Origin: an uncultured Acidobacteriota bacterium
GTDB lineage: Bacteria; Acidobacteriota; Vicinamibacteria; Fen-336
Assembly (NCBI GenBank): GCA_964561785.1
Contig: CAZLRF010000014.1
Span: forward strand, 25,816 to 89,815
Length of the DNA stretch: 64,000 bases
Direction: 5' to 3'
How positions within the stretch are numbered: position 1 is the first letter of the stretch; the number at the start of each line of letters is the position of its first letter. The notes under the pieces are model-generated. The model saw only the letters and a list, made by a program, of their open reading frames with translations, ran no database searches and had not been told where the DNA came from. Below, piece after piece: positions 1 to 64,000 of this stretch. A program made the translations under genes and the position numbers.

Positions 1-1711
1 CGTACTGCCACTTCGTGGCGAAGAGGATCGGGTCGAACCCGCCGGGGTTGAAGTAGATCGGCCCGTTGTCGCCCCAGCCGCCCGCGTCGACCGAGGGGAT
101 CTGGTCGTTGCTCTGGCCGAAGACGCCCTGGTAGGGGTAGCCGAGGGCCTGGCGGGACACCTTGCTCCGGTCGTCGATCTGGTTGGGGAAGTCGATGTAG
201 GTGACGGCGAGGATGGTCTCGGACGTGAGCGTCGGGTCGAACACGTGGGTGAGCGACGCGGTGACCGAGTCGGACTGGTTCGGCGCGCTGAGCGTGCTCG
301 GGTAGGGCACCTGGCGCTGGCCGTTCCTCCACCACAGGCCGATCGCCCACGGCTGCGTCTCGCGCTGCAGGTTGTAGCGGACGAACATCTTGGTGTTGTC
401 GCTCAGGTTGAAGTCGAGCCGCGCGAGGAACTGGTGGTTGGGCTGGTCGACGAGCAGGTTGTCGGCGTAGTTGTAGCCGCCCGTCACCGCGGGATCGGCG
501 TTCGGCCGCGGGAACTGCGCGAGCAGCGCCTGGCCGCCGGGGTCGATCAGGTTGCCGGGGACGATGCCGCCCGGGAAGTTCGGGACGGTGTTCACGAACC
601 CGCCCGAGCCGACCGACGCCGCATTGCGGAAGTCACCGTTGAGCATCTCCGGGGTGGGCACCCAGGACTTGATGAACCCGGTGTCGAGCCGCTGCTCGTA
701 GTACTCGTAGCCGACGAAGAAGAACACCTTGTCCCGGTTCTTGTTGAAGCCGCCGATCGCGAGCGGCCCGCTCAGCGTGAAGCCGGGGTAGACGAACTTG
801 TTCTTCACGCGCTCGGAGCCGATCTTGTTGCCGAACCACTCGTTCGAGTTCAGGTGGTAGTCGCGGAAGTACAGGAAGGCCGACCCGTGGAAGTCGCGCC
901 CGCCCGACTTCGAGACGACCGTCATGGCGTTCGGGCCCTTCGAGTACTCGGCCGAGAAGGACGAGGAGAGGACCTTGAACTCCTGGATCATCTCGGTGTT
1001 CGGGTTGACCGAGGTCGCGCAGTTGCAGCCGGGGTCGGCGCCGGGGGCGCCGTCGATCGTGATGTCGAGGGCCTGGGTGCGGCCGCCGTTGGCCGAGAAG
1101 TTCCCGATGGCGGACTGGTTGTTGTTGCCGCCGCCCTGGTACTCGCCGTTCCCGTTGATCCCGATGACCTCGCCGGTGAAGTTGGGCCGGTTCGACACGC
1201 CGCGGGTGGTGGGCGTCATGCCGGGCAGGATGCGCAGCAGCTCGGCCGCGCTCGAGGAGACGATCGGGATGTTCTCGATGACGTCGGAGGTGAGGGTCGT
1301 GCTCTTCTCGCCGCTGTTGAGCGGGGTGAGCTGGACCTCGGCCGTGACCGACACGGTCTCGGCCATCGTCGCGACCTTGAGGCGGATCTCGCGCAGGGAG
1401 CGCGAGTCTCCGGCCCGGATCTGGACGCCGGTGACCTCGAAGCTGCTGAAGCCCTGGATGGAGACCAGGACCTTGTAGCTGCCGGCGGGCACCGCGGCGA
1501 AGGCGAAGAAGCCGTCCGCGTTGGTGACCGAGCGGCGCACCGCGCCCGAGGCCTCGTTCGTCAGCGTCACGTCCGCGCCGGGGACGACGCCCCCCGACTC
1601 GTCGGTGACGATGCCGCTCAGCTCGCCCGTGACGCGCTGTGCGTACGACACGCCCGGCAGCGCCAGCAGCACCGCCAGGACGGGGACGACGAGGATCGCG
1701 AGCCTCGTCAT
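1..1711 (-). CDS. TonB-dependent receptor-like outer membrane protein with N-terminal carboxypeptidase-regulatory-like domain (partial; C-terminus lies beyond the window start)
   Basis: Not in the ORF table because it runs off the window edge. Reverse-strand translation from the ATG at 1711 gives MTRLAILVVPVLAVLLALPGVSYAQRVTGELSGIVTDESGGVVPGADVTLTNEASGAVRRSVTNADGFFAFAAVPAGSYKVLVSIQGFSSFEVTG... (signal peptide, CarboxypepD_reg-like beta-sandwich, then plug-like region). The + strand ORFs 245..1981, 924..1478 and 1521..1760 are its alternate-frame shadows. Confidence 0.7.
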   Translation of the reverse strand, partial: MTRLAILVVPVLAVLLALPGVSYAQRVTGELSGIVTDESGGVVPGADVTLTNEASGAVRRSVTNADGFFAFAAVPAGSYKVLVSIQGFSSFEVTGVQIRAGDSRSLREIRLKVATMAETVSVTAEVQLTPLNSGEKSTTLTSDVIENIPIVSSSAAELLRILPGMTPTTRGVSNRPNFTGEVIGINGNGEYQGGGNNNQSAIGNFSANGGRTQALDITIDGAPGADPGCNCATSVNPNTEMIQEFKVLSSSFSAEYSKGPNAMTVVSKSGGRDFHGSAFLYFRDYHLNSNEWFGNKIGSERVKNKFVYPGFTLSGPLAIGGFNKNRDKVFFFVGYEYYEQRLDTGFIKSWVPTPEMLNGDFRNAASVGSGGFVNTVPNFPGGIVPGNLIDPGGQALLAQFPRPNADPAVTGGYNYADNLLVDQPNHQFLARLDFNLSDNTKMFVRYNLQRETQPWAIGLWWRNGQRQVPYPSTLSAPNQSDSVTASLTHVFDPTLTSETILAVTYIDFPNQIDDRSKVSRQALGYPYQGVFGQSNDQIPSVDAGGWGDNGPIYFNPGGFDPILFATKWQY

Positions 1712-2142
1712 CCTCGTAAGTGGGTTACCCGTCATTGGATCTCCTTGCCTCACTGGATAGGGAAGCTGTCTGGATGCGTGCGGAAACGCCGGCCGGCAGG
1801 TTGGACGGTGGGCAACCCTTCACGCTCGGCATCTCCATCTCTCGGGGCGATCGCTTGCAAGTTCGCCTGGCGGAGATACGCCAGACTCAAGCGGAGGTTA
1901 GAAAGTCCTTGGAGAAAGGTCAAGAAAAATCAAGGCCCGGCCCATAGGATCCATGCAGCCCTAAACGGTGCACTTCGTTGAACTTACATCCAGAGAGCCG
2001 GATCGGTTAAGAGCTTGCTGTGCAGCAACAATGAGGCAGGCCGGGGGGCTCGCTCCAATGCGCTGGAGCGGGTCTGCGGGCACGGCGACCGGACCGGAGC
2101 AGCCGAACACCTCATGGGACCGATCGATTTTACACATGGCCC

Positions 2143-3651
2143 TCAGCGGGCGGAGGCGAGCACCGCGGCGATGGCGTCGATCGCAGCCACGGCCTGCCGG
2201 CCCTTTCCGGCGTGGTTGTTCACCACGATCGCGAAGGCGAGCCGTTCCCCGCGCCCGGCCGTCGCGTACCCGGCGAGGGCGTTGGTCATGCTGAGGGTCC
2301 CCGTCTTGGCGAGGACGCGCCCCTCGGCGGCCGTGCCCTTCATGCGCTTCTCGAGCGTGCCGTCCCGCCCGGCCACCGGCAGCGAGTCGCGGAACGCCGC
2401 GGCGTGGGGGTGGCGGTCCATGGCGACGAGGAGGCTCACGAGGCCCCGCGGGGTGAGGACGTTCGTCCGCGCGAGGCCGGAGCCGTCGACGCGGGAGAAG
2501 CCCGCGTCCTCGACCCCGAGCCGACGAAGGACCTCCGCGACCGCCTCGCTTCCCTTCTTCGCCGTGCCCTCGCCCTTCGCCTTCGCCCCCAGGAGGCGCA
2601 GCAGCATCTCGGCGTGGAGGTTCTGGCTCACCTTGTTCACCACGCGGACCATCTCGGCGAGGGGGAGGCTCTCGTGCGAGGCGAGGACCCGGGCCCCCGC
2701 GGGCAGGGGCGCGCTCGACGTCGCGAGGCCGCGCGAGACGCGGATGCCCCTCGCCGCGAGCACGTCGCGGAACACCTGTGCGGCGCAGCGGGCCGGGTCG
2801 AGCACGGCGAGGCCCGCCTCCCACGTGTCGCCGAGGGCGACCCGCCCGACGAGGCGCACGTCGTTCGACCCCGGCAAACGGAAGAGCGAGACGTCCTCGC
2901 CGTCGTCCGCCCCTTCCGGCGCGCCCTCCCGTCGCCTCTCGGCCGTCACGACCTCGGACGACACGGCGAGGCAGCCCGCGTCCGGCTTCACCTCGAGGAC
3001 CGCGGGGTCGCCGACGCGCTCCCCGGGTGCGAGCGACACCTCCGCCCGGTTGTCCGCGAACGAGAGAGCGGAGACCTCGGTGCCGTAGCCCCAGTCGAGG
3101 TCCTCCCAGCTCCAGCCGCTGCCGCGGCGGTCCCCCGTGAACGCGCCCTCGTGCCCGACGAGCCGCCCCTCGATCCGGCGGACCCCGGCGGCGACGAGGG
3201 CGTCCGCCATCGCCTCGAAGGCCGCGGCGGGCCGGCCCTCCGAGAAGCGGGCGGAGAGGTTCGGGTCGCCGCGGCCGACGAGGTAGACGTCGCCGAGCAC
3301 GCGCCCCAGCGCGTCGAGGCGGCCCGCCGTCTCCACGGTGGTCGCGACCCGGGCGTCGGGCCCGAGGACGTCGAGGGCCGCCGCGGTGGTGACGAGCTTC
3401 ATGCTCGAGGCGGGACGGAAGGCCTTCCCCCCGTCGAGCGAGTACAGGGTGCGCCCCGTCTCGAGGCTGCGGACCTCGATCCCCCACCAGGCGGCGGCGA
3501 AGTCGGGGCGCGCGACGATCGCATCGATCGCGCGGCGCAGCCGCCGAGGCGAGGGGTCGGCGCCCGCCGGCGCCCCCGCCAGGAACGCAACCGCGAGGCA
3601 CGCCGTCGCGGCCAGCCTCCCCCTGCCCAAGGCGCCGATCGGCTCACCCAT
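2143..3651 (-). CDS. dacB: D-alanyl-D-alanine carboxypeptidase/endopeptidase, PBP4 family (peptidase S13)
   Basis: 502-aa ORF with signal peptide and typical PBP4 motifs (SSMKLVTTAAAL, ...VNKVSQNLHAEMLL..., C-terminal KTGTL). Normal amino-acid composition, unlike the overlapping Arg-rich ORFs 1961..3601 and 2212..3795. Confidence 0.88.
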   Translation of the reverse strand: MGEPIGALGRGRLAATACLAVAFLAGAPAGADPSPRRLRRAIDAIVARPDFAAAWWGIEVRSLETGRTLYSLDGGKAFRPASSMKLVTTAAALDVLGPDARVATTVETAGRLDALGRVLGDVYLVGRGDPNLSARFSEGRPAAAFEAMADALVAAGVRRIEGRLVGHEGAFTGDRRGSGWSWEDLDWGYGTEVSALSFADNRAEVSLAPGERVGDPAVLEVKPDAGCLAVSSEVVTAERRREGAPEGADDGEDVSLFRLPGSNDVRLVGRVALGDTWEAGLAVLDPARCAAQVFRDVLAARGIRVSRGLATSSAPLPAGARVLASHESLPLAEMVRVVNKVSQNLHAEMLLRLLGAKAKGEGTAKKGSEAVAEVLRRLGVEDAGFSRVDGSGLARTNVLTPRGLVSLLVAMDRHPHAAAFRDSLPVAGRDGTLEKRMKGTAAEGRVLAKTGTLSMTNALAGYATAGRGERLAFAIVVNNHAGKGRQAVAAIDAIAAVLASAR

Positions 3652-4372
3652 GCTCTTCCCCCCGAAGGCGGCAGCCCTCCGCGACGATGCGCCGTACTTC
3701 CTCGGCGAGCGCCTCGGCCTCCTCCGCCCGCCGGAGCGCCGCCGGGACCGGCGGGTGGAGGACGACCTCGACGGTGCCCGGCTGCACGCGGGTGAGCCCG
3801 TGCGGCACCACCCGCTTGACGCCTACGAGCGACACCGGGACGACCGGAACGGCGGCCTCGATCGCCAGGGCGAAGCTCCCCCTCTTGAAGCGGCGCACTT
3901 TGCCTTCGGGGCTGCGGGTCCCCTCGGGAAAGACGACGACGCTCGTGCCCGCCCGGATGCGCCGGGCCGCTTCGTCGAGGCTCCTGCGGGCGCGGAAGGG
4001 GTGGCTGCGGTCGATCGGGACGTGGCCGCCGAGAAGGATGGCCCACCCCACGAGCGGGATCCAGGACAACGACTTCTTGTACACGATGCGAAAGTCGACC
4101 GGCAGGTGGCCGAACAGCACGAAGATGTCGAGCGTGCTCGCGTGGTTCGCCGCGTACACCGCGGGGCCGTCGACGGCGTTCTCGAGGCCGCGCGCGGCGA
4201 CCCGCACCCGCAGGAGCCGCAGGAGCGCGCGGCTCCACGCCCCGCCGATCGCGCGGGTCGTCCTCCCGCTGCGGTCGGCGAGCGCGGCGAGGCAGGCGAG
4301 CGAGGCGTAGCCGAGGGTCAGCAGGAGCGCGACCGGCGCCTGGACGAGGAGGAAGGCCGCCCGGCGCGCCAC
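3644..4372 (-). CDS. plsC: 1-acyl-sn-glycerol-3-phosphate acyltransferase
   Basis: 242 aa; N-terminal TM helix, acyltransferase HX4D-like motif (AANHASTLD) and the FPEGTRS motif; 8-nt overlap with the dacB start. Confidence 0.85.
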   Translation of the reverse strand: MARRAAFLLVQAPVALLLTLGYASLACLAALADRSGRTTRAIGGAWSRALLRLLRVRVAARGLENAVDGPAVYAANHASTLDIFVLFGHLPVDFRIVYKKSLSWIPLVGWAILLGGHVPIDRSHPFRARRSLDEAARRIRAGTSVVVFPEGTRSPEGKVRRFKRGSFALAIEAAVPVVPVSLVGVKRVVPHGLTRVQPGTVEVVLHPPVPAALRRAEEAEALAEEVRRIVAEGCRLRGEEHG

Positions 4373-4382
4373 CGGTCCCGGC

Positions 4383-5564
4383 CTACTCCCTCGGCCCGCC
4401 CGCCACCGGCCCGTCGCCCGCGGGGGCCGGGTCCGGGGCCTCGGAGCGCCCGGCCTCCTGGCCCGCCGGCCCCTCGCGGCGGTCGGCCTCGCGCCGGTGC
4501 TCGCCCCGGGAGTCGCGGCCGTTCCTGGGCTCGCGACGCTCGCGCCCGTCGCGGCCCTCCCGTCGCTCGGGCTCCGCCGGGAAGGAGGCGGCCTCCGGCC
4601 AGCGGCAGAAGATCATCTTGCCCGCCGTCGTCTGGAGGACGCTCGTCACCGTCACCTCGATCGTGCGGCCGATCGCCTTCTTGCCCTGGTCCACGACGAC
4701 CATCGTCCCGTCGTCGAGGTAGGCGACGCCCTGCCCGGGCTCCTTGCCCTCCTTCAGCACGAACACCCGCAGGACCTCGCCCGGCAGCACCACGGGCTTG
4801 AGCGCGTTGGCGAGCTCGTTGATGTTGAGCACCGCCACCCCGCGCAGCTGGGCGACCTTGTTGAGGTTGAAGTCGTTGGTGACGATCTTGCCCGACAGGC
4901 GCTTGGCGAGCTCGATGAGCTTGAGGTCGACCTCCTTCACCTCCGGGAAGTCGGTCTCCACGATCTGCACCTGCACGTTCGTCATCTTCTGCACGCGCTG
5001 GAGCACGTCGAGGCCGCGCCGGCCGCGGTTCCTCTTCATCGAGTCCGAGCTGTCGGCCACCTGCTGCAGCTCGCGCAGCACGAACTGCGGGACGACCAGC
5101 GTCCCGTCGAGGAAGCCCGTCTCGCAGATGTCCGCGATGCGCCCGTCGATGATCACGGACGTGTCCAGGACCTTGTACTGGTGGAGCCGGGAGGCGTCCT
5201 TGAACGCGGCGATGATCCGCGCCGGCTCGAACCACTCCCCGCGCCTCGTCCCGATGACGATGCCCATGTAGATCAGGAAGACGATGAGCACCGAGTGGAC
5301 GAAGTCCTCGGCGACGAGATCGAGGCCGGCGATGGCTCCCCACACGAGGTGCGCCCCGAGCAGGCCGGTCACTCCCCCGACGAGCGCCCCCACCATGTTG
5401 TGGGCGGGGACCCGGTGGAGGCGCAGCTCGAGGAAGATGATCAGGAGCGCGCAGGCGACGCCGAGGGCGGCGCCGAGCGCCGGCCGGCCCGGGAGCGGGG
5501 CGTAGTGCCAGCCGGCCCACGCGAGCGAGGCGACGACCAGGGAGCGGAACAGGACGAGCCACAT
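4383..5564 (-). CDS. PIN/TRAM-domain membrane protein (YacL-like) with Arg/Glu-rich C-terminal tail
   Basis: Real start is the internal M ([19 protein letters not shown]...) at 5564 of the 892-aa ORF 4383..7061; the upstream part of that ORF is an Arg-rich shadow overlapping radA. Three N-terminal TM helices, a PIN-like core ([37 protein letters not shown]), then a TRAM-like segment ([23 protein letters not shown]). Lies downstream of radA as in Bacillus radA-disA-yacL. Confidence 0.75.
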
Positions 5565-5713
5565 GAGGAGGCCTTTCGGGGCCGGCGTGCCGGGCCCGGG
5601 ATGACGAGCGGCGATGAGGCGGAGGGCTTCACGTTCCTCGACGGCTTCTGAGCCGCCCGAATCATACCGCCGCGCCCGGGCGGGGCAACAGGGCCGTTCC
5701 CCGCGAGGGGTCT

Positions 5714-7096
5714 CTAGTCCTCGTCGGCGAGGCGGTCGAGGGCCTCCTCGAGGGAGCTCACCCCGACGAGGCGGATCCCGGGGACGGCGTCGCCCGGCAC
5801 GTTCCGGGCGGGCAGGATGCAGCGGGTGAAGCCCATCTGCTCGGCCTCGCGCACGCGCAGGGCGGCCTGGGGGGCGCCGCGCACCTCCCCGCCGAGCCCC
5901 ACCTCGCCGAAGAGGACCGTGTGGGCCGGCAGGGGCCGGTTGCGGAAGGACGACGCCACCGCCGCCGCCACCCCGAGGTCGGCCGCCGGCTCGTCCACCT
6001 CGAGGCCGCCCGCGACGCTGACGAACACGTCGTCGCCGAGCAGCTCGAGGCCCACCCGCTTCTCGAGGACGGCCAGGAGGAGGCTCGTGCGGTTGGGGTC
6101 GATGCCGAGCGACATGCGCCGCGGGGTGCCGAACGACGTGGGCGAGACGAGCGCCTGCACCTCCACGAGCATCGGGCGCGAGCCCTCGATCGTGCACACG
6201 ACGGCCGAGCCGGGCGAGCCCGCCTGCCGCTCCGAGAGAAAGAGGGCCGAGGGGTTGGCCACCGGCTCGAGGCCCGCCCCGGTCATCTCGAACACGCCGA
6301 GCTCGGAGACCGCGCCGAACCGGTTCTTCACCGCGCGCACGATGCGGTGGTGCTGGCGCTTCTCGCCCTCGAAGTACAGCACGGTGTCGACGATGTGCTC
6401 GAGCGACTTCGGCCCCGCGATCGAGCCGTCCTTCGTGACGTGGCCGATCAGGAACGTCGTGATCCCCCGGCCCTTGGCCACGAAGAGCAGCTGCGTCGCC
6501 ACCTCGCGCACCTGGCTGATGCTCCCGGGGGCGGACGGGAAGCGCGAGGAGAAGACGGTCTGGACGGAGTCGACGACGAGCGCGGCGGGCTTGAGCGCGT
6601 CGACCTGCTCGAGGATCCGCTCGAGCGACGTCTCGGCCATCAGGAAGAGCCCGCCCCCCGCGATCCCGAGCCGCTCGCCCCGCAGCTTGACCTGCCGCTC
6701 CGACTCCTCGCCCGACACGTAGAGGACGGTGCCGTGCGTCCGGCCGAGGAGGTGCGCGACCTGGAGCAGGAGCGTGCTCTTCCCGATCCCGGGCTCCCCG
6801 CCGATCAGCACGAGCGAGCCCGGCACGATCCCGCCGCCGAGCACGCGGTCGAACTCGTCGATGCCGGAGCCGACCCGCGGCTCCTCGCCGGCGTCGACCG
6901 CGTCGAAGGGCTTGGGCGTGGAGGGGCCCGAGGGCAACGCGAGGGGATCGGGCCGGCCCTTCCCCGGCGGGGGGGCGACCTCCTGCCGCTCCTCGACGAA
7001 GCTGTTCCACTCGCCGCAGTCCGGGCAGCGCCCGAGCCACTTCGAGCTCCCGAACCCGCACGCCTGGCAGACGAAGACGGTCTTGACCTTGCTCAC
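5714..7096 (-). CDS. radA: DNA repair protein RadA/Sms
   Basis: 460 aa; N-terminal C4 zinc ribbon ([21 protein letters not shown]), Walker [15 protein letters not shown] motif and Lon-like C-terminal domain. Confidence 0.93.
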
Positions 7097-7100
7097 GCGA

Positions 7101-9710
7101 CTAGCTGGGGCGCCACTCGAGGTTCTCGAAGCGGGTGAATTCCTTGATGAAGGCGAGCTTGCGGCTGCCGGTGGGGCCGTTGCGCTGCTTGCCGATGATG
7201 ATCTCCGCGATGCCCCGGTTCTCGTCGGTGGGCTTGTACTCCTCCTCGCGGTAGATGAACATCACGATGTCCGCGTCCTGCTCGATCGCCCCCGAGTTGT
7301 GGCTCACGACCCCGTCGGCCAGCCACGACGAGGGCCCGGGAACGGTCAAGTCGTAGACGTCCTCCTCACCGGCCGGCTCGACCGCGACGACGCGGTCCCA
7401 GAAGAGGTCGCTCGCGGCCTGCGCCCGCAGGCCCTCGTCCTCGAGAAGCTCGGCGTAGCCGGACAACGTCTTCCGGGAAGGCGCGAAGCGGAAGTGCGCG
7501 GTCCCGCCGTACGCGGTGCCCCGCATCGCGGCCATGGCGCGCTGCGAGACGCCGCGCCGGCCCATCGCGGACTTCACGTCGGCGAAGACCTCCGCGGGCA
7601 GCGTGTCGACGTTCGGATTCGGAGTCGTCGTCGCGAGGGCCGCCTCCAGCGCCCGTGCCGGCGCCACTCGAGGCCCGAACGCACCGACCTCTCGGAGGAA
7701 GGCGCGCTGGGGCTCCGCGCCACTCACCCCGACGACGTGGCAGGGACGCGCTCCCCTCTGGTGAACCGTGTGGATCCGAGCCACGATTCCGAGGCGGAGC
7801 AGCAGGGCCGACACGTCCTCGGCGAGGCCGCGGCTGCTCGTGGAGAAGCTGACGGCGTTGCTGCCACGGCTTCCCGGGCGGCGCACGAAGATCGTGCCGT
7901 CCGTCGCCCACAGGTGCCGAAGGAGCAGGGCAACCTGACGGTTCGGCAGCGCGAACACCTCGCCGGGCAGCCGCTTCTCGTGAGAGCGCTGCCCGAAGAC
8001 GCCGAGCTCCCGCAGCCAGCGGTTGACGCCCGCGGGGTGCCATCGCTTGCCGTTTCCGCTCAGCACCAGCTGGTGCCACGCGCCCCGTCCGGCGTGCCGC
8101 CGAACCGTCGCTCCGAACTCCCGCCGGGCCGCCTCCTCGACGGCCCGACTGTTCTCCTCCGATGCCGTCGTGTACCGCAGCGGCTGGTGGACGAGATAGC
8201 TCCCGTCGCCCACGAGGTGACCCAGCAGGACGATCCGGTCCTCGGGCCAGCTCCGAGCCTCCCGCGGCTCGGGCAGGCGCCGCGCGAGGGCCAGCCGTGC
8301 GCCGCGATCGAGGTCCTCGACCCGTACCCAGCCGGACGCCCCGAGCAAGAGGTGGCGGCCCGTGGCTCGTACGCGTCGCCCGCTCGCCAGATGCACGTCG
8401 AACACCGGCCGCCGGCCCACCTTCCACACCTTGTCGCTCGAAGCCGCGACGATGCGCCGGTCGGGCGAAACGGCGAGAACCTCGGGCGTCTGTCCGACGA
8501 GAGCTCTGATGGGCGCGCGGCGCCCGTCGGCGAGGACGACCAACGTGTCGCCGGTCACGCACTCCCTGAGGTCCGACAGCTGCGGGCGCTTGTCGGTGCG
8601 GGCCTCGGGGGCGCGCGAGAGCTGGGAGAGGGCGATCACCGGGCAGGCGAGCTCCTTGGCGAGGCCCTTCATCGATCGGGAGATCGCGGAGAGCTCCTGC
8701 TGGCGGTTCTCGACGCGGCCGGCCGAGGTCACGAGCTGGAGGTAGTCGACGACGATCAGGCCGAGGCCGTGCTCGGCCTTGAGCCGCCGGCACTTCGCGC
8801 GCATCTCGAGGGGGGAGATCGTGGCGGAGTCGTCGATGAAGATGCGCGACTGCGAGAGGTCGGTGTACGCCTTGGCGAGCCGCGCCCAGTCCTTCTCGTT
8901 GAGCTTGCCCGTGCGCAGGCGGTGGGCGTCGATGCGGGCGTCGGCGCACAGCAGGCGGAGCGCGAGCTGCTCCTTCGACATCTCGAGCGAGAAGAAGCCC
9001 ACCGTCTCCCCCACCCGCAGGGCCACGTGCTGGGCGACGTTGAGGCAGAACGAGGTCTTGCCCATCGCGGGGCGGGCGGCCACGATCACGAGGTCGCCCT
9101 TCTGCAGGCCGCTCGTCATCTCGTCGATGTCGACGAAGCCGGTGGCGAGGCCGGTGACGACGTCCTTGCTCTGGGAGAGCTGGTCGATCGTGCGGAAGCT
9201 CTCCTTCACGATCTCGCGCATGCTGACGAAGCCGGCGCGGATGCGCCGCTCGGCGATGTCGAAGATCGCCTTCTCGGCCCGGTCGAGCAGACTCGCCGCG
9301 TCGTCCTCGCCCTCGTAGCAGGTCTGGACGATGCGGTTGCCGGCGTGGATCAGGTTCCGGAGGACCGCCTTCTCCTTGATGATCCGGCTCCAGTGCTCGA
9401 CGCTCGTGATCCGGGGGACGCCGTCGACGAGCCCGGCGAGGTAGGAGGCGCCGCCCACCGCCTCGAGGGCGGAGAGGCGCACGAGCTCGTCCTTGAGGGT
9501 GACGAGGTCGATCGGCTGGCTGCGCTCGGAGAGCGCGCTCATCGCCTCGAAGATGCGGCGGTGGGCCTCGCGGTAGAAGTCGTCCCGGCTGAGGATCTCG
9601 GCCGCCGAGTTGAAGGCCTGGTTGTCCACGAGGATCGCCCCGAGCACGGTCCTCTCCGCCTCGGGGTTGTGGGGAAGGGTGCGCTCCTTCGCCGGCGCCT
9701 CGGTGGACAC
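7101..9710 (-). CDS. dnaB: Replicative DNA helicase DnaB, interrupted in frame by a 422-aa intein (exteins 7101..7295 and 8562..9710)
   Basis: 869 aa. DnaB N-domain (PHNPEAERTVLGAIL), Walker A (AARPAMGKTSF), then ...RPQLSDLRE|CVTGDTLVVLADG...DGVVSHN|SGAIEQDADIVMFIYREE...; without residues 384-805 the protein is a normal ~447-aa DnaB. Confidence 0.93.
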   Translation of the reverse strand: MSTEAPAKERTLPHNPEAERTVLGAILVDNQAFNSAAEILSRDDFYREAHRRIFEAMSALSERSQPIDLVTLKDELVRLSALEAVGGASYLAGLVDGVPRITSVEHWSRIIKEKAVLRNLIHAGNRIVQTCYEGEDDAASLLDRAEKAIFDIAERRIRAGFVSMREIVKESFRTIDQLSQSKDVVTGLATGFVDIDEMTSGLQKGDLVIVAARPAMGKTSFCLNVAQHVALRVGETVGFFSLEMSKEQLALRLLCADARIDAHRLRTGKLNEKDWARLAKAYTDLSQSRIFIDDSATISPLEMRAKCRRLKAEHGLGLIVVDYLQLVTSAGRVENRQQELSAISRSMKGLAKELACPVIALSQLSRAPEARTDKRPQLSDLRECVTGDTLVVLADGRRAPIRALVGQTPEVLAVSPDRRIVAASSDKVWKVGRRPVFDVHLASGRRVRATGRHLLLGASGWVRVEDLDRGARLALARRLPEPREARSWPEDRIVLLGHLVGDGSYLVHQPLRYTTASEENSRAVEEAARREFGATVRRHAGRGAWHQLVLSGNGKRWHPAGVNRWLRELGVFGQRSHEKRLPGEVFALPNRQVALLLRHLWATDGTIFVRRPGSRGSNAVSFSTSSRGLAEDVSALLLRLGIVARIHTVHQRGARPCHVVGVSGAEPQRAFLREVGAFGPRVAPARALEAALATTTPNPNVDTLPAEVFADVKSAMGRRGVSQRAMAAMRGTAYGGTAHFRFAPSRKTLSGYAELLEDEGLRAQAASDLFWDRVVAVEPAGEEDVYDLTVPGPSSWLADGVVSHNSGAIEQDADIVMFIYREEEYKPTDENRGIAEIIIGKQRNGPTGSRKLAFIKEFTRFENLEWRPS
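7296..8561 (-). mobile_element. DnaB intein with LAGLIDADG homing-endonuclease domain (in-frame protein-splicing element)
   Basis: Begins with Cys (CVTGDTLVVLADGRRAPI, block A) and ends ...LADGVVSHN followed by Ser (block G His-Asn, +1 Ser nucleophile). Two LAGLIDADG-like motifs: LLGHLVGDGSY and LLRHLWATDGTI. Inserted in the conserved helicase motif around SGxIEQDADxV, a known DnaB intein site. Boundaries were computed by residue counting from the ORF end. Confidence 0.85.
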
Positions 9711-9720
9711 GCGGGGCCTC

Positions 9721-10167
9721 CTAGCCCTCCTTGGTGACGAGGAGCTTGACCGTGGCCAGCACCTCGGGGTGCAGCTTGACCTTCACCTCGTGCTCGCCGA
9801 GGTGCTTGATCGGCTCCTCGAGCTGGACCTTGCGCTTGTCGACCTCGATGCCCTTCGCCTTGAGGAACTCGGCGATGTCGGAGGAGGTCACCGAGCCGTA
9901 GAGCACGTCGTTCTCGCCCACCTTGCGGGGGGCGACGAAGCGCAGGGCCCCGATGCGCACCGCGAGCGACTCGAACTCGGCCTTCTCCCTGGCGAGCCGG
10001 GCCTCGTGGGCCTTCTTCTCCTTCTCGATCATCGCCTTGTTCGCGGCGGTGACCGGCATGCCGAGCCCGCGCGGCAGCAGGTAGTTGCGGGCGTAGCCGT
10101 CGGCGACCTTCACGATGTCGCCCCGGCGGCCCAGCGTCTCGACGTCGTCCCTCAGGATCAGCTCCAT
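9721..10167 (-). CDS. rplI: 50S ribosomal protein L9
   Basis: 148 aa, MELILRDDVETLGRRGDIVKVADGYARNYLLPRGLG..., canonical L9 N-terminus. Confidence 0.93.
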   Translation of the reverse strand: MELILRDDVETLGRRGDIVKVADGYARNYLLPRGLGMPVTAANKAMIEKEKKAHEARLAREKAEFESLAVRIGALRFVAPRKVGENDVLYGSVTSSDIAEFLKAKGIEVDKRKVQLEEPIKHLGEHEVKVKLHPEVLATVKLLVTKEG

Positions 10168-10186
10168 GACACTCCTCGAGATTCAA

Positions 10187-11179
10187 TCACGACGGCCGGC
10201 CGGGGCGGGTCCCCTCGCCCTCCCCGGGCGGCGGCTCGGCCCAGCGGCGCAGGTCGAGCCAGTTGTCGAACAGGCCCAGCAGGGCGAGGATCTGCGGGGC
10301 CCAGGGGTTCGCCAGGACCAGGACCACGACCGCGACGCGCAGGGCGGGCGGCCCGGCGAGCCGGCGCGCGTAGAACGCGACGATGGCCAGCCCCTGGAGG
10401 GCGAAGAAGAAGGCGGTCACCAGCAGCACGTTGTAGGCGGCCGGGCGGGCGAGCGGCAGGGCGACCGCCGCGCCCGACAGGACGAAGACGAGGACGAGCG
10501 GGAGCGGCAGGCGCAGCCGCTCGAACTCGCCGTCCTCGAGCCACCCCGGGTCCCGGCGCAGCAGGTACAGGCGCAGCGCGGCGGCGCTCGCCGCGACGAG
10601 CATCGCGGCGCCGATGACGAGGGCCCCGGGGAAGACCACGGCGAGCGCGTCGTGCATCGCGCCGACCTGCGCCACGTACTCCTCGATGCGCTCGGGAGCG
10701 AGCCCCCCCTCGCGCAGCTGGGCGAGGAAGGCCTCGGAACGCATCTCGTCGAGCGGGGCGAGGACGCGGGCGGCGAGGGCCTTCGGGGCGAGGGCGAGGC
10801 CCGCCGCGACCTGGGCGACGAGCGCGGCGAACGCCCAGCCGCACCCCCGCAGGAGCCCCCGCCCGCGGGCGAGCGACTCCCCGAGGAGCAGCCCCGGCAC
10901 GGCGAGCACGGCGAGGTAGACCCCGGCCGCGGCCGGGGCCGACGCGGCGGCCACGAGGGCGGCGGCGAGGGCCGCCGCGAGCCACCCGCCCGAGGTCCCG
11001 CCCCTCAGGCGCTGGACGGCGAGGGGCACGGGGGCCAGCAGGGCGAACGGAGCGAGGACCGGAACGAGCCCGGCGCCCCCGAAGAGCAGCGCCGAGAGCA
11101 CCCCCTGCCCGACCACCCCGCCCAGGCGCGGCTCCGCCCCCAGCCCGGTCCCCGCCGACACCGGTCCCCGCTCGGCCAT
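10187..11179 (-). CDS. DUF2232 (YybS-like) integral membrane protein
   Basis: Real start MAERGPVSAGTGLGAEP... at residue 109 of ORF 10187..11503; the N-terminal 108 aa of that ORF are an Arg/Ser-rich shadow overlapping rpsR. Polytopic membrane protein sitting between rpsR and rplI, exactly where yybS lies in Firmicutes. Confidence 0.7.
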   Translation of the reverse strand: MAERGPVSAGTGLGAEPRLGGVVGQGVLSALLFGGAGLVPVLAPFALLAPVPLAVQRLRGGTSGGWLAAALAAALVAAASAPAAAGVYLAVLAVPGLLLGESLARGRGLLRGCGWAFAALVAQVAAGLALAPKALAARVLAPLDEMRSEAFLAQLREGGLAPERIEEYVAQVGAMHDALAVVFPGALVIGAAMLVAASAAALRLYLLRRDPGWLEDGEFERLRLPLPLVLVFVLSGAAVALPLARPAAYNVLLVTAFFFALQGLAIVAFYARRLAGPPALRVAVVVLVLANPWAPQILALLGLFDNWLDLRRWAEPPPGEGEGTRPGRPS

Positions 11180-11201
11180 CCCCGGACCCCGCGAGGGAGC
11201 C

Positions 11202-11519
11202 TCAGTCCGCCGCGTAGGGCAGGAGCGCGATGTGGCGGGCCCGGTTGATCGCCTCGGTGAGCTTGCGCTGGTGCTCGGCGCAGGTCCCGAACATGCGCCG
11301 GGGAAGGATCTTGCCCCGCTCCGGCACGAACTGCGAGATGAGCTTGACGTCCTTGTAGTCGACGTAGTCGATCTTGTCCGCGCAGAACTTGCAGACCTTG
11401 CGCCGCCGGAAGAAGTAGCGCTTGCCCCCGCCCTCCTTCGCGCCGCCGCCAGCGCCACCGCCCCTGCCGCCCGAGCCCGGCCGGCCCGGACCGCGGGAGC
11501 CACGGTCGTCGCCGTTCAT
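11202..11519 (-). CDS. rpsR: 30S ribosomal protein S18 with Gly-rich N-terminal extension
   Basis: Internal start [102 protein letters not shown]; the S18 core is unmistakable. The upstream 93 codons of ORF 11202..11798 are a shadow of rpsF. Confidence 0.9.
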
Positions 11520-11530
11520 CGTCTGGGAGC

Positions 11531-11929
11531 TCACTGCTGCACCTCCGCATCGCCTGCGGGCGCGTGGCCCGCCCGTCCCCGCCGCTTCTCCTCCCCGAGG
11601 GCCCGCTGGGCCTTGCGCCGCTCGGCCTTGCGCAGCTCCTCGTCCACCCGGACGGTGAGGAAGCGGATGATGCCGTCCGTCACCTTCAGGCGGCGCTCGA
11701 CCTCCTTCACCATCGCGCCCGAGCCCTCGACGACGAGCAGCACGTAGGAGCCCTCGCGATGCCGCCGCACGTCGTAGGCGAGGCGCTTCTTGCCCCACTT
11801 CTCCGCCCGCTGCAGCCGGCCTCCGTCCTTCTCGACGTAGCCCTGCACGAGGGTGGCGAGGGCGTCCACCTCCGGCTCCCCGAGGTTGGGGTCGGCGATG
11901 AACAGGATCTCGTATGTCCGGTCGCTCAC
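11531..11929 (-). CDS. rpsF: 30S ribosomal protein S6 with basic C-terminal extension
   Basis: GTG start ([54 protein letters not shown]...), preceded by a GGAGGAGGA Shine-Dalgarno (revcomp of about 11932-11944). The Arg-rich N-terminal 190 aa of ORF 11531..12502 are not credible. Confidence 0.88.
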
Positions 11930-11930
11930 T

Positions 11931-11946
11931 GGTCCTCCTCCTGGAT
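11931..11946 (-). promoter_or_regulatory. Shine-Dalgarno (GGAGGAGGA) for rpsF
   Basis: Revcomp of ggtcctcctcctgg immediately 5' of the GTG at 11929. Confidence 0.5.
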
Positions 11947-12063
11947 CCCCGCCGGCGCGCCGGAGGCGCCGCCCGGGAAGCCCCTTTGGGGCCCGAAGGG
12001 CCCTACCGGGAGCAAGGGTTTGACGTCGGCCCGCACCCGGCGGGCCGGAACGGAGAGTATAGC

Positions 12064-12639
12064 CTAGAGCCGGCGCCCGTTGAAGCGGCTCATGGCGGCC
12101 TGGGCCCCCTCCTCGACGAGGCACACGACCGCGTCGGCGGCGAGGCCCACGGCCTCCTGGACGACGAGCGACTCCTCGGGCGGGAACGGTGCGAGGACGT
12201 ACTCCGCGAGGTCCTCCCCGGGCTCGCCCCGGCTCACCCCGACCCTGACCCGGGCGAAATCCTCGGTGCCGAGGACGTCGACGATGGAGCGCAGGCCGTT
12301 GTGGCCCCCGTGCCCCCCGCGCTCGCGCACGCGGACGGTCCCGAGTTCGAGGGCCACGTCGTCCACCACGACCACGAGGTCGCCCGGCGAGGCCGCCCGC
12401 TCGGCGAGGAGGCGGGCGACGGGGACGCCGCTTGCGTTCATGAACGCGAGGGGCTTGACGAGGAGGACGCTCGCCTCTCCCAGCCGGGCCGGCGCGAGCC
12501 ACGCGTCCTGCGCCGCGAGGCCCGCCGCCCCCAGCCGCCCGGCGAGCGCGTCCACCACCATGAAGCCCACGTTGTGGCGGGTGCGGCGGTAGCGCTCGCC
12601 GGGGTTCCCGAGGCCGACGACGATGCGCGGCGAGGCTAC
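12064..12639 (-). CDS. pth: Peptidyl-tRNA hydrolase (start codon uncertain, non-canonical)
   Basis: ...SPRIVVGLGNPGERYRRTRHNVGFMVVDALA...FMNASGVPV...HGGHNGLRSI...: classic Pth motifs. There is no in-frame ATG/GTG/TTG between the rplY stop and the conserved IVVGLGNPG, so the true initiator is probably the GTA/ATC region at about 12624-12639 overlapping the rplY stop. Confidence 0.8.
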   Translation of the reverse strand, partial: VASPRIVVGLGNPGERYRRTRHNVGFMVVDALAGRLGAAGLAAQDAWLAPARLGEASVLLVKPLAFMNASGVPVARLLAERAASPGDLVVVVDDVALELGTVRVRERGGHGGHNGLRSIVDVLGTEDFARVRVGVSRGEPGEDLAEYVLAPFPPEESLVVQEAVGLAADAVVCLVEEGAQAAMSRFNGRRL

Positions 12640-13334
12640 TTCTTCTCCTTCTTGTCGGCCTTCTTCTCGCCCTCGGCCTCGCCCTCCTTCTCGGCCTTGC
12701 CCTTCTTGATGACCTCGGGCTCGCCCGCGGCCGGCTCGGCCGCCGCCTCGGTGGTCGCCGCCTCGGCCGAGACCTCGGCCCGCGGCAGCACGACGTGGGC
12801 GATCACGACGTCGGGGTCCGCGAGGACCTTCACCTTGTCCCCGAGCCGGAGGTCGGAGACGCGCAGGTGCTTGCCGAGCTCGAGGTGGGAGATGTCGACC
12901 GAGATCTTCTCCGGGATGTCGGCGGGCAGGCACTCGACCTCGAGCTCTCGGGTGACGAAGTCGACGAGCCCGCCCTGCAGCTTCACGCCCACCGGAGTGC
13001 CCTCGAGCTCGACGTGCACCGTGACCTGGAGGGCCCGGTCGAGCGCGACCTCGTAGAAGTCCGCGTGGAGGATGCGGCCGCGAAGGGGCTCCCGCTGGAA
13101 CTCCTTGAGGATGACCTTGCGCTTCTCCCCGCCGAGCTCGATGTCGAAGAGGGTGTTCTCGCCCGCGGCGCTCTTGAGGATGGCCCCGATCTCCCGGGGG
13201 GAGACCGCCACGGGGACGGCCGGCTTGCCGGCGCCGTACAGCACCCCGGGGATCATCCCCCGGGAGCGCAGCCGCCGGTTGGCGTTCTTTCCGCTCTCGC
13301 TCCGGCTCTCGGCCGGCACGACGAATTCAGGCAT
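12636..13334 (-). CDS. rplY: 50S ribosomal protein L25 / general stress protein Ctc
   Basis: 232 aa; L25 core (RRLRSRGMIPGVLYG...) plus an acidic/Lys-rich Ctc-type C-terminal tail. Confidence 0.9.
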   Translation of the reverse strand: MPEFVVPAESRSESGKNANRRLRSRGMIPGVLYGAGKPAVPVAVSPREIGAILKSAAGENTLFDIELGGEKRKVILKEFQREPLRGRILHADFYEVALDRALQVTVHVELEGTPVGVKLQGGLVDFVTRELEVECLPADIPEKISVDISHLELGKHLRVSDLRLGDKVKVLADPDVVIAHVVLPRAEVSAEAATTEAAAEPAAGEPEVIKKGKAEKEGEAEGEKKADKKEKK

Positions 13335-13361
13335 GTGACATTGACTCCTGCGCGATCGGTT

Positions 13362-14303
13362 CTAGACGAAGAGGCTGGTCACCGACGTCTCCTCGTGGAT
13401 GTTCTTGATCGCGCGGGCGAGCAGCTCCGCGATCGAGAGCACCACGATCTTCCCGCAGGCCCGCTTCTCGGGCCCGAGGGGCATGGAGTCGGTGACGATG
13501 AGCTTGGACAGCGGGCTGCGCTCGATCCTCTCGATCGCGTGCCCGGACAGCACCGCGTGGGTGCACGAGGCGATCACCTCGCGCGCCCCCGCCACCTTGA
13601 TGGCCTCCGCCACCTTGGCGAGGGTCCCCGCGGTGTCCACGATGTCGTCGACCACGAGGGCGGTCCGGCCCTCGACGTCGCCGATCACGTGGTGGACCTC
13701 GGCGACGTTCGGCTGGTCGCGCCGCTTGTCGACGATGGCGAGGCTCGCGTCGAGCCGCTTCGCGTAGGCGCGGGCGCGCTCGACCCCGCCCGCGTCGGGC
13801 GAGACGACCACCAGGTTCTCGAGCCCGAGCCTCTGAACGTGCTCGATGATGACGGGCGCGGCGAAGAGGTGGTCGACCGGGACGTCGAAGAACCCCTGGA
13901 TCTGGGCGGCGTGGAGGTCCACCGTCAGCACGCGGTCGGTGCCGGCCGTGGACAGGAGGTCCGCCACGAGCTTGGCCGAGATCGGGACCCGGGGCTTGTC
14001 CTTGCGGTCCTGCCGCCCGTACCCGTAGTACGGGAGGACCGCCGTGAGCCGCGAGGCGCTCGAGCGCTTGAAGGCGTCGAGCATCAGCAGCAGCTCCATC
14101 AGGTTCTCGTTGACCGGCGCGCAGGTCGGCTGGACGACGAAGACGTCGGCCCCGCGGACGTTGTCGTGGATCTGGAACCAGACCTCGCCGTCGCTGAAGC
14201 GGGCGAGGTGCGCGCGGCCGAGGGGCATCCCCAGGCCGCGCGCGATCGACTCCCCCAGCGCGGGGTGCGCGCTCCCGGTGAAGATCCTCAGCTCTCTGCG
14301 CAT
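13362..14303 (-). CDS. prs: Ribose-phosphate pyrophosphokinase
   Basis: 313 aa; MRRELRIFTGSAHPALGESIA..., DLHAAQIQGFFDVPVDHL, PRPP-binding loop VVDDIVDTAGT. Confidence 0.93.
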   Translation of the reverse strand: MRRELRIFTGSAHPALGESIARGLGMPLGRAHLARFSDGEVWFQIHDNVRGADVFVVQPTCAPVNENLMELLLMLDAFKRSSASRLTAVLPYYGYGRQDRKDKPRVPISAKLVADLLSTAGTDRVLTVDLHAAQIQGFFDVPVDHLFAAPVIIEHVQRLGLENLVVVSPDAGGVERARAYAKRLDASLAIVDKRRDQPNVAEVHHVIGDVEGRTALVVDDIVDTAGTLAKVAEAIKVAGAREVIASCTHAVLSGHAIERIERSPLSKLIVTDSMPLGPEKRACGKIVVLSIAELLARAIKNIHEETSVTSLFV

Positions 14304-14329
14304 GGCCGGATGCTCGAGGCGCCGTGGGG

Positions 14330-14403
14330 TGGCTGGGGCGGAAGGATTCGAACCTTCGATCCGGGGTCCAAAGCCCCGCGCCTTACCACTTGGCCACGCC
14401 CCA
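14330..14403 (-). tRNA. tRNA-Gln (anticodon TTG)
   Basis: Minus-strand sequence TGGGGCGTGGCCAAGTGGTAAGGCGCGGGGCTTTGGACCCCGGATCGAAGGTTCGAATCCTTCCGCCCCAGCCA: 7-bp acceptor stem with U1-A72 as in E. coli tRNA-Gln, D-arm GCC...GGC, anticodon stem CGGGG/CCCCG with loop CTTTGGA (anticodon UUG), T-arm GAAGG-TTCGAAT-CCTTC, encoded CCA. Lies in the 108-nt gap between prs and spoVG; coordinates +/-2 nt. Confidence 0.85.
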
Positions 14404-14411
14404 ACGGGGCC

Positions 14412-14735
14412 CTACCCCTCGGAGCCCTCCTTCGGTGCGCCCTCGTTCGCGGGAGGGCCCGGCGCCGCGGGCGCCGCGCCGGAGGCCGCCTGCTGCTTGT
14501 AGACCCCGAGGACCTTCTCCTCGAGGTACTGGCGCATCTGGTTGTTGAGCGGGTGGGCGATGTCCTTGAACGTCCCGTCCTTGCGCTTCTTGCTCGGCAT
14601 CGAAACGAACAGGCCCTTCGGTCCGTGAATGACCTTGATGTCGGTCACCACGAAGCTGTGGTCGAAGACGATCGACACGAACGCCTTCAGCTTCTCGTCG
14701 TCCACCGGGATGACCTTGACGTCGGTGATCTCCAT
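14412..14735 (-). CDS. spoVG: Septation protein SpoVG
   Basis: Internal start MEITDVKVIPVDDEKLKAFVSIVFDHSFVVTDIKVIHGPKGLFVSMPSKKRKDGTFKDIAHPLNNQMRQYLEEKVLGVYK; the upstream 56 codons of ORF 14412..14903 are junk. Confidence 0.9.
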   Translation of the reverse strand: MEITDVKVIPVDDEKLKAFVSIVFDHSFVVTDIKVIHGPKGLFVSMPSKKRKDGTFKDIAHPLNNQMRQYLEEKVLGVYKQQAASGAAPAAPGPPANEGAPKEGSEG

Positions 14736-14770
14736 GATGACCGCTCCTCTCGACCCGAAGACGCCCCCTG

Positions 14771-15667
14771 TCAGCGAACCCGCCCCCCCCGGTACTGGTC
14801 GAGGGTGAGCGTCCTCGCCGAAAGGGCCCGGAAGCCCTCCGCGGCGAGGGCCGCGCGGGCCCTCTCGGCCGCCCGCGCGCCCCCGAACAGCCCGAAGTAG
14901 CACGCGCCGCTTCCCGAGAGAGCGGCGAGGCTCGCCCCCTCCCTCAGGAGCACGGCCCGAATGCGCCCGGCCTGCCCGCGCAGGTCGGGAGCTTCCTCCA
15001 GTGCCGCCTCCTCGAGGTCGTTCACGAGGAGCCGAAACGCGTCCTGGCCCTCCAACTCCCTCGATACAAAGTAGAAAATGCTATTACTGTTCAAACGGGG
15101 TGTCAATCGAGCGTCGAGCCTCTCGAACACCCGGGCGGTCGACACGTGGAGGCCCGGGTCCACGAGCACGACGTGCGCCCGGACCTGGCGCCGCAGGGGG
15201 TAGACCTCGTCCCCCCGGGAGAGGCCGAGGGCGGTGCCGCCGAGGAGGAAATAGGGGACGTCCGCCCCCAGACGCCGGGCGAGGGGGTGAAGCCCGGCCG
15301 GGCCGAGACCGGTCTTCCACAGCCGGTCGAGGCCGAGGAGCACCGTGGCCGCGTTGCTCGAGCCGCCACCGAGTCCCCCGCCGACCGGGATGCGCTTGCG
15401 GATCGTGATCTCGACCCCCGCGCCCACCCGCGCGTGGGCCCGCAGGGCCTCGGCGGCTCGCAGGGCGAGGTTCGTGCCGTCCGCGGGGACCCCGGGGTGG
15501 TCGCAGCGGACGCAGAGGCCCCGGGGACGCGGACGGATCAGGACGTCGTCGTGGAGATCGATCGTCTGGAAGAGGGTGCGCAGCTCGTGATAGCCGTCCT
15601 CGCGCGTCCCGAGGACCTCGAGACCGAGGTTCACCTTGGCGTAGGAGCGCAGCCGCAGAAGCCTCAC
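14771..15667 (-). CDS. ispE: 4-diphosphocytidyl-2-C-methyl-D-erythritol kinase
   Basis: GTG start (VRLLRLRSYAKVNLGLEVLGTREDGYHEL...); GHMP kinase motif PVGGGLGGGSSNAA; its start overlaps the stop of the upstream lolB-like gene by 4 nt. Confidence 0.88.
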   Translation of the reverse strand: MRLLRLRSYAKVNLGLEVLGTREDGYHELRTLFQTIDLHDDVLIRPRPRGLCVRCDHPGVPADGTNLALRAAEALRAHARVGAGVEITIRKRIPVGGGLGGGSSNAATVLLGLDRLWKTGLGPAGLHPLARRLGADVPYFLLGGTALGLSRGDEVYPLRRQVRAHVVLVDPGLHVSTARVFERLDARLTPRLNSNSIFYFVSRELEGQDAFRLLVNDLEEAALEEAPDLRGQAGRIRAVLLREGASLAALSGSGACYFGLFGGARAAERARAALAAEGFRALSARTLTLDQYRGGRVR

Positions 15668-16311
15668 GATCGCCCCCCGAGCAGCCGCCGCGCCTCGTCG
15701 GCGTCGATGCGACGGAAGGAGGCGTGGGGGGGTGGGTCGAAGACGGCGGGCGGGAGCTCGAGCCCGGCCTCGGCGTCGTCGACGAGAAGCGCCACGCGCG
15801 TCCCGTCGGCGAGCGTCGCCTCGACGCGCCGCGGCAGCGTCTTTCCCCAGCTCGCGCGGTAGGCCCTCGCCCCGGGAGGGGCCACCCCGAGGACGAGGTC
15901 CATGAGCGCCGAGGGCGCGAGGGGGATGCCGATGAGGGCCTCGAAGTCGGCCGGCGTCGCGCCGGTCTCGAGGTAGGCCCGCTCGCCGGGGAGCACCGCG
16001 GTGAGGCGTCCCTCGCTCGCGACGGCGACGAGGCGGGCCCCCGCCGGCCCCGGGATCTCGATGCGGAGGCCGTCCGGACGCCGGAAGGCGACGAGGGCCC
16101 GGCTGCGGCCGCGCAGGGACTCTCCCTTCACGCTCACGCGCAGGCTGCCCGACCACGAGGACGAGGCCGCCGCGCGCTCCGCCGCCCCGGGGGGAGGCGG
16201 GGCGAAGGTGGCGCAGGCGGCGCCCCCGAGAAGCGCCACCGCGGCGGCGAGGTCAGGGAGTGGGCGGCGCCGCGCCGCTCTGCTGGGCCCGGAGCGTCCC
16301 CTGGGCTTCAC
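15664..16311 (-). CDS. LolB-like outer-membrane lipoprotein (DUF4292/LolB fold)
   Basis: 215 aa; signal peptide with lipobox (LLGGAAC); position immediately upstream of ispE-prs matches the lolB-ispE-prs synteny of Proteobacteria. The start at 16311 overlaps the upstream TPR gene by about 59 nt, so the exact start is uncertain. Confidence 0.6.
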   Translation of the reverse strand: MKPRGRSGPSRAARRRPLPDLAAAVALLGGAACATFAPPPPGAAERAAASSSWSGSLRVSVKGESLRGRSRALVAFRRPDGLRIEIPGPAGARLVAVASEGRLTAVLPGERAYLETGATPADFEALIGIPLAPSALMDLVLGVAPPGARAYRASWGKTLPRRVEATLADGTRVALLVDDAEAGLELPPAVFDPPPHASFRRIDADEARRLLGGRS

Positions 16312-18202
16312 GGATCTTCGCCTCCACGCGCGCGCGGTCGAGCTCGTCCTCCTCGTCCTCGCCGACGAGGGCCTTCTGCCAGAGAGAGAGCGCCTCGCCG
16401 ATGCGGCCCCGCCGGGCGAGGATGTCGCCGAGGTGGTCGAGGATCACGGCGTTCTCGCCGTCCTTCTCGAGCGCTCGCCTCACTGCGGCCTCGGCCTCCT
16501 CGTAGCGCCCGAGGCGGAACAGGGCCCAGCCGAGGCTGTCCTGGTAGGCCGCGCTCGCGGGGTCGATCTCGACCGCCTTCTGGATCAGGGCGAGCGCCTC
16601 CTCGACCCTCACGTCGCGGTCGGCGTTCATGTAGCCCAGGTAGTTGAGGACGGGGGCCGACTCGGAGTCGACCGCGAGCGCCTCGCGGAAGACGGCCTCC
16701 GCGTCGTCGTGCCGGTCCTGGCGCTCGAGCACCGCGCCGAGCTGGAAGAGGGCGGAGAGGCTCCGCGGGTCGGCGTCGAGGGCGGCGCGCAGCGCCTTCT
16801 CCGCTTCGGGGTAGTTGCGGGCGCGGCGGTAGAAGTCGGCCACGCGGCCGAGCACCTTCGGGTCCTTCGGCGCCCGCGAGCGCATGTCCTCGACGATCCG
16901 CGCCGCGGCCTCGGTCTCCCCCTTCTCGCGCAGGAGCGTCGCCTCGAGCCCGGCGAGGTTCTCGTCCTCGGGAAAGCGCGAGCGCGCCGCGCGCGCGGCG
17001 ATGAGCGCCTCGTCTTTCCGCTTGGCCAGGTAGAGGGCCTCGGCGTGGAAGCTCAGAAGGTTCGCCTCCGGCGCCTCCCCCGTCTGGAGGGCGCGGGCGA
17101 AGGCGCCCGCCGCGTCGTCGTACCGCTCGAGCTGCTGGTAGGCGAAGCCGAGGTGGACGAGGAAGACGCGTCGCGTGGCCGCGGTGTCCTCGTCGGCGGC
17201 GGGCGGTCGGGCGAGGGCCTCCTCGAGCAGGCGGGCCGCGGCGGCGTGGTCGCGGCGCGCCTCGGCGATCGTGACCTTCAGGTAGACGGCCTTCTCGTCG
17301 CCGGGGGCGGCCGCGAGCAGCGCGTCGGCCGCCGCGTCCGCCTCGGAGAAGCGGCGCAGGTCGCGCAGGGAGCGTCCCTTGAGGTCGAGGGCGAAGCGGT
17401 TGGCGGCATCCGCCCCGAGGACGGCCTCCGCCTCCGCGAGCGCCTCCTGCGGCCGCTTCGCCTGCTGCAGGACCTCGCCGAGGGCGAGCCGCAGGCGAAC
17501 GTTGCCCGGCTCCATCTCCAGGGCCCGCCGGTAGTGCAGCACCGCCTGGTCGGTCTGGTCGGCGCGGGCGTAGATGTCCCCGAGGATCTGGTACGCGCTC
17601 GCCGAGTCGGGCCGCAGCGCGAGGGCGGCCTTGAGGGCCTCGGCCGCGCGGTCGGACTCGCCGGCGAGCAGGAGCTGGGTCCCGCGCTGCACGTGGGCGT
17701 CGAAGTTCCCCGGGTCGAGCCCGAGGTACATGCCCCACGCCCGCGCCGCGTCCCCGTGCTCGCGCAGCTGCCCGTACAGGCTCGCGAGGTTGAGGAGGGA
17801 CTGGCCGTCGTTCGGCCGGACCCGGACGACGTCCTCGTAGTGCCGCGCCGCCCTTCGCAGCGACTCCTCGGCCCCGGGGCCCGCGGCCTGGATCTGCTCG
17901 AGCTGGGCCAGCATGAGGTGGGCGTCGGCGTCGTCCGCGTCGAGGAGGACGGCCGCGCGAGCCTCCGCGGCCGCCTCGTCGAGGCGGCCCATCTCCCGCA
18001 GGAGCCGCGCGACCTCCACCCGGATGCTGGAGGCGGCGGGATCGAGCTTCTGGGCCCGCCGGTACTCGGCGAGGGCCTCCTCGGGCTCCCCGGCGAGCCG
18101 CGCCTGGAGCCCCAGGCTGAAGTGGTGGTACGCCTCGGCCGTGGCGTCCGGGGCGGCTTGCGGCGACACGGCGAGCGCGAGCGCGACGGCGAGCAGTGAC
18201 AT
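16253..18202 (-). CDS. Secreted tetratricopeptide-repeat (TPR) protein
   Basis: 649 aa; signal peptide MSLLAVALALAVSPQAA, then about 15 TPR units (repeated A..Y..A..........A...L..DP pattern). Confidence 0.8.
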   Translation of the reverse strand: MSLLAVALALAVSPQAAPDATAEAYHHFSLGLQARLAGEPEEALAEYRRAQKLDPAASSIRVEVARLLREMGRLDEAAAEARAAVLLDADDADAHLMLAQLEQIQAAGPGAEESLRRAARHYEDVVRVRPNDGQSLLNLASLYGQLREHGDAARAWGMYLGLDPGNFDAHVQRGTQLLLAGESDRAAEALKAALALRPDSASAYQILGDIYARADQTDQAVLHYRRALEMEPGNVRLRLALGEVLQQAKRPQEALAEAEAVLGADAANRFALDLKGRSLRDLRRFSEADAAADALLAAAPGDEKAVYLKVTIAEARRDHAAAARLLEEALARPPAADEDTAATRRVFLVHLGFAYQQLERYDDAAGAFARALQTGEAPEANLLSFHAEALYLAKRKDEALIAARAARSRFPEDENLAGLEATLLREKGETEAAARIVEDMRSRAPKDPKVLGRVADFYRRARNYPEAEKALRAALDADPRSLSALFQLGAVLERQDRHDDAEAVFREALAVDSESAPVLNYLGYMNADRDVRVEEALALIQKAVEIDPASAAYQDSLGWALFRLGRYEEAEAAVRRALEKDGENAVILDHLGDILARRGRIGEALSLWQKALVGEDEEDELDRARVEAKIREAQGTLRAQQSGAAPPTP

Positions 18203-18379
18203 GGCGGACGGGTGGGCCCCCTCCCGGCCATTGTCACACGCGCCCGGAGGACACGCAAAGAACGGGGGGTCTGGGGGGTGCGCAGCACCCCCCAGAACGG
18301 AGGAAGCAGCCGAGGGCCGTGGGCGTCCCGGGTGGCTTCGTCCCCGCCGTGCTCCTCTACGCGACCGTCGTGAGGGCCC

Positions 18380-18778
18380 TCAGGCCGTCCGCTCGAGGCC
18401 GTCCTCGCCGGCCTTCGTCGGGGCCTTCGAGAGGGCCTTCGTCGGGACGTTCGAGGACCCTCGGGTTCCCGCGTCGCGCGGGTCGAGCGCGGGAACCTCT
18501 CGGGAGCGGTACTGCTCCACCATCCACGACTTCACCCGGCGGGCGTCGGCGGCGGTGCCCTCGACCGAGCGGAGAAAGTCGAAGAAGCGCCGCTCGGTGC
18601 CCGACCCGAAGGCCCGGGACGGGAACGTCACGTAGACCTCGCCCTCGGGCGAGCGCCACAGCGAGAAGCCCACGAGCTTCATGCCGGCGAGCGGCCCGTC
18701 ACCGGCCTCGAACACGATCTCCCCCTCGCACACCAGGCGCTCCGGGGCGTTGTCCCTCTCCACGAAAACCACGCGCAT
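18380..18778 (-). CDS. Divergent SpoVG-like protein (second paralog)
   Basis: C-terminal 132 aa of ORF 18380..20773: MRVVFVERDNAPERLVCEGEIVFEAGDGPLAGMKLVGFSLWRSPEGEVYVTFPSRAFGSGTERRFFDFLR...; this tracks the SpoVG motif (I..G..GLFV.MPS......F.DI.HP.) at low identity. AGGAGGA Shine-Dalgarno 6 nt upstream of the ATG. The remaining 665 aa of the ORF are antisense junk over the ligase and kinase genes. Confidence 0.6.
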   Translation of the reverse strand: MRVVFVERDNAPERLVCEGEIVFEAGDGPLAGMKLVGFSLWRSPEGEVYVTFPSRAFGSGTERRFFDFLRSVEGTAADARRVKSWMVEQYRSREVPALDPRDAGTRGSSNVPTKALSKAPTKAGEDGLERTA

Positions 18779-18916
18779 CGCATCCTCCTGAATGGGTTTC
18801 TGACGGCGCCGATCGGGAGAGGGGACCGGCGAGCGCGAGGGTAACGCGAGGGGGGTGCCGCCCGAGGTCCGGTCGCCGGCTACCGGGCCGGCCACGGCCT
18901 GGGCTAGACTCCGCTC

Positions 18917-19087
18917 ATGCCGATCGACCCGGAGCTCCTCGAGATCCTCGCCTGCCCGGAGTGCAAGACCCCGGTGGAGGTGGTCAAGGACGGCGCCGGC
19001 CTGCGCTGCGCGACCTGCCGTCGGGTCTACCCCGTCCAGGACGACATCCCGGTGATGCTCGTGGACGAGGCGACGATCGAGGAGTAG
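18917..19087 (+). CDS. Trm112/YcaR-family small zinc-ribbon protein (DUF343)
   Basis: 56-aa ORF missing from the ORF table (below its size cutoff): MPIDPELLEILACPECKTPVEVVKDGAGLRCATCRRVYPVQDDIPVMLVDEATIEE, with the hallmark LxxLxCPxCK...L.C..C...YP..DGIP.ML signature. The listed ORF 18855..19055 is the wrong frame. Confidence 0.8.
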   Translation: MPIDPELLEILACPECKTPVEVVKDGAGLRCATCRRVYPVQDDIPVMLVDEATIEE

Positions 19088-19093
19088 CCGCCC

Positions 19094-20419
19094 GTGGGCG
19101 GGCTCGCCCCGCGGCTCGAGCGGGCCCAGCTCGCCCTGCTCGCGGCGCTCGCCGCCGCCGTCCCGGTCTCGATCTTCGCCGCGGAGGCGCTGCTCGGGCT
19201 CTCCCTCGCGGTGCTCGCGGTGCGGCTCATCCGCCGGGAGACCCGTCTCACCGGGACCTCGCTCGACACCCCGCTCGTCGCCCTGGCGGTCTGGACGCTG
19301 CTCTCGGCGTCGTTCGCCCAGGACCCCGCCCGCTCCCACGAGGCGGCCAAGAAGCTCGTCCTGTTCGCGCTGTTCTACCTGGGGGTCGCGGTCCTCGCCC
19401 GCGCGGAGGCGAGGGAGCGGGTGCTCTCGGCCGTGCTGCTCGGGGGCCTCTCGCTCTGCGCGCTCATGGTCCTCCAACGCCACCTCCTCGGCTTCGACGA
19501 GATCAACCGCCGGCCCCCGGGCTTCCTCGGACACTACATGTCCGCCTCGGGCGTCGCCATGGTCGTGCTCGTCCTCGCCGCGGCCCGGATCGCCCTCGCC
19601 CCGCCCTGCCGGCCGCGGCCGCGCGGGCTCTGGGTCGCCGCGCTCGCCCTCGCCGGCGTGGGGGGCGTCGCCGCCGCCACGGCGGCCGGCCACGGCGTGG
19701 GCGCGACGAGGCTGTTCGTGCTCGTTCTCGCCGCGTCCGCGGGCGCGCTCGCGCTCTCGAGGAGCGACGCTTGCCGCGACGCGTGCGCGGCGCTGCCCTG
19801 GCTGGCCGCCCCCCTCGCTGCGTGGGCGCTCGTGGTCGCGCAGACGCGCGGCGCCTGGATCGGCGCGGTCGCGGGGCTGGCGCTCGTCGCCGCGCGCCGC
19901 GCGCCACGCCTCGTCTGGCTTCTGGCGGCCATGGTCGCCGCCCTGGTCCTGGCGCGGCCCGCCGCGCTCGAGTCGCGGCTGACCGTCGGTGACGCGAGCA
20001 GCCGCGACCGCGTCTACATGTGGCAGGCGGGCCTCGACATGGTCCTCGACCGGCCGGTGTTCGGCCAGGGGCCGGGGATGATCCTCCTCGCGTACCCCCG
20101 CTATCGCTGGCCCGAGGCCACGCACCCGCAGCAGCCGCACCTGCACAACAACGTGCTGCAGCTCGCGGCCGAGCGCGGCCTCCCCGGCCTCGCCTTCTTC
20201 GCGTGGTGGGCGGGGGCCGCGGTCCTCGCCGCGTGGAAGGAGGCGCGGCGGGACGACGCGGAGGCGTGGGCAGGGGCGGCCGCGCTCGCCGCGCTCGCCG
20301 CGGTCCTCCTCGCCGGGCTGTTCGAATACAATCTCGGCGACTCCGAGGTCCTGATGCTCGTGCTCCTGCTCACCGCCGTCCCCTTCGCCCTCGCGAAGGG
20401 CCGCCCCGCCTCGGCCTGA
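19094..20419 (+). CDS. O-antigen ligase family membrane protein (Wzy_C domain)
   Basis: 441 aa, about 11 TM helices, large periplasmic loop with ...RDRVYMWQAGLDMVLDRPVFGQGPG...HLHNNVLQLAAERGLPG...; GTG start 7 nt after the Trm112 stop. Confidence 0.8.
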   Translation: MGGLAPRLERAQLALLAALAAAVPVSIFAAEALLGLSLAVLAVRLIRRETRLTGTSLDTPLVALAVWTLLSASFAQDPARSHEAAKKLVLFALFYLGVAVLARAEARERVLSAVLLGGLSLCALMVLQRHLLGFDEINRRPPGFLGHYMSASGVAMVVLVLAAARIALAPPCRPRPRGLWVAALALAGVGGVAAATAAGHGVGATRLFVLVLAASAGALALSRSDACRDACAALPWLAAPLAAWALVVAQTRGAWIGAVAGLALVAARRAPRLVWLLAAMVAALVLARPAALESRLTVGDASSRDRVYMWQAGLDMVLDRPVFGQGPGMILLAYPRYRWPEATHPQQPHLHNNVLQLAAERGLPGLAFFAWWAGAAVLAAWKEARRDDAEAWAGAAALAALAAVLLAGLFEYNLGDSEVLMLVLLLTAVPFALAKGRPASA

Positions 20420-20420
20420 C

Positions 20421-21431
20421 GTGGCGGCCCTGCCTCCCGCCCGCGCCTCTGCCTTGCTCCGTTCGATGCGGGGCCGCCGCGTGCTCGTTCTCGGCGACGT
20501 GATGCTCGACGAGTTCGTGTGGGGAGACGTCTCGCGCATCTCGCCCGAGGCGCCCGTGCCCGTCGTGCGCGTGACGAGGCAGAGCTTCCACGTCGGGGGC
20601 GCGGGCAACGTCGCGGCCGGCGTCCGCGCCCTCGGCGGCGAGGCGGCGCTGGTGGGCGCGGTGGGAGCGGACGAAGCCGGCGCGCGGGTGAGGGTCGCTC
20701 TCGATTCGGCCGGGGTCGTGCCCCGCCTCGTGGACCTGCCGCCGGGCCGCCCGACCACGGTCAAGACGCGCATCGTGGCCCACGGGCAGCAGGTCGTCCG
20801 GGCCGATCGAGAGGACGCGAGCGACGTGCCGCGGGCGGTGGAGGAGGAGATGCTCGCGGCCTTCCGGGAGGAGCTGCCCCGGTGCCAGGCGGTCGTCGTC
20901 TCCGACTACCAGAAGGGGGTGGCGACCGCCCGGGTGCTGCGCCGCGCCCTGCCCCTCGCGCGGCGGCGTGGCGTGAACGTCCTCGTGGACCCGAAGGTGC
21001 GGCACTTCCGCCTCTACCGGGGAGCGAGCGTCGTCACCCCGAACCAGCTCGAGGCCGAGCAGGCGACCGGGCTTCCGATCCGCTCCGAGGGGGACCTCGC
21101 CGCCGCGGGACGGCGCATCCTCACGCGTCTCGCGTGCCGCGCGGTCCTCGTGACCCGCGGGGAGCACGGGATGACCCTCTTCGAGCGAGGCCTTGCGCCG
21201 CTGCACGTCCCGACCGCGGCCCGCGAGGTCTTCGACGTGACCGGGGCCGGCGACACGGTCATCGCGACGATGGCCCTGGCGCTCGCGGCCGGCGCCTCGC
21301 TTCCCGAGGCGGCCGTCCTCGCCAACACGGCGGCGGGCGTCGTCGTCGGGAAGGTCGGCACCGCCCAGGCGACACCCGCGGAAGTGCTCGCAGCGGCGCG
21401 CCTCGGGACGCGCCGCCGCTCGCGGGCCTGA
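20421..21431 (+). CDS. D-glycero-beta-D-manno-heptose-7-phosphate kinase-like sugar kinase (PfkB/ribokinase family, RfaE domain I)
   Basis: 336 aa; VLVLGDVMLDEFVWGDVSRISPEAPVPVV...GGAGNVA... and the C-terminal DVTGAGD anion-hole motif; sits beside the O-antigen ligase. Confidence 0.8.
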   Translation: MAALPPARASALLRSMRGRRVLVLGDVMLDEFVWGDVSRISPEAPVPVVRVTRQSFHVGGAGNVAAGVRALGGEAALVGAVGADEAGARVRVALDSAGVVPRLVDLPPGRPTTVKTRIVAHGQQVVRADREDASDVPRAVEEEMLAAFREELPRCQAVVVSDYQKGVATARVLRRALPLARRRGVNVLVDPKVRHFRLYRGASVVTPNQLEAEQATGLPIRSEGDLAAAGRRILTRLACRAVLVTRGEHGMTLFERGLAPLHVPTAAREVFDVTGAGDTVIATMALALAAGASLPEAAVLANTAAGVVVGKVGTAQATPAEVLAAARLGTRRRSRA

Positions 21432-21440
21432 GCCGGAGGC

Positions 21441-21935
21441 TCAGTCGGGGAGAGGATGGGCTCCCCGGCGCGCGGCCCGCGGGCCGCGACGGCCCGCGCC
21501 CATCGTTCGGCGCGCCGCCTCGAACGCCGCGAGCTTCTCCTTCTGCTCGGGGGTGAGAAGCCCCTCCAGCCGGGCGCGGAAGGCCTCGTTCTGCTCCTTC
21601 GCCTTGCGCCGGTGCGCGTCGAGGGCGAGCGTGGCCTCGCCCACGGCCGTGGGGTCGGGGCTCGCGGCGGAGAGCGCCTCGCGCAGCCGCTGCCGCAGGG
21701 CGCGCCCTTCCTCGTAGAGCGGCTTCATCTCCTGCCGGCGCTGCTCCTGGAGGCCTCGCCAGGCCTCCTTCTGCTGGTCGCTCAGCCCCAGGAACTCGAC
21801 GAGCGCCGCCACGCGCCTCTCGAGCCGCGGCGCCCCTCCCCCCTCGCCGGGGGCGGGGGGCTCCGCACCGGCCAGGGCAGCCGCCGTGACCAACGCCACC
21901 GCTCCTGCCGTCGCGAACCCTCGGCTTCTCGCCAT
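21441..21935 (-). CDS. Periplasmic Spy/CpxP-family (LTxxQ) stress chaperone
   Basis: Start [23 protein letters not shown] (signal peptide), preceded by a GGAAGGAGAAG Shine-Dalgarno; LTxxQ-type repeats ([15 protein letters not shown]..., [13 protein letters not shown]). The upstream 38 codons of ORF 21441..22049 were not used. Confidence 0.7.
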
Positions 21936-22026
21936 AGTCTTCTTCTCCTTCCCCCGATCCCTTGGAACGGGCGAGGGGGGCGAGGGTTTAACATGCCCCG
22001 CGCGGAGGTCCCGAAAGACGCCCTTG

Positions 22027-23526
22027 GGATGGCTGGCCCTGCTGTTCACGCCGCTCGTCGTTCTTTCCGGGGCGCACGAGCTCTTCCTGCGGAACCAGGC
22101 GGAGCTCGACCGGACGGTGGCGGTGCTCCACCCGTTCTGGCTGGGGGCGGTGGTCGCGGTCCTGGCCGCCGCCGGGACCCGCGCCGCGGGGGCCGCGCTC
22201 CCCGCCCGCGCCGCGCTGTGGGCCTACCACGTGGCGGGCTTCGCCTTCCTCGCGTGGAGCTTCCTCCGGGCCCTGCCCCTCGCCGACCACCTCGCGCTGT
22301 GGACGCTCGACACCGCCGCGGGCAGCCTCGCATTCGCCGGCGCCGCCGTCGCGGCTTGGGTCACGCTGGTGCGGCGCGTCGCTCCCCGGTCGGCCGAGCC
22401 GTTCCTCGCCGCGCTCGCCCTCGTGCTCGCGGCGCGCGAGGCCCACGCGCTCGCGACGCGGCTCGACCGGGCGGAGCCGCCGGTCCCCCGCGACCTCGGC
22501 GCGGAGCTCAGGGACCGGCCGGCCGTGGACCGGCCGAACGTCTACCACGTGATCCTCGACGCCTTCCAGGACGAGCTGTTCGAGCCCTCCTCGCCTTCGC
22601 CCTGGAACGGCTTCGTGCGCTTCCACGCCGCGGCGCCGGGCCGGGCCACGGTCGTGGTCCTGCCGACGATCTTCACCGGGCGCGACCCTCGGGCGGGAAA
22701 GCCGGCGGAGCGGGTTCGCGAGGGGCTCGCGGGCGAGACGAGCCTGCTGGTGGCGCTGCGCCGCGCCGGCTACGTCACGGTCGGGGTGGTCCCCCGCTAC
22801 CTGTACGCGGACCACCCGGACGCTCTCGATACCGTCGTCTTCCACGACGAGAACGCGCGACCGGACGACCTGCGCGCCCTGCACCGCTCCCTCTTCGCCC
22901 GCCTGTTCGCCTGGCGGGCGCTGCCCGCGGCGGCGGTCCGCGCGCTCGCCCGGCGGGGAGCGCTCGGCCTCGAGGCGGACTTCGTGCGCTCGGCCGAGGC
23001 GCTACGCATCTCGACCGATGCGCAGCCGGTGGCCTCCCGTCTCAGCCTCGAGCGCCTCCTCGAGCAGGAGCCGGGCCTGCCCGGCCGCGGGCGCTACACG
23101 CTCGTGCACGCGCTGCTCCCTCACAACCCGTACCTGCTCCGCGCCGACTGCTCCTACACGCCGGGGGCGCCCCCCACGGACCTCGGCCGGCAGACGACCT
23201 GCACGCTGGGGCTCGTGGAGCGCTTGCTCTCCGTGCTCGACGGCCTGGGACGCCTCGACGGCTCGGTTGTCCTCGTCCACGGGGACCATGGCTCGGGCGA
23301 AGTGCCGCGGGAGGGTGGGCTCGTGGCCGAAGAGGCGGCCTACTTCCGGACCGTCCTGCTCGTGAAGCCGGCGGGGGCGCAAGGGCCGCTGCGCGTCTCG
23401 GCGGGGCCGGCTCGACTCGCCGACGTGGCGCCGACGCTGCTCGCCCTGCTCGGCCTGCCGCCCCCGGCCCCGGCCGACGGGCGCCCCCTGCCCGGCCTCA
23501 GTGCCGGAAGTGCCGGACGCCCGTGA
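22027..23526 (+). CDS. Sulfatase-like / alkaline-phosphatase-superfamily membrane transferase (LTA-synthase or phosphoethanolamine-transferase-like)
   Basis: Probable TTG start ([16 protein letters not shown]...); five N-terminal TM helices, then a sulfatase fold ([10 protein letters not shown]..., ...[11 protein letters not shown]..., [11 protein letters not shown]). Lies in the LPS-modification patch. The first 47 codons of ORF 21886..23526 overlap the Spy-like gene and are unlikely to be coding. Confidence 0.65.
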
Positions 23527-25066
23527 AGACCATCGCGAGGTCGTGCTCGTCGGCGGCGGCGATCGTCTCCTCGTCGCGCACGGACCCGCCGGGCTGGATG
23601 ATCGCCGTCGCCCCCGTCTTCGCGATCTCGTCGATCCCGTCGCGGAACGGGAAGAAGGCGTCGGAGGCGACCACCGTCCCCGCGAGGGGGAGGACGGCCT
23701 TCTGGGCCGCGATGCGGGCGGAGTCGACCCGGCTCATCTGGCCCGCGCCCACCCCGACCGTCTGCACCGCGTTCGCGTAGACGATCGCGTTCGACTTGAC
23801 GTGCTTGACGACCGTCCACGCGAACAGGAGCGCCCGCCACTCCTCCTCGGAGGGGGCGCGCTTCGTGACGACCTCGCAGCGGTCCCGCTCGAGCCGGTGC
23901 AGGTCCCACTGCTGGGCGAGCAGGCCCCCCATGACCCGGCGCAGGTCGAAGCCGCTCACCTTGTGGATGCCGGTGGTGTCCATGCTCATGACCCGCAGGC
24001 TCGCCTTCTTGCCGAGCACCTCGAGGGCCCCGGCGGCGAAGCCGGGGGCGATCACCGCCTCCACGAACTGGCCGGTGACCTTCTTCGCGGTCGCGGCGTC
24101 GACCTTCTCGTTGAAGGCGATGATCCCGCCGAACGCCGAGGTCGGGTCGCAGGCCCACGCGCGCTCGTAGGCCTCGAGCGGGCCCTGGCCGAGGCCGGTG
24201 CCGCAGGGGTTCGTGTGCTTGACGATCACGCACGCGGGAAGCTCGAGCTCGGTCGCGAGGCGCCAGGCCGCGTCGAGGTCGAGGATGTTGTTGAACGAGA
24301 GCTCCTTGCCCTGCATCTTGCGGGCGGCGGCGACCGAGTACAAGGTCGAGCCGAGGTCGCTGTAGAAGGCGGCACGCTGGTGCGGGTTCTCGCCGTAGCG
24401 CAGGTCGTGCACCTTCTCGAACGAGAGGCTCAGCCGGTACGGGAAGGTCTCGTCGGCCTCGGCCGGGACGTAGGCCCCCTCGCGCTCCTCGACCTGGGAG
24501 AAGTAGGCGGCGATCGCCGCCTCGTAGCGCCCGGTGTGCCGGAAGGCCTTCTGGGCGAGGTAGAGGCGGGTGGCGGCGTCGATCCCGCCCTCCCGGTCGA
24601 GCTGCTCGAGCAGGAGGCCGTAGTCGGCGGGGTCGACGACGACCGCCACGTGGCGGAAGTTCTTGGCCGCGGCCCGGACCATGGTGGGCCCGCCGATGTC
24701 CACGTTCTCGACCGCCTCGTCGAACGGGCAGCCCTTCGCCACCTTGTCCTCGAACGGGTAGAGGTTCACCACCACCACGTCCACGGGGGCGATCCCCTGC
24801 GCCTCGAGGGCGGCGAGGTGCTCGGGCACGTCGCGGCGGGCGAGGATCCCCGCGTGCAGGCCCGGGTGCAGCGTCTTCACTCGCCCGTCGAGGATCTCGG
24901 GGAAGCCGGTGGCCTTCGAGACGGGCGCCGCCGCGACGCCCGCACCCTCGAGCTCGGCGAGGGTCCCGCCGGTCGAGAGGATCTCGAAGCCGCGCGCCGC
25001 GAGTCCGCGCGCGAGCTCCACGATCCCGTCCTTGCGGTACACGGACAGAAGGGCTCTTCTCGTCAT
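23498..25066 (-). CDS. purH: Bifunctional AICAR transformylase / IMP cyclohydrolase
   Basis: Internal start [35 protein letters not shown]... (MGS-like domain), then the AICARFT domain; 522 aa. The N-terminal 97 codons of ORF 23498..25357 are Arg/Pro junk. Confidence 0.92.
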
Positions 25067-25863
25067 GGGTTCTCCGGTGGGGGGGTGCGGCGGTCCTCGG
25101 CGAGGGCGCCGGGCGGCCCCTGCGGGGCCACCTCGCGGGCGCGGGGCTTCTTCGTCAGGTCCCCGCCCGCCTCGCGCCAGACGGCGAGCCAGGTCGCGGC
25201 GGTCGCGGTGACGGCGCGGGAGTAGGCGAGAGAGGCGACGCCCCAGGCCGGCGAGCGGTAGTCGAGCTGCCGGTGGTCCACGACCCGCCCGCCGCGGACG
25301 AGCTCCCCGCGCACGATCCCGACCTGGTCCCGGCTGCGGTCGAGCAGCGACTGCCACAGGCGGGGCAGGTCCTTTCGGGAGATCTCGAGCGACGCGGGGT
25401 CGTCGAGCACCACCGGCATGCGGTGGAGGTTGGCCTGGAACAGGGCGTAGTACTCGCGGGTGAGGCCGGCCGGCCAGCCCTCCGGCCCCACGGCGAGCAC
25501 GGGGTCGGACAGGTCGGCGGGAATGCGCATCAGGCCGCCGAGGCGCACGAGGCCCAGGCTGATCTGGCCCTCGCGCAGCAGCTCGACCACGCGGTCGGCC
25601 TGCGCCTCCAGCGCGCGCAGGGTCTCGGGGGAGAGCTCTCCCGTGGGCAGGTCGCGGGCCAGGGCGCGGGAGAGGTCGGGGGGGAAGCGCTGGAGCTCGT
25701 CCTTCACCTGCACCTCGCGCTCTCCGAGGAGCCGGGAGAGCGAGCGCGGGAGGAGCTTGCGCGCGTCGCGGAACAGGGCGGTCGTGGTCTCCGCCGGCCA
25801 GGCCGCGGCGCCGGCGGGCCAGGCGGCGAGGAGGGCGGCGGCGAGGGCGAGCGGTCGCCTCAC
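25063..25863 (-). CDS. Secreted hypothetical protein
   Basis: 266 aa, signal peptide MRRPLALAAALLAAWPAGAAAWP, normal composition, ATGA-type 4-nt overlap with the purH start. Confidence 0.6.
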   Translation of the reverse strand: MRRPLALAAALLAAWPAGAAAWPAETTTALFRDARKLLPRSLSRLLGEREVQVKDELQRFPPDLSRALARDLPTGELSPETLRALEAQADRVVELLREGQISLGLVRLGGLMRIPADLSDPVLAVGPEGWPAGLTREYYALFQANLHRMPVVLDDPASLEISRKDLPRLWQSLLDRSRDQVGIVRGELVRGGRVVDHRQLDYRSPAWGVASLAYSRAVTATAATWLAVWREAGGDLTKKPRAREVAPQGPPGALAEDRRTPPPENP

Positions 25864-26492
25864 TTCACGATCCGCGCCTTGAGCGAGACCTTGCCGTCCT
25901 TCGTCTCGAGCCGGAAGTCCACCGCGGCCGCGCCCTTCTCCTGGCGGATGCGCTCGGTCTGCTTCGCGATGAGCTCGCGGAAGGACTCGAAGGCGGGGGC
26001 GCCCGCCTCACCCGCCCGCTGCCGCTCGGCCACGAAGCGCTCGTAGAGCGCCCGCACCGAGGAGACGTCGCGCCCGGCGTCGGTGACCCGGAACTCGCCG
26101 GCCGGGGCGCCGGCGGGCGGGCGCGGGGCGGGGGGCGGCGGGGGCGGGGGCAGCTGCTCGGCCCGCAGCCCGTGCATGCCGAACGCCCGGCCCTCCTCCC
26201 GCGCCCGCAGCTTCTTCTGCCACAGCTCGTTGAACGTCGAGAACCGGGCGCACAGGCTCTGGTAGCGGAAGCGGTCCCCGTTGTTGCGGATCTCCGCGTT
26301 GGCGTAGCGCCTCACGAGCTGCTCGACCTGGCCCTGGAGATCGGCGGGCGGCTTCTTCTCCGCCCCGTTGAAGAAGAGGTCCCACTTCACCTGCAGCTGC
26401 CGGATCGAGACGTCGAGCCGGTCGAGGTCGTCGGCGAGTCCCACGGGTCCTAGGCCTCCCCGGACACGAAGATCCAGAACAGCGGCAGCCAC
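25860..26492 (-). CDS. Hypothetical protein with internal poly-Pro linker
   Basis: 210 aa; two helical modules separated by PPPPPPPAPRPPAGAPAG; 4-nt overlap with the downstream gene. The start may be the GTG at about 26444 because 26492 overlaps the upstream ORF. Confidence 0.5.
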   Translation of the reverse strand: MAAAVLDLRVRGGLGPVGLADDLDRLDVSIRQLQVKWDLFFNGAEKKPPADLQGQVEQLVRRYANAEIRNNGDRFRYQSLCARFSTFNELWQKKLRAREEGRAFGMHGLRAEQLPPPPPPPAPRPPAGAPAGEFRVTDAGRDVSSVRALYERFVAERQRAGEAGAPAFESFRELIAKQTERIRQEKGAAAVDFRLETKDGKVSLKARIVK

Positions 26493-26875
26493 AGCTCGTG
26501 CGCGTAGGGCACCTTGCGGCCGTCCACGAGGACCTCGGTCCCCGGCCGGTCCTTCACGATCTCGAAGAGGTCACGCAGCACGCGCGCGTCCCCCGCGTCG
26601 AAGGCGGCATGGTGAACGGCGCCGTCGCGCCCCTTCTCCTCCCGGTAGACGGGGGAGCGCCGGGCGAGCGCCGCCGCCCGCTCGCCCTGGGGGCCAAAGA
26701 ACGCGGCGAAGCGCAGCCCGATGCGGAACGGCCGCGGGCGGCGCCCCGGGTAGAGAAGGTCGGCCATCTCGTCCGAGAGGTGAGAGATGTCCGACTCCTC
26801 CTTGGGGACCACGCGGGGCAGGCGGTCCGCGAAGTCCGGGGGGCGCTCCCGACCCATAGGCGGCGAGGATACCAC
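26450..26875 (-). CDS. Hypothetical protein
   Basis: 141 aa, ordinary composition (…FRIGLRFAAFFGPQGERAAALARRSPVYREEKGRDGAVHHAAFDAGDARVLRDLFEIVKDRPGTEVLVDGRKVPYAHELWLPLFWIF); first gene of an apparent four-gene minus-strand operon ending in purH. Confidence 0.5.
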   Translation of the reverse strand: MVSSPPMGRERPPDFADRLPRVVPKEESDISHLSDEMADLLYPGRRPRPFRIGLRFAAFFGPQGERAAALARRSPVYREEKGRDGAVHHAAFDAGDARVLRDLFEIVKDRPGTEVLVDGRKVPYAHELWLPLFWIFVSGEA

Positions 26876-26892
26876 GCGGCTCCCCGTGTATA

Positions 26893-28299
26893 TTGCGAGG
26901 GATGCCTTCCGCGACCGGCACCGACGCGCGCCGACTCCTCCCCTCCGTGGACCAGGCGCTCCTGCGACCCGAGGTGAGGGAGCTCGTGGTCGCGCACGGG
27001 CGCGCGGCGGTCGTGCTCGCGCTGCGGGCCGCGCTCGAGGCGCTGCGGGAGCGCGCCTCCGCCTCCCCCGCCGGCCTCGAGGGGGCGCTCGCCGAGCTGG
27101 GCGCCGACGTCCGGGCCCGCCTCCTCGCCGCCGCCCGTCCGTCGCTGCGCCGGGTGATCAACGCCACCGGCGTCGTCGTCCACACGAACCTGGGCCGCGC
27201 CCCGCTCTCGCCGGAGGCCGCGGCCCGCGTGGCCGAGGTGGCCTCCTCCTACTCGAACCTCGAGTACGACCTCGAGCGGGGACGACGGGGCGACCGGGAG
27301 GCCCACGCGGAGAGGCGGCTTCGCGAGCTGCTCGGCGTCGAGGCCACGGTCGTGGTCAACAACTGCGCGGCCGCGGTCCTGCTCGCGGTGAACACCCTCG
27401 CGGAGGGGCGAGAGGTCCTCGTGAGCCGGGGGGAGCTCGTCGAGATCGGGGGGTCCTTCCGCATCCCGGACGTCCTGTGCAAGGGCGGGGCACGGCTGCG
27501 CGAGGTGGGCACCACCAACCGGACGCGCCTCGCGGACTACCGCGCCGCGCTCTCGGACCAGACGGGGATGATCCTGAAGGTCCACCCGAGCAACTTCCGC
27601 ATCGTGGGCTTCACCGAGCAGCCGTCCGACGAAGAGCTCTCGGCCCTCGCGCGGGAGGCGGGCGTGCCCCTCGTCGAGGACCAGGGGAGCGGCCTCTTCG
27701 ATCCGCTCCCCGGCCCCCTCGCCGCGGAGGCGACCGTGAGGCAGGCCCTGCGCGGCGGGGCCGACGCCTTGACCTTCTCGGGGGACAAGCTCCTCGGGGG
27801 GCCGCAGGCCGGGCTCGTGGCCGGACGGGAGGCGATCGTCGCCCGCATGCGCAAGAACCCGCTCTACCGGGCGCTGCGGGTCGACAAGATGACGCTCGCC
27901 GCCCTCGACGCGACGCTCGTCGAGCACGAGGCGGGCCGGGCGGGCGAGCGGGTGCCGGTGCTGCGGATGCTCCACGCCCCGCTCGACACGGTGCGCGCGC
28001 GAGCGGCGGCCTTCGCCCGCGCCCTCGAGGCGGAGGCGCCCGCCCTGCGGCCGACGCTGCAGGACGCGGAGTCCGCGGTGGGGGGGGGGGCCTCGCCGCA
28101 GGTCGGCGTCCCCACCGTGCTGGTGGCCCTCGACGCCTCTCCCGCGGGCCCCGACCGCCTGGCCGCCGCCCTGCGCCGCGGCGAGCCGCCGGTCGTCGTG
28201 CGCGTGGCGGAGGACCGCGTCCTCCTCGACCTCAGAACCGTGCTCCCGGACGAGGAACGCCTGCTCCTCGCCGCCCTCGCGGCCCCCGGGCGGGGATGA
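26893..28299 (+). CDS. selA: L-seryl-tRNA(Sec) selenium transferase
   Basis: 468 aa; ...RVINATGVVVHTNLGRAPLS..., PLP-lysine region FSGDKLLGGPQAGLVAG; typical SelA length. Confidence 0.9.
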   Translation: MRGMPSATGTDARRLLPSVDQALLRPEVRELVVAHGRAAVVLALRAALEALRERASASPAGLEGALAELGADVRARLLAAARPSLRRVINATGVVVHTNLGRAPLSPEAAARVAEVASSYSNLEYDLERGRRGDREAHAERRLRELLGVEATVVVNNCAAAVLLAVNTLAEGREVLVSRGELVEIGGSFRIPDVLCKGGARLREVGTTNRTRLADYRAALSDQTGMILKVHPSNFRIVGFTEQPSDEELSALAREAGVPLVEDQGSGLFDPLPGPLAAEATVRQALRGGADALTFSGDKLLGGPQAGLVAGREAIVARMRKNPLYRALRVDKMTLAALDATLVEHEAGRAGERVPVLRMLHAPLDTVRARAAAFARALEAEAPALRPTLQDAESAVGGGASPQVGVPTVLVALDASPAGPDRLAAALRRGEPPVVVRVAEDRVLLDLRTVLPDEERLLLAALAAPGRG

Positions 28300-29204
28300 G
28301 GACGGCGGCCGCGCTCCGGGCGCTCCCTCTCGCCGCCGCGCTTCTGCCGCTCGCGTGGTCCGCCCCCGCCCGGGCGGAAGAGGTCGTGCGGCGGGTGGGG
28401 AGCGTGACGTTCCGGGTCGACGTCTCGCAGGCCTTTCCCGGCGGCGTCGTCGCGATCCGCCTCGGCTCGCGCGTGCGGCTCGGCGGCGCGTGGGCCGTGC
28501 TCGAGGGCCGCCGTGCACCGTTTCTCCCCGTTCGCGGCGTCCCGCGCGCGCTCGTGCCGATCTCCGCGGCGGCCGAGCCCGGGCCGGTCACCCTCGGCGT
28601 CGAGATCGCGGCCCGGGGCGGCACCCAGCGCATCGGGATCCCGATCACCCTCGGCACGCGCGCCTACCCCCCGCGGACGATCGTTCTCGACGAGCGGCTC
28701 CGCGCCCTCGCCGGGCGCGAGGACGCCGCCCACGACGGCCGCCGGCTCCTCGCCCTCCTGCGCGCCGCCCCGACGAAGGCGGAGCCCGGTCCCCTCCTGC
28801 CGCCCGTGGACGCTCCCGGGCGCGGCTTCGGCGAGCCCCGAATCCATCCCGGCGCCTCCCGCGTCTTGAGCCTCACCGACGGCCTCCACGGCGAGCGCCA
28901 CCGCGGGATCGACTACCCGGTTCCCGCGGCGACCCCCGTGCGCGCGCCCGGCACGGGCACGGTGCTGTTCGCGGGCCCGCTGGTGCTGACCGGGGAGACG
29001 GTGGTCATCGACCACGGCCAGGGCGTCGTGAGCGTCCTCTCCCACCTCTCGCGCGCCGACGTGCGCACGGGCGACGCCGTCCCCGCCGCCGCGCCGATCG
29101 GCCTCTCCGGCCAGACCGGCCTCGCCCCCGAGCCCCTCCTCGAGTGGCGGGTCTACCTCCACGCCGTCCCCGTCGACCCCACCGTCCTCGCCCCGCTCCT
29201 GTAA
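28296..29204 (+). CDS. M23-family peptidoglycan metalloendopeptidase
   Basis: Internal start MRTAAALRALPLAAALLPLAWSAPARAEE (signal peptide) overlapping the selA stop by ATGA; C-terminal LytM motifs HRGIDYPVPAATPVRAPGTGTV...GETVVIDHGQGVVSVLSHLS. Confidence 0.85.
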   Translation: MRTAAALRALPLAAALLPLAWSAPARAEEVVRRVGSVTFRVDVSQAFPGGVVAIRLGSRVRLGGAWAVLEGRRAPFLPVRGVPRALVPISAAAEPGPVTLGVEIAARGGTQRIGIPITLGTRAYPPRTIVLDERLRALAGREDAAHDGRRLLALLRAAPTKAEPGPLLPPVDAPGRGFGEPRIHPGASRVLSLTDGLHGERHRGIDYPVPAATPVRAPGTGTVLFAGPLVLTGETVVIDHGQGVVSVLSHLSRADVRTGDAVPAAAPIGLSGQTGLAPEPLLEWRVYLHAVPVDPTVLAPLL

Positions 29205-29247
29205 AGGGGTCAGATCTTGAATCTGCTCATCCGCGGCGCGCGGCGAT

Positions 29248-32200
29248 TCACCGCGTCCCGGCGGAGGGCTCGAGGACGACGGTCAGCGGGACGCGCTCGG
29301 CCGAGCGAACGATCGCCGTCGCCTTGCCCCGTCCGCTCTCGTGGCCGACGGCGACCTCGACCCGGCCCGGGGGCGAGGCGAGGTCGAACCGGCCTTCCGC
29401 GTCGGTCGGGCCGGACGTGCGGCCGGGCAGCCGCACCCGCGCCCCGTCCACCGACTCGACCCGCGGATAGGCCCCGGCCACCGGACGGCCTGACGGGTCG
29501 ACCACGCGCAAGGCGATGCGCCCCGCCGGCCTCAGCGTGAGGGCAGCCGGCTCGCCGCCGGGGACGACGCCGAACCGCACGCCGAAGCCGGCGACCTCGG
29601 AGCCCGCCACGACGGCGTAGGGGCGCGCGGCGAGGCCGCCGATCCGGAAGGTCCCGTCCGCCGTGGAGTTCGCGTGCCCGCCGCTCGTCCCGTCATCGGC
29701 CGTGGCGAGCACGAGGTGGCCGGGCGCGGGGCGCCCCGCCGCGTCGAGCACGCGGCCGGCGATCTCGAGGCCGGCCTCCATCTCGACCTTGAGGTCGGCC
29801 ATGCCGCCGGTGCCGACGCTCAGCGGCATCTCCACCGGCCGGCGGTCCGGGGCTCGCGCGACGAGGCGGTACTCCCCCGGCTCGACCGGGATCGTGAAGC
29901 GGCCGTCGGGTGAGGTCTCCGCCCCGCCGCCGGCGCCGCGGCCCGGCGGCGACGCCTCGGGGCGCAGAGACACGCGGACGCCGCCCAACGGCGCCCCGGT
30001 GTCCCGCTCGACGACGACGCCCGCGACGGTGGTCGAGGCGATCTCGAGGTCGAGCGCGAACCGCTCGACGTCGGGGACGTCGGTCTCGCGGCCGCCGAAG
30101 GACTGGGCGCCCCGTCTCATCTGGACGAAGTGCGGGCCCGGCGCGAAGACGAGCAGCTCGTAGCCGCCGTCCTCGCGGGTCACGGCGGCGAGAGGGGGCG
30201 GCCCCGTGGACGCGGCGGAGGCCGGGGAAGCTCCCATGAATACCGAGACCGAGCTCCCGCGCCGGCTCATCAGGCCGACGAGGACGCCGGCCTCGCCTTC
30301 GCCGCCGCGGGTCACACGCCCCGCCACCACGACGTCGCGCAACGCGAAGTCGACGGTCACGGCCTCGCCGTCGCGCACCTCCACCTCGCGCGAGTCGACG
30401 CCGGTCAGGACGGTCGCCCCGGCCCCGCCCGCGGCCATGGGGCTCGCCGGCGTGAAGGCCATGAGCGCGACGCTCACGCGGCCCGGGGGCACGCGGTCCA
30501 GGACGAACGCCCCGCCCGCGTCGAGGGCGCCCTGTCCCCACTCCCCGACGGAGCCGCGGTCGTCGAGCGGCCATGCCTGGACGCGTCCCGCGGTGAACGG
30601 CCGGCCGTCGCGGTGCACCGCGCGCCCCTCGATCCGCCCGCCGCGCACGAGGACGATCCTCACCGCGGGCGTCTCCCTCTCGGGGTCGACCGCCACCTCG
30701 ACGGGAGGGGACGCGGCGTAGGAGGGGTGGCGCGCGGTCAGGAACGTCGCCCCGGTGGGAAGGCCGCGCAGCTCGAACGCCCCGCTCGATCCGGTCTGCG
30801 TCTCGCGCCGCCCCGTGCGGACGTTCGCCTCCCGCTCCGCGGCGACCGTCGCCCCCGGGACGCCGCGCCCCTCGCCGTCGACCACCACGCCCTCCACGAC
30901 GCCGCCGCGGGCGAGGACGACCGTCCCCACGTCGGTCGCGCGCCCGGCGGCGACCCGCACGCCGGCCCGCGAGGCTTCCCCGCGGTCTCCCGCCCGCACC
31001 TCGAGGTCGTAGCGGCCGGGAGGCACGTCGCGCAGGGCGAACCGGCCGTCCCCCTCGTCCGAGCGGCCTGACGCGACCCGCCAGCGCTCGGTCCCGGACT
31101 CGTCCCGGGCCGTGACCTGCGCGTCCTCGACCGGCGCGCCGGACTCGTCCGCCACCCGTCCGGTCAGGGTCCCTCCCTCGTCGAGGACGACCTCGATCTC
31201 CTCGCCGCCGGCCTCCGCCACCGCGCGGCCCGTCGCGTAGCCCGTCGCGCTCGCCGTCACCTCGTAGCGCCCCGGCCGCAGCCCGCCGATCTCGAAGCGG
31301 CCTGCGGCCCCGCTCTCCGCCTCGCCCTCCCCCGCCGCGCCCGGACCCAGGGTCGTCGCCCGGACCGCGGCGGCCTCGACGCCGCGTCCCTCGCGGTCCC
31401 GCACGCGCCCGCGGATCGCGAGGCCCGGGTCGAGGGCCACGTCGCCGAGGTCGACCGCCCGCCCCCGCGCCGAGACGCCCGCCTCCACCCGCCGCGACGC
31501 ATGCCGCGGGGCGGAGACCGTGACCTCGAGCGACCCGAGGGGCAGCGGGCCGAGAGCGAAGGCGCCGTCCGCGCCCGCCGCCGCGACGAGCATGTCGGAG
31601 GCGAAGGGCGGCAGGGCCTTGCCCTCGTACTCCTCGACCCGCGCGCGGCCGGCGAGAGGCCTGCCCTCGGCGTCGACGATCCGCCCCGTGACGAAGCCCC
31701 CGTCCGAGAGGACCAGGCTCGCCGAGGCCTCGCCGAGCGGCTCGACCACGACGACCGCGATCCCCGGCGCCCGCCCCCCTTCGCGGGCCACGAGCGTGTA
31801 CTCCCCGGGCGCAACGCCGGCCATCACGAACCGCCCGCTCTCGTCGGTCCGCTCGGGGGCGGGCGCCTCCCAGGCCGTGTCCCCCTGCGCCCGCACGAGG
31901 GCGCCCCGTACGGGACGACCGGCGTCGTCGCGGACCGATCCCGAGAGGGTCGCCCCCGGGAAGAGATAGAGCTCCACGCTCGACCCCGCGCGGACGCCCG
32001 AGCGCGTCGCGCGCGCGTAGCCGGGGGCCCGCACGGAGAGCCGCACCGCCGCGCGCCCGATCCCCTCGAGGCGGAAGCGCCCCTCCGCGTCCGTCACCGC
32101 CTCAGGGTGCACCGGGTCGGCGCCCCCGACCGCGAGGGACGGCACGTCCGACTCGACCACGACCCGGGCCCCCGCGACGGGCCGGCCCCCGTCACCCTCG

Positions 32201-32649
32201 CGCACGACGCCGGCGATCACCCCGCCCCGCTCGAGCCGAACGCGCAGCGGCCCCGAGGCGACCCGCCGGACGGGCGCGGTCACGAAGCCCTTCGCCGACA
32301 CCCACGCGTTCCACGGCCCGGGCGGCAGCGCCTCGAGGCGGACCCGGCCGTCCGCGGAGGTGAACCCGGTGCGGGCCTTCTCGGGCGCGATCTCCCCGCC
32401 CGGCCGGTAGGCGCCGGTCACCGGCGCCACGGCCACGAACGCGCCTTCCACGGGCCGGCCCGCCGGGTCGACCACGAGCACGTCGAGCCGAGTGGGCGGG
32501 CTCGGCGCAGAGGGGCGCGCCTTCGCCGCAGGCCCCGGGGCGGGGGGCGGCACGCTCTTCGAGGCCGGGGGCGCCTGGGCGACGGCGAGGGCGGCGAGGC
32601 CCGCGGCGAGCGCGCCGAGGAGCGCCGGGTGTCGGGGGCGAAGGCTCAT
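29248..32649 (-). CDS. Secreted 1133-aa protein of about 12 tandem carboxypeptidase-regulatory-like / prealbumin-like beta-sandwich domains
   Basis: Internal start MSLRPRHPALLGALAAGLAALAVAQAPPASK (signal peptide) at residue 455 of ORF 29248..34011. Then a repeated unit of about 80-90 aa (G.V.D..G.PV.GA.V......G..........DG.F.L..L.PG.Y.L.V.A.G). The upstream part of the ORF is antisense to nuoN. Confidence 0.75.
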   Translation of the reverse strand: MSLRPRHPALLGALAAGLAALAVAQAPPASKSVPPPAPGPAAKARPSAPSPPTRLDVLVVDPAGRPVEGAFVAVAPVTGAYRPGGEIAPEKARTGFTSADGRVRLEALPPGPWNAWVSAKGFVTAPVRRVASGPLRVRLERGGVIAGVVREGDGGRPVAGARVVVESDVPSLAVGGADPVHPEAVTDAEGRFRLEGIGRAAVRLSVRAPGYARATRSGVRAGSSVELYLFPGATLSGSVRDDAGRPVRGALVRAQGDTAWEAPAPERTDESGRFVMAGVAPGEYTLVAREGGRAPGIAVVVVEPLGEASASLVLSDGGFVTGRIVDAEGRPLAGRARVEEYEGKALPPFASDMLVAAAGADGAFALGPLPLGSLEVTVSAPRHASRRVEAGVSARGRAVDLGDVALDPGLAIRGRVRDREGRGVEAAAVRATTLGPGAAGEGEAESGAAGRFEIGGLRPGRYEVTASATGYATGRAVAEAGGEEIEVVLDEGGTLTGRVADESGAPVEDAQVTARDESGTERWRVASGRSDEGDGRFALRDVPPGRYDLEVRAGDRGEASRAGVRVAAGRATDVGTVVLARGGVVEGVVVDGEGRGVPGATVAAEREANVRTGRRETQTGSSGAFELRGLPTGATFLTARHPSYAASPPVEVAVDPERETPAVRIVLVRGGRIEGRAVHRDGRPFTAGRVQAWPLDDRGSVGEWGQGALDAGGAFVLDRVPPGRVSVALMAFTPASPMAAGGAGATVLTGVDSREVEVRDGEAVTVDFALRDVVVAGRVTRGGEGEAGVLVGLMSRRGSSVSVFMGASPASAASTGPPPLAAVTREDGGYELLVFAPGPHFVQMRRGAQSFGGRETDVPDVERFALDLEIASTTVAGVVVERDTGAPLGGVRVSLRPEASPPGRGAGGGAETSPDGRFTIPVEPGEYRLVARAPDRRPVEMPLSVGTGGMADLKVEMEAGLEIAGRVLDAAGRPAPGHLVLATADDGTSGGHANSTADGTFRIGGLAARPYAVVAGSEVAGFGVRFGVVPGGEPAALTLRPAGRIALRVVDPSGRPVAGAYPRVESVDGARVRLPGRTSGPTDAEGRFDLASPPGRVEVAVGHESGRGKATAIVRSAERVPLTVVLEPSAGTR

Positions 32650-32714
32650 GAGACGACCCTCCCACCGGTGAAGCTGACCCGCCGCGAGCGAGCCCCGGGC
32701 GGGTGCTTTTCGAC

Positions 32715-34169
32715 TCAGGGCAGCAGGCTGCGCGCGGCCAGGCGGGCGAGGCTCAGGACGGGAGCCGGCCACACCCCGAGGAGAAGCGTGAGCGCGGCGG
32801 CGACGGCAAGCGCGAACGCCGAAGCCGGCGCGGGGGCGGCCCAGCGGTCCTCTCCCGCCGGCTCGCACATGTACATGGCGACCACCACCCGGAGATAGTA
32901 ATAGGCCGAGACGACGCTCATCACCACCCCGACGAGGGCGAGGACCCACCAGCCGGCGGCGACGGCCGCCGCGAACAGGTAGAACTTGCCGACGAAGCCG
33001 GCGGTGACCGGGATCCCCGTGAGGGACACGAGAAAGACGGCGAAGGCGGCGGCGAGAGCGGGGCGGCGCTCGGAGAGGCCGGCCACGTCGCGAGCGGTGA
33101 CCGGCTCGCGGCCGTCGCGGGCGAGCGTGGCGATCACGCCGAAGGCGCCGAGGTTCACCGCCGCGTAGGCCGCGAGGTAGAAGAGCATCGCCTCGCCGGC
33201 GAGGGAGGGCACGGCCACCATCGCCGCGAGGAGGTAGCCCGCGTGCGCCACCGAGGAGTAGGCGAGCATCCGCTTGAGGCTCGTCTGGGCGAGGGCGGCG
33301 AGATTGCCGACGACCATCGTCACGATCGCGAGGACGGCCACGAGGGGCTGCCAGAGGGGAGCGAGCGCGGGGAGCCCCGAGCCGAAGACGCGCAGGAGCG
33401 AGCCGAACGCCGCCGCCTTCACCCCCGCCGACATGAACGCGGTCGCGGTGGTCGGCGCGCCCTCGTAGACGTCGGGGGCCCACATGTGGAAGGGCACGCT
33501 CGCGATCTTGAAGGCGAAGCCGACCAGGAGGAGCCCGGCCCCGAGGAGGGCGAGGGGGACCTGCGGCGCGGGGAGGGCGGCGAGGGCCAGGGCGACCTTG
33601 TCGATCGAGGTGCTGCCGCTCACGCCGTAGAGGAGGGCGATCCCGTACAGGAAGAAGGCGGAGGCGAAGGCCCCGGTCACGAAGTACTTGAGCGCCGCCT
33701 CCTGGCTCTCGACGCGGCCGCGGTGCATGCCCGCCATCCCGTAGAGCGCGATCGACGTGATCTCGAGGGCCACGAACACGGAGACGAGCTCGAGCGCGGA
33801 GACGAGGCCGAGCATCCCCACCGTCGAGAACAGGAGCAGCGCGTAGAACTCGCCGCGCTCGATCCCCTGCGAGCGCAGGTAGGAGGGCGAGAGCAGCACC
33901 GCCACCGCCGCGACGGCGACGAGGAGGGCCTGGAGGAAGAGGGCGAAGTCGTCCGCGGCCACGGCGCCCGCCATCACCGCGCCCCGCCCGGGCCCGGTGG
34001 CGAGCATCCACAGCGACGCGAGCGCGGCGGCGAGGCCGGCGAGCGAGAGCGCGGTCGAGGGGGCGGCCTTGCCCTTCGGGACGAAGGCCTGGGCGAGGAG
34101 GACGACGAGCCCGGTCACGGCGACGATCGCGGCGGGGGCGATCGGGCGCAGGTCGAGGACCGCGTTCAT
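32715..34169 (-). CDS. nuoN: NADH-quinone oxidoreductase subunit N
   Basis: Internal start MNAVLDLRPIAPAAIVAVTGLVVLL...; 484 aa, about 14 TM helices, NuoN/ND2 motifs (FHMWAPDVYEGAPT, LAYSSVAHAGY). Confidence 0.9.
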   Translation of the reverse strand: MNAVLDLRPIAPAAIVAVTGLVVLLAQAFVPKGKAAPSTALSLAGLAAALASLWMLATGPGRGAVMAGAVAADDFALFLQALLVAVAAVAVLLSPSYLRSQGIERGEFYALLLFSTVGMLGLVSALELVSVFVALEITSIALYGMAGMHRGRVESQEAALKYFVTGAFASAFFLYGIALLYGVSGSTSIDKVALALAALPAPQVPLALLGAGLLLVGFAFKIASVPFHMWAPDVYEGAPTTATAFMSAGVKAAAFGSLLRVFGSGLPALAPLWQPLVAVLAIVTMVVGNLAALAQTSLKRMLAYSSVAHAGYLLAAMVAVPSLAGEAMLFYLAAYAAVNLGAFGVIATLARDGREPVTARDVAGLSERRPALAAAFAVFLVSLTGIPVTAGFVGKFYLFAAAVAAGWWVLALVGVVMSVVSAYYYLRVVVAMYMCEPAGEDRWAAPAPASAFALAVAAALTLLLGVWPAPVLSLARLAARSLLP

Positions 34170-35701
34170 CGCCGCACCTCCGCGCCCAGGGCCGGCGGGG
34201 CGTCCGCCGCTCGCACCGGCTGCGTCCGCTCGCGCACCTGGCGCACGAGGGCGTCGGCCGCGGGCTCGATCCGCCGCGTGAACAGCGGGCTCGCCACGCC
34301 CATGAAGAGGGCGAGCGCCACCAGGGGGACGAGGACGGTCGCCTCGCGGAGCGAGAGGTCGGGGAGGTCCCGGTTCTTCGGGTTCGTGACCTCGCCGTAG
34401 AACACCCGCTTCACCATCCACAGCACGTAGCCCGCGGCCAGGATCACCCCGAGCGAGGCCACGGCGACCATCCACGGGCTGAACGTCCACGAGCCGACGA
34501 GGATGAGGAACTCGCCCACGAAGCCGTTGAAGCCGGGCACCGCGATCGAGGACAGGCTGATCAGGAGGAAGACCGCGAAGAACCAGGGCATGACCGTCCT
34601 GAGCCCCCCGAACTCCGCGATCTGCCGGGTGTGGCGGCGGTCGTAGAGCATCCCCACCAGGAAGAAGAGCGCCCCGGTCGAGATGCCGTGGTTGAGCATC
34701 TGGTAGACCGAGCCGACGACCCCGGTGGTGGTGAAGGCGGCGATCCCGAGCATCACGAAGCCGAGGTGTGAGACCGAGGAGTAGGCGACGAGCTTCTTGA
34801 GGTCGGGCTGGACGAGCGAGACGAGCGCCCCGTAGACGATGCCGACGACGGCGAGGACGCCGACGAGCGGTGCGAAGTGCATCGCGGCGTCCGGGAAGAG
34901 GGGGATCGCCAGCCGGAGGAACCCGTAGCCCCCCATCTTGAGCAGGACGCCGGCGAGGATGACGGAGCCCGCGGTGGGCGCCTCGACGTGGGCGTCGGGG
35001 AGCCAGGTGTGGAACGGCCACATCGGGACCTTGATCGCGAACGCGAGGGCGCAGGCGAGGAAGAGCCAGGTCTGGAGCGAGGGGTCGACCGGGACCTCCA
35101 CGAGGCGCGGGATGTCGAACGTGCCGATGCCCGCCGCGCTGTAGAGCACGAGGAACGCGACCAGCATGAGGACGCTGCCCGCGAACGTGTAGAGGAAGAA
35201 CTTGACCGCGGCGTACACCCGCCGCTCGTGGCCCCAGATCCCGATCAGGAAGTACATCGGGATGAGCATCGCCTCCCAGAACACGTAGAACAGGAACAGG
35301 TCGAGGGCCACGAACACCCCGATCATCCCCGCCTCGAGCAGCAGCATGAACAGCACGAACTCCCGCACCCGCGTCTCGATCGAGCTCCACGAGCCGAGCA
35401 GGCACAGCGGGGTGAGGAAGGTGGTCAGGATCACGAGCCACAGCGACAGCCCGTCGATCCCGACGTGGTAGCTGATGCCCCACGCGGGGATCCACGGGCG
35501 CTTCTCGATGAACTGCATCCCGGCCACGTCGCGGAAGCCGGACACGAGGAGAAGCGACAGCGCGAAGGCGGCGAGGGACACCGCGAGGCCGATCGCCTTC
35601 TGCAGCGTGCGCGACTCGCGCCGGGTGAGGGCGACGAGGAGCGCCCCCGCGACGGGCAGGAGGATCAGCAGGCTCAGCAGGTGGAACTTGAGGGCGATCA
35701 T
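34166..35701 (-). CDS. nuoM: NADH-quinone oxidoreductase subunit M
   Basis: Internal start MIALKFHLLSLLILLPVAGALL...; 511 aa; ND4 motifs (FYVFWEAMLIPMYFLIGIWG, WLPDAHVEAPTAGSVILAGVLLKMGGYG, LAYSSVSHLGFV); ATGA overlap with nuoN. Confidence 0.9.
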   Translation of the reverse strand: MIALKFHLLSLLILLPVAGALLVALTRRESRTLQKAIGLAVSLAAFALSLLLVSGFRDVAGMQFIEKRPWIPAWGISYHVGIDGLSLWLVILTTFLTPLCLLGSWSSIETRVREFVLFMLLLEAGMIGVFVALDLFLFYVFWEAMLIPMYFLIGIWGHERRVYAAVKFFLYTFAGSVLMLVAFLVLYSAAGIGTFDIPRLVEVPVDPSLQTWLFLACALAFAIKVPMWPFHTWLPDAHVEAPTAGSVILAGVLLKMGGYGFLRLAIPLFPDAAMHFAPLVGVLAVVGIVYGALVSLVQPDLKKLVAYSSVSHLGFVMLGIAAFTTTGVVGSVYQMLNHGISTGALFFLVGMLYDRRHTRQIAEFGGLRTVMPWFFAVFLLISLSSIAVPGFNGFVGEFLILVGSWTFSPWMVAVASLGVILAAGYVLWMVKRVFYGEVTNPKNRDLPDLSLREATVLVPLVALALFMGVASPLFTRRIEPAADALVRQVRERTQPVRAADAPPALGAEVRR

Positions 35702-35709
35702 GGCGTCGC

Positions 35710-37662
35710 TCAGGACCAGAGGAGGTAGGAGACGAGGGCGACCGCGCCGGCGAGGACGAGCAGCGCGTAGTGGCGGACGAACCCGGTCTGGATCGGCCGC
35801 GTGCGCTCGGCCCACCCCGCGGCCGTCCGCCCCGCGCCGTTGACGAGGCCGTCGATGACACCCGCGTCGACGCGCTTCCACAGGAGCCGGTCGCTGCCCT
35901 CCACCACCACCCTGCGGACGAAGCCGTCGTAGACGTGGTCGAAGAAGTACTTGGCCCCGAACAGGCGCAGGGCGGGGGCGAGGGGCCGCGCGAGCGAGCC
36001 GCGCACGTCGGGCATCGAGAGGTAGAGGTACCAGGCGACGAGGAGCCCCAGCGCGCCGGCGAGGGTGGCCACGACGGGCAGCCACGCCACGTGGTGGGCG
36101 GGCTCCGCGCCCAGGCGGAACACGGGCTCGAGGACCCCGGGGAGCCTCACCCGCGAGCCGCCCGGACCCGGGAAGAGCTCGTAGCCGGCCACCACCGAGC
36201 CCGCGGCGAGGAGGACGAGCGGCCCGAGCATCGACCACGGCGACTCGTGCACGTGGTGCTCGGCCTCGTGGCCGCCCCGGAACTCGCCGAAGAACGTGAG
36301 GAAGAGGAGCCGTCCCATGTAGGCCGCGGTCAGCAGGGCCGTGACGAGGGCGAGGGCGAAGAGGACCGTGTGCCCCCGCCCGAGGGCGGCGAGGAGGATC
36401 TCGTCCTTGCTGTAGAAGCCGGACAGGAGCGGGATGCCGGCGATGGCGAGGGTACCCACGAGGAAGGTCCCGAACGTCCAGGGGATCTTCTTCCGCAGCC
36501 CGCCCATCTTCCGCATGTCCTGCTCGCCGGACATCGCGTGGATGACCGAGCCCGAGCCGAGGAACAGCAGCGCCTTGAAGAAGGCGTGGGTGTACAGGTG
36601 GAACACCGCCACCCCGAACGCGCCCGCCCCCGCGGCGAGGAACATGAAGCCGAGCTGGCTGACCGTCGAGTACGCCAGCACCCGCTTGATGTCGGTCTGG
36701 ACGATCGCGATCGTGCCCGCCACGAGGGCGGTGACCGTGCCCGTGACCGCCACCACCAGCATCGCCGTCTCGGACTGGTGGTAGAGCGGGCCGAGGCGCG
36801 CCACCATGTAGACCCCGGCGGTGACCATGGTCGCGGCGTGGATGAGGGCGGAGACCGGGGTCGGGCCCTCCATCGCGTCCGGGAGCCAGACGTGGAGCGG
36901 GATCTGCGCGCTCTTGCCCGTCGCGCCGACGAAGAGGAGCAGGCAGGCGATCGTCACCGGGCCCCACTGCCACAGCCCCTCGTGGGCGAGCGCGCCGGCG
37001 TTGTCGGCGATGTCGACGAGGTCGAGGCTGCCGAACGCGTGGAAGACGAAGATCATCCCCAGGATGAGGCCGGCGTCCCCGACCCGGTTCACCACGAAGG
37101 CCTTCAGGCCGGCCGCCGACGCGCTGTCCCGCTTGTACCAGAAGCCGATCAGCAGGTAGGAGCACAGCCCCACCCCCTCCCACCCCACGAACAGCAGCGG
37201 GAGGTTGCCGCCGAGCACCAGCAGCAGCATGAAGAACGTGAACAGGTTCATGTACGAGAAGAAGCGGACCCGGTCCTCGTCGTGGGCCATGTAGCCCAGC
37301 GAGTAGACGTGGATGAGCGAGCCGATCCCGGTGACCACGAGCATCATCACGCAGGAGAGCGGGTCGACGAGCAGGCTCATCGGGACGCGGAAGCCGCCCG
37401 CCTCCATCCACTCGAAACCCAGGTAGGGCTGGGAGAAGCGCAGCCCCTCCTCCCCCGCCACGAGCCCGTAGAGGCGCGCGGTGGTCCACGCGGCGAGGAC
37501 GAAGGCGCCGATCACGGTGGCGCAGGCGAGGTAGCCCGCCCCCGCGTCCTCCTTGTCCCGCTTGATCCACTCTCCGAACAGCGAGAGGACCACGAAGCCC
37601 CCGAGGGGCAGGAGGAGCACGGCGAAGGGCAGGACGCGGTCGAGGACCTCGAGCTCGGTCAC
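35710..37662 (-). CDS. nuoL: NADH-quinone oxidoreductase subunit L
   Basis: 650 aa; ND5 motifs (WEGVGLCSYLLIGFW, HVWLPDAMEGPTPVSALIHAATMVTAGVY, LAYSTVSQLGFM) and a long C-terminal amphipathic region. Confidence 0.92.
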   Translation of the reverse strand: MTELEVLDRVLPFAVLLLPLGGFVVLSLFGEWIKRDKEDAGAGYLACATVIGAFVLAAWTTARLYGLVAGEEGLRFSQPYLGFEWMEAGGFRVPMSLLVDPLSCVMMLVVTGIGSLIHVYSLGYMAHDEDRVRFFSYMNLFTFFMLLLVLGGNLPLLFVGWEGVGLCSYLLIGFWYKRDSASAAGLKAFVVNRVGDAGLILGMIFVFHAFGSLDLVDIADNAGALAHEGLWQWGPVTIACLLLFVGATGKSAQIPLHVWLPDAMEGPTPVSALIHAATMVTAGVYMVARLGPLYHQSETAMLVVAVTGTVTALVAGTIAIVQTDIKRVLAYSTVSQLGFMFLAAGAGAFGVAVFHLYTHAFFKALLFLGSGSVIHAMSGEQDMRKMGGLRKKIPWTFGTFLVGTLAIAGIPLLSGFYSKDEILLAALGRGHTVLFALALVTALLTAAYMGRLLFLTFFGEFRGGHEAEHHVHESPWSMLGPLVLLAAGSVVAGYELFPGPGGSRVRLPGVLEPVFRLGAEPAHHVAWLPVVATLAGALGLLVAWYLYLSMPDVRGSLARPLAPALRLFGAKYFFDHVYDGFVRRVVVEGSDRLLWKRVDAGVIDGLVNGAGRTAAGWAERTRPIQTGFVRHYALLVLAGAVALVSYLLWS

Positions 37663-37666
37663 GGGC

Positions 37667-37984
37667 CTACCCCTTCAGCAGGTTGAAGGCGTCCACGTCC
37701 AGCGTGTCCTTGTGCCGGTGGAGCGCGATGACGATGGCGAGGCCGACCGCGGCCTCGGCCGCGGCGACCACCATCACGAAGAACACGAGCACCTGGCCGT
37801 CGAGCGTCCCCGCCGCGCGGCTGAACGCCACGAAGGCGAGGTTGACCCCGTTGAGCATGAGCTCGACGCACATGAGGACGGTGATCACGTTGCGGCGGAG
37901 GAAGACGCCGAGGGTCCCGAGGCCGAACAGCACGAGGCTCAGCAGGACCGCGTGGTGGACGAAGGCGGGTTGGTCCATGGCCAT
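37667..37984 (-). CDS. nuoK: NADH-quinone oxidoreductase subunit K
   Basis: 105 aa, [54 protein letters not shown]...; ATG overlaps the nuoJ TGA (TGATG). The upstream 171 codons of ORF 37667..38497 are spurious. Confidence 0.88.
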
Positions 37985-38472
37985 CACAGCTCCTTCTTGG
38001 CCAGCGCCACCGCCCCGACGAGGGCGGCCAGGATGAGGATCGACGTGGCCTCGAAGGCGTAGAGGAAGTGAGGCGAGAACAGGATCGCGGCCATGCTCCG
38101 GGTCGAGGCGTCGAAGGACGCGGCCGCCCCCTTCTCGCTGCGCAGGAGGACCGCCCCCGCCTGCAGCACCATGAGCGTCACGAGGGCGAGAGCGATCCCC
38201 CGCAGGGTGCGCCCGCCGCGGGCCGGGGAGTCCTCCCTCCTCACGTCGAGGAGCATGAGCACGAAGAGGAAGAGCACCATGATCGCACCCGCGTAGACGA
38301 TCACCTGGAGCACGGCGATGAACGGGGAGCCGAGCAGGCCGAAGATGACGCTGAGCGAGCACAGGGTCACGATGAGGGCGAAGGCCGAGTACATCGGGTG
38401 CTTCTGGGCGATCACGACCACCGCGGAGACGACCGCGATCGCGGCGAACACGTAGAAGAGGATGGCGTCCAT
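37984..38472 (-). CDS. nuoJ: NADH-quinone oxidoreductase subunit J
   Basis: Internal start [71 protein letters not shown]...; 162 aa. Confidence 0.88.
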
Positions 38473-38474
38473 GG

Positions 38475-39536
38475 TCACCGCCCCGCGAGGGCGACACCGG
38501 TGGCGGTGATCAGGATCCACACCGCGGCCACCGGGATGAGCACCTTCCAGCCGATGTGCATCAGCTGGTCGTAGCGGAAGCGGGGAAGCGTGCCCCGCAG
38601 CCAGATGAAGACGAAGAGGAGAGTCGAGACCTTGGCTCCCCACCACACGAAGCCGAGGAGGCCCTCGGCGGGCAGGCCCGGCACGCCCGCGTGCCAGCCG
38701 CCGAGGAAGAGGTTCGTGGCCAGCACGGACACCGTGATCATGTTGATGTACTCCGCCATCTGCAGGAGGGCGAAGCGCATCGAGGAGTACTCGGTGTGGA
38801 AGCCGGCCACGAGCTCGGCCTCGGCCTCGGGGAGATCGAACGGGATGCGCGCGACCTCGGCGGTGGCGGCGATCATGTAGACGAGGAAGGCGGGGAGCTG
38901 CACGAAGGCGTTCCACCGCCAGAACCAGCCGGACTGGGCGTTCACGATGTCGGCGATCTGGAACGAGCCCGCGAGCATGATGATGCCGACCCAGCTGAGG
39001 CCGAGGGCGATCTCGTAGCTGAACATCTGGGCGGAGGAGCGCAGCCCGCCGAGCAGCGCGTACTTGTTGTTGGCGGACCAGCCGGCCAGCACGATGCCGT
39101 ACACGCCGAGGGCGGTGACCGCGAAGATGAAGAGGAGCCCGACGTCGATCGAGGCGATCTGGATCTGGACGGAGCGGCCGCGCAGCCACTCCGGGAGGAT
39201 GCCCCACCCGGGCAGGGTGAACGGCGGGCCGTAGGGCAGCACCGCCACCGCGAGGAGGGCCGTGGTCACCGCCACCACCGGGGCGGCGAGGAAGCCCCAC
39301 TTGTTGGCGGCGGCCGGCATCACCTCCTCCTTGAAGAAGAGCTTGATGCCGTCGGCGATGGGCTGGAGGATCCCGAGCGGCCCGGTGCGGTTCGGGCCGA
39401 GCCGGTACTGCATGAAGGCGAGCGTGCGCCGCTCGATCCAGGTCATGAGGGAGAACAGCCCGAGCAGCGCGCCCACGACGAGAGCGATCTTGGCGACGGC
39501 GAGGACCACCTCCTGGACGGCCGGGGAGGGGCTCAT
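38475..39536 (-). CDS. nuoH: NADH-quinone oxidoreductase subunit H
   Basis: Internal start [22 protein letters not shown]...; 353 aa; ND1 motifs ([58 protein letters not shown]). It abuts nuoJ directly, so there is no nuoI between them. Confidence 0.9.
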
Positions 39537-41347
39537 GCGACGACCCCGCTCTTGGCGAGGGCCTCCTCGAAGGTGGGTGCGACCGACTTCCAGCACCTCT
39601 TCTCGCGCACGTGGTACTCGAACTCGGCCCGGAACTTCTTGAGCGTCGACTGCGGCGGGGCGACCGCGGCGTCGCCGAAGGGGCAGACGGTGTGGCCGGC
39701 GATCGAGTCGGTCAGCTTGAACAGGAGGTCGAGGTCGGACATCTGCGCCTCCCCCGCCTCGATCCGCTCGAGCAGGCGCAGCATCCAGCCGGTCCCCTCG
39801 CGGCAGGGCGAGCACTTGCCGCACGACTCGTGCTTGTAGAAGTAGATGAGGTTCTTCGCCATCCACACCATGCACGTCGAGTCGTCCATCACGATCGTGC
39901 CGGCGGAGCCGAGCATCGAGCCCGCCTTCGCCACCCCGTCGAAGTCCATCGCGCAGTCGATCTCGGAGGCGGTGAGAACCGGGGTCGAGGAGCCGCCGGG
40001 CACCACCGCCTTGAGCTTGCGCCCGCCGCGGATGCCCTGGGCGTAGCCCTCCCCGAAGATCAGGTCGCGCAGGGTGATCCGGCCCATCGGCGCCTCGTAG
40101 CTGCCGGGGCGGACCACGTGGCCGCTGATCGAGTACAGCTTCGGCCCCCCGTTCTTCTCGGTCCCGTAGCTCGCGAACCACTCGGCCCCCCGCTCGAGGA
40201 TGAGGGGCACGTTCACGAGGGTCTCGACGTTGTTGACGATCGTCGGGCAGCCGTACAGCCCCACCACCGCCGGGAAGGGCGGCTTGATCCGGGGCTGCCC
40301 GCGCTTGCCCTCGAGCGACTCGATGAGGGCCGTCTCCTCCCCGCACTCGTAGGCGCCCGCGCCCCGGTGGACGTGGATCTCCACGTCGACGCCGGTGCCG
40401 AGGATGTTCTTCCCGACGTAGCCCTTCGCCCGCGCCTCGGCGAGGGCGCGCTCCAGCGTCCGCGCCCCCTCGTGGAACTCGCCCCGGATGTAGATGTAGG
40501 CGGCCTGCGAGCGGATCGCGTGGCAGCTCACCACGGTGGCCTCGATCAGCCGGTGGGGGTCGCGCTCGATGATCACCCGGTCCTTGTAGGTCCCCGGCTC
40601 GCTCTCGTCGGCGTTGACGCAGAGGTAGCGCGGCTTCGGGTTGTCCTTGGGAAGGAAGCCCCACTTCATCCCGGTCGGGAAGCCGGCCCCGCCCCGGCCG
40701 CGGAGGTTCGACCTCTTGACCGTCTCGACGATCTCCTCCGGCGCGAGCCTCAACCACTCGGCGAGCCTCGAGTAGCCTCCCGACGCCTCGTACACGGCGA
40801 TCGAGGTCGAGCCCTCCTTCCAGACGTTGGCGAACAGGATGTGCTCGCCGGGGCTCTTGGGCCACTCGAAGCGGCGGCGGACCGTCTCCCCCGCGATCAC
40901 CTTGTCGATGTCGCCCGCGGTCGCGTGCTCGAGCCACTCGCCGTTCACCTGCACCGCGGGGGCGCCGCCGCAGGCGGCGAGGCATTCGACGGTCTTGACC
41001 GTGAACTTCTCGTCGGGCGTCGTGCCCCCCGGCTTCACCCCGAGGCGCCTGCAGGTGTGCTCGAGGAGCTCCTGCGCGCCGCCGAGCGAGCACGAGAGGG
41101 TGGTGCAGATCTCGATGAGGGTCTTCCCCTCCGGCTTCAGCCGGAACATCGTGTAGAAGCTCGCGGTGTCGTGGACCTGCGCGGGCGAGAGGTCGAGCAG
41201 CTCCGCCACGTGCTCGATCGCCTCGCGGCTGATGAAGCCCTCCTGCTCCTGCACGATGTGCAGCGCCGGCAGCAGCGCCGAGCGCTTGACCGGGTAGCGC
41301 TTCACGATCTCGTCGAAACGGGCCTTGTTCTCGGGAGAGAGCTGCAT
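39533..41347 (-). CDS. nuoEF: Fused NuoE-NuoF NADH dehydrogenase subunit (N-terminal 24-kDa thioredoxin-like [2Fe-2S] domain plus 51-kDa FMN/NADH/[4Fe-4S] domain)
   Basis: 604 aa. Residues about 1-165 are NuoE-like with the Cys quartet (ICTTLSC ... ECLAACGGAP). The rest is NuoF: RGRGGAGFPTGMKWGF (NADH/FMN site), YLCVNADESEPGTYKDRVIIE, and the [4Fe-4S] motif ESCGKCSPCREGTGW. No nuoG follows. Confidence 0.85.
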   Translation of the reverse strand: MQLSPENKARFDEIVKRYPVKRSALLPALHIVQEQEGFISREAIEHVAELLDLSPAQVHDTASFYTMFRLKPEGKTLIEICTTLSCSLGGAQELLEHTCRRLGVKPGGTTPDEKFTVKTVECLAACGGAPAVQVNGEWLEHATAGDIDKVIAGETVRRRFEWPKSPGEHILFANVWKEGSTSIAVYEASGGYSRLAEWLRLAPEEIVETVKRSNLRGRGGAGFPTGMKWGFLPKDNPKPRYLCVNADESEPGTYKDRVIIERDPHRLIEATVVSCHAIRSQAAYIYIRGEFHEGARTLERALAEARAKGYVGKNILGTGVDVEIHVHRGAGAYECGEETALIESLEGKRGQPRIKPPFPAVVGLYGCPTIVNNVETLVNVPLILERGAEWFASYGTEKNGGPKLYSISGHVVRPGSYEAPMGRITLRDLIFGEGYAQGIRGGRKLKAVVPGGSSTPVLTASEIDCAMDFDGVAKAGSMLGSAGTIVMDDSTCMVWMAKNLIYFYKHESCGKCSPCREGTGWMLRLLERIEAGEAQMSDLDLLFKLTDSIAGHTVCPFGDAAVAPPQSTLKKFRAEFEYHVREKRCWKSVAPTFEEALAKSGVVA

Positions 41348-41360
41348 CGTGTGGTCCTGC

Positions 41361-41711
41361 CTACCAGTCGAGGGCGCCCGACTTCCACGCGTAGACGAAG
41401 CCGCCCCCGAGCAGCGTCATGAAGACGCCCATCTCGACCAGGCCGAAGAGGCCGAGGTCCCTGAAGACGAGCGCCCACGGGTAGAGGAAGGCGGCGTCCA
41501 CGTCGAGGAGGATGAAGATCATGCACACCAGGTAGAACTTGATCGGGAAGCGCTCCCGGGCGGTGCCCACCGGCGGCATGCCGCACTCGTAGGTGCTGAG
41601 CTTCGTCTCGCTCGGGCGGGGGCGCCCGAGCAGGTGTGACATGAAGAGGGTGAAGACGCCGAAGCCGAGCGCGACCGCACCCAGGATCAGTATCGGGGCA
41701 TAGCTGGGCAT
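41361..41711 (-). CDS. nuoA: NADH-quinone oxidoreductase subunit A
   Basis: Internal start MPSYAPILILGAVALGFGVFTLFMSHLLGRPRPSETKLSTYECGMPPVGTARERFPIKFYLVCMIFILLDVDAAFLYPWALVFRDLGLFGLVEMGVFMTLLGGGFVYAWKSGALDW; 116 aa, three TM helices, ND3 signature. Confidence 0.88.
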   Translation of the reverse strand: MPSYAPILILGAVALGFGVFTLFMSHLLGRPRPSETKLSTYECGMPPVGTARERFPIKFYLVCMIFILLDVDAAFLYPWALVFRDLGLFGLVEMGVFMTLLGGGFVYAWKSGALDW

Positions 41712-41837
41712 GAGATCCGGGGACCGCCGCAAGACCGCAAGGCGGTGAGCCGGGGCACTATAGCTTTCGGTCGAACGGGGTGTCAACGCTCGCATCCCTC
41801 GGCGCTCCGGCCCGCGGCGAGCGCCGAGGGAATCGGC

Positions 41838-42968
41838 TCAGCCCTCGATCTTCAGCACCTGCGCCTTCGCCTGCGCCGTCAGCACGAGCTCGGTCGCGAG
41901 GAAGCAGTGCTCCTGGGACATCGCCGTCTGCGTTCGGTTCAGCACGTCGTCGACGAGCCGCTCGCCGTACGGGAGCGGCTGGTCGGCGCAGTCGACGTAG
42001 CGCGTCCCCTGGCCGTCCACGAGAAACAGGTGGCTCCCGACGCCCCTCCCGCCGATGTCCACGTTCGAGCGGACCTCGAGGTGCCCGCCGGTCCCGAGGA
42101 CGGTGATCCGCCCGTCGCCCCAGGTGCCGAGCCCGTCCGCCGTGAACCAGTCGACCCGGGCGTACCCCGTGCCCCGGTCGCCCCGCCACATCACGTCCCC
42201 GAAGTCCTCGAAGCCGGGGCGATCGGGGTGGTTCAGGTTGCCGATCTGCGAGGCCACCACCTCCGCCCGCGTCGAGCCGGTGAAGGAGAGGAAGGTGTCG
42301 GCCTGGTGCGACGCGATGTCGCAGAGGATGCCGCCGAAGCGCCTCCGGTCCCAGAACCACTCGGGCCGGGAGGCCGGGTTCACGCGGTGGGGCCCGAAGC
42401 CGACCACCTGCACGACCCGCCCGATCGCCCCGGCCCGGGCGAGGTCGAGCGCCCGGCCGACCGCGCGGTTCTCGAGCCGCTCGCCGTAGAGGATCGAGTA
42501 GATCCGGCCCGTCTCCCGCTGGACCCGTCGGACCTCCGCGAGCTGCCCGAGCGACGTGGCGCCCGGCTTGTCGACCATGAAGTCCTTGCCGTGGCGCATC
42601 GCCCGCACGCCGAGCGGAGCCCGCTCGTCCGGGATCGACGCGCTCACCACGAGCGCGAGCCTCGGGTCCTCGAGGATCTCGCGCTCTTCCGCGACCCGCC
42701 TCGCCTGCGGAAACGCCTTCAGGAACGCGGCCGCGAGGTCGTCCTCCCTGGCGTGGAACGCGACGAGCTCGCCGCCCCCCTTCTGGACCGCCCGCACCTG
42801 GCTGTAGACGTGGCCGTGGTTGAGGCCGATCACCCCGAATCGGATCCGCGGCGCGGCGCGGCCCGACGCCGCCCCCTGCCCCCGTGCCGGGCGCGAAAGC
42901 GCCGAGACCGCCGCCGCCCCCGCCGCCGCCTTCACGAAGCCCCGTCGATCCGTCGTCACATGGCCCAT
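41838..42968 (-). CDS. Gfo/Idh/MocA-family NAD(P)-dependent oxidoreductase with Tat signal peptide
   Basis: Internal start MGHVTTDRRGFVKAAAGAAAVSALSRPARGQ (twin-arginine motif) at residue 115 of ORF 41838..43310; Rossmann N-domain IRFGVIGLNHGHVY. Confidence 0.75.
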   Translation of the reverse strand: MGHVTTDRRGFVKAAAGAAAVSALSRPARGQGAASGRAAPRIRFGVIGLNHGHVYSQVRAVQKGGGELVAFHAREDDLAAAFLKAFPQARRVAEEREILEDPRLALVVSASIPDERAPLGVRAMRHGKDFMVDKPGATSLGQLAEVRRVQRETGRIYSILYGERLENRAVGRALDLARAGAIGRVVQVVGFGPHRVNPASRPEWFWDRRRFGGILCDIASHQADTFLSFTGSTRAEVVASQIGNLNHPDRPGFEDFGDVMWRGDRGTGYARVDWFTADGLGTWGDGRITVLGTGGHLEVRSNVDIGGRGVGSHLFLVDGQGTRYVDCADQPLPYGERLVDDVLNRTQTAMSQEHCFLATELVLTAQAKAQVLKIEG

Positions 42969-42996
42969 GGAGGGGGAGCTTATACTCCGTTCCACG

Positions 42997-44442
42997 ATGC
43001 GCCGAACGAAGATCGTCGCCACCGTCGGTCCCGCCTCCCGCAGCCCCGAGATGCTCGAGAAGCTGCTCCACGCCGGAGTGAACGTCTTCCGCCTGAACTT
43101 CTCCCACGGCACCCACGAGGAGCACCAGGGGGTGATCCGTGCCGTGCGCGAGATCGCGGCGAGGCTCCACCGCCCGGTCGCGCTCCTGCAGGACCTGTCC
43201 GGCCCGAAGATCCGGACGGGCAGGGTGGCGGGGAACGGCATCGAGCTCGTGAAGGGCGCGCGCGTCGCCATCACCACCGACACGCAGGTCGAGGGGACGG
43301 CCGAGCTCATCTCGACGACCTACGAGGCGCTGCCCCGCGACGTGAAGACGGGCGACCAGGTCCTCCTCGACGACGGCAACCTCGAGCTGCGGGTGGTGGG
43401 CGTCTCCGGCGGGCTCGTCGAGTGCGAGGTCGTGGACGGCGGGACGCTCCGCTCGAACAAGGGCATGAACCTGCCCGGCGTCGCGCTCTCGACCCCCGCC
43501 CTCACCGAGAAGGACCGGAGGGACCTCGTCTTCGGCATCCAGCACCAGGTGGACTACGTGGCGATGTCGTTCGTGCGCCGCGCCGAGGACGTGCTGGAGG
43601 GCAAGGCCCTCATCCGCTCGATGGGCGAGGCGACCCCCATCATCGCCAAGATCGAGAAGCCGCAGGCGGTGGAGAACCTCGAGTCGATTCTGGCCGCGGC
43701 GGACGGGGTGATGGTCGCCCGCGGCGACCTCGGCGTCGAGCTGGGAACCGAGCACGTGCCCACCGTCCAGAAGCGGGTCATCGCGATGGCGAACGCCGCG
43801 GGAAAGGTCGTCATCACCGCGACGCAGATGCTGGAGAGCATGATCGAGAACCCGCGACCGACGCGTGCGGAGGCCTCCGACGTGGCGAACGCGATCCTCG
43901 ACGGGACCGACGCGGTCATGCTCTCCGGGGAGAGCGCGGTCGGGAAGTTCCCCGTCGAGACGGTGGAGACGATGGCGCGCATCGCCGACTACACCGAGGA
44001 GCACGGCCTCAGCTCCATTCGCCCCCGCCGTGTCGACGCCCGCCGGAGCGAAGCGCCCGCCGCCCCCTCGGGCCCGGGCACGCCCGTGACCCGCAGCCTC
44101 ACCCGGGTCGCCGTCTCGGTGGCCGAGGAGCTCGGCTGCAAGCTGATCCTGGCCTTCACCGAGTCGGGCATCACCGCCCGGCTGGTCGCGGGGCACCGGC
44201 CGAGCGTGCCCGTGGTGGCGGTCGCCCACGAGGACCGCGTCTATCGCCAGCTCGCGCTGTGGTGGGGAGTCGTCCCGGTCAAGTCCGAGTTCGTCGAGAG
44301 CACCGACGACCTCCTGGCCGCGGGCGAGGCGCGCCTCAAGGCGCGCGGGCTCGTCGAGCGTGGCGATACCATCCTCATGCTCTCCGGCCACTCGATGGCG
44401 GCGGCGGCCACGAACATGATGCGGGTCCACACGGTTTCGTGA
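42997..44442 (+). CDS. pyk: Pyruvate kinase
   Basis: Internal start MRRTKIVATVGPASRSPEMLEKLLHAGVNVFRLNFSHG...; 481 aa; ...IAKIEKPQAVENL..., MVARGDLGVE. The upstream 59 codons of ORF 42820..44442 overlap the divergent oxidoreductase. Confidence 0.92.
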   Translation: MRRTKIVATVGPASRSPEMLEKLLHAGVNVFRLNFSHGTHEEHQGVIRAVREIAARLHRPVALLQDLSGPKIRTGRVAGNGIELVKGARVAITTDTQVEGTAELISTTYEALPRDVKTGDQVLLDDGNLELRVVGVSGGLVECEVVDGGTLRSNKGMNLPGVALSTPALTEKDRRDLVFGIQHQVDYVAMSFVRRAEDVLEGKALIRSMGEATPIIAKIEKPQAVENLESILAAADGVMVARGDLGVELGTEHVPTVQKRVIAMANAAGKVVITATQMLESMIENPRPTRAEASDVANAILDGTDAVMLSGESAVGKFPVETVETMARIADYTEEHGLSSIRPRRVDARRSEAPAAPSGPGTPVTRSLTRVAVSVAEELGCKLILAFTESGITARLVAGHRPSVPVVAVAHEDRVYRQLALWWGVVPVKSEFVESTDDLLAAGEARLKARGLVERGDTILMLSGHSMAAAATNMMRVHTVS

Positions 44443-44648
44443 TGCCATCCCGAGGAGCTCCGTCCGAGTCGGGCGACGAGGGATACCTCGAAGGCCCCGA
44501 TGAGGGCCAGGGGCTGGAAAGCCCCGACGAGAGCCGCGGGGTGGGAAGGCCCGGGGACAGAGAAGCCGCTACGGCCAGGCTGCGCCCAGCTTCCTTTGAA
44601 CTGGGGAGCTTCGCCCCCCAGACCCCCCGTGGTCGGCGAACGACGAGA

Positions 44649-45050
44649 TTGCGGGCTGGGGCCCTCCTGGCGTCGGCCTCGGTGCTGCTCGTGGCGTGCT
44701 CGGGAAACCCGAAGCCGAAGGCGTACGCGTTCCCGCCGCCCGAGACGCCCGCGGTCGGGACGGTCGTCGAGGGCGTGGCCTCGTGGTACGGGCCGGGCTA
44801 CCACGGGAACAAGACATCGAGCGGCGAGACCTTCGACCAGGACGCGCTCACCGCGGCCCACGCCTACTGGGCCTTCGGCACCCGCGTGAAGGTGACGTTC
44901 CCGGCCACCGGCAGGAGCGTCGTCGTACGGATCAACGACCGCTTCCCCTCGCACAAGGGCCGCGCCATCGACCTCTCGCGCGGCGCGGCGAAGGCCATCG
45001 GCCTCATCGGCCCCGGCACGGGGACGGTCCGGCTCGAGGTCGTCGAGTAG
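44649..45050 (+). CDS. RlpA-like lipoprotein (double-psi beta-barrel domain)
   Basis: TTG-start model LRAGALLASASVLLVACSGNPK (lipobox LVAC); DPBB core VEGVASWYGPGYHGNKTSSGETFDQDALTAAHAYWAFGTRVKVTFPATGRSVVVRINDRFP. The same frame is open back to an ATG at 44442 through an acidic low-complexity stretch, so the N-terminus is ambiguous. Everything upstream in ORF 41745..45050 is junk. Confidence 0.65.
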   Translation: MRAGALLASASVLLVACSGNPKPKAYAFPPPETPAVGTVVEGVASWYGPGYHGNKTSSGETFDQDALTAAHAYWAFGTRVKVTFPATGRSVVVRINDRFPSHKGRAIDLSRGAAKAIGLIGPGTGTVRLEVVE

Positions 45051-45150
45051 CCGCCCGAGGTGTCCGCACCATTGACTCACTCCGCGGGCGCGGGGTAGCG
45101 TCGCGGCGGCGGCGAGGCTTCTCGCCGGCCCTGACCCCGGGAGGGCCCCG

Positions 45151-47595
45151 ATGCTCCGCGTCGTGAGCAGGCTCGTGTCCGCGTCGCTGTTCGTGGCCCC
45201 GCTCGCTGCGGGCGCCGACGACGCTCCTCGCCCCGCCACCGGGTGGCGGCAACCGCCCCCCGAGGTGATGGAGGTGCTCCACGCGCCGCAGCTGCCGTGG
45301 GTCTTCGCCGCGCCCTCGGGCGCTCACCTGCTGCTCGCCGACCCCGTCAGCTACCCGCCGCTCGCCGAGCTGGCGGGGCCGATGCACAAGCTCGCCGGCA
45401 TCCGGGTGGACCCCGTGGTCGGCGCCGTCCACGGGCGGCACGGGGCCACCTCCCCGCGGCTGGTGGCGGTCGAGGGGGGCGCCGAGATCCGCCTCCCCCT
45501 GCCCGAGGGCGCCGAGGTCCACGAGGTGGACTGGACCGCCGACGGCCGGCGCTTCGCCCTCACGGTCCGTCACGCCGATCACATGGGCCTGTGGGTGGGC
45601 TCCGTGGCCGGCGACCTGAAGAAGGTCGACGTGAAGGTCAACCCGCTTCTCGGCTCGGCAGCCGTCTGGCTCCCCGACCAGAAGCGCCTCCTGGTCCGTG
45701 GCGTCCCGGAGCGGGGCGCGCCGCCGGCGCCGCCCGCCGTCCCCGCGGGGCCGGAGATTCAGGAGGGCAAGGGCGCCGCCGCGCGCTCCACCTACGAGTC
45801 CCGCAACCTGCTCGAGACGGCCCACGACGACGCCCTCTTCTCCCACTACGCCGCCTCCGAGCTGGTCGTCGTCGACCCGCAGACCGCCGAGCGCAGGACG
45901 GTGGGCCCGCTCGCGGTCTACGCCACCGCCGACGCCTCGCCGGACGGGCGCTACCTGCTCGTGGAGCGTCTCGTCCCGCCGTGGTCGCACGCGGTGCCCT
46001 GGTGGCGCTTCGCCCGCGCGGTCGAGGTGTGGGCCAGCGACGGGACGCCCGTCGCCACCGTGGCGTCGCTGCCCGTGGCCGACCAGGTCCCGATCCAGGG
46101 GGTGCCGGTCGGACCGCGCGAGGTCTCGTGGCGGGCCACCTCTCCGCACGAGCTCTTCTGGGTCGAGGCCCTGGACGGCGGCAACCCCGTCGCGAAGGCC
46201 ACGCACCGCGACCGGCTCGTGCGCCTGCGGGCCCCCTTCACCGCGCAGGCGGAGGAGGTCTTCCGGGCCGAGCACCGCATCGAGGACTGGCAGGGCGGGT
46301 GGGGGGCGGACGGCGGCACGCTGGTGCTCACCCAGCGCGAGCGCATGCGGCGCTGGCTCTACACCTGGCTGCTGGACGTGGACGCGGGCACCGCGCGCCC
46401 CTGGTTCGACCTCAACGAGGACGACCGCTACCGCTCCCCCGGCCGGCCCGTGCGCCGTCCCCTGCCGAACGGCCAGTGGGTGCTGCGGCAGCAGGGCGAC
46501 GCCGTGTTCTTCTCCGGCAGCGGCGCGACCGACCAGGGCGACCGCCCGTTCCTCGACCTGCGCCACCTGAAGACCGGCGCGACCGAGCGCCTGTTCCGGT
46601 GCGACCCGAGCCGCTACGAGGCCTTCGTCGCCTTCGCCGGCGGCGACGATCGCTTCGTCCTGCGCTCCGAGTCCGCGACCGAGGTGCCGAACTACTGGCT
46701 GGCGACGCTCGGGAAGGCGACCGCCGCGCCCGAAGGCGAGGCCACCCGGGCCCACACCCGCACCCCCGTCACCCGCTTCGAGGACCCGACGCCCCAGCTG
46801 CGCAAGATCGAGAAGCGCCTCGTCCGCTACCAGCGCAAGGACGGCGTGCCGCTGAGCTTCGAGCTCCACCTGCCGCCCGGCTACCAGGAGGGCACGCGGC
46901 TGCCCACGGTCCTCTACGCCTATCCCCTCGAGTACTCCGACCCCTCGACTGCCGGCCAGGTCAGCGGGTCGGTCCGGCGCTTCAGCCGCATCTCGGGGGC
47001 CTCCCACCTCTTCTTCCTGCTCCAGGGCTACGCGGTGCTCGACGCGACCACGATGCCGATGATCGGCGACCCCGAGACCACGTACGACACCTTCGTGCCC
47101 CAGCTCGTCGCCGACGCCGAGGCGGCGGTGGCGAAGGCGGTGGAGATCGGGGTGGCCGACCCCCGGCGCATCGGCATCATCGGCCACAGCCACGGGGGGC
47201 TCATGGTGGCGACCCTTCTCGCCCACACCGACCTCTTCCGGGCCGGCATCGCCCGCTCGGGCTCCTACAACAAGACCATGCAGCCCTTCGGCTTCCAGTC
47301 CGAGCGCCGGTCTCTCTTCGAGGCCCGCGACGCCTACATCCAGGCCTCGCCCACCTTCGTCGCCAACCGGGTGAACGAGCCGGTGCTCGTCCTCCATGGA
47401 GGCGCCGACTCGAACCCCGGCACCCTCACCATCCAGTCCCAGGTCTTCTTCGAGGCCGTCCGCGGATCGGGAGGCACCGCCCGCCTCGTGCTGCTCCCCT
47501 TCGAGGACCACGGCTACCGGGCCCGGGAGACGATCGAGCACGTGCTGTGGGAGCAGATCCGGTGGTTCGACGAGCACGTGAAGAACGCGCAGTAG
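45151..47595 (+). CDS. Secreted S9-family serine peptidase (prolyl oligopeptidase / dipeptidyl-peptidase-like) with N-terminal beta-propeller
   Basis: 814 aa; signal peptide MLRVVSRLVSASLFVAPLAAGADD; catalytic serine motif GIIGHSHGGLM, later D (LVLHGGADSN) and H (FEDHGY). Confidence 0.85.
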   Translation: MLRVVSRLVSASLFVAPLAAGADDAPRPATGWRQPPPEVMEVLHAPQLPWVFAAPSGAHLLLADPVSYPPLAELAGPMHKLAGIRVDPVVGAVHGRHGATSPRLVAVEGGAEIRLPLPEGAEVHEVDWTADGRRFALTVRHADHMGLWVGSVAGDLKKVDVKVNPLLGSAAVWLPDQKRLLVRGVPERGAPPAPPAVPAGPEIQEGKGAAARSTYESRNLLETAHDDALFSHYAASELVVVDPQTAERRTVGPLAVYATADASPDGRYLLVERLVPPWSHAVPWWRFARAVEVWASDGTPVATVASLPVADQVPIQGVPVGPREVSWRATSPHELFWVEALDGGNPVAKATHRDRLVRLRAPFTAQAEEVFRAEHRIEDWQGGWGADGGTLVLTQRERMRRWLYTWLLDVDAGTARPWFDLNEDDRYRSPGRPVRRPLPNGQWVLRQQGDAVFFSGSGATDQGDRPFLDLRHLKTGATERLFRCDPSRYEAFVAFAGGDDRFVLRSESATEVPNYWLATLGKATAAPEGEATRAHTRTPVTRFEDPTPQLRKIEKRLVRYQRKDGVPLSFELHLPPGYQEGTRLPTVLYAYPLEYSDPSTAGQVSGSVRRFSRISGASHLFFLLQGYAVLDATTMPMIGDPETTYDTFVPQLVADAEAAVAKAVEIGVADPRRIGIIGHSHGGLMVATLLAHTDLFRAGIARSGSYNKTMQPFGFQSERRSLFEARDAYIQASPTFVANRVNEPVLVLHGGADSNPGTLTIQSQVFFEAVRGSGGTARLVLLPFEDHGYRARETIEHVLWEQIRWFDEHVKNAQ

Positions 47596-47696
47596 AGGAA
47601 AGAGGCGCCCGAATGCCCCCGATCACCGTCGCGGCCCGCTCGGACCGCTCCTGAGCTGCCTCGTCCCCAGGGCGTGGAGAAAAGGAGGGGATCTGG

Positions 47697-48313
47697 ATGG
47701 CCGGCGGCGACGGCTCGGACCCCACGCCGCTCGTTCGGGATGCGTTCGTCAACATCTTTCCGAAGTGGAGCCCGGACGGCGGTCATCTGATCTACGTGTC
47801 CGACACCGGCGGCGGACGGGCCGAGTATCGACGTGTGGCGATCTCCGGAGAGACGCCTCAGACGCTGCGCGGGAATGCGGCCGACTGGAACTTCGACGTC
47901 GGGCCCGACGGGCGCCTGCTGTTCAGGGATGCCGACGGCAGGGTCCAGTCCTACGACCCTTCGAGCCAGCAGACCCGGGAGCTCTCCGTCTCTCCCCAGA
48001 GCCAGAGCGGCTGGCTGCTACGCTGGTCACGCGACGGCCAGTCGGTCGCCTATCTCCTTTCCGCCGGCCGGGAGAACGACCCCCTGGCCGGCCTCTGGGT
48101 CGAGGACTTCGAGAGCCCTCCCCGGCAGGTCTTTCACGGCTGGGTCATGTGGTACGCGCGCGGGCCCGGGGACGAGATCTTCTTTCCTACTGGGCGGCGG
48201 CGAAGGGGCTCGCGGCGAACCACCTCGACGTCTCTCCCGACGGCCGCCACCTGGTCTTCGGCTCGCAGGAAGTCCAGCAGGCGAACATCGGCATGATCGA
48301 GACCGTTCGCTAG
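47697..48313 (+). pseudogene. TolB-like beta-propeller protein, frameshifted near its 3' end
   Basis: ATG at 47697 is preceded by an AAAAGGAGGGG Shine-Dalgarno. Frame A (47697..48296) carries TolB-type blades (FPKWSPDGGHLIYVSD, WNFDVGPDGRLLF, RWSRDGQSVAYL) up to ...GPGDEIFF, then degenerates. The next blade (NHLDVSPDGRHLVFGSQ) is in frame B (ORF 47765..48313). The switch point is near 48180-48190 (gacgagatcttctttcc). Confidence 0.55.
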
Positions 48314-48380
48314 ATGATCGGCACGACCCTCGCGCATTGCCGCATCACCGCAGCGATGGGTGCCGGAGGGATGGGCGAGT

Positions 48381-48418
48381 CTCTTGACAGAGACCTCATA
48401 GCGAGTCACAGTCAGAGG
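48381..48418 (+). promoter_or_regulatory. Putative promoter (-35 TTGACA) and Shine-Dalgarno for the antitoxin gene
   Basis: A locally AT-richer stretch ...tctcTTGACAgagacctcatagcgagtcacagtcAGAGGatgcag lies just 5' of the ATG at 48419, with AGAGGA 4 nt upstream. It sits inside codons 22-35 of ORF 48314..48742. Confidence 0.3.
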
Positions 48419-48742
48419 ATGCAGGCCGTCACGATCCGAGAAGCGAAGGCGCGGCTGCACGCGCTCGTCGAGGCCGCCGTGGGCGGGGAGCAGGTCGTCC
48501 TGATGCGGGGCTCGAAGCACGTGGCGCTGATCGTTCCGCTGACCGACGCGGACCTCGAGGTGTCTCCGCGCCTGACCGACGCGCAGGCCGGGCGGCTCTG
48601 GGCGGAGCTGGCGGCGGGGCTGCGGGACGGGTCGAGTGTCGTGATGGAAGGGCCCGCGCAGGCCGTCGGACACCTGGCCGGGGGGCGTGCACCGCGAGCC
48701 TCACGCCGAAAGGCGAAACGCCCGCCGGCCGCTCGACGGTGA
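48419..48742 (+). CDS. Phd/YefM-family type II antitoxin
   Basis: MQAVTIREAKARLHALVEAAVGGEQVVLMRGSKHVALIVPLTDADLE... matches the Phd/YefM N-terminal fold (..TISEAR..LS.L...V..GE.V.ITR.GKPVA.LVP). ORF 48314..48742 also has 35 upstream codons (MIGTTLAHCRITAAMGAGGMGE...) resembling a Ser/Thr-kinase N-terminus, interpreted as a remnant rather than part of the antitoxin. Confidence 0.7.
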   Translation: MQAVTIREAKARLHALVEAAVGGEQVVLMRGSKHVALIVPLTDADLEVSPRLTDAQAGRLWAELAAGLRDGSSVVMEGPAQAVGHLAGGRAPRASRRKAKRPPAARR

Positions 48743-49017
48743 GAATCGCGCTCACCGAGCGCTTCCAGCGCGCGGCGAGGGGGCTCGAGGGCGATCGGCG
48801 GGCGGCCGTGTTCGACGCGCTGCTGGCCCTGCCGAAAACGCTCGGCGAGCCGCATGCTCACGCCGGTCTCGGAATCCGAAAGCTCCACGCATCCGGGATC
48901 TGGGAGGCGCGCGTGGGCCTCGACCTCCGGCTCGTGTTCGCCTTGCAGCCCGACCTGCTGACTCTCGTTCACGTCGGCTCGCACGACGAGGTGCGCCGCT
49001 TCCTGCGCAGCCTCTGA
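48739..49017 (+). CDS. RelE/ParE-family type II toxin
   Basis: 92 aa, 4-nt overlap with the antitoxin stop (classic TA coupling); ...GLGIRKLHASGIWEARVGLDLRLVFALQPDLLTLVHVGSHDEVRRFL has the RelE/ParE pattern (L..L.....G.YR.R.GDYRIIY.I.D..L.I..IGHR). Confidence 0.65.
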   Translation: MRIALTERFQRAARGLEGDRRAAVFDALLALPKTLGEPHAHAGLGIRKLHASGIWEARVGLDLRLVFALQPDLLTLVHVGSHDEVRRFLRSL

Positions 49018-49128
49018 GCTCGACACGGCCGCGGGATCGTGACTGACGAGCCGGGGCAGTCTGCGCGCCCGCAGGACGCGCGGCGCCTCGCCCGTTTCGA
49101 GGGCGACGCGAAGCTGCTTCCTGAGGCG

Positions 49129-51243
49129 TCAGGGCAGGGCGAACGCGACGTAGCTGCCGCCGCTCGGAGCGCCCCACTTCCCGCCGCCGGCCGCGATCAC
49201 GACGTACTGCTTCCCGCCCACCGCGTACACCGCGGGCGACGCGTTGCCGGCGGCCGGCAGCGTCGTCTCCCACAGCAGCTTTCCGGTCGCCGCGTCGAAT
49301 GCCCGGAACTTGCGGTCGTAGCACGTCGCGCCGATGAAGAGGACGCCGCTCGCCGTGACGACCGGGCCGCCGTAGTTCTCGCTGCCGCTTCCGGCGAGGC
49401 CCGAGCCCGGCACCTCGCCGAGGGGCACCTGCCAGGCGATCGTCCCCCGGTTCATGTCGATCGCGGTGAGGGTGCCCCACGGCGGCTTCACGGCGGGGAA
49501 GCCGTCGGGGTCGGTGAAGCGCGCGTAGCCGTCGAGCGTGTAGGGCAGGTCGAACGGCGTCGGGGCGGCCGCGCTCACCACCTGCGACGTTCCGTCGACG
49601 ACGTAGCGCACGATGGCCCGCTGGACGGGGCCCGACAGGTGGGCGTTGCCCGGCATGCGGCCGCGGCCGCCGTGGACGACGTCCCCCACCTCGTCCGCGT
49701 TGAGCCTCGAGGCGATGCCGACGAGCGACGGGAACTCCGGCGGGCTCCCCGCGAGGTCCTTGCCGTGGCACGCCGCGCAGTGCTGCTCGTACAGGGCGCG
49801 GCCGGTGGTCGGCTTGCCGCCGGGCATCTCCCGCTCGGCGAGCCTCACGATCCACGCCATCTCGTTCGCGTTGACGTAGAGCAGGCCGCTCGAGGCGTCG
49901 TAGGCGACGCCTCCCCACTCGGCACCCCCGTCCATTCCGGGGAAGAGCACGGTCCCCTGCAGGCTCGGCGGGTCGAACTCGCCGCCCTTGCGCAGGGTGT
50001 CCCATTTCGCCTTCACCGCGCGCGCCGCCTCGGGGCTGCGGTTCGTGACGAGGTCCTCGGTGAAGCGCTGGCGCGTGAAGGGCGGGGGCAGCGACGGCAG
50101 CCGCTGCTTCGCCGCCGTGCGCTCGCCCGGCACGTCGGAGGGCGGGGCGTCGACCTCCTCCATGGGGAAGACGGGCTCGCCCGTCTCGCGGTCGAAGACG
50201 TAGAGCCGACCGTTCTTGCCACCGAGGGCGACGACGTCGCGCGGCCGGCCGTCCTTGCGGATCGTCACGAGGGCCGGGGGCTGCGGGAAGTCGCGGTCCC
50301 AGACGTCGTGCTTCACGGCCTGGAAGTGCCACACCCGCTCGCCGGTCGCGGCGCGCAGGCAGAGGACGGAGTTCGCGTAGAGGTTGTCGCCGGCGCGGTT
50401 CGCGCCGTAGAAGTCGTAGGACGTCGACCCGGTCGCCGCGTAGACGAGGCCGCGCCGCTCGTCGAGCGACACGCCCGACCAGGCGTTGGCCCCGCCGGCG
50501 TAGGTCCACGCGTCCTTCGGCCACGTCTCGTGGCCGGGCTCGCCCGGGTGCGGGATCGTGTGAAACGACCAGCGCAGCCGGCCGGTGTCGGCGTCGAACG
50601 CCCGGATGTCGCCGGGCGCCGAGGGCAGCCCCTCGGGCACGATCGAGCCGAGGATCAGCAGGTCCTCGAAGAAGACGCCGGGGGTGTTGAGGCCGACCGT
50701 GAGCGTGCGCGGGTCGCGGCCGGCGAACCCCTCGCGCAGGTCGATCCGGCCGTCCCGCCCGAAAGAGGCGAGCGGCCGGCCCGTCCGCGCGTCGAGCGCG
50801 TAGAGCCAGTGGCGCGCCGCGAAGTAGATCCGCCGGTCCTCGCCCCGCTCGCGGTACATGAGGCCGCGGATGCGCGTGCGGGTGGGCTTGTCGGCCGGCC
50901 CCTCGCTCGGGTCGAACGTCCACAGGGGCTTCCCGGTCGCGGCGTCGAGGGCGAAGACGCGCAGCTTCGGCGACGTCGCGTACAGGACGCCGCGAGCGAC
51001 GACCGGCTGGCACTGCATCTCCGACTCGGGGAACGCGTCGCCCGTGTCGTAGGTCCACGCCACCTTCAGGCGCGACACGTTCTCCTTCGTGATCTGGCGC
51101 AGCGGTGAGAAGCGGTCGAGGGCCGGCCGTCCGCCGTAGTGCGCCCAGTCGGTGTCGGGCGCGGAGGAGCCCCGGCACGCGGCGTTCGAGACGAGGACGA
51201 GGGCGGGCAGCAGGAGGGCGGCGAGCGGGCGGGGGAAGGACAT
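49129..51243 (-). CDS. PQQ-dependent quinohemoprotein dehydrogenase (8-bladed PQQ beta-propeller with inserted cytochrome c domain)
   Basis: Internal start [25 protein letters not shown] (signal peptide) at residue 98 of ORF 49129..51534. PQQ-repeat W-motifs ([53 protein letters not shown]). A heme-binding CAACHGK with the downstream Met ligand region (GGRGRMPG) is embedded between propeller blades. Confidence 0.8.
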
Positions 51244-51301
51244 GGCGCCTTGTAGCAGCAGCGGGCGGCGCCCGCAACCGAGCCCTGCTACCTTCCCGTC
51301 C

Positions 51302-53740
51302 ATGACCCGGTCCCGCCTGACGCTCCTGCCCCTCGTCCTCCTCGCCTCCGGTCCGGCCCGGGCCGCCGACGCTCCCCTGCGCCTCTGGTACGAGAACCCG
51401 GCCGCCACATGGGTCGAGGCGCTCCCGATCGGCAACGGCCGCCTCGGCGCGATGGTGTTCGGCGACCCCCTCCGGGAGCGGCTGGCCCTCAACGAGGACA
51501 CGCTCTGGTCGGGCGGCCCTACGGAGTGGAACAACCCCGACGCAAAGACCTGGCTCCCGAAGGTGCGGGAGGCCGTCTTCGCGGGCCGCTACGCGGAGGC
51601 CGACGCCCTCGCGAAGAGAATGCAGGGGCCGTACAACCAGTCCTACCAGCCGCTCGGCGACCTACTCCTCGAGTTCGAGGTTCCCGGGCCGATCGAAGGC
51701 TACCGGCGGGAGCTCGACCTCGAGCGCGCCGTCGCCACGTCCACGTTCCGCTCCGGCGGCGCGACCCACGTCCGCGAGGCCCTCGCCAGCGTCCCCGACC
51801 AGGTGGTCGTCCTGCGCGTCGCGGCGGATCGCCCCGGCCAGGTGTCGTTCACCGCACGACTGGACAGCAAGCTCCACCACGCGACCGCGGCCGAGAGCGC
51901 GGACACGATCGCGCTGCGCGGCCGGGCCCCCAGCCACGTCGACCCGAGCTACCTCGGCGACACGAAGGAGCCGGTCCGCTACGACGAGGGCCTGGGCGCC
52001 GAAGGGATGCGCTTCACGACGCTCTTGAAGGTGGTCGCGCACGGCGGGACGGTGCGGACGACGCCGGAGGGCCGCCTCGAGGTGAAGGGGGCCGACGAGG
52101 CGGTCCTCTTTCTCTCCGCGGCCACCAGCTTCAACGGATTCGAGCGCTCGCCGGCCCGCGAGGGGAAGGACGCGGACGCCGCGGCCCTGGCCCCGCTCCG
52201 CCCCGCCTCGGCGAAGGCCTGGCCGGCCCTGCGCGACGCCCACGTCGCCGACCACGCTCGCCTCTTCGGACGGGTGCGCCTCGACCTCGGCGCGCCCGCG
52301 AGCGATCGCCCCACCGACGAGCGCCTGCGCGTCTACCACCACGGCGAGGACCCCGGCCTCGTCGCCCTCGTCTTCCAGTACGGCCGCTACCTCCTGATCG
52401 CCAGCTCTCGCCCCGGCACCCAGCCCGCCAACCTCCAGGGCCTCTGGAACGAGGACGTCCGCCCGCCGTGGAGCTCCAACTGGACGATCAACATCAACAG
52501 CGAGATGAACTACTGGCCCGCGCAGCCGACGAACCTCGGCGAGTGCCACGAGCCGATGCTGCGGATGATCGCCGAGCTCGCGCGGAACGGCCGGGAGACC
52601 GCCCGGGTCAACTACGGCGCGCGCGGCTGGGTCGCCCACCACAACGCCGACCTCTGGCGCCAGACCGCGCCCGTGGGCAACTGGGGCGAGGGCGACCCCA
52701 AGTGGGCCAACTGGCCGATGGGGGCCGTGTGGCACTCGATGGACCTCTGGGAGCGCTTCGCCTTCACCCGCGACGAGGCCTGGCTGCGGGCGTTCGCCTG
52801 GCCGCACCTGCGCGGCGCCGCGGAGTTCGCCCTCGACTGGCTCGTCCCCGACGGGAAAGGCGGCCTCGCAACCGCGCCCTCCGTCTCCCCCGAGAACGTG
52901 TTCTTCACCCCGGACGGCCAGAAGGCCGACGTCTCCGCCTCGACCACGTCCGACCTCGCCCTCCTGCGCGAGCTGTTCTCGAACGCGATCGAGGCCTCGG
53001 CGATCCTCGACGTGGACGCCGCCCTGCGCCGCGAGATGGAGCAGGCGCTCGCGAAGCTCCCCCCCTACCGGGTCGGCCGCCGCGGCCAGCTCCAGGAGTG
53101 GAGCGAGGACTTCGACGAGCCCGAGCCCCACCACCGCCACGTCTCGCACCTCATCGGGCTCCACCCCGGCCGCTCGATCACCCCGCAGGAGACCCCGGCT
53201 CTCGCCGACGCCGTCCGGCGGACCCTCGAGCTGCGGGGCGACGACAGCACCGGCTGGTCGATGGCCTGGAAGGTGAACCTGTGGGCGCGCCTGCGCGACG
53301 GCGACCGCGCCCACCGCTTGATCGGCTACCTCCTGCGCCTCGTCGAGACGACGGGCACGAGCTACGGCGGCGGGGGCGGCGTCTACGCCAACCTCTTCGA
53401 CGCCCACCCGCCGTTCCAGATCGACGGCAACTTCGGCGTCACCGCCGGCATCGCGGAGATGCTCGTCCAGTCGCACCGCCGCGACGCCGACGGCCGGACG
53501 GGCGTCGTCGACCTGCTCCCGGCGCTACCTTCCGCGTGGCCGACCGGACGGGTCGCGGGCCTGCGCGCCCGGGGCGCCTTCGAGGTGGACGTGGAGTGGG
53601 AGAGCGGCCGCCTGAAGTCGGCCACGGTGCGCTCCGACCGCGGTGGGTCGCTCGTCGTCGAGTACGCCGGCAAGCGCGCGTCGTTCCCGACGCGGGCCGG
53701 GGAGTCGATCCGGCTCGACGCCGCGCTCGCGCGCCGCTGA
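51302..53740 (+). CDS. Glycoside hydrolase family 95 (alpha-L-fucosidase-like)
   Basis: Internal start [54 protein letters not shown]... (canonical GH95 N-terminus) at residue 51 of ORF 51152..53740; ...[11 protein letters not shown]..., FQIDGNFG. 812 aa. Confidence 0.88.
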
Positions 53741-53866
53741 CCCATCGCGCTCCAGGGCCCCGCCGGAGCCGTCCCGCCGTCACCAGCGACTCGAACTGGC
53801 GTTTCACCCGCCGGATCATGCCACGGCGGCCCGCGCCGGCTCCGGCTCGCGTGCTAGAGTCGGCGT

Positions 53867-54127
53867 GTGAGGAGCACAGCCGCACGACGGGCTAGAGCCC
53901 GCAGCCGCTGGCCGGTCCTCGTCGCAAGCCTGAGGGACCAGCCCCCCGACGACCTGTCCGCGAGCACCACGCTCGCCGAGCGGATCGCGATGATGGCCCC
54001 GCTCGCGGAGACCGCCTGGCGCTTTGCCGGGCTCCCGCTCCCTCGCTACAGCCGCAGACGCATTCCCGTCCGCCTTCTGGTGCGCCGTGGCAGCGAAGAA
54101 ACCGAGATCCCCCTCCCGCGGCGGTAG
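53867..54127 (+). CDS. Small hypothetical ORF upstream of the nucleotidyltransferase-like gene (possible partner or antitoxin fragment)
   Basis: 86 aa; the C-terminal half (STTLAERIAMMAPLAETAWRFAGLPLPRYSRRRIPVRLLVRRG) has non-random composition and overlaps the start region of the next gene. Speculative. Confidence 0.3.
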   Translation: MRSTAARRARARSRWPVLVASLRDQPPDDLSASTTLAERIAMMAPLAETAWRFAGLPLPRYSRRRIPVRLLVRRGSEETEIPLPRR

Positions 54128-54704
54128 ACAGGCAGGCATCGCACGACGGCCCGTCCGCTCGGCCCCGGAGCTCCTGCAGGACTTCGTCGACGTCGTCTCG
54201 GCGCTCAACGACTCGCACGCCCGCTTTCTCGTCGTCGGCGCCTACGCGATGGCGGCGCACGGCGTCCCCCGAGCGACGGGCGACTTCGACATCTGGGTCG
54301 AGCCAACCCACGAGAACGCTCCCCGGGTGTTCGCAGCGCTGGCGCGCTTCGGCGCGCCACTGCAATCACTGGGCGTGACGGTCGACGACTTCGTGACACC
54401 AGGCGTCGTCTGCCAGATCGGGCTCCCGCCTCGCCGCATCGACATCACCACGCTCATCGACGGCGTGACCTTCGACGAGGCCTGGGCGGGCCGGCTCGAG
54501 GGCGCGCTCGGGAACGTCCGCCTGAGCTACATCGGCCGCGAGGCGCTGCTGCGGAACAAGGAGGCCGTGGGGCGCGCGAAGGATCTCGCCGACCTCGAGG
54601 CGCTCAGGTCCACGAGCGTCCAGCAGAGTCATCGCGCGACCGCGGAGGCGATCGCAGCCGACGATCTGCGGACGGCCGCGTCGAGGCGCTCGCGGAAGCG
54701 GTAG
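54024..54704 (+). CDS. Nucleotidyltransferase-fold protein (uncharacterised NTase family, TA/abortive-infection-like); start uncertain
   Basis: Core ...LLQDFVDVVSALNDSHARFLVVGAYAMAAHGVPRATGDFDIWVEP...: the G..A.A.HG......D.D. pattern of minimal nucleotidyltransferases. A probable real start is an internal GTG or ATG near 54150, because the N-terminal 40 aa of the ORF are Arg/Ala junk. Confidence 0.55.
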   Translation: MPGSRSLATAADAFPSAFWCAVAAKKPRSPSRGGRQAGIARRPVRSAPELLQDFVDVVSALNDSHARFLVVGAYAMAAHGVPRATGDFDIWVEPTHENAPRVFAALARFGAPLQSLGVTVDDFVTPGVVCQIGLPPRRIDITTLIDGVTFDEAWAGRLEGALGNVRLSYIGREALLRNKEAVGRAKDLADLEALRSTSVQQSHRATAEAIAADDLRTAASRRSRKR

Positions 54705-54967
54705 TTTCGGGACGGCGGTCCCGCAGATCGTCGAAGAGACGAGGTTGTCGTCGTCGGTGGGCCAGTGCCGCTGGAAATCGTCGAGGAAGAGATGCCAGTC
54801 GCGCGGCAGGCCGTACCTGTCGAAGTACTCGATCGGGAAGCCGAAGGCGGCACCCGTGTCGGCTCGCCGTCCCGCCCCGCCACGAACGCCTGGAGCCCAG
54901 GCAGGCTCGCCGTAGGAACCTGGGCCCCCGAGTAGTCGATCCCGACGTACCGCTGGAACTGGGCCAC
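54629..54967 (-). pseudogene. Frameshifted remnant of an unidentified gene
   Basis: ORF 54629..54967 starts MAQFQRYVGIDYSGAQVPTASLPGLQAFVAGRDGEPTRV then turns into Ser/Thr junk. A better-looking continuation (AAFGFPIEYFDRYGLPRDWHLFLDDFQRHWPTDDDNLVSS) is in another minus frame (ORF 54366..54974). Consistent with a decayed gene; family not recognised. Confidence 0.3.
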
Positions 54968-55120
54968 CGATCACCTCCTACGACCCGCCGCCTGTGTCCT
55001 GGAACTGAGTTCCCATCGAGCCACGGGAGCGAACGCGAACAACCTGACCGGGCTCCGGGACGGCGAGCGTTCGGCTGGATGGGCCGCCGCCCATTCGAGG
55101 CCCCGCTTCAGCATCCGGCC

Positions 55121-55537
55121 GTACTCTAAGGGATGGGGGTCGAGATCGCGTCGGCCCGGCGGCGCTCGGCCACCGCCATCACCACCGAGTCGACGAGCCC
55201 CAGGCGCAGGCCGCGGTGGCGCCGCGAGATCTCCTCCGCGCGGGACGAGGTCGGCGGGGTCGCCCCACTCGATGGCCCACGCCCCGGAGGCGAGGTCCCC
55301 CGAGAAGCGCTCCCGGGCCCGCGCGCTGACGTGCTCCGCGAGGAGATAGTCGACCTCCGGCAGGATCGCCCAGGGGAGGATCCAGTCGTCGGGGCTCGTC
55401 TCGAAGAGGCGCCGGGGCGCGGCGTGGTGGCGGTCGTCGGCGTCGACGAGCGCCACGATCGCGCCCGTGTCGGCGACGATCACCGCCGCCCCATGCCCCC
55501 GAGCAGCTCCTCGGCCCGCTCCGAGACGTCCCCACAC
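55121..55537 (-). pseudogene. VapC-like PIN-domain toxin, frameshifted
   Basis: N-terminal half in ORF 54971..55537: (GTG about 55483) VIVADTGAIVALVDADDRHHAAPRRLFETSPDDWILPWAILPEVDYLLAEHVSARARERFSGDLASGAWAIEWGDPADL; after this the frame degenerates into Pro/Arg junk. Re-reading about 55255 to 55121 in another minus frame gives ...RAEEISRRHRGLRLGLVDSVVMAVAERRRADAISTPIP*, a typical PIN C-terminal half (third and fourth acidic residues). A 1-2 nt indel near 55256 splits the gene. Confidence 0.6.
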
Positions 55538-55539
55538 GC

Positions 55540-55727
55540 TTGCTGCGGCCGGCCCCGACGCTCCGGGGCGGGCGCGCCCCTCCCCGCCGCCGCGCGTACT
55601 CGGCGACCGCCTCGTGGACGAGCTCGGCCGCTGGCCGACCCTCGCGCAGCGCGAGCGTCTTCAGGCGCCGGTAGTCCGCCGCGGGCAGGTAGAGGGTCGT
55701 CAAGCCCCTGGCCCGGCATCGGGCCAT
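55540..55727 (-). CDS. Ribbon-helix-helix (CopG/VapB-like) antitoxin
   Basis: MARCRARGLTTLYLPAADYRRLKTLALREGRPAAELVHEAVAEYARRRGG is a textbook RHH N-terminus. The ORF (55179..55727) has no in-frame stop before 55179, so the C-terminus is undefined; the 3' boundary given is approximate. Confidence 0.5.
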
Positions 55728-55730
55728 CGC

Positions 55731-57053
55731 TCAGTGGCCCCGGAACAGCCGCGACCAGATGCCCGGCTTGGCCGGCCGGGGTGTCGGGCGCTTCGGCGGC
55801 GCGGCACGCCGGGGAGCCGGGGCGGCGGCCTTCGCCTTTGGGGGCTTGCCCTCGGTCTCGAGGTGCCCCACCACCTCGCCGTCCCGGATCAGGAAGACGA
55901 CCGGCGAGAGCTGCGGGGCGCCCTCGGTCTCGGCGTGCAGAACGGCCGCGACCGCGGCGAAGCCGGCGATCTCCGGCGGCGCCACCCTCTCGGTGACGAG
56001 CAGCACGCCCTTGTAGGGCACGGCCGCGGCGAGCAGCTCCGCCCCGAGCGTGCGGTGCAGGCCCCGCAGGAAGGCGCGGTCGAGGATCTTCTCGCTCGCG
56101 TAGAAGTGGTCGCTGACGACGTGCACCTTCACGCCGCCGACGTCGTGGGCGACGGCCGGCAGGTCGAGCTTCGCCAGGTTGGCGAGCGCCTCGTCGAAGT
56201 GGCGATCGGCGTCGGGGCTGCCGGCCGGGAGGTAGGCGAACGAGTTCGGCTGGTCCCAGCCGACGAACACCAGCGGGATGCGCCCGGCCGCGGGGCCCCT
56301 CACGTCGAGGAGCGGCCGGCAGACGCCGTGCTCGCGGGGGAAGTCGGCCGGCTTGAGGTTCGGCATCGCCGGCCCTTCCTCGTCGCGGCCCACGTCGTCG
56401 GCCATGAGGACGAGCCGGCCCGGCCGCTGCGACTCCCCCTGGTCGAGGAAGCGGTGCGCCCGGTCGACGACATTGAAGGTGCCCTTGCCCGCCGTGAACG
56501 CGAACGGGAACAGGCCGTCGCGGTCCCGGGCCGCGGTCCAGCGTCCGCCGGTCTTCGCGCGCAGCAGCTCTCCGCACAGGGCGGCGAGCTCGAGGACCCG
56601 GGCCCAGTACTGCCCCTCGTCGTCGTCCTGGCGCGGCGGCGAGGCGAGGGTCGCGTCCTCGAGCCGCTCGAGCAGGGCCGCGTCGAGGCTCGCCCCCTCG
56701 CGCGCGGCGACCCGGGCGGCGAGGCTCCGGAAGGCCTCGTCGGCGATGTCGTCCAGGGAGCGCGACGCCCCGGCCGGCTCCTCGGCGCCGTCCACCGAAA
56801 CGACGCCGCCCGCCGCGGCCACCGCCTCGCGCAGGAAGCCCGGCGGCGCGAAGCGGCAGACGTAACTGACGTCGGCCCCGCCCTCGCGCTCGCCCATCGC
56901 GCGCGCGGCGCTCACCCGGGTGAGGGCGAACAGCACGCTCAGCTCGGGCTCGGCCTCGATCTGCTCGGCCGAGCGGTGGTCGGTGAGCACGTAGCCCTCC
57001 CGCCCGTCCTCCTTCTTCGTGACGATGTCGATGCGGTCGAGCGTGGTGTACAT
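55731..57053 (-). CDS. Hypothetical protein (about 440 aa), unknown function
   Basis: Start MYTTLDRIDIVTKKEDGREGYVLTDHRSAEQIEAEPELSVLFALTRV... (residue 18 of ORF 55731..57104); balanced composition, no TM segment or signal peptide, Ala/Pro/Lys-rich C-terminal tail (KPPKAKAAAPAPRRAAPPKRPTPRPAKPG). No family recognised. Confidence 0.55.
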   Translation of the reverse strand: MYTTLDRIDIVTKKEDGREGYVLTDHRSAEQIEAEPELSVLFALTRVSAARAMGEREGGADVSYVCRFAPPGFLREAVAAAGGVVSVDGAEEPAGASRSLDDIADEAFRSLAARVAAREGASLDAALLERLEDATLASPPRQDDDEGQYWARVLELAALCGELLRAKTGGRWTAARDRDGLFPFAFTAGKGTFNVVDRAHRFLDQGESQRPGRLVLMADDVGRDEEGPAMPNLKPADFPREHGVCRPLLDVRGPAAGRIPLVFVGWDQPNSFAYLPAGSPDADRHFDEALANLAKLDLPAVAHDVGGVKVHVVSDHFYASEKILDRAFLRGLHRTLGAELLAAAVPYKGVLLVTERVAPPEIAGFAAVAAVLHAETEGAPQLSPVVFLIRDGEVVGHLETEGKPPKAKAAAPAPRRAAPPKRPTPRPAKPGIWSRLFRGH

Positions 57054-57440
57054 GGGCCCTCCGAGCTTCAGCGCGACGGTCGAGCGACGGTCGCCGCCAA
57101 GCACCCGCGGCGGGCAGGAATCTACTCGAAGAGGTCGTCGACCGCGAACGTCCAGGCCGGCAGGGCGAGGGCGGCGAGCGCCGCGACCAGATCAAGGTCC
57201 GGCCCCGGCGTTCGCCCGGAAGCTCCGGCCGGACGCTGACTCGACGCGCATCCCCGCGATCTGCGGCGGTAGTCGTCCCCCACGTGACGTCCGAGGCGCC
57301 TGGAGGACGTTCGGGGCCGACGCTCTCGCCACTGCACGCGTGCCGGCTGCCGTCCGCCCCGCGGCCCGTTCCCGCCCGGCGGGAGACTCGTGCCCGTAGC
57401 GTGCCCACGAGGAATCGCTTATCGTTGGCTCGGCTCCGCG

Positions 57441-59825
57441 ATGATCGGCGAGACGCTGTCCCATTACCGTATCCTCAACAAGCTCGGCGGCGGCGGGATG
57501 GGCGTGGTGTACGAGGCGGAGGACACGAACCTCGGGCGTCACGTCGCGCTGAAGCTGCTGCCGGACGAGATGGCCGCGAGCCCCGAGGTCCTCGAGCGCT
57601 TCCGGAGGGAGGCGCGGGCCGCGTCCGCGCTCAACCACCCCAACATCTGCGTGATCCACGAGATCGGCGAAGACCAGGGGCGCAGCTTCATCGTGATGGA
57701 GCTGATGGAGGGGACGACGCTCAAGCACCGGATCGCCGGCCGGCCGCTGCCGATGGACGAGGTCCTGGACTTCGGCGCGCAGCTTGCCGAGGCGCTGGAG
57801 GCTGCCCACGCCAAGGGAATCGTCCACCGTGACATCAAGCCGGCGAACGTGTTCGTGACCGCCCGCGGGCAGGCGAAGCTGCTCGATTTCGGGCTCGCGA
57901 AGCAGACCCTGCTGCAGGCCGGCGCCGAGTCCGTGAGCCCGACGGCCGTCCGTGAGACGGAGCTGACCCGGACGGGCGCGATGATGGGCACCGCCGCCTA
58001 CATGTCGCCCGAGCAGGCGCGCGGCAGCGACCTCGACGGCCGCACGGATCTCTACTCGCTCGGCGCGGTGCTCTACGAGATGGCGACGGGCGTGCTTCCG
58101 TTCGCGGGCTCGACGACGGGCGCCGTGCTGGAGGCGATCTTCACGACCGACCCGGTCGCTCCGTCGCGGCTCAACGACCAGGTCCCGCCGGAGCTCGAGC
58201 GGATCATCGCGAAGGCGCTGGAGAAGGACCGGAAGCTCCGCTACCAGGGCGCCGCGGAGCTGCGCTCGGACCTGCAGCGGCTGCGGCGCGAAACGCTGTC
58301 GGGGCGAGTGACCGCGACGAGCGGCCCTTGGGCTGCACGTCCTCGTCGCGGGGCGCGGCGCTGGCTGTGGCCTGCGGTCGCGACGCTCGCGGCGGCGCTC
58401 GCCCTGGCCGGAGCTTTCCGGCTCGGGCGCGCGCGTCCCGAGGCGAGCTCGGCGCCGGCGCCCGCGGGCACCTCGCCCTCCGTCGCGGTGCTTCCGTTCG
58501 TGGACCTGAGCGAGGCGAAGGACCAGGAGTACTTCACGGACGGCCTCACCGAGGAGCTCCTGAACTCGCTCGCGAAGGTCCCGGAGCTGCGCGTCACGGG
58601 GCGCACGTCGTCGTTCCAGTTCAAGGGGAAGAACGAGGACGTTCGCGTGATCGGACGGAAGCTGAACGTCGCGAGCGTGCTCGAGGGGAGCGTCCGCAAG
58701 GCGGGCCGCCACGTGCGGATCACGGCGCAGCTCGTGAACGTAGCGGACGGCTTCCACCTGTGGTCCGAGACCTACGACCGGCAGCTCGACGACGCCTTCG
58801 CGGTGCAGGACGAGATCGCGCGACGAGTGGCGGGCGCGCTCTCGCGGACGCTCGTCGGAGCGAAGCCGAAGGGCCGCGTGCCGGACGCGGAGGCCTACAA
58901 CTTGCGGCTGCAGGCGCTCTACCTTCTCCGGCGCCAGGTGGCGAGCGACGTCGAGAGGGCTCGGGAGCTGGCGGAGCAGGCGGTCGCCAGGGACCCGGAC
59001 TACGCCGAGGCGTGGGACACGCTCGCGGTCGTGCACATCCGCGAGTTCGAGGCCGCGCAGACCTTCGCCGCCAAGCAGGCAGCGCTCGGACGGCAGCAGC
59101 GTGCGCTCGACCGGGCGCTCGAGCTCGACCCGGGCCTCGCCGGGGCGCACGCGCGGCTCGCCCGGCTCCGGCGCTTGCAATGGGACTTCGTCGGGGCGGA
59201 CCAGTCGATGAAGCGTGCGCTCGAGCTCGCGCCCGGCAGCGCGTTCCTGCTCTCGTACGCCGCGGGCTTCGCGTCCACGATGGGGCGCTTCGACGAGGCG
59301 ATCGCGCTGCAGAGGCGGGCGCTCGAGAGCGACCCGCTGAGCCTCACGGACCTCTACAACCTCGCGTTCCGCTACCTGGCCGCCGGCCGCGTGCCCGAGG
59401 GGGAGGCGACGATCCGGAGGTACCTCGAGCTCAACCCCGAAGGCTACGGCGCGCACGCGCTTCTGGGCGACGCGCTCGTGCGGCAAGGACGGTTCGCCGC
59501 GGGGCTCGCCGAGTACGGGAAGGAGTCGGACCCGTCGGGGCGTCTGGCCGGGCAAGCGATGGCGCACCACAGCCTCGGGAACCGCGCGGCCTCGGACGCG
59601 GCGCTCCAGGAGCTCGTGGCGAGGTACGGGGACCAGGCGAAGCTGATCGCGGAAGTCCACGCCTACCGCGGCGAGGTCGACCCGGCCTTCGTCTGGCTGG
59701 ACCGCGCCTACGACCGGCACGACTCGGATCTCGTCTACCTGAAGCCCGCGTACTTCCTGACCGCTCTGCACGGCGACCCGCGCTGGGCGACGCTGCTCGG
59801 GAAGGTCGGGCTTCCGGCCGACTGA
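57441..59825 (+). CDS. Ser/Thr protein kinase with TM segment, TolB-N/CadC-like periplasmic module and C-terminal TPR repeats
   Basis: Start [28 protein letters not shown] (Gly-loop), VALKLL (Lys), [10 protein letters not shown] (catalytic loop), DFGLAK, SPEQ (APE-like). TM helice [19 protein letters not shown]. Then [49 protein letters not shown]...LWSETYDR and TPRs. Confidence 0.88.
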
Positions 59826-59910
59826 GCCCGCTCTTCCACCGCTCGATCCTCGAGCGCAGCCGCACCGTCGAGGACGGCCGGCACGAGGACCTCGTCGCGC
59901 GCGACGGGGT

Positions 59911-61587
59911 CTACGGCAGCCTCCGGCGGAACAGCGCGATGAGGGCGTCGTTGGCCTGGGCCGGGTCGGGCAGGCCCGTGTCGTTTCGGTAGATGCCGAA
60001 CGCGCCCTCGTGGTAGGCGTGCCAGGTGAAGTGCAGGTCGTTCGCCTGAAGCAGATCGATCATGTCCTCGGCCCACCTCAGGCCGCCCCGCCCGTCCTCG
60101 AAGCAGGCCCGGTTGAGGCCGAGCTCGCCCACGTAGAGCGGTACGCCCTGGGCGCGGCCCCACGCGACGTACGGGGCGAGCAGAGCGGCCATCCCGTCCT
60201 TGTCGCGGCGCATCGGCCGCGCGCCCGAGGGGCTCGACTCGAAGTCGAGCCGCAGGCGCGAGCCGTTGCCGGCCTGGGCCGAGACGCCCTTCATCCAGCC
60301 GTTGATCTGGTAGGACCGGCCGCGCACCACCTCGAACCGCAGGCCGTTGTGGGTGGCGTTCGCCCAGTCCGTGGTTCCGCTGATCGCGATCGAGGCGCGG
60401 TCGCCGTGGCCCTCGTCGGCGAGGAACATCTGACCCACCCCGTTGTTCGCCCAGAAGCTCCAGCCGGTCGCCGACTCGACGTTCATCCGGGCGATCTGGC
60501 GGGCGACCCGGCCCGATTCGTCGTACTCGAGGACGGTGAAGTCGTCGAAGTAGGCCGTGCCCGCGTTCTTGTCGGAGGCGAAGACCGGCTTGCCGACGAT
60601 GATCGACGCGTCCTCCGCCTTCCACCGCACGCCCTCGTAGTACGTCCAGCCCGAGTCGCCCGGGGGCAGCGCGGGGTCGCTCCCCGTGGTCGTCTTCCAC
60701 GTGATGTCCGAGGGCACCTGGAGGACGTTCGGGTCCGGGTAGGGGCCGCCCTCGCCGAGCCCGGTCCACGAGGTGTGCTGGTGCGTGTACTCGATCGGCG
60801 CGTAGTAGTGGAACGTGTGGACGATGCCGGCGTCGGCGAGGGAGAGGAAGTTGAGCTGGCCGTAGGTCTCCCACTTGCCCTTCACCCCGTTGAGCCGCTC
60901 GACCACGATCAGGTGGTTCGTGTCCACCGAGCGGATCTCGCGGACGAGCGAGGACGCGAGGTCCTGCCACTGGTCGATCGAGGTCGGGACGATCGGCTCG
61001 TTGACGAGGTCGTAGCCCGCGATCACGGGCTCGGCCTGGTACCGCTCGGCGAGCTGCCGCCACTGGGCGCGCAGGCGGTCGCGGTTCGCCGCGTCCGTCC
61101 ACAGCGCCATGCCGTCCCCGAGCGACTGGAAGCCGCCCGGCGGGACGTGCATGTTGAGGACGAGGTACACCCCGCGGGAGCGGGCCCAGGCCACGTTGCG
61201 GTCGATCCAGTCCCACGCCGCGCCCGACTGCAGGAGCGCGTCGTTGAGGTAGAAGCGAATCGCGTTCATGTTCATGTCGCGGACGCGGTCGAGGTCGATC
61301 TCCGAGTGGTGGCTCGTCGGCGCCGTGCCCGGGTTGCCCCACACGCCGTTGCCGAAGCAGACGCCCTGCAGCCGCACGGGCCGGTCGTCGGCCCCGACGA
61401 CGAGGCTCGGCCCGCGCCGGCGCACGAACGCCTTCGGAACGGCCTCTCCGCCGTAGGGTCGGGCGGCGGGCGCCGGGGTGGCGGAGGGCGAGGCGGGGCC
61501 CGTCCCCCCGCCGCCGCAGGCGGCGGGGACGACGGACAGGACGGCCAGCAGGCGCAGGGCGGCGCGGAGCAGGAGACGGGTCGTCAT
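59911..61587 (-). CDS. Glycoside hydrolase family 5 lipoprotein with inserted or C-terminal carbohydrate-binding module
   Basis: 558 aa; signal peptide plus lipobox (LSVVPAACGGGG); GH5 motifs (NAIRFYLND, LVLNMHVPPGG, acid/base in YDLVNEP, nucleophile region LYVGELG). Confidence 0.82.
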   Translation of the reverse strand: MTTRLLLRAALRLLAVLSVVPAACGGGGTGPASPSATPAPAARPYGGEAVPKAFVRRRGPSLVVGADDRPVRLQGVCFGNGVWGNPGTAPTSHHSEIDLDRVRDMNMNAIRFYLNDALLQSGAAWDWIDRNVAWARSRGVYLVLNMHVPPGGFQSLGDGMALWTDAANRDRLRAQWRQLAERYQAEPVIAGYDLVNEPIVPTSIDQWQDLASSLVREIRSVDTNHLIVVERLNGVKGKWETYGQLNFLSLADAGIVHTFHYYAPIEYTHQHTSWTGLGEGGPYPDPNVLQVPSDITWKTTTGSDPALPPGDSGWTYYEGVRWKAEDASIIVGKPVFASDKNAGTAYFDDFTVLEYDESGRVARQIARMNVESATGWSFWANNGVGQMFLADEGHGDRASIAISGTTDWANATHNGLRFEVVRGRSYQINGWMKGVSAQAGNGSRLRLDFESSPSGARPMRRDKDGMAALLAPYVAWGRAQGVPLYVGELGLNRACFEDGRGGLRWAEDMIDLLQANDLHFTWHAYHEGAFGIYRNDTGLPDPAQANDALIALFRRRLP

Positions 61588-61638
61588 GACGCCATAGTGT
61601 CGCGGAGCCGGCCCACGGGGCTCAATCCTCCCGATGCC

Positions 61639-62364
61639 TCACCGCGCCACGCGGCGCAGCGCCCGACGCGCGATCGCCCCGACGACGCCGAGCACGGCCA
61701 TCCCCCCCACGATCCCGGCGAGGAGGAGCACGGGACCGCGGTGGCGGACGAAGGTCTGGATGTCCTCGGCCCCGGTCGACGCCGCGGCCGCGGCCAGCGC
61801 CACCGCCACCGCCGTGCGCGGCAGCATGCCCAGGAACGTCCCGGCCAGGAACGCCGGGAGAGGCACGCCGGTCGTCGCCATCACGAGGTTCGTGAGGGCG
61901 AACGGGGAGTTCGGCGGGAGGCGGAGCAGGGTGACGATCAGGACCGTGCGCCAGGGCGAGCGCCCGACGAGCGCGTCGCGGATCGCTCGCGCCTTCGGGT
62001 TCGTCTCGATGAGCGCGAGGACGCGGTCCCTCGAGACCCGGCGCGCGACTCGGTAGCCGAGGAGCCCGCCCCCGGTGAAGCCGAGGAGGGCGGCGGGCAG
62101 CCCCAGGCCGACGCCGAACACCCAGCCCCCGAGGATCGACTGCGCATAGGTCGGCAGGAACCCGAGCCCGGCCCCGAGGACGAACACGACGGTGTAGAGC
62201 GCGAGGCCGAGCGGGCGGTGGTAGAGGAGCCACTCGGACAGCGGCCCCAGCGCGGCCAGGAGGAGCGTGCCGCACACCGCCGGCGCGGCGGTCCACGCGA
62301 TGCCGAGCAGGCCCGTCGGCCCGAGGGCGCGCAGGGCCGAGGCGGCTTCGCGGGAGGGGGACAT
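61639..62364 (-). CDS. DedA/TVP38/SNARE-associated family membrane protein
   Basis: 241 aa, 5-6 TM helices, characteristic ...LLRLPPNSPFALTNLVMATTGVPLPAFLAGTFLGMLPR... re-entrant-loop region. Confidence 0.75.
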   Translation of the reverse strand: MSPSREAASALRALGPTGLLGIAWTAAPAVCGTLLLAALGPLSEWLLYHRPLGLALYTVVFVLGAGLGFLPTYAQSILGGWVFGVGLGLPAALLGFTGGGLLGYRVARRVSRDRVLALIETNPKARAIRDALVGRSPWRTVLIVTLLRLPPNSPFALTNLVMATTGVPLPAFLAGTFLGMLPRTAVAVALAAAAASTGAEDIQTFVRHRGPVLLLAGIVGGMAVLGVVGAIARRALRRVAR

Positions 62365-62438
62365 GGAAGGGCCATGATAGACTGCCCCTCGGGCGCCTCC
62401 CCCCGTCCCTCCGGGCGGGAGGCCAGGGGGTAGGGAGC

Positions 62439-62600
62439 ATGAAGAAGCGTCCGGCGCGCGAGCCGTACGAGCGCCCGAAGGTCACGCGCGTGCGGATCGT
62501 GTCGGGCGAGATGGCCGTCACGGGCTGCAAGACCCGCAACGGCAACGTCGGGCCCACCCTCGGCTGCCAGCGCACCGCCTGCCGCTCGATCGGCAGCTGA
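62439..62600 (+). CDS. Candidate RiPP precursor peptide (53 aa, 3 Cys in the C-terminal core)
   Basis: Unlisted small ORF: MKKRPAREPYERPKVTRVRIVSGEMAVTGCKTRNGNVGPTLGCQRTACRSIGS. It has a basic leader-like N-half and a Gly/Cys/Thr-rich C-half (Cys30, Cys43, Cys48). The stop is 5 nt before the GTG of the radical SAM/SPASM gene, and AGGGGGTAGGGAG precedes the ATG. Confidence 0.55.
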   Translation: MKKRPAREPYERPKVTRVRIVSGEMAVTGCKTRNGNVGPTLGCQRTACRSIGS

Positions 62601-62605
62601 ACGCC

Positions 62606-63871
62606 GTGGCGTCTCCCGCCGAGCCACGGGTCCCCGAGGTCAGCTTCCTCGAGTTCCGCGAGCGGGCGGGGCTCGACCGCCGCCGCGTCCCGATCGAGGG
62701 GACGATCGAGACCACCTACCGCTGCAACCTCGCGTGCGTCCACTGCTACGTCAACCAGCCGGCGGGGTCGCTCGAGGAGAAGGCCCGGGAGCTGTCCCTC
62801 GACCGCCTGAAGGCCCTCGTCGACGAGATCGTCGCGGAGGGCTGCCTCTTCGTGCTCTTCACCGGGGGCGAGGTCCTCGTCCGGCCCGACTTCCCCGAGC
62901 TGTACCTCTACGCCCGCTCGAAGGGTCTGCTCGTCACGATCTTCACGAACGGCACGCTGGTGACCGACCGCGTCGCCGACCTCTTCGCCGAGCACCCGCC
63001 CGACAAGATCGAGGTGAGCCTCTACGGGATGACGAAGCGGACGTACGAGCGCGTCACCCGCGTTCCCGGCTCCTTCGAGAAGTGCCTCGCCGGCATCCGC
63101 CGCCTCGTGGAGCGCGGGGTGCCGCTGACGCTCAAGACGATGGCCCTCACCTGGAACCAGGACGAGGTCCGGGCGATGGAGGAGTACGCCCGCTCGCTCG
63201 GGCTGAGCTTCCGCTTCGACAGCTCGCTCAACCCGCGCGTCGACTGCGGGTCGAACCGCAACTCCGAGCTGCAGCTCGACCCCGAGCGGGCGCTCGCGCT
63301 CGACCTCGGCGACCCCGAGCGCATGGAGGGCTTCCGGGAGTTCTGCGAGCGCTTCACGAGGCCCGACGCCGAGTACGGTGCGGAGAAGGTCTACACCTGC
63401 GGCGCGGGCCAGAGCTCGTTCACCGTCGACCCCTACGGGCGGCTGCAGATGTGCCAGCTCTCGCGCAAGAGCTTCCACGACCTCAAGGCGGGCCGCTTCG
63501 CCGACGGCTGGCACGGGTTGTTCCCCAGGCTGCGGGAGCGGACGTGGCAGACGAACGAGGTCTGCCGCCGGTGCAGCCTCATGGCCCTGTGCGGCAGCTG
63601 CCCGGGCGCCGCGGAGATGGAGACGGGCGACGTGGAGGGCATCGTGCCCGCCTTCTGCGAGCTCGCGCACCTGCGGGCCTTCGCGGTGATGGGCGAGCGG
63701 TCGGGCCACCGCCGGGACGCCACGTGCTGCCTCGGCCAGGGGACGCTCGCCGCACGGCCCGACGCCGAGGCCCGCGCGGCCCTCTCGGGCGGCTGCGGCT
63801 CGTGCGGTAACGCCGCGGCCGAGCCGGCGGAGCGGCTCGTCCGCCTCGAGCGCCGTCCCCGGCGGAGCTGA
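62606..63871 (+). CDS. Radical SAM / SPASM-domain peptide-modifying enzyme (maturase-type)
   Basis: 421 aa; radical SAM triad CNLACVHC at residues about 40-47 (TIETTYRCNLACVHCYVNQ), FTGGEVLV (SAM glycine motif). SPASM twitch region YTCGAGQSSFTVDPYGRLQMCQ ... CRRCSLMALCGSCPGAA, plus an extra Cys-rich tail (CCLGQG...GGCGSCGN). Confidence 0.85.
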   Translation: MASPAEPRVPEVSFLEFRERAGLDRRRVPIEGTIETTYRCNLACVHCYVNQPAGSLEEKARELSLDRLKALVDEIVAEGCLFVLFTGGEVLVRPDFPELYLYARSKGLLVTIFTNGTLVTDRVADLFAEHPPDKIEVSLYGMTKRTYERVTRVPGSFEKCLAGIRRLVERGVPLTLKTMALTWNQDEVRAMEEYARSLGLSFRFDSSLNPRVDCGSNRNSELQLDPERALALDLGDPERMEGFREFCERFTRPDAEYGAEKVYTCGAGQSSFTVDPYGRLQMCQLSRKSFHDLKAGRFADGWHGLFPRLRERTWQTNEVCRRCSLMALCGSCPGAAEMETGDVEGIVPAFCELAHLRAFAVMGERSGHRRDATCCLGQGTLAARPDAEARAALSGGCGSCGNAAAEPAERLVRLERRPRRS

Positions 63872-63878
63872 GGCGTTG

Positions 63879-64000
63879 CCCCGCCGGTCGCTCCGCCTGC
63901 GGGTCGGCGGGCTCGTGCTCGCCGTCGAGGCCGACCGCCCGACCGCGGCGCTCGATCCCCCGCCCGCCCTGCGAGCGTTCCTCGCGACGCGCGGCGGGGA
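63879..64000 (+). CDS. Downstream ORF, translationally coupled to the rSAM gene (5' fragment only; continues beyond the window)
   Basis: TTG 8 nt after the rSAM stop: (M)PRRSLRLRVGGLVLAVEADRPTAALDPPPALRAFLATRGG...; same strand, no gap. Resembles the N-terminal segment of HprK-related kinase or PqqD-partner proteins seen in some RiPP loci, but there is too little sequence to call. Confidence 0.35.

Follow-up and report, generated by a model that had tools for sequence, protein, structure and literature searches.

The minus strand of the 64-kb window (the whole stretch of DNA analysed here) carries a cluster of complex I genes in the order nuoA, fused nuoE-nuoF, nuoH, nuoJ, nuoK, nuoL, nuoM and nuoN (positions 32715-41711). 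The best reading is that this cluster is probably one part of a split gene set for a canonical complex I, with nuoB, C, D, G and I located in trans, so that what is unusual is most likely the arrangement of the genes and not the enzyme itself. Compared with the canonical nuoA-N operon of E. coli, Thermus thermophilus, Paracoccus and Mycobacterium smegmatis, the A, E, F, H and J-N genes are orthologous and share relative order, cofactor motifs and conserved residues, but B, C, D, G and I are missing and E and F form one polypeptide. Judged from their sequences, all eight products look like ordinary, canonical complex I parts. We found no description in the literature of the A-EF-H-J-K-L-M-N order or of complex I from Vicinamibacteria.

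Gene content and reading frames

GC3 frame analysis combined with start/stop mapping returned exactly the eight genes listed in an earlier note on this DNA, and JGI gene calls made independently on the identical metagenome contig agree with them. Each product fell into its expected Nuo family (Pfam and NCBIfam, E-values 1e-31 to 1e-226), with NuoF, K, L, M and N exceeding NCBI equivalog or subfamily cut-offs. The features, in the direction of transcription, are:

41757..41786, minus strand: predicted sigma-70-type promoter of the nuo cluster; TTGACA, 18-nt spacer, TATAGT
41361..41711, minus strand: nuoA, 116 aa; PF00507 E=4.5e-36; JGI call of equal length
39533..41347, minus strand: fused nuoE-nuoF, 604 aa; PF01257, PF01512, SLBB, PF10589; NADH-oxidising flavoprotein with N1a and N3 clusters
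38475..39536, minus strand: nuoH, 353 aa; PF00146 E=5.8e-120
37984..38472, minus strand: nuoJ, 162 aa; PF00499 E=2.7e-34
37667..37984, minus strand: nuoK, 105 aa; PF00420 E=4.6e-31; NF004320 116.7 bits (cut-off 57)
35710..37662, minus strand: nuoL, 650 aa; NF005141 751.5 bits (cut-off 556); PF00662, PF00361
34166..35701, minus strand: nuoM, 511 aa; NF004499 610 bits (cut-off 585); TIGR01972 632 bits
32715..34169, minus strand: nuoN, 484 aa; TIGR01770 443.5 bits (cut-off 332.6)

The junctions, read from the sequence, are as tight as had been claimed, with gaps of at most 13 nt and overlaps of at most 4 nt. A 13-nt gap separates nuoA from nuoE-nuoF, which overlaps nuoH by an ATGA; H and J are 2 nt apart, J and K overlap by 1 nt, gaps of 4 and 8 nt follow between K and L and between L and M, and M and N share a second ATGA. 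Since nuoJ starts only 2 nt past the nuoH stop, there is no space for nuoI at this position.

All seven core subunits of the membrane arm (NuoA, H, J, K, L, M and N) are present by Pfam, and the last four also exceed NCBIfam cut-offs. A cation/proton antiporter of the Mrp type was considered and rejected, as L, M and N scored far below the Mrp cut-offs and above those for Nuo, and NuoA, H and J are present. NuoH forms part of the quinone cavity and the docking site of the peripheral arm, and here it retains 17 of 17 columns that are invariant in canonical NuoH from complete operons; NuoK likewise retains all of its 13 invariant columns. Every one of the 18 conserved E. coli NuoH positions checked, a set chosen in view of mutagenesis work, is also kept (among them R37, R46, D63, R148, E157, E220 and E228), and several of these presumably belong to the loops lining the quinone cavity.

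Missing subunits and related clusters

The reported lack of NuoB, C, D, I and NuoG holds for the cluster and for the 64-kb window as a whole. No Oxidored_q6, Complex1_30kDa, Complex1_49kDa, NuoG or NuoI domain was detected by Pfam in 38 of the 42 other called genes or in the Pfam table of the related locus L001; the remaining four small genes were covered by tblastn, in which E. coli NuoB, NuoCD, NuoG and NuoI gave a best E-value of 0.46 against the six frames of the window. Eleven related loci from the class Vicinamibacteria (Acidobacteriota) were read (L001-L005, L011, L012, L015 and L211-L213, some of which end inside the cluster), and none of the five genes was found within 10 kb of the cluster, or less at contig ends.

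Wider searches were made with NuoD. Seeds from a Wallbacteria MAG and a Vicinamibacterales MAG gave, among the best 120 matches listed for each, none on the long contigs bearing NuoEF (1.46 Mb, 759 kb, 541 kb and 435 kb); both lists were taken up by closer lineages. Metagenomes were scanned with a DNA pattern for acidobacterial-type NuoD (MGPQHPSTHGVLR; 19 NNS codons, LHTGIEK), hand-built with G or C at all third positions and on the assumption that the motif is conserved. The scan returned at least 120 loci, about 12 of them of Vicinamibacterales type, and among the matches listed none could be assigned to this lineage by its context. The majority of those listed belonged to Actinomycetota-type operons, as confirmed by names for three of six clusters (the other three are nameless) and by a DPVMGGVDR C-terminus. 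Two NuoD clusters abundant in soil (P0427 and P0344) were rejected as partners, both being tandem 11-gene and 14-gene operons of 63-67% GC. Two short contigs with nuoD but no preceding nuoC (L092 and L126) were also dismissed as partner loci, Vicinamibacterales having a SIS-domain gene between C and D and nuoE after D. Tetranucleotide similarity to the window was of no help either, as Vicinamibacteria could not be told apart by it from other taxa of high GC.

Related bacteria show progressively eroded clusters, and the present one stands at the far end of this graded series. Complete A-B-C-D-EF-G-H-I-J-K-L-M-N sets with a fused EF occur in Chloroflexota (Caldilineaceae) and in a Candidatus Wallbacteria MAG (GCA_016199905.1), the latter with J-K-L 5 kb downstream; the fused protein has the same domain architecture and gene-order position as here, at ~45-50% identity, but all other subunits are encoded in cis. 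The cluster of Vicinamibacterales (L053, L063, L130), the closest outgroup within the class with NuoF 61-64% identical, reads A-B-C-(SIS)-D-E-F-H-J-K-L-M-N; G and I are missing there too and the H-J-K-L-M-N tail is shared, whereas B, C and D are kept beside nuoA, E and F are separate, and the SIS-domain gene is often found between C and D. That the L053-type cluster is a paralogue carried by these same genomes, and not an orthologue from a sister order, seems less likely: no assembly or contig was seen to contain both, and the NCBI names differ (class Vicinamibacteria versus order Vicinamibacterales). NuoI is missing from every acidobacterial cluster in the series, and no complex I relative is known to do without this subunit. 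In the same phylum, ~30 Terriglobia/Acidoferrales loci carry A-C-D-EF-G-H-J-K-L-M-N. The Terriglobia operons (Hausmann et al. 2018, ISME J) likewise have no nuoI between H and J, are also split, and have EF fused in most cases, but they retain the C, D and G that are lost here, and their NuoEF is only ~50% identical. In Terriglobia MAGs, nuoB and nuoI lie on scaffolds apart from a nuoA-C-D-E-F-G-H-J-K-L operon (Hausmann et al. 2018, Table S2b), and according to a 2025 survey most clades of complex I include split nuo clusters. The reverse pattern is seen in the 11-subunit clusters without nuoEFG of Campylobacter, cyanobacterial NDH-1 and archaeal Fpo, which are likewise incomplete and show the modular build of the enzyme, but keep the Q-module, lack the NADH module and use other electron donors.

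Between the two options raised by the earlier note, a second locus for B, C, D, G and I or a non-canonical assembly of NuoEF with the membrane arm, the former is favoured by the canonical nature of the subunits, by intermediate clusters lacking only B and I or G and I, and by the Terriglobia gene table; the latter is unlikely. The operon would supply two of three functional parts, namely a complete membrane arm (NuoA, H, J, K, L, M and N) and the NADH-oxidising NuoE-NuoF, and the connecting Fe-S and quinone-reducing part (NuoG, I, B, C and D) would be encoded elsewhere, in small separate loci or in another nuo cluster. Together the products may form the canonical L-shaped, proton-pumping NADH:quinone oxidoreductase. 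From NADH, electrons would flow to FMN and N3 in the fused protein, through the trans-encoded clusters of NuoG, NuoI and NuoB, and on to quinone, whose reduction at the NuoD/NuoB/NuoH interface would power the pumping of protons by H, J, K, L, M and N. Both the existence of the five genes in trans and this mode of action of the assembled enzyme are inferred. Binding of the Q-module to NuoH is favoured because the conservation of the NuoH positions listed above is hard to explain otherwise.

If the genes are indeed split, the cluster is one more example of the scattering of complex I genes, and an extreme case, in which genes for five essential subunits have left three separate positions of the ancestral operon and would be encoded in trans while the other eight are translationally coupled. 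Such an arrangement raises the question of how assembly and stoichiometry are coordinated when the genes belong to different transcription units. In these abundant soil bacteria, complex I will be rated "incomplete" by module-completeness scores and by detectors that rely on operons. The acidobacterial series (B and I out; G and I out; B, C, D, G and I out) offers a natural experiment in operon disintegration and in how E and F have repeatedly fused and split.

A related but rather unlikely arrangement is one in which a second nuo cluster, complete or of 11 subunits, lends B, C, D and I (and G), giving two forms of complex I with different membrane arms or input modules. Acidobacteria often have several nuo operons, tandem 11-gene and 14-gene operons are found in other MAGs, and an A-H-J-K-L-M cluster back to back with a complete operon in Caldilineaceae shows that membrane-arm modules without peripheral genes of their own exist. 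Against this, no second nuo cluster of the lineage was seen, and those canonical nuo loci of high GC that the metagenomes yielded were from Actinomycetota. Such sharing would be a sub-case of the split gene set and does not contradict it.

It is quite improbable that the lineage has no dedicated nuoB, C, D, G and I, with the connecting module borrowed from another respiratory complex or the flavoprotein docked via unrelated proteins. The non-canonical assembly envisaged earlier, in which the five subunits are lacking altogether and NuoEF docks on the membrane arm directly or via unrelated proteins as an NADH-oxidising ion pump with a different acceptor, is very unlikely. That the five genes escaped both best-120 NuoD lists and the scan of at least 120 loci, and that the cluster is without them throughout the lineage, is consistent with such an assembly; the NuoD searches, however, were biased and speak only for the matches listed. 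The assembly would also miss the Fe-S chain from N3 to the membrane, every checked conserved position of NuoH is kept, and the orthologous cluster of sister lineages still adjoins B, C and D. NuoG-type clusters are the only known acceptors for N3, and no complex I relative is known that has not retained homologues of B, D and I. The cluster would bear on the mechanism of complex I only if the five genes were truly absent, in which case it would encode a derivative of complex I whose electrons take a new route.

The fused NuoE-NuoF protein

As previously noted, the NADH-oxidising module is present as a single fused polypeptide of 604 aa. A NuoE domain (PF01257, NuoE-type 2Fe-2S) and the NuoF domains (PF01512, SLBB, PF10589) lie in one stop-free frame, and the NuoE and NuoF domains adjoin directly in the window and in close relatives. 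All flavin and Fe-S motifs are intact, including the N1a cysteines (C81, C86, C122 and C126), the N3 cysteines (C509, C512, C515 and C555) and the FMN loop (GAGAYECGEE). E and F are separate genes in sister Vicinamibacterales, Bryobacteraceae and Alphaproteobacteria.

The fusion had been likened to the diaphorase subunits of hydrogenases and formate dehydrogenases, a resemblance that proved not to be specific. HoxF/FdsB diaphorases also have a NuoE-like domain N-terminal to a NuoF-like domain, such E-F fusions are typical of this type, and the alignments with PDB 7e5z_B and 5xf9_A cover almost all of the protein; selA, the selenocysteine synthase gene, is moreover a conserved neighbour of the cluster. 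Nevertheless, it is highly improbable that the protein is a diaphorase of formate dehydrogenase or hydrogenase that came to lie within a membrane-arm operon by chance. The protein passed the cut-off of the NuoF equivalog TIGR01959 (610.7 bits, cut-off 558.65) and that of TIGR01958 (154 bits, cut-off 142), whereas its 111 bits with the HoxE and FdsG models fell far short of the respective cut-offs (224 and 198). Against PDB structures, the F part scored 450-460 bits with complex I NuoF but 265-395 bits with hydrogenase and formate dehydrogenase subunits. The gene occupies the canonical E-F position, tightly joined to nuoA and nuoH, while HoxF/FdsB genes have other contexts without membrane-arm genes; the window holds no formate dehydrogenase or hydrogenase genes, and the same kind of fusion occurs inside the complete nuo operons of the Wallbacteria MAG and Caldilineaceae.

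Conservation, promoter and flanking genes

Conservation of the exact gene order in relatives had been proposed as a check, and the eight-gene order is kept in all 11 related loci. NuoEF is 73-100% identical across them, and dN/dS lies between 0.10 and 0.38 for all eight genes (relatives down to 68-79% identity); for nuoA, 78-87% identical in relatives, it is 0.17-0.26. The cluster is under purifying selection.

The predicted promoter matches 11 of 12 consensus positions and is the sole promoter-like site in 14 kb, with 0.2 expected by chance. Both hexamers and a downstream CGGCTCACCGCC stretch are kept in five of seven aligned loci (the window, L002, L211, L213 and L011). The flanking genes are as first described: upstream a Gfo/Idh/MocA protein with the twin-arginine motif DRRGFVK, and downstream a CarboxypepD_reg repeat protein of 1133 aa whose N-terminus resembles a signal peptide. 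Neither gene was found at the relatives L002, L003, L211 and L213. Because a strong conserved promoter lies between the Gfo gene and nuoA, and because these relatives lack both flanking genes, a single operon running from the Gfo gene through the 1133-aa gene, suggested as a possibility, is unlikely; the best explanation is that the nuo cluster is a self-contained transcription unit with its own predicted promoter. That the cluster is a decaying, non-functional remnant of a complex I operon is hardly credible, since the lack of five essential genes is set against eight intact frames with tight or overlapping junctions, low dN/dS, intact cofactor motifs and a conserved promoter.

An eight-gene nuo operon and its surroundings

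The window is chromosomal DNA with a G+C content of 66-79% per 2-kb interval (~73% overall); its other genes include those for SelA, for ribosomal proteins and for a DnaB with an intein. In the coding frames the third-codon-position G+C is near 1.0, so that the reading frames can be assigned without ambiguity. Exactly eight genes lie on the minus strand from 32715 to 41711, with starts and stops that agree with independent JGI calls on an identical metagenome contig; Pfam and NCBIfam identify them as nuoA, a 604-aa nuoE-nuoF fusion, nuoH, J, K, L, M and N. From nuoA to nuoN the junctions are a 13-nt gap, an ATGA overlap, a 2-nt gap, a 1-nt overlap, a 4-nt gap, an 8-nt gap and an ATGA overlap, leaving no room for a hidden gene. 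No match was obtained in any frame of the whole 64 kb with E. coli NuoB, NuoCD, NuoG and NuoI as tblastn queries, and Pfam scans covering 38 of the 42 other called genes revealed no Q-module (NuoB/C/D/I) or NuoG domains. The gene list, the tight junctions and the lack of B, C, D, G and I, all described in an earlier note from the sequence alone, are thus borne out, the last within the 64-kb window.

Features flanking the nuo cluster, and the dnaB gene (window coordinates)
41786..41757, minus strand: near-consensus sigma-70 promoter (TTGACA, 18-nt spacer, TATAGT) between the Gfo/Idh/MocA gene and nuoA
41740-41756, minus strand: conserved stretch CGGCTCACCGCCTT.CGG, directly downstream of the nuoA promoter
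29248-32649, minus strand: 1133-aa CarboxypepD_reg repeat protein, between nuoN and the M23 gene
26947-29204, plus strand: selA and M23 peptidase, conserved neighbours of nuoN
7101-9710, minus strand: DnaB replicative helicase interrupted by an intein whose homing-endonuclease domain is of the LAGLIDADG type (Pfam DnaB, DnaB_C, Intein_splicing, LAGLIDADG_3)

NuoEF proteins 79-96% identical to that of the window are abundant in soil metagenomes, and their named sources are "Vicinamibacteria bacterium" or "Acidobacteria bacterium" MAGs, Vicinamibacteria being a class within Acidobacteriota. The earlier note had proposed looking for the gene order in relatives; as far as each contig extends, A-EF-H-J-K-L-M-N recurs in 11 further loci (L001-L005, L011, L012, L015 and L211-L213; NuoEF 73-100% identical). 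Assemblies with the locus include ENA ERZ25039533 (contig_39064, 1.46 Mb), ERZ25039555 (contig_9582, 759 kb) and NCBI GCA_035542035.1. Outer synteny is common to most loci with visible flanks, with pyruvate kinase and a DPBB gene upstream of the cluster in L001, L002, L211 and L213, and the M23 peptidase and selA downstream of nuoN in every relative locus reaching that far. Neither the Gfo/Idh/MocA gene nor the 1133-aa gene occurs in L002, L003, L211 or L213, which places both outside the nuo unit; the latter separates nuoN from the M23 gene only in the window and the identical contig L001. The promoter is the sole such site in 14 kb and is kept in five of seven aligned loci. The stretch directly downstream of it, homologous in L002, L011 and L213, lies in the presumed 5' leader and is a possible regulatory element. 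All eight nuo genes have pairwise dN/dS values of 0.10-0.38. Taken together, the shared order, the dedicated promoter and these ratios indicate a conserved, selected and separately promoted operon, neither an assembly artefact nor a remnant.

nuo cluster types across lineages

A comparative scan with the fused NuoEF as query, restricted to one genome per species, yielded 80 loci, which were annotated with tblastn of reference Nuo proteins and each checked for the E-F fusion.

nuo gene content by lineage
Caldilineaceae, other Chloroflexota and the unclassified MAG L014: A-B-C-D-EF-G-H-I-J-K-L-M-N (complete); E-F fused
Candidatus Wallbacteria MAG (L007): A-B-C-D-EF-G-H-I, then J-K-L 5 kb downstream; E-F fused
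Alphaproteobacteria: complete clusters; E and F separate
Terriglobia/Acidoferrales (~30 loci): A-C-D-EF-G-H-J-K-L-M-N, without B and I; E-F fused
Bryobacteraceae: gene order of Terriglobia/Acidoferrales, without B and I; E and F separate
Vicinamibacterales (L053, L063, L130 and others): A-B-C-D-E-F-H-J-K-L-M-N, without G and I; E and F separate
Window lineage: A-EF-H-J-K-L-M-N; E-F fused

Within Acidobacteriota, peripheral-arm genes have thus dropped out of the cluster step by step, and the window lineage stands at the end of this series. The E-F fusion has been gained and lost more than once. Terriglobia clusters lack B and I but keep C, D and G, whereas the window cluster lacks all five; those of Vicinamibacterales, whose NuoF is 61-64% identical to that of the window, similarly lack G and I but retain B, C and D. 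No nuoI was present in any acidobacterial cluster examined, and no complex I relative is known to function without NuoI.

Split gene sets have precedents. In Terriglobia, nuoB and nuoI are listed on scaffolds other than that of the A-C-D-E-F-G-H-J-K-L operon (Hausmann et al. (2018), Table S2b; the text speaks of "nuoACDHJKLMN operons"), and according to a 2025 survey most complex I clades include split nuo gene sets. The literature covered here gives no account of the exact A-EF-H-J-K-L-M-N order, and to that extent the order is a previously undescribed arrangement of a known complex I gene set. Its practical importance lies mostly in annotation and in the study of operon disintegration; the significance would be far greater if genome inventories showed all five genes to be absent.

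Subunit identity and the probable source of the missing subunits

Four lines of evidence from the protein sequences identify the predicted products of the eight genes as ordinary complex I parts. NuoF, K, L, M and N score above NCBI curated cut-offs, and the F domain scores 450-460 bits against NuoF/NDUFV1 chains of solved complex I, but just 265-395 bits against hydrogenase, Nfn and formate dehydrogenase flavoproteins. NuoEF has the cysteines of Fe-S clusters N1a (C81, C86, C122, C126) and N3 (C509, C512, C515, C555), and its FMN loop reads GAGAYECGEE. NuoH keeps all 17 columns invariant in complete-operon NuoH, as well as 18 of 18 conserved E. coli positions checked (E36, R37, R46, D63, E71, G134, G145, R148, E157, R209, D213, E216, E220, E228, Y229, R293, D295, K303), a selection guided by E. 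coli NuoH mutagenesis work. The quinone cavity is formed by NuoH with NuoB and NuoD, and retention of the checked residues argues that a Q-module still docks on NuoH of the window lineage.

The operon probably belongs to a canonical complex I whose gene set is split. Its products would be the membrane arm and the flavoprotein, while genes elsewhere in the genome would encode NuoG, I, B, C and D, either at small loci of their own, the Terriglobia pattern, or within another nuo cluster. The latter case would amount to module sharing, an idea lent some plausibility by Caldilineaceae membrane-arm-only clusters that stand back-to-back with complete operons. The main evidence against a split set, itself weak, is that the partner genes were not located. 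Among the best 120 matches listed for each, NuoD-seeded homology searches (from the Wallbacteria MAG and a Vicinamibacterales MAG) gave closer lineages only, and none on the long contigs that bear the NuoEF of the window lineage. A metagenome scan assumed a NuoD motif in G/C-ending codons, chosen to favour a very high-GC3 lineage; at least 120 loci matched, and those listed were mostly Actinomycetota operons, with about a dozen Vicinamibacterales-type clusters. Two "orphan nuoD" contigs considered as partner loci are explained by a SIS gene inserted ahead of nuoD.

An enzyme truly devoid of a Q-module is unlikely by comparison, as the residues retained in NuoH argue for a docked one. The earlier note had likened the fusion to the diaphorases of hydrogenases and formate dehydrogenases; such a role for NuoEF in another enzyme is contradicted by the flavoprotein scores, by the position of nuoEF within the cluster and by the absence of the partner genes of such an enzyme. 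Decay to a non-functional remnant is contradicted by purifying selection and conservation.

Other unusual nuo loci

In seven loci of Caldilineaceae and other Chloroflexota (L066, L068, L070-L073, L076), a divergent, membrane-arm-only A-H-J-K-L-M cluster adjoins a complete A-B-C-D-EF-G-H-I-J-K-L-M-N operon, a hint that one peripheral arm could pair with alternative membrane arms. Vicinamibacterales clusters often carry a SIS_2-domain gene (PF13580; resembling phosphoheptose isomerase/DiaA proteins) between nuoC and nuoD (L063 8093-8638; L092 536-1138; also L130, L152, L153, L194 and L126). In a NuoD alignment of L017-L063 and others, Acidobacteriota read LHTGIEK, as do the actinobacterial-type loci of the metagenome scan; the corresponding residues in E. 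coli, Alphaproteobacteria and the Wallbacteria MAG are LHRG.EK, which puts a threonine in place of a normally conserved arginine. In a Proteobacteria MAG (L080, JADGRD010000107.1, 4344-8882) nuoJ-K-L comes straight after the fused nuoEF, another reduced arrangement in which G, H and I are missing from the interval. In three soil MAGs or contigs of 63-67% GC (L008, L009, L010), a nuo cluster of the 11-gene type has a complete 14-gene nuo operon immediately behind it on the same strand.
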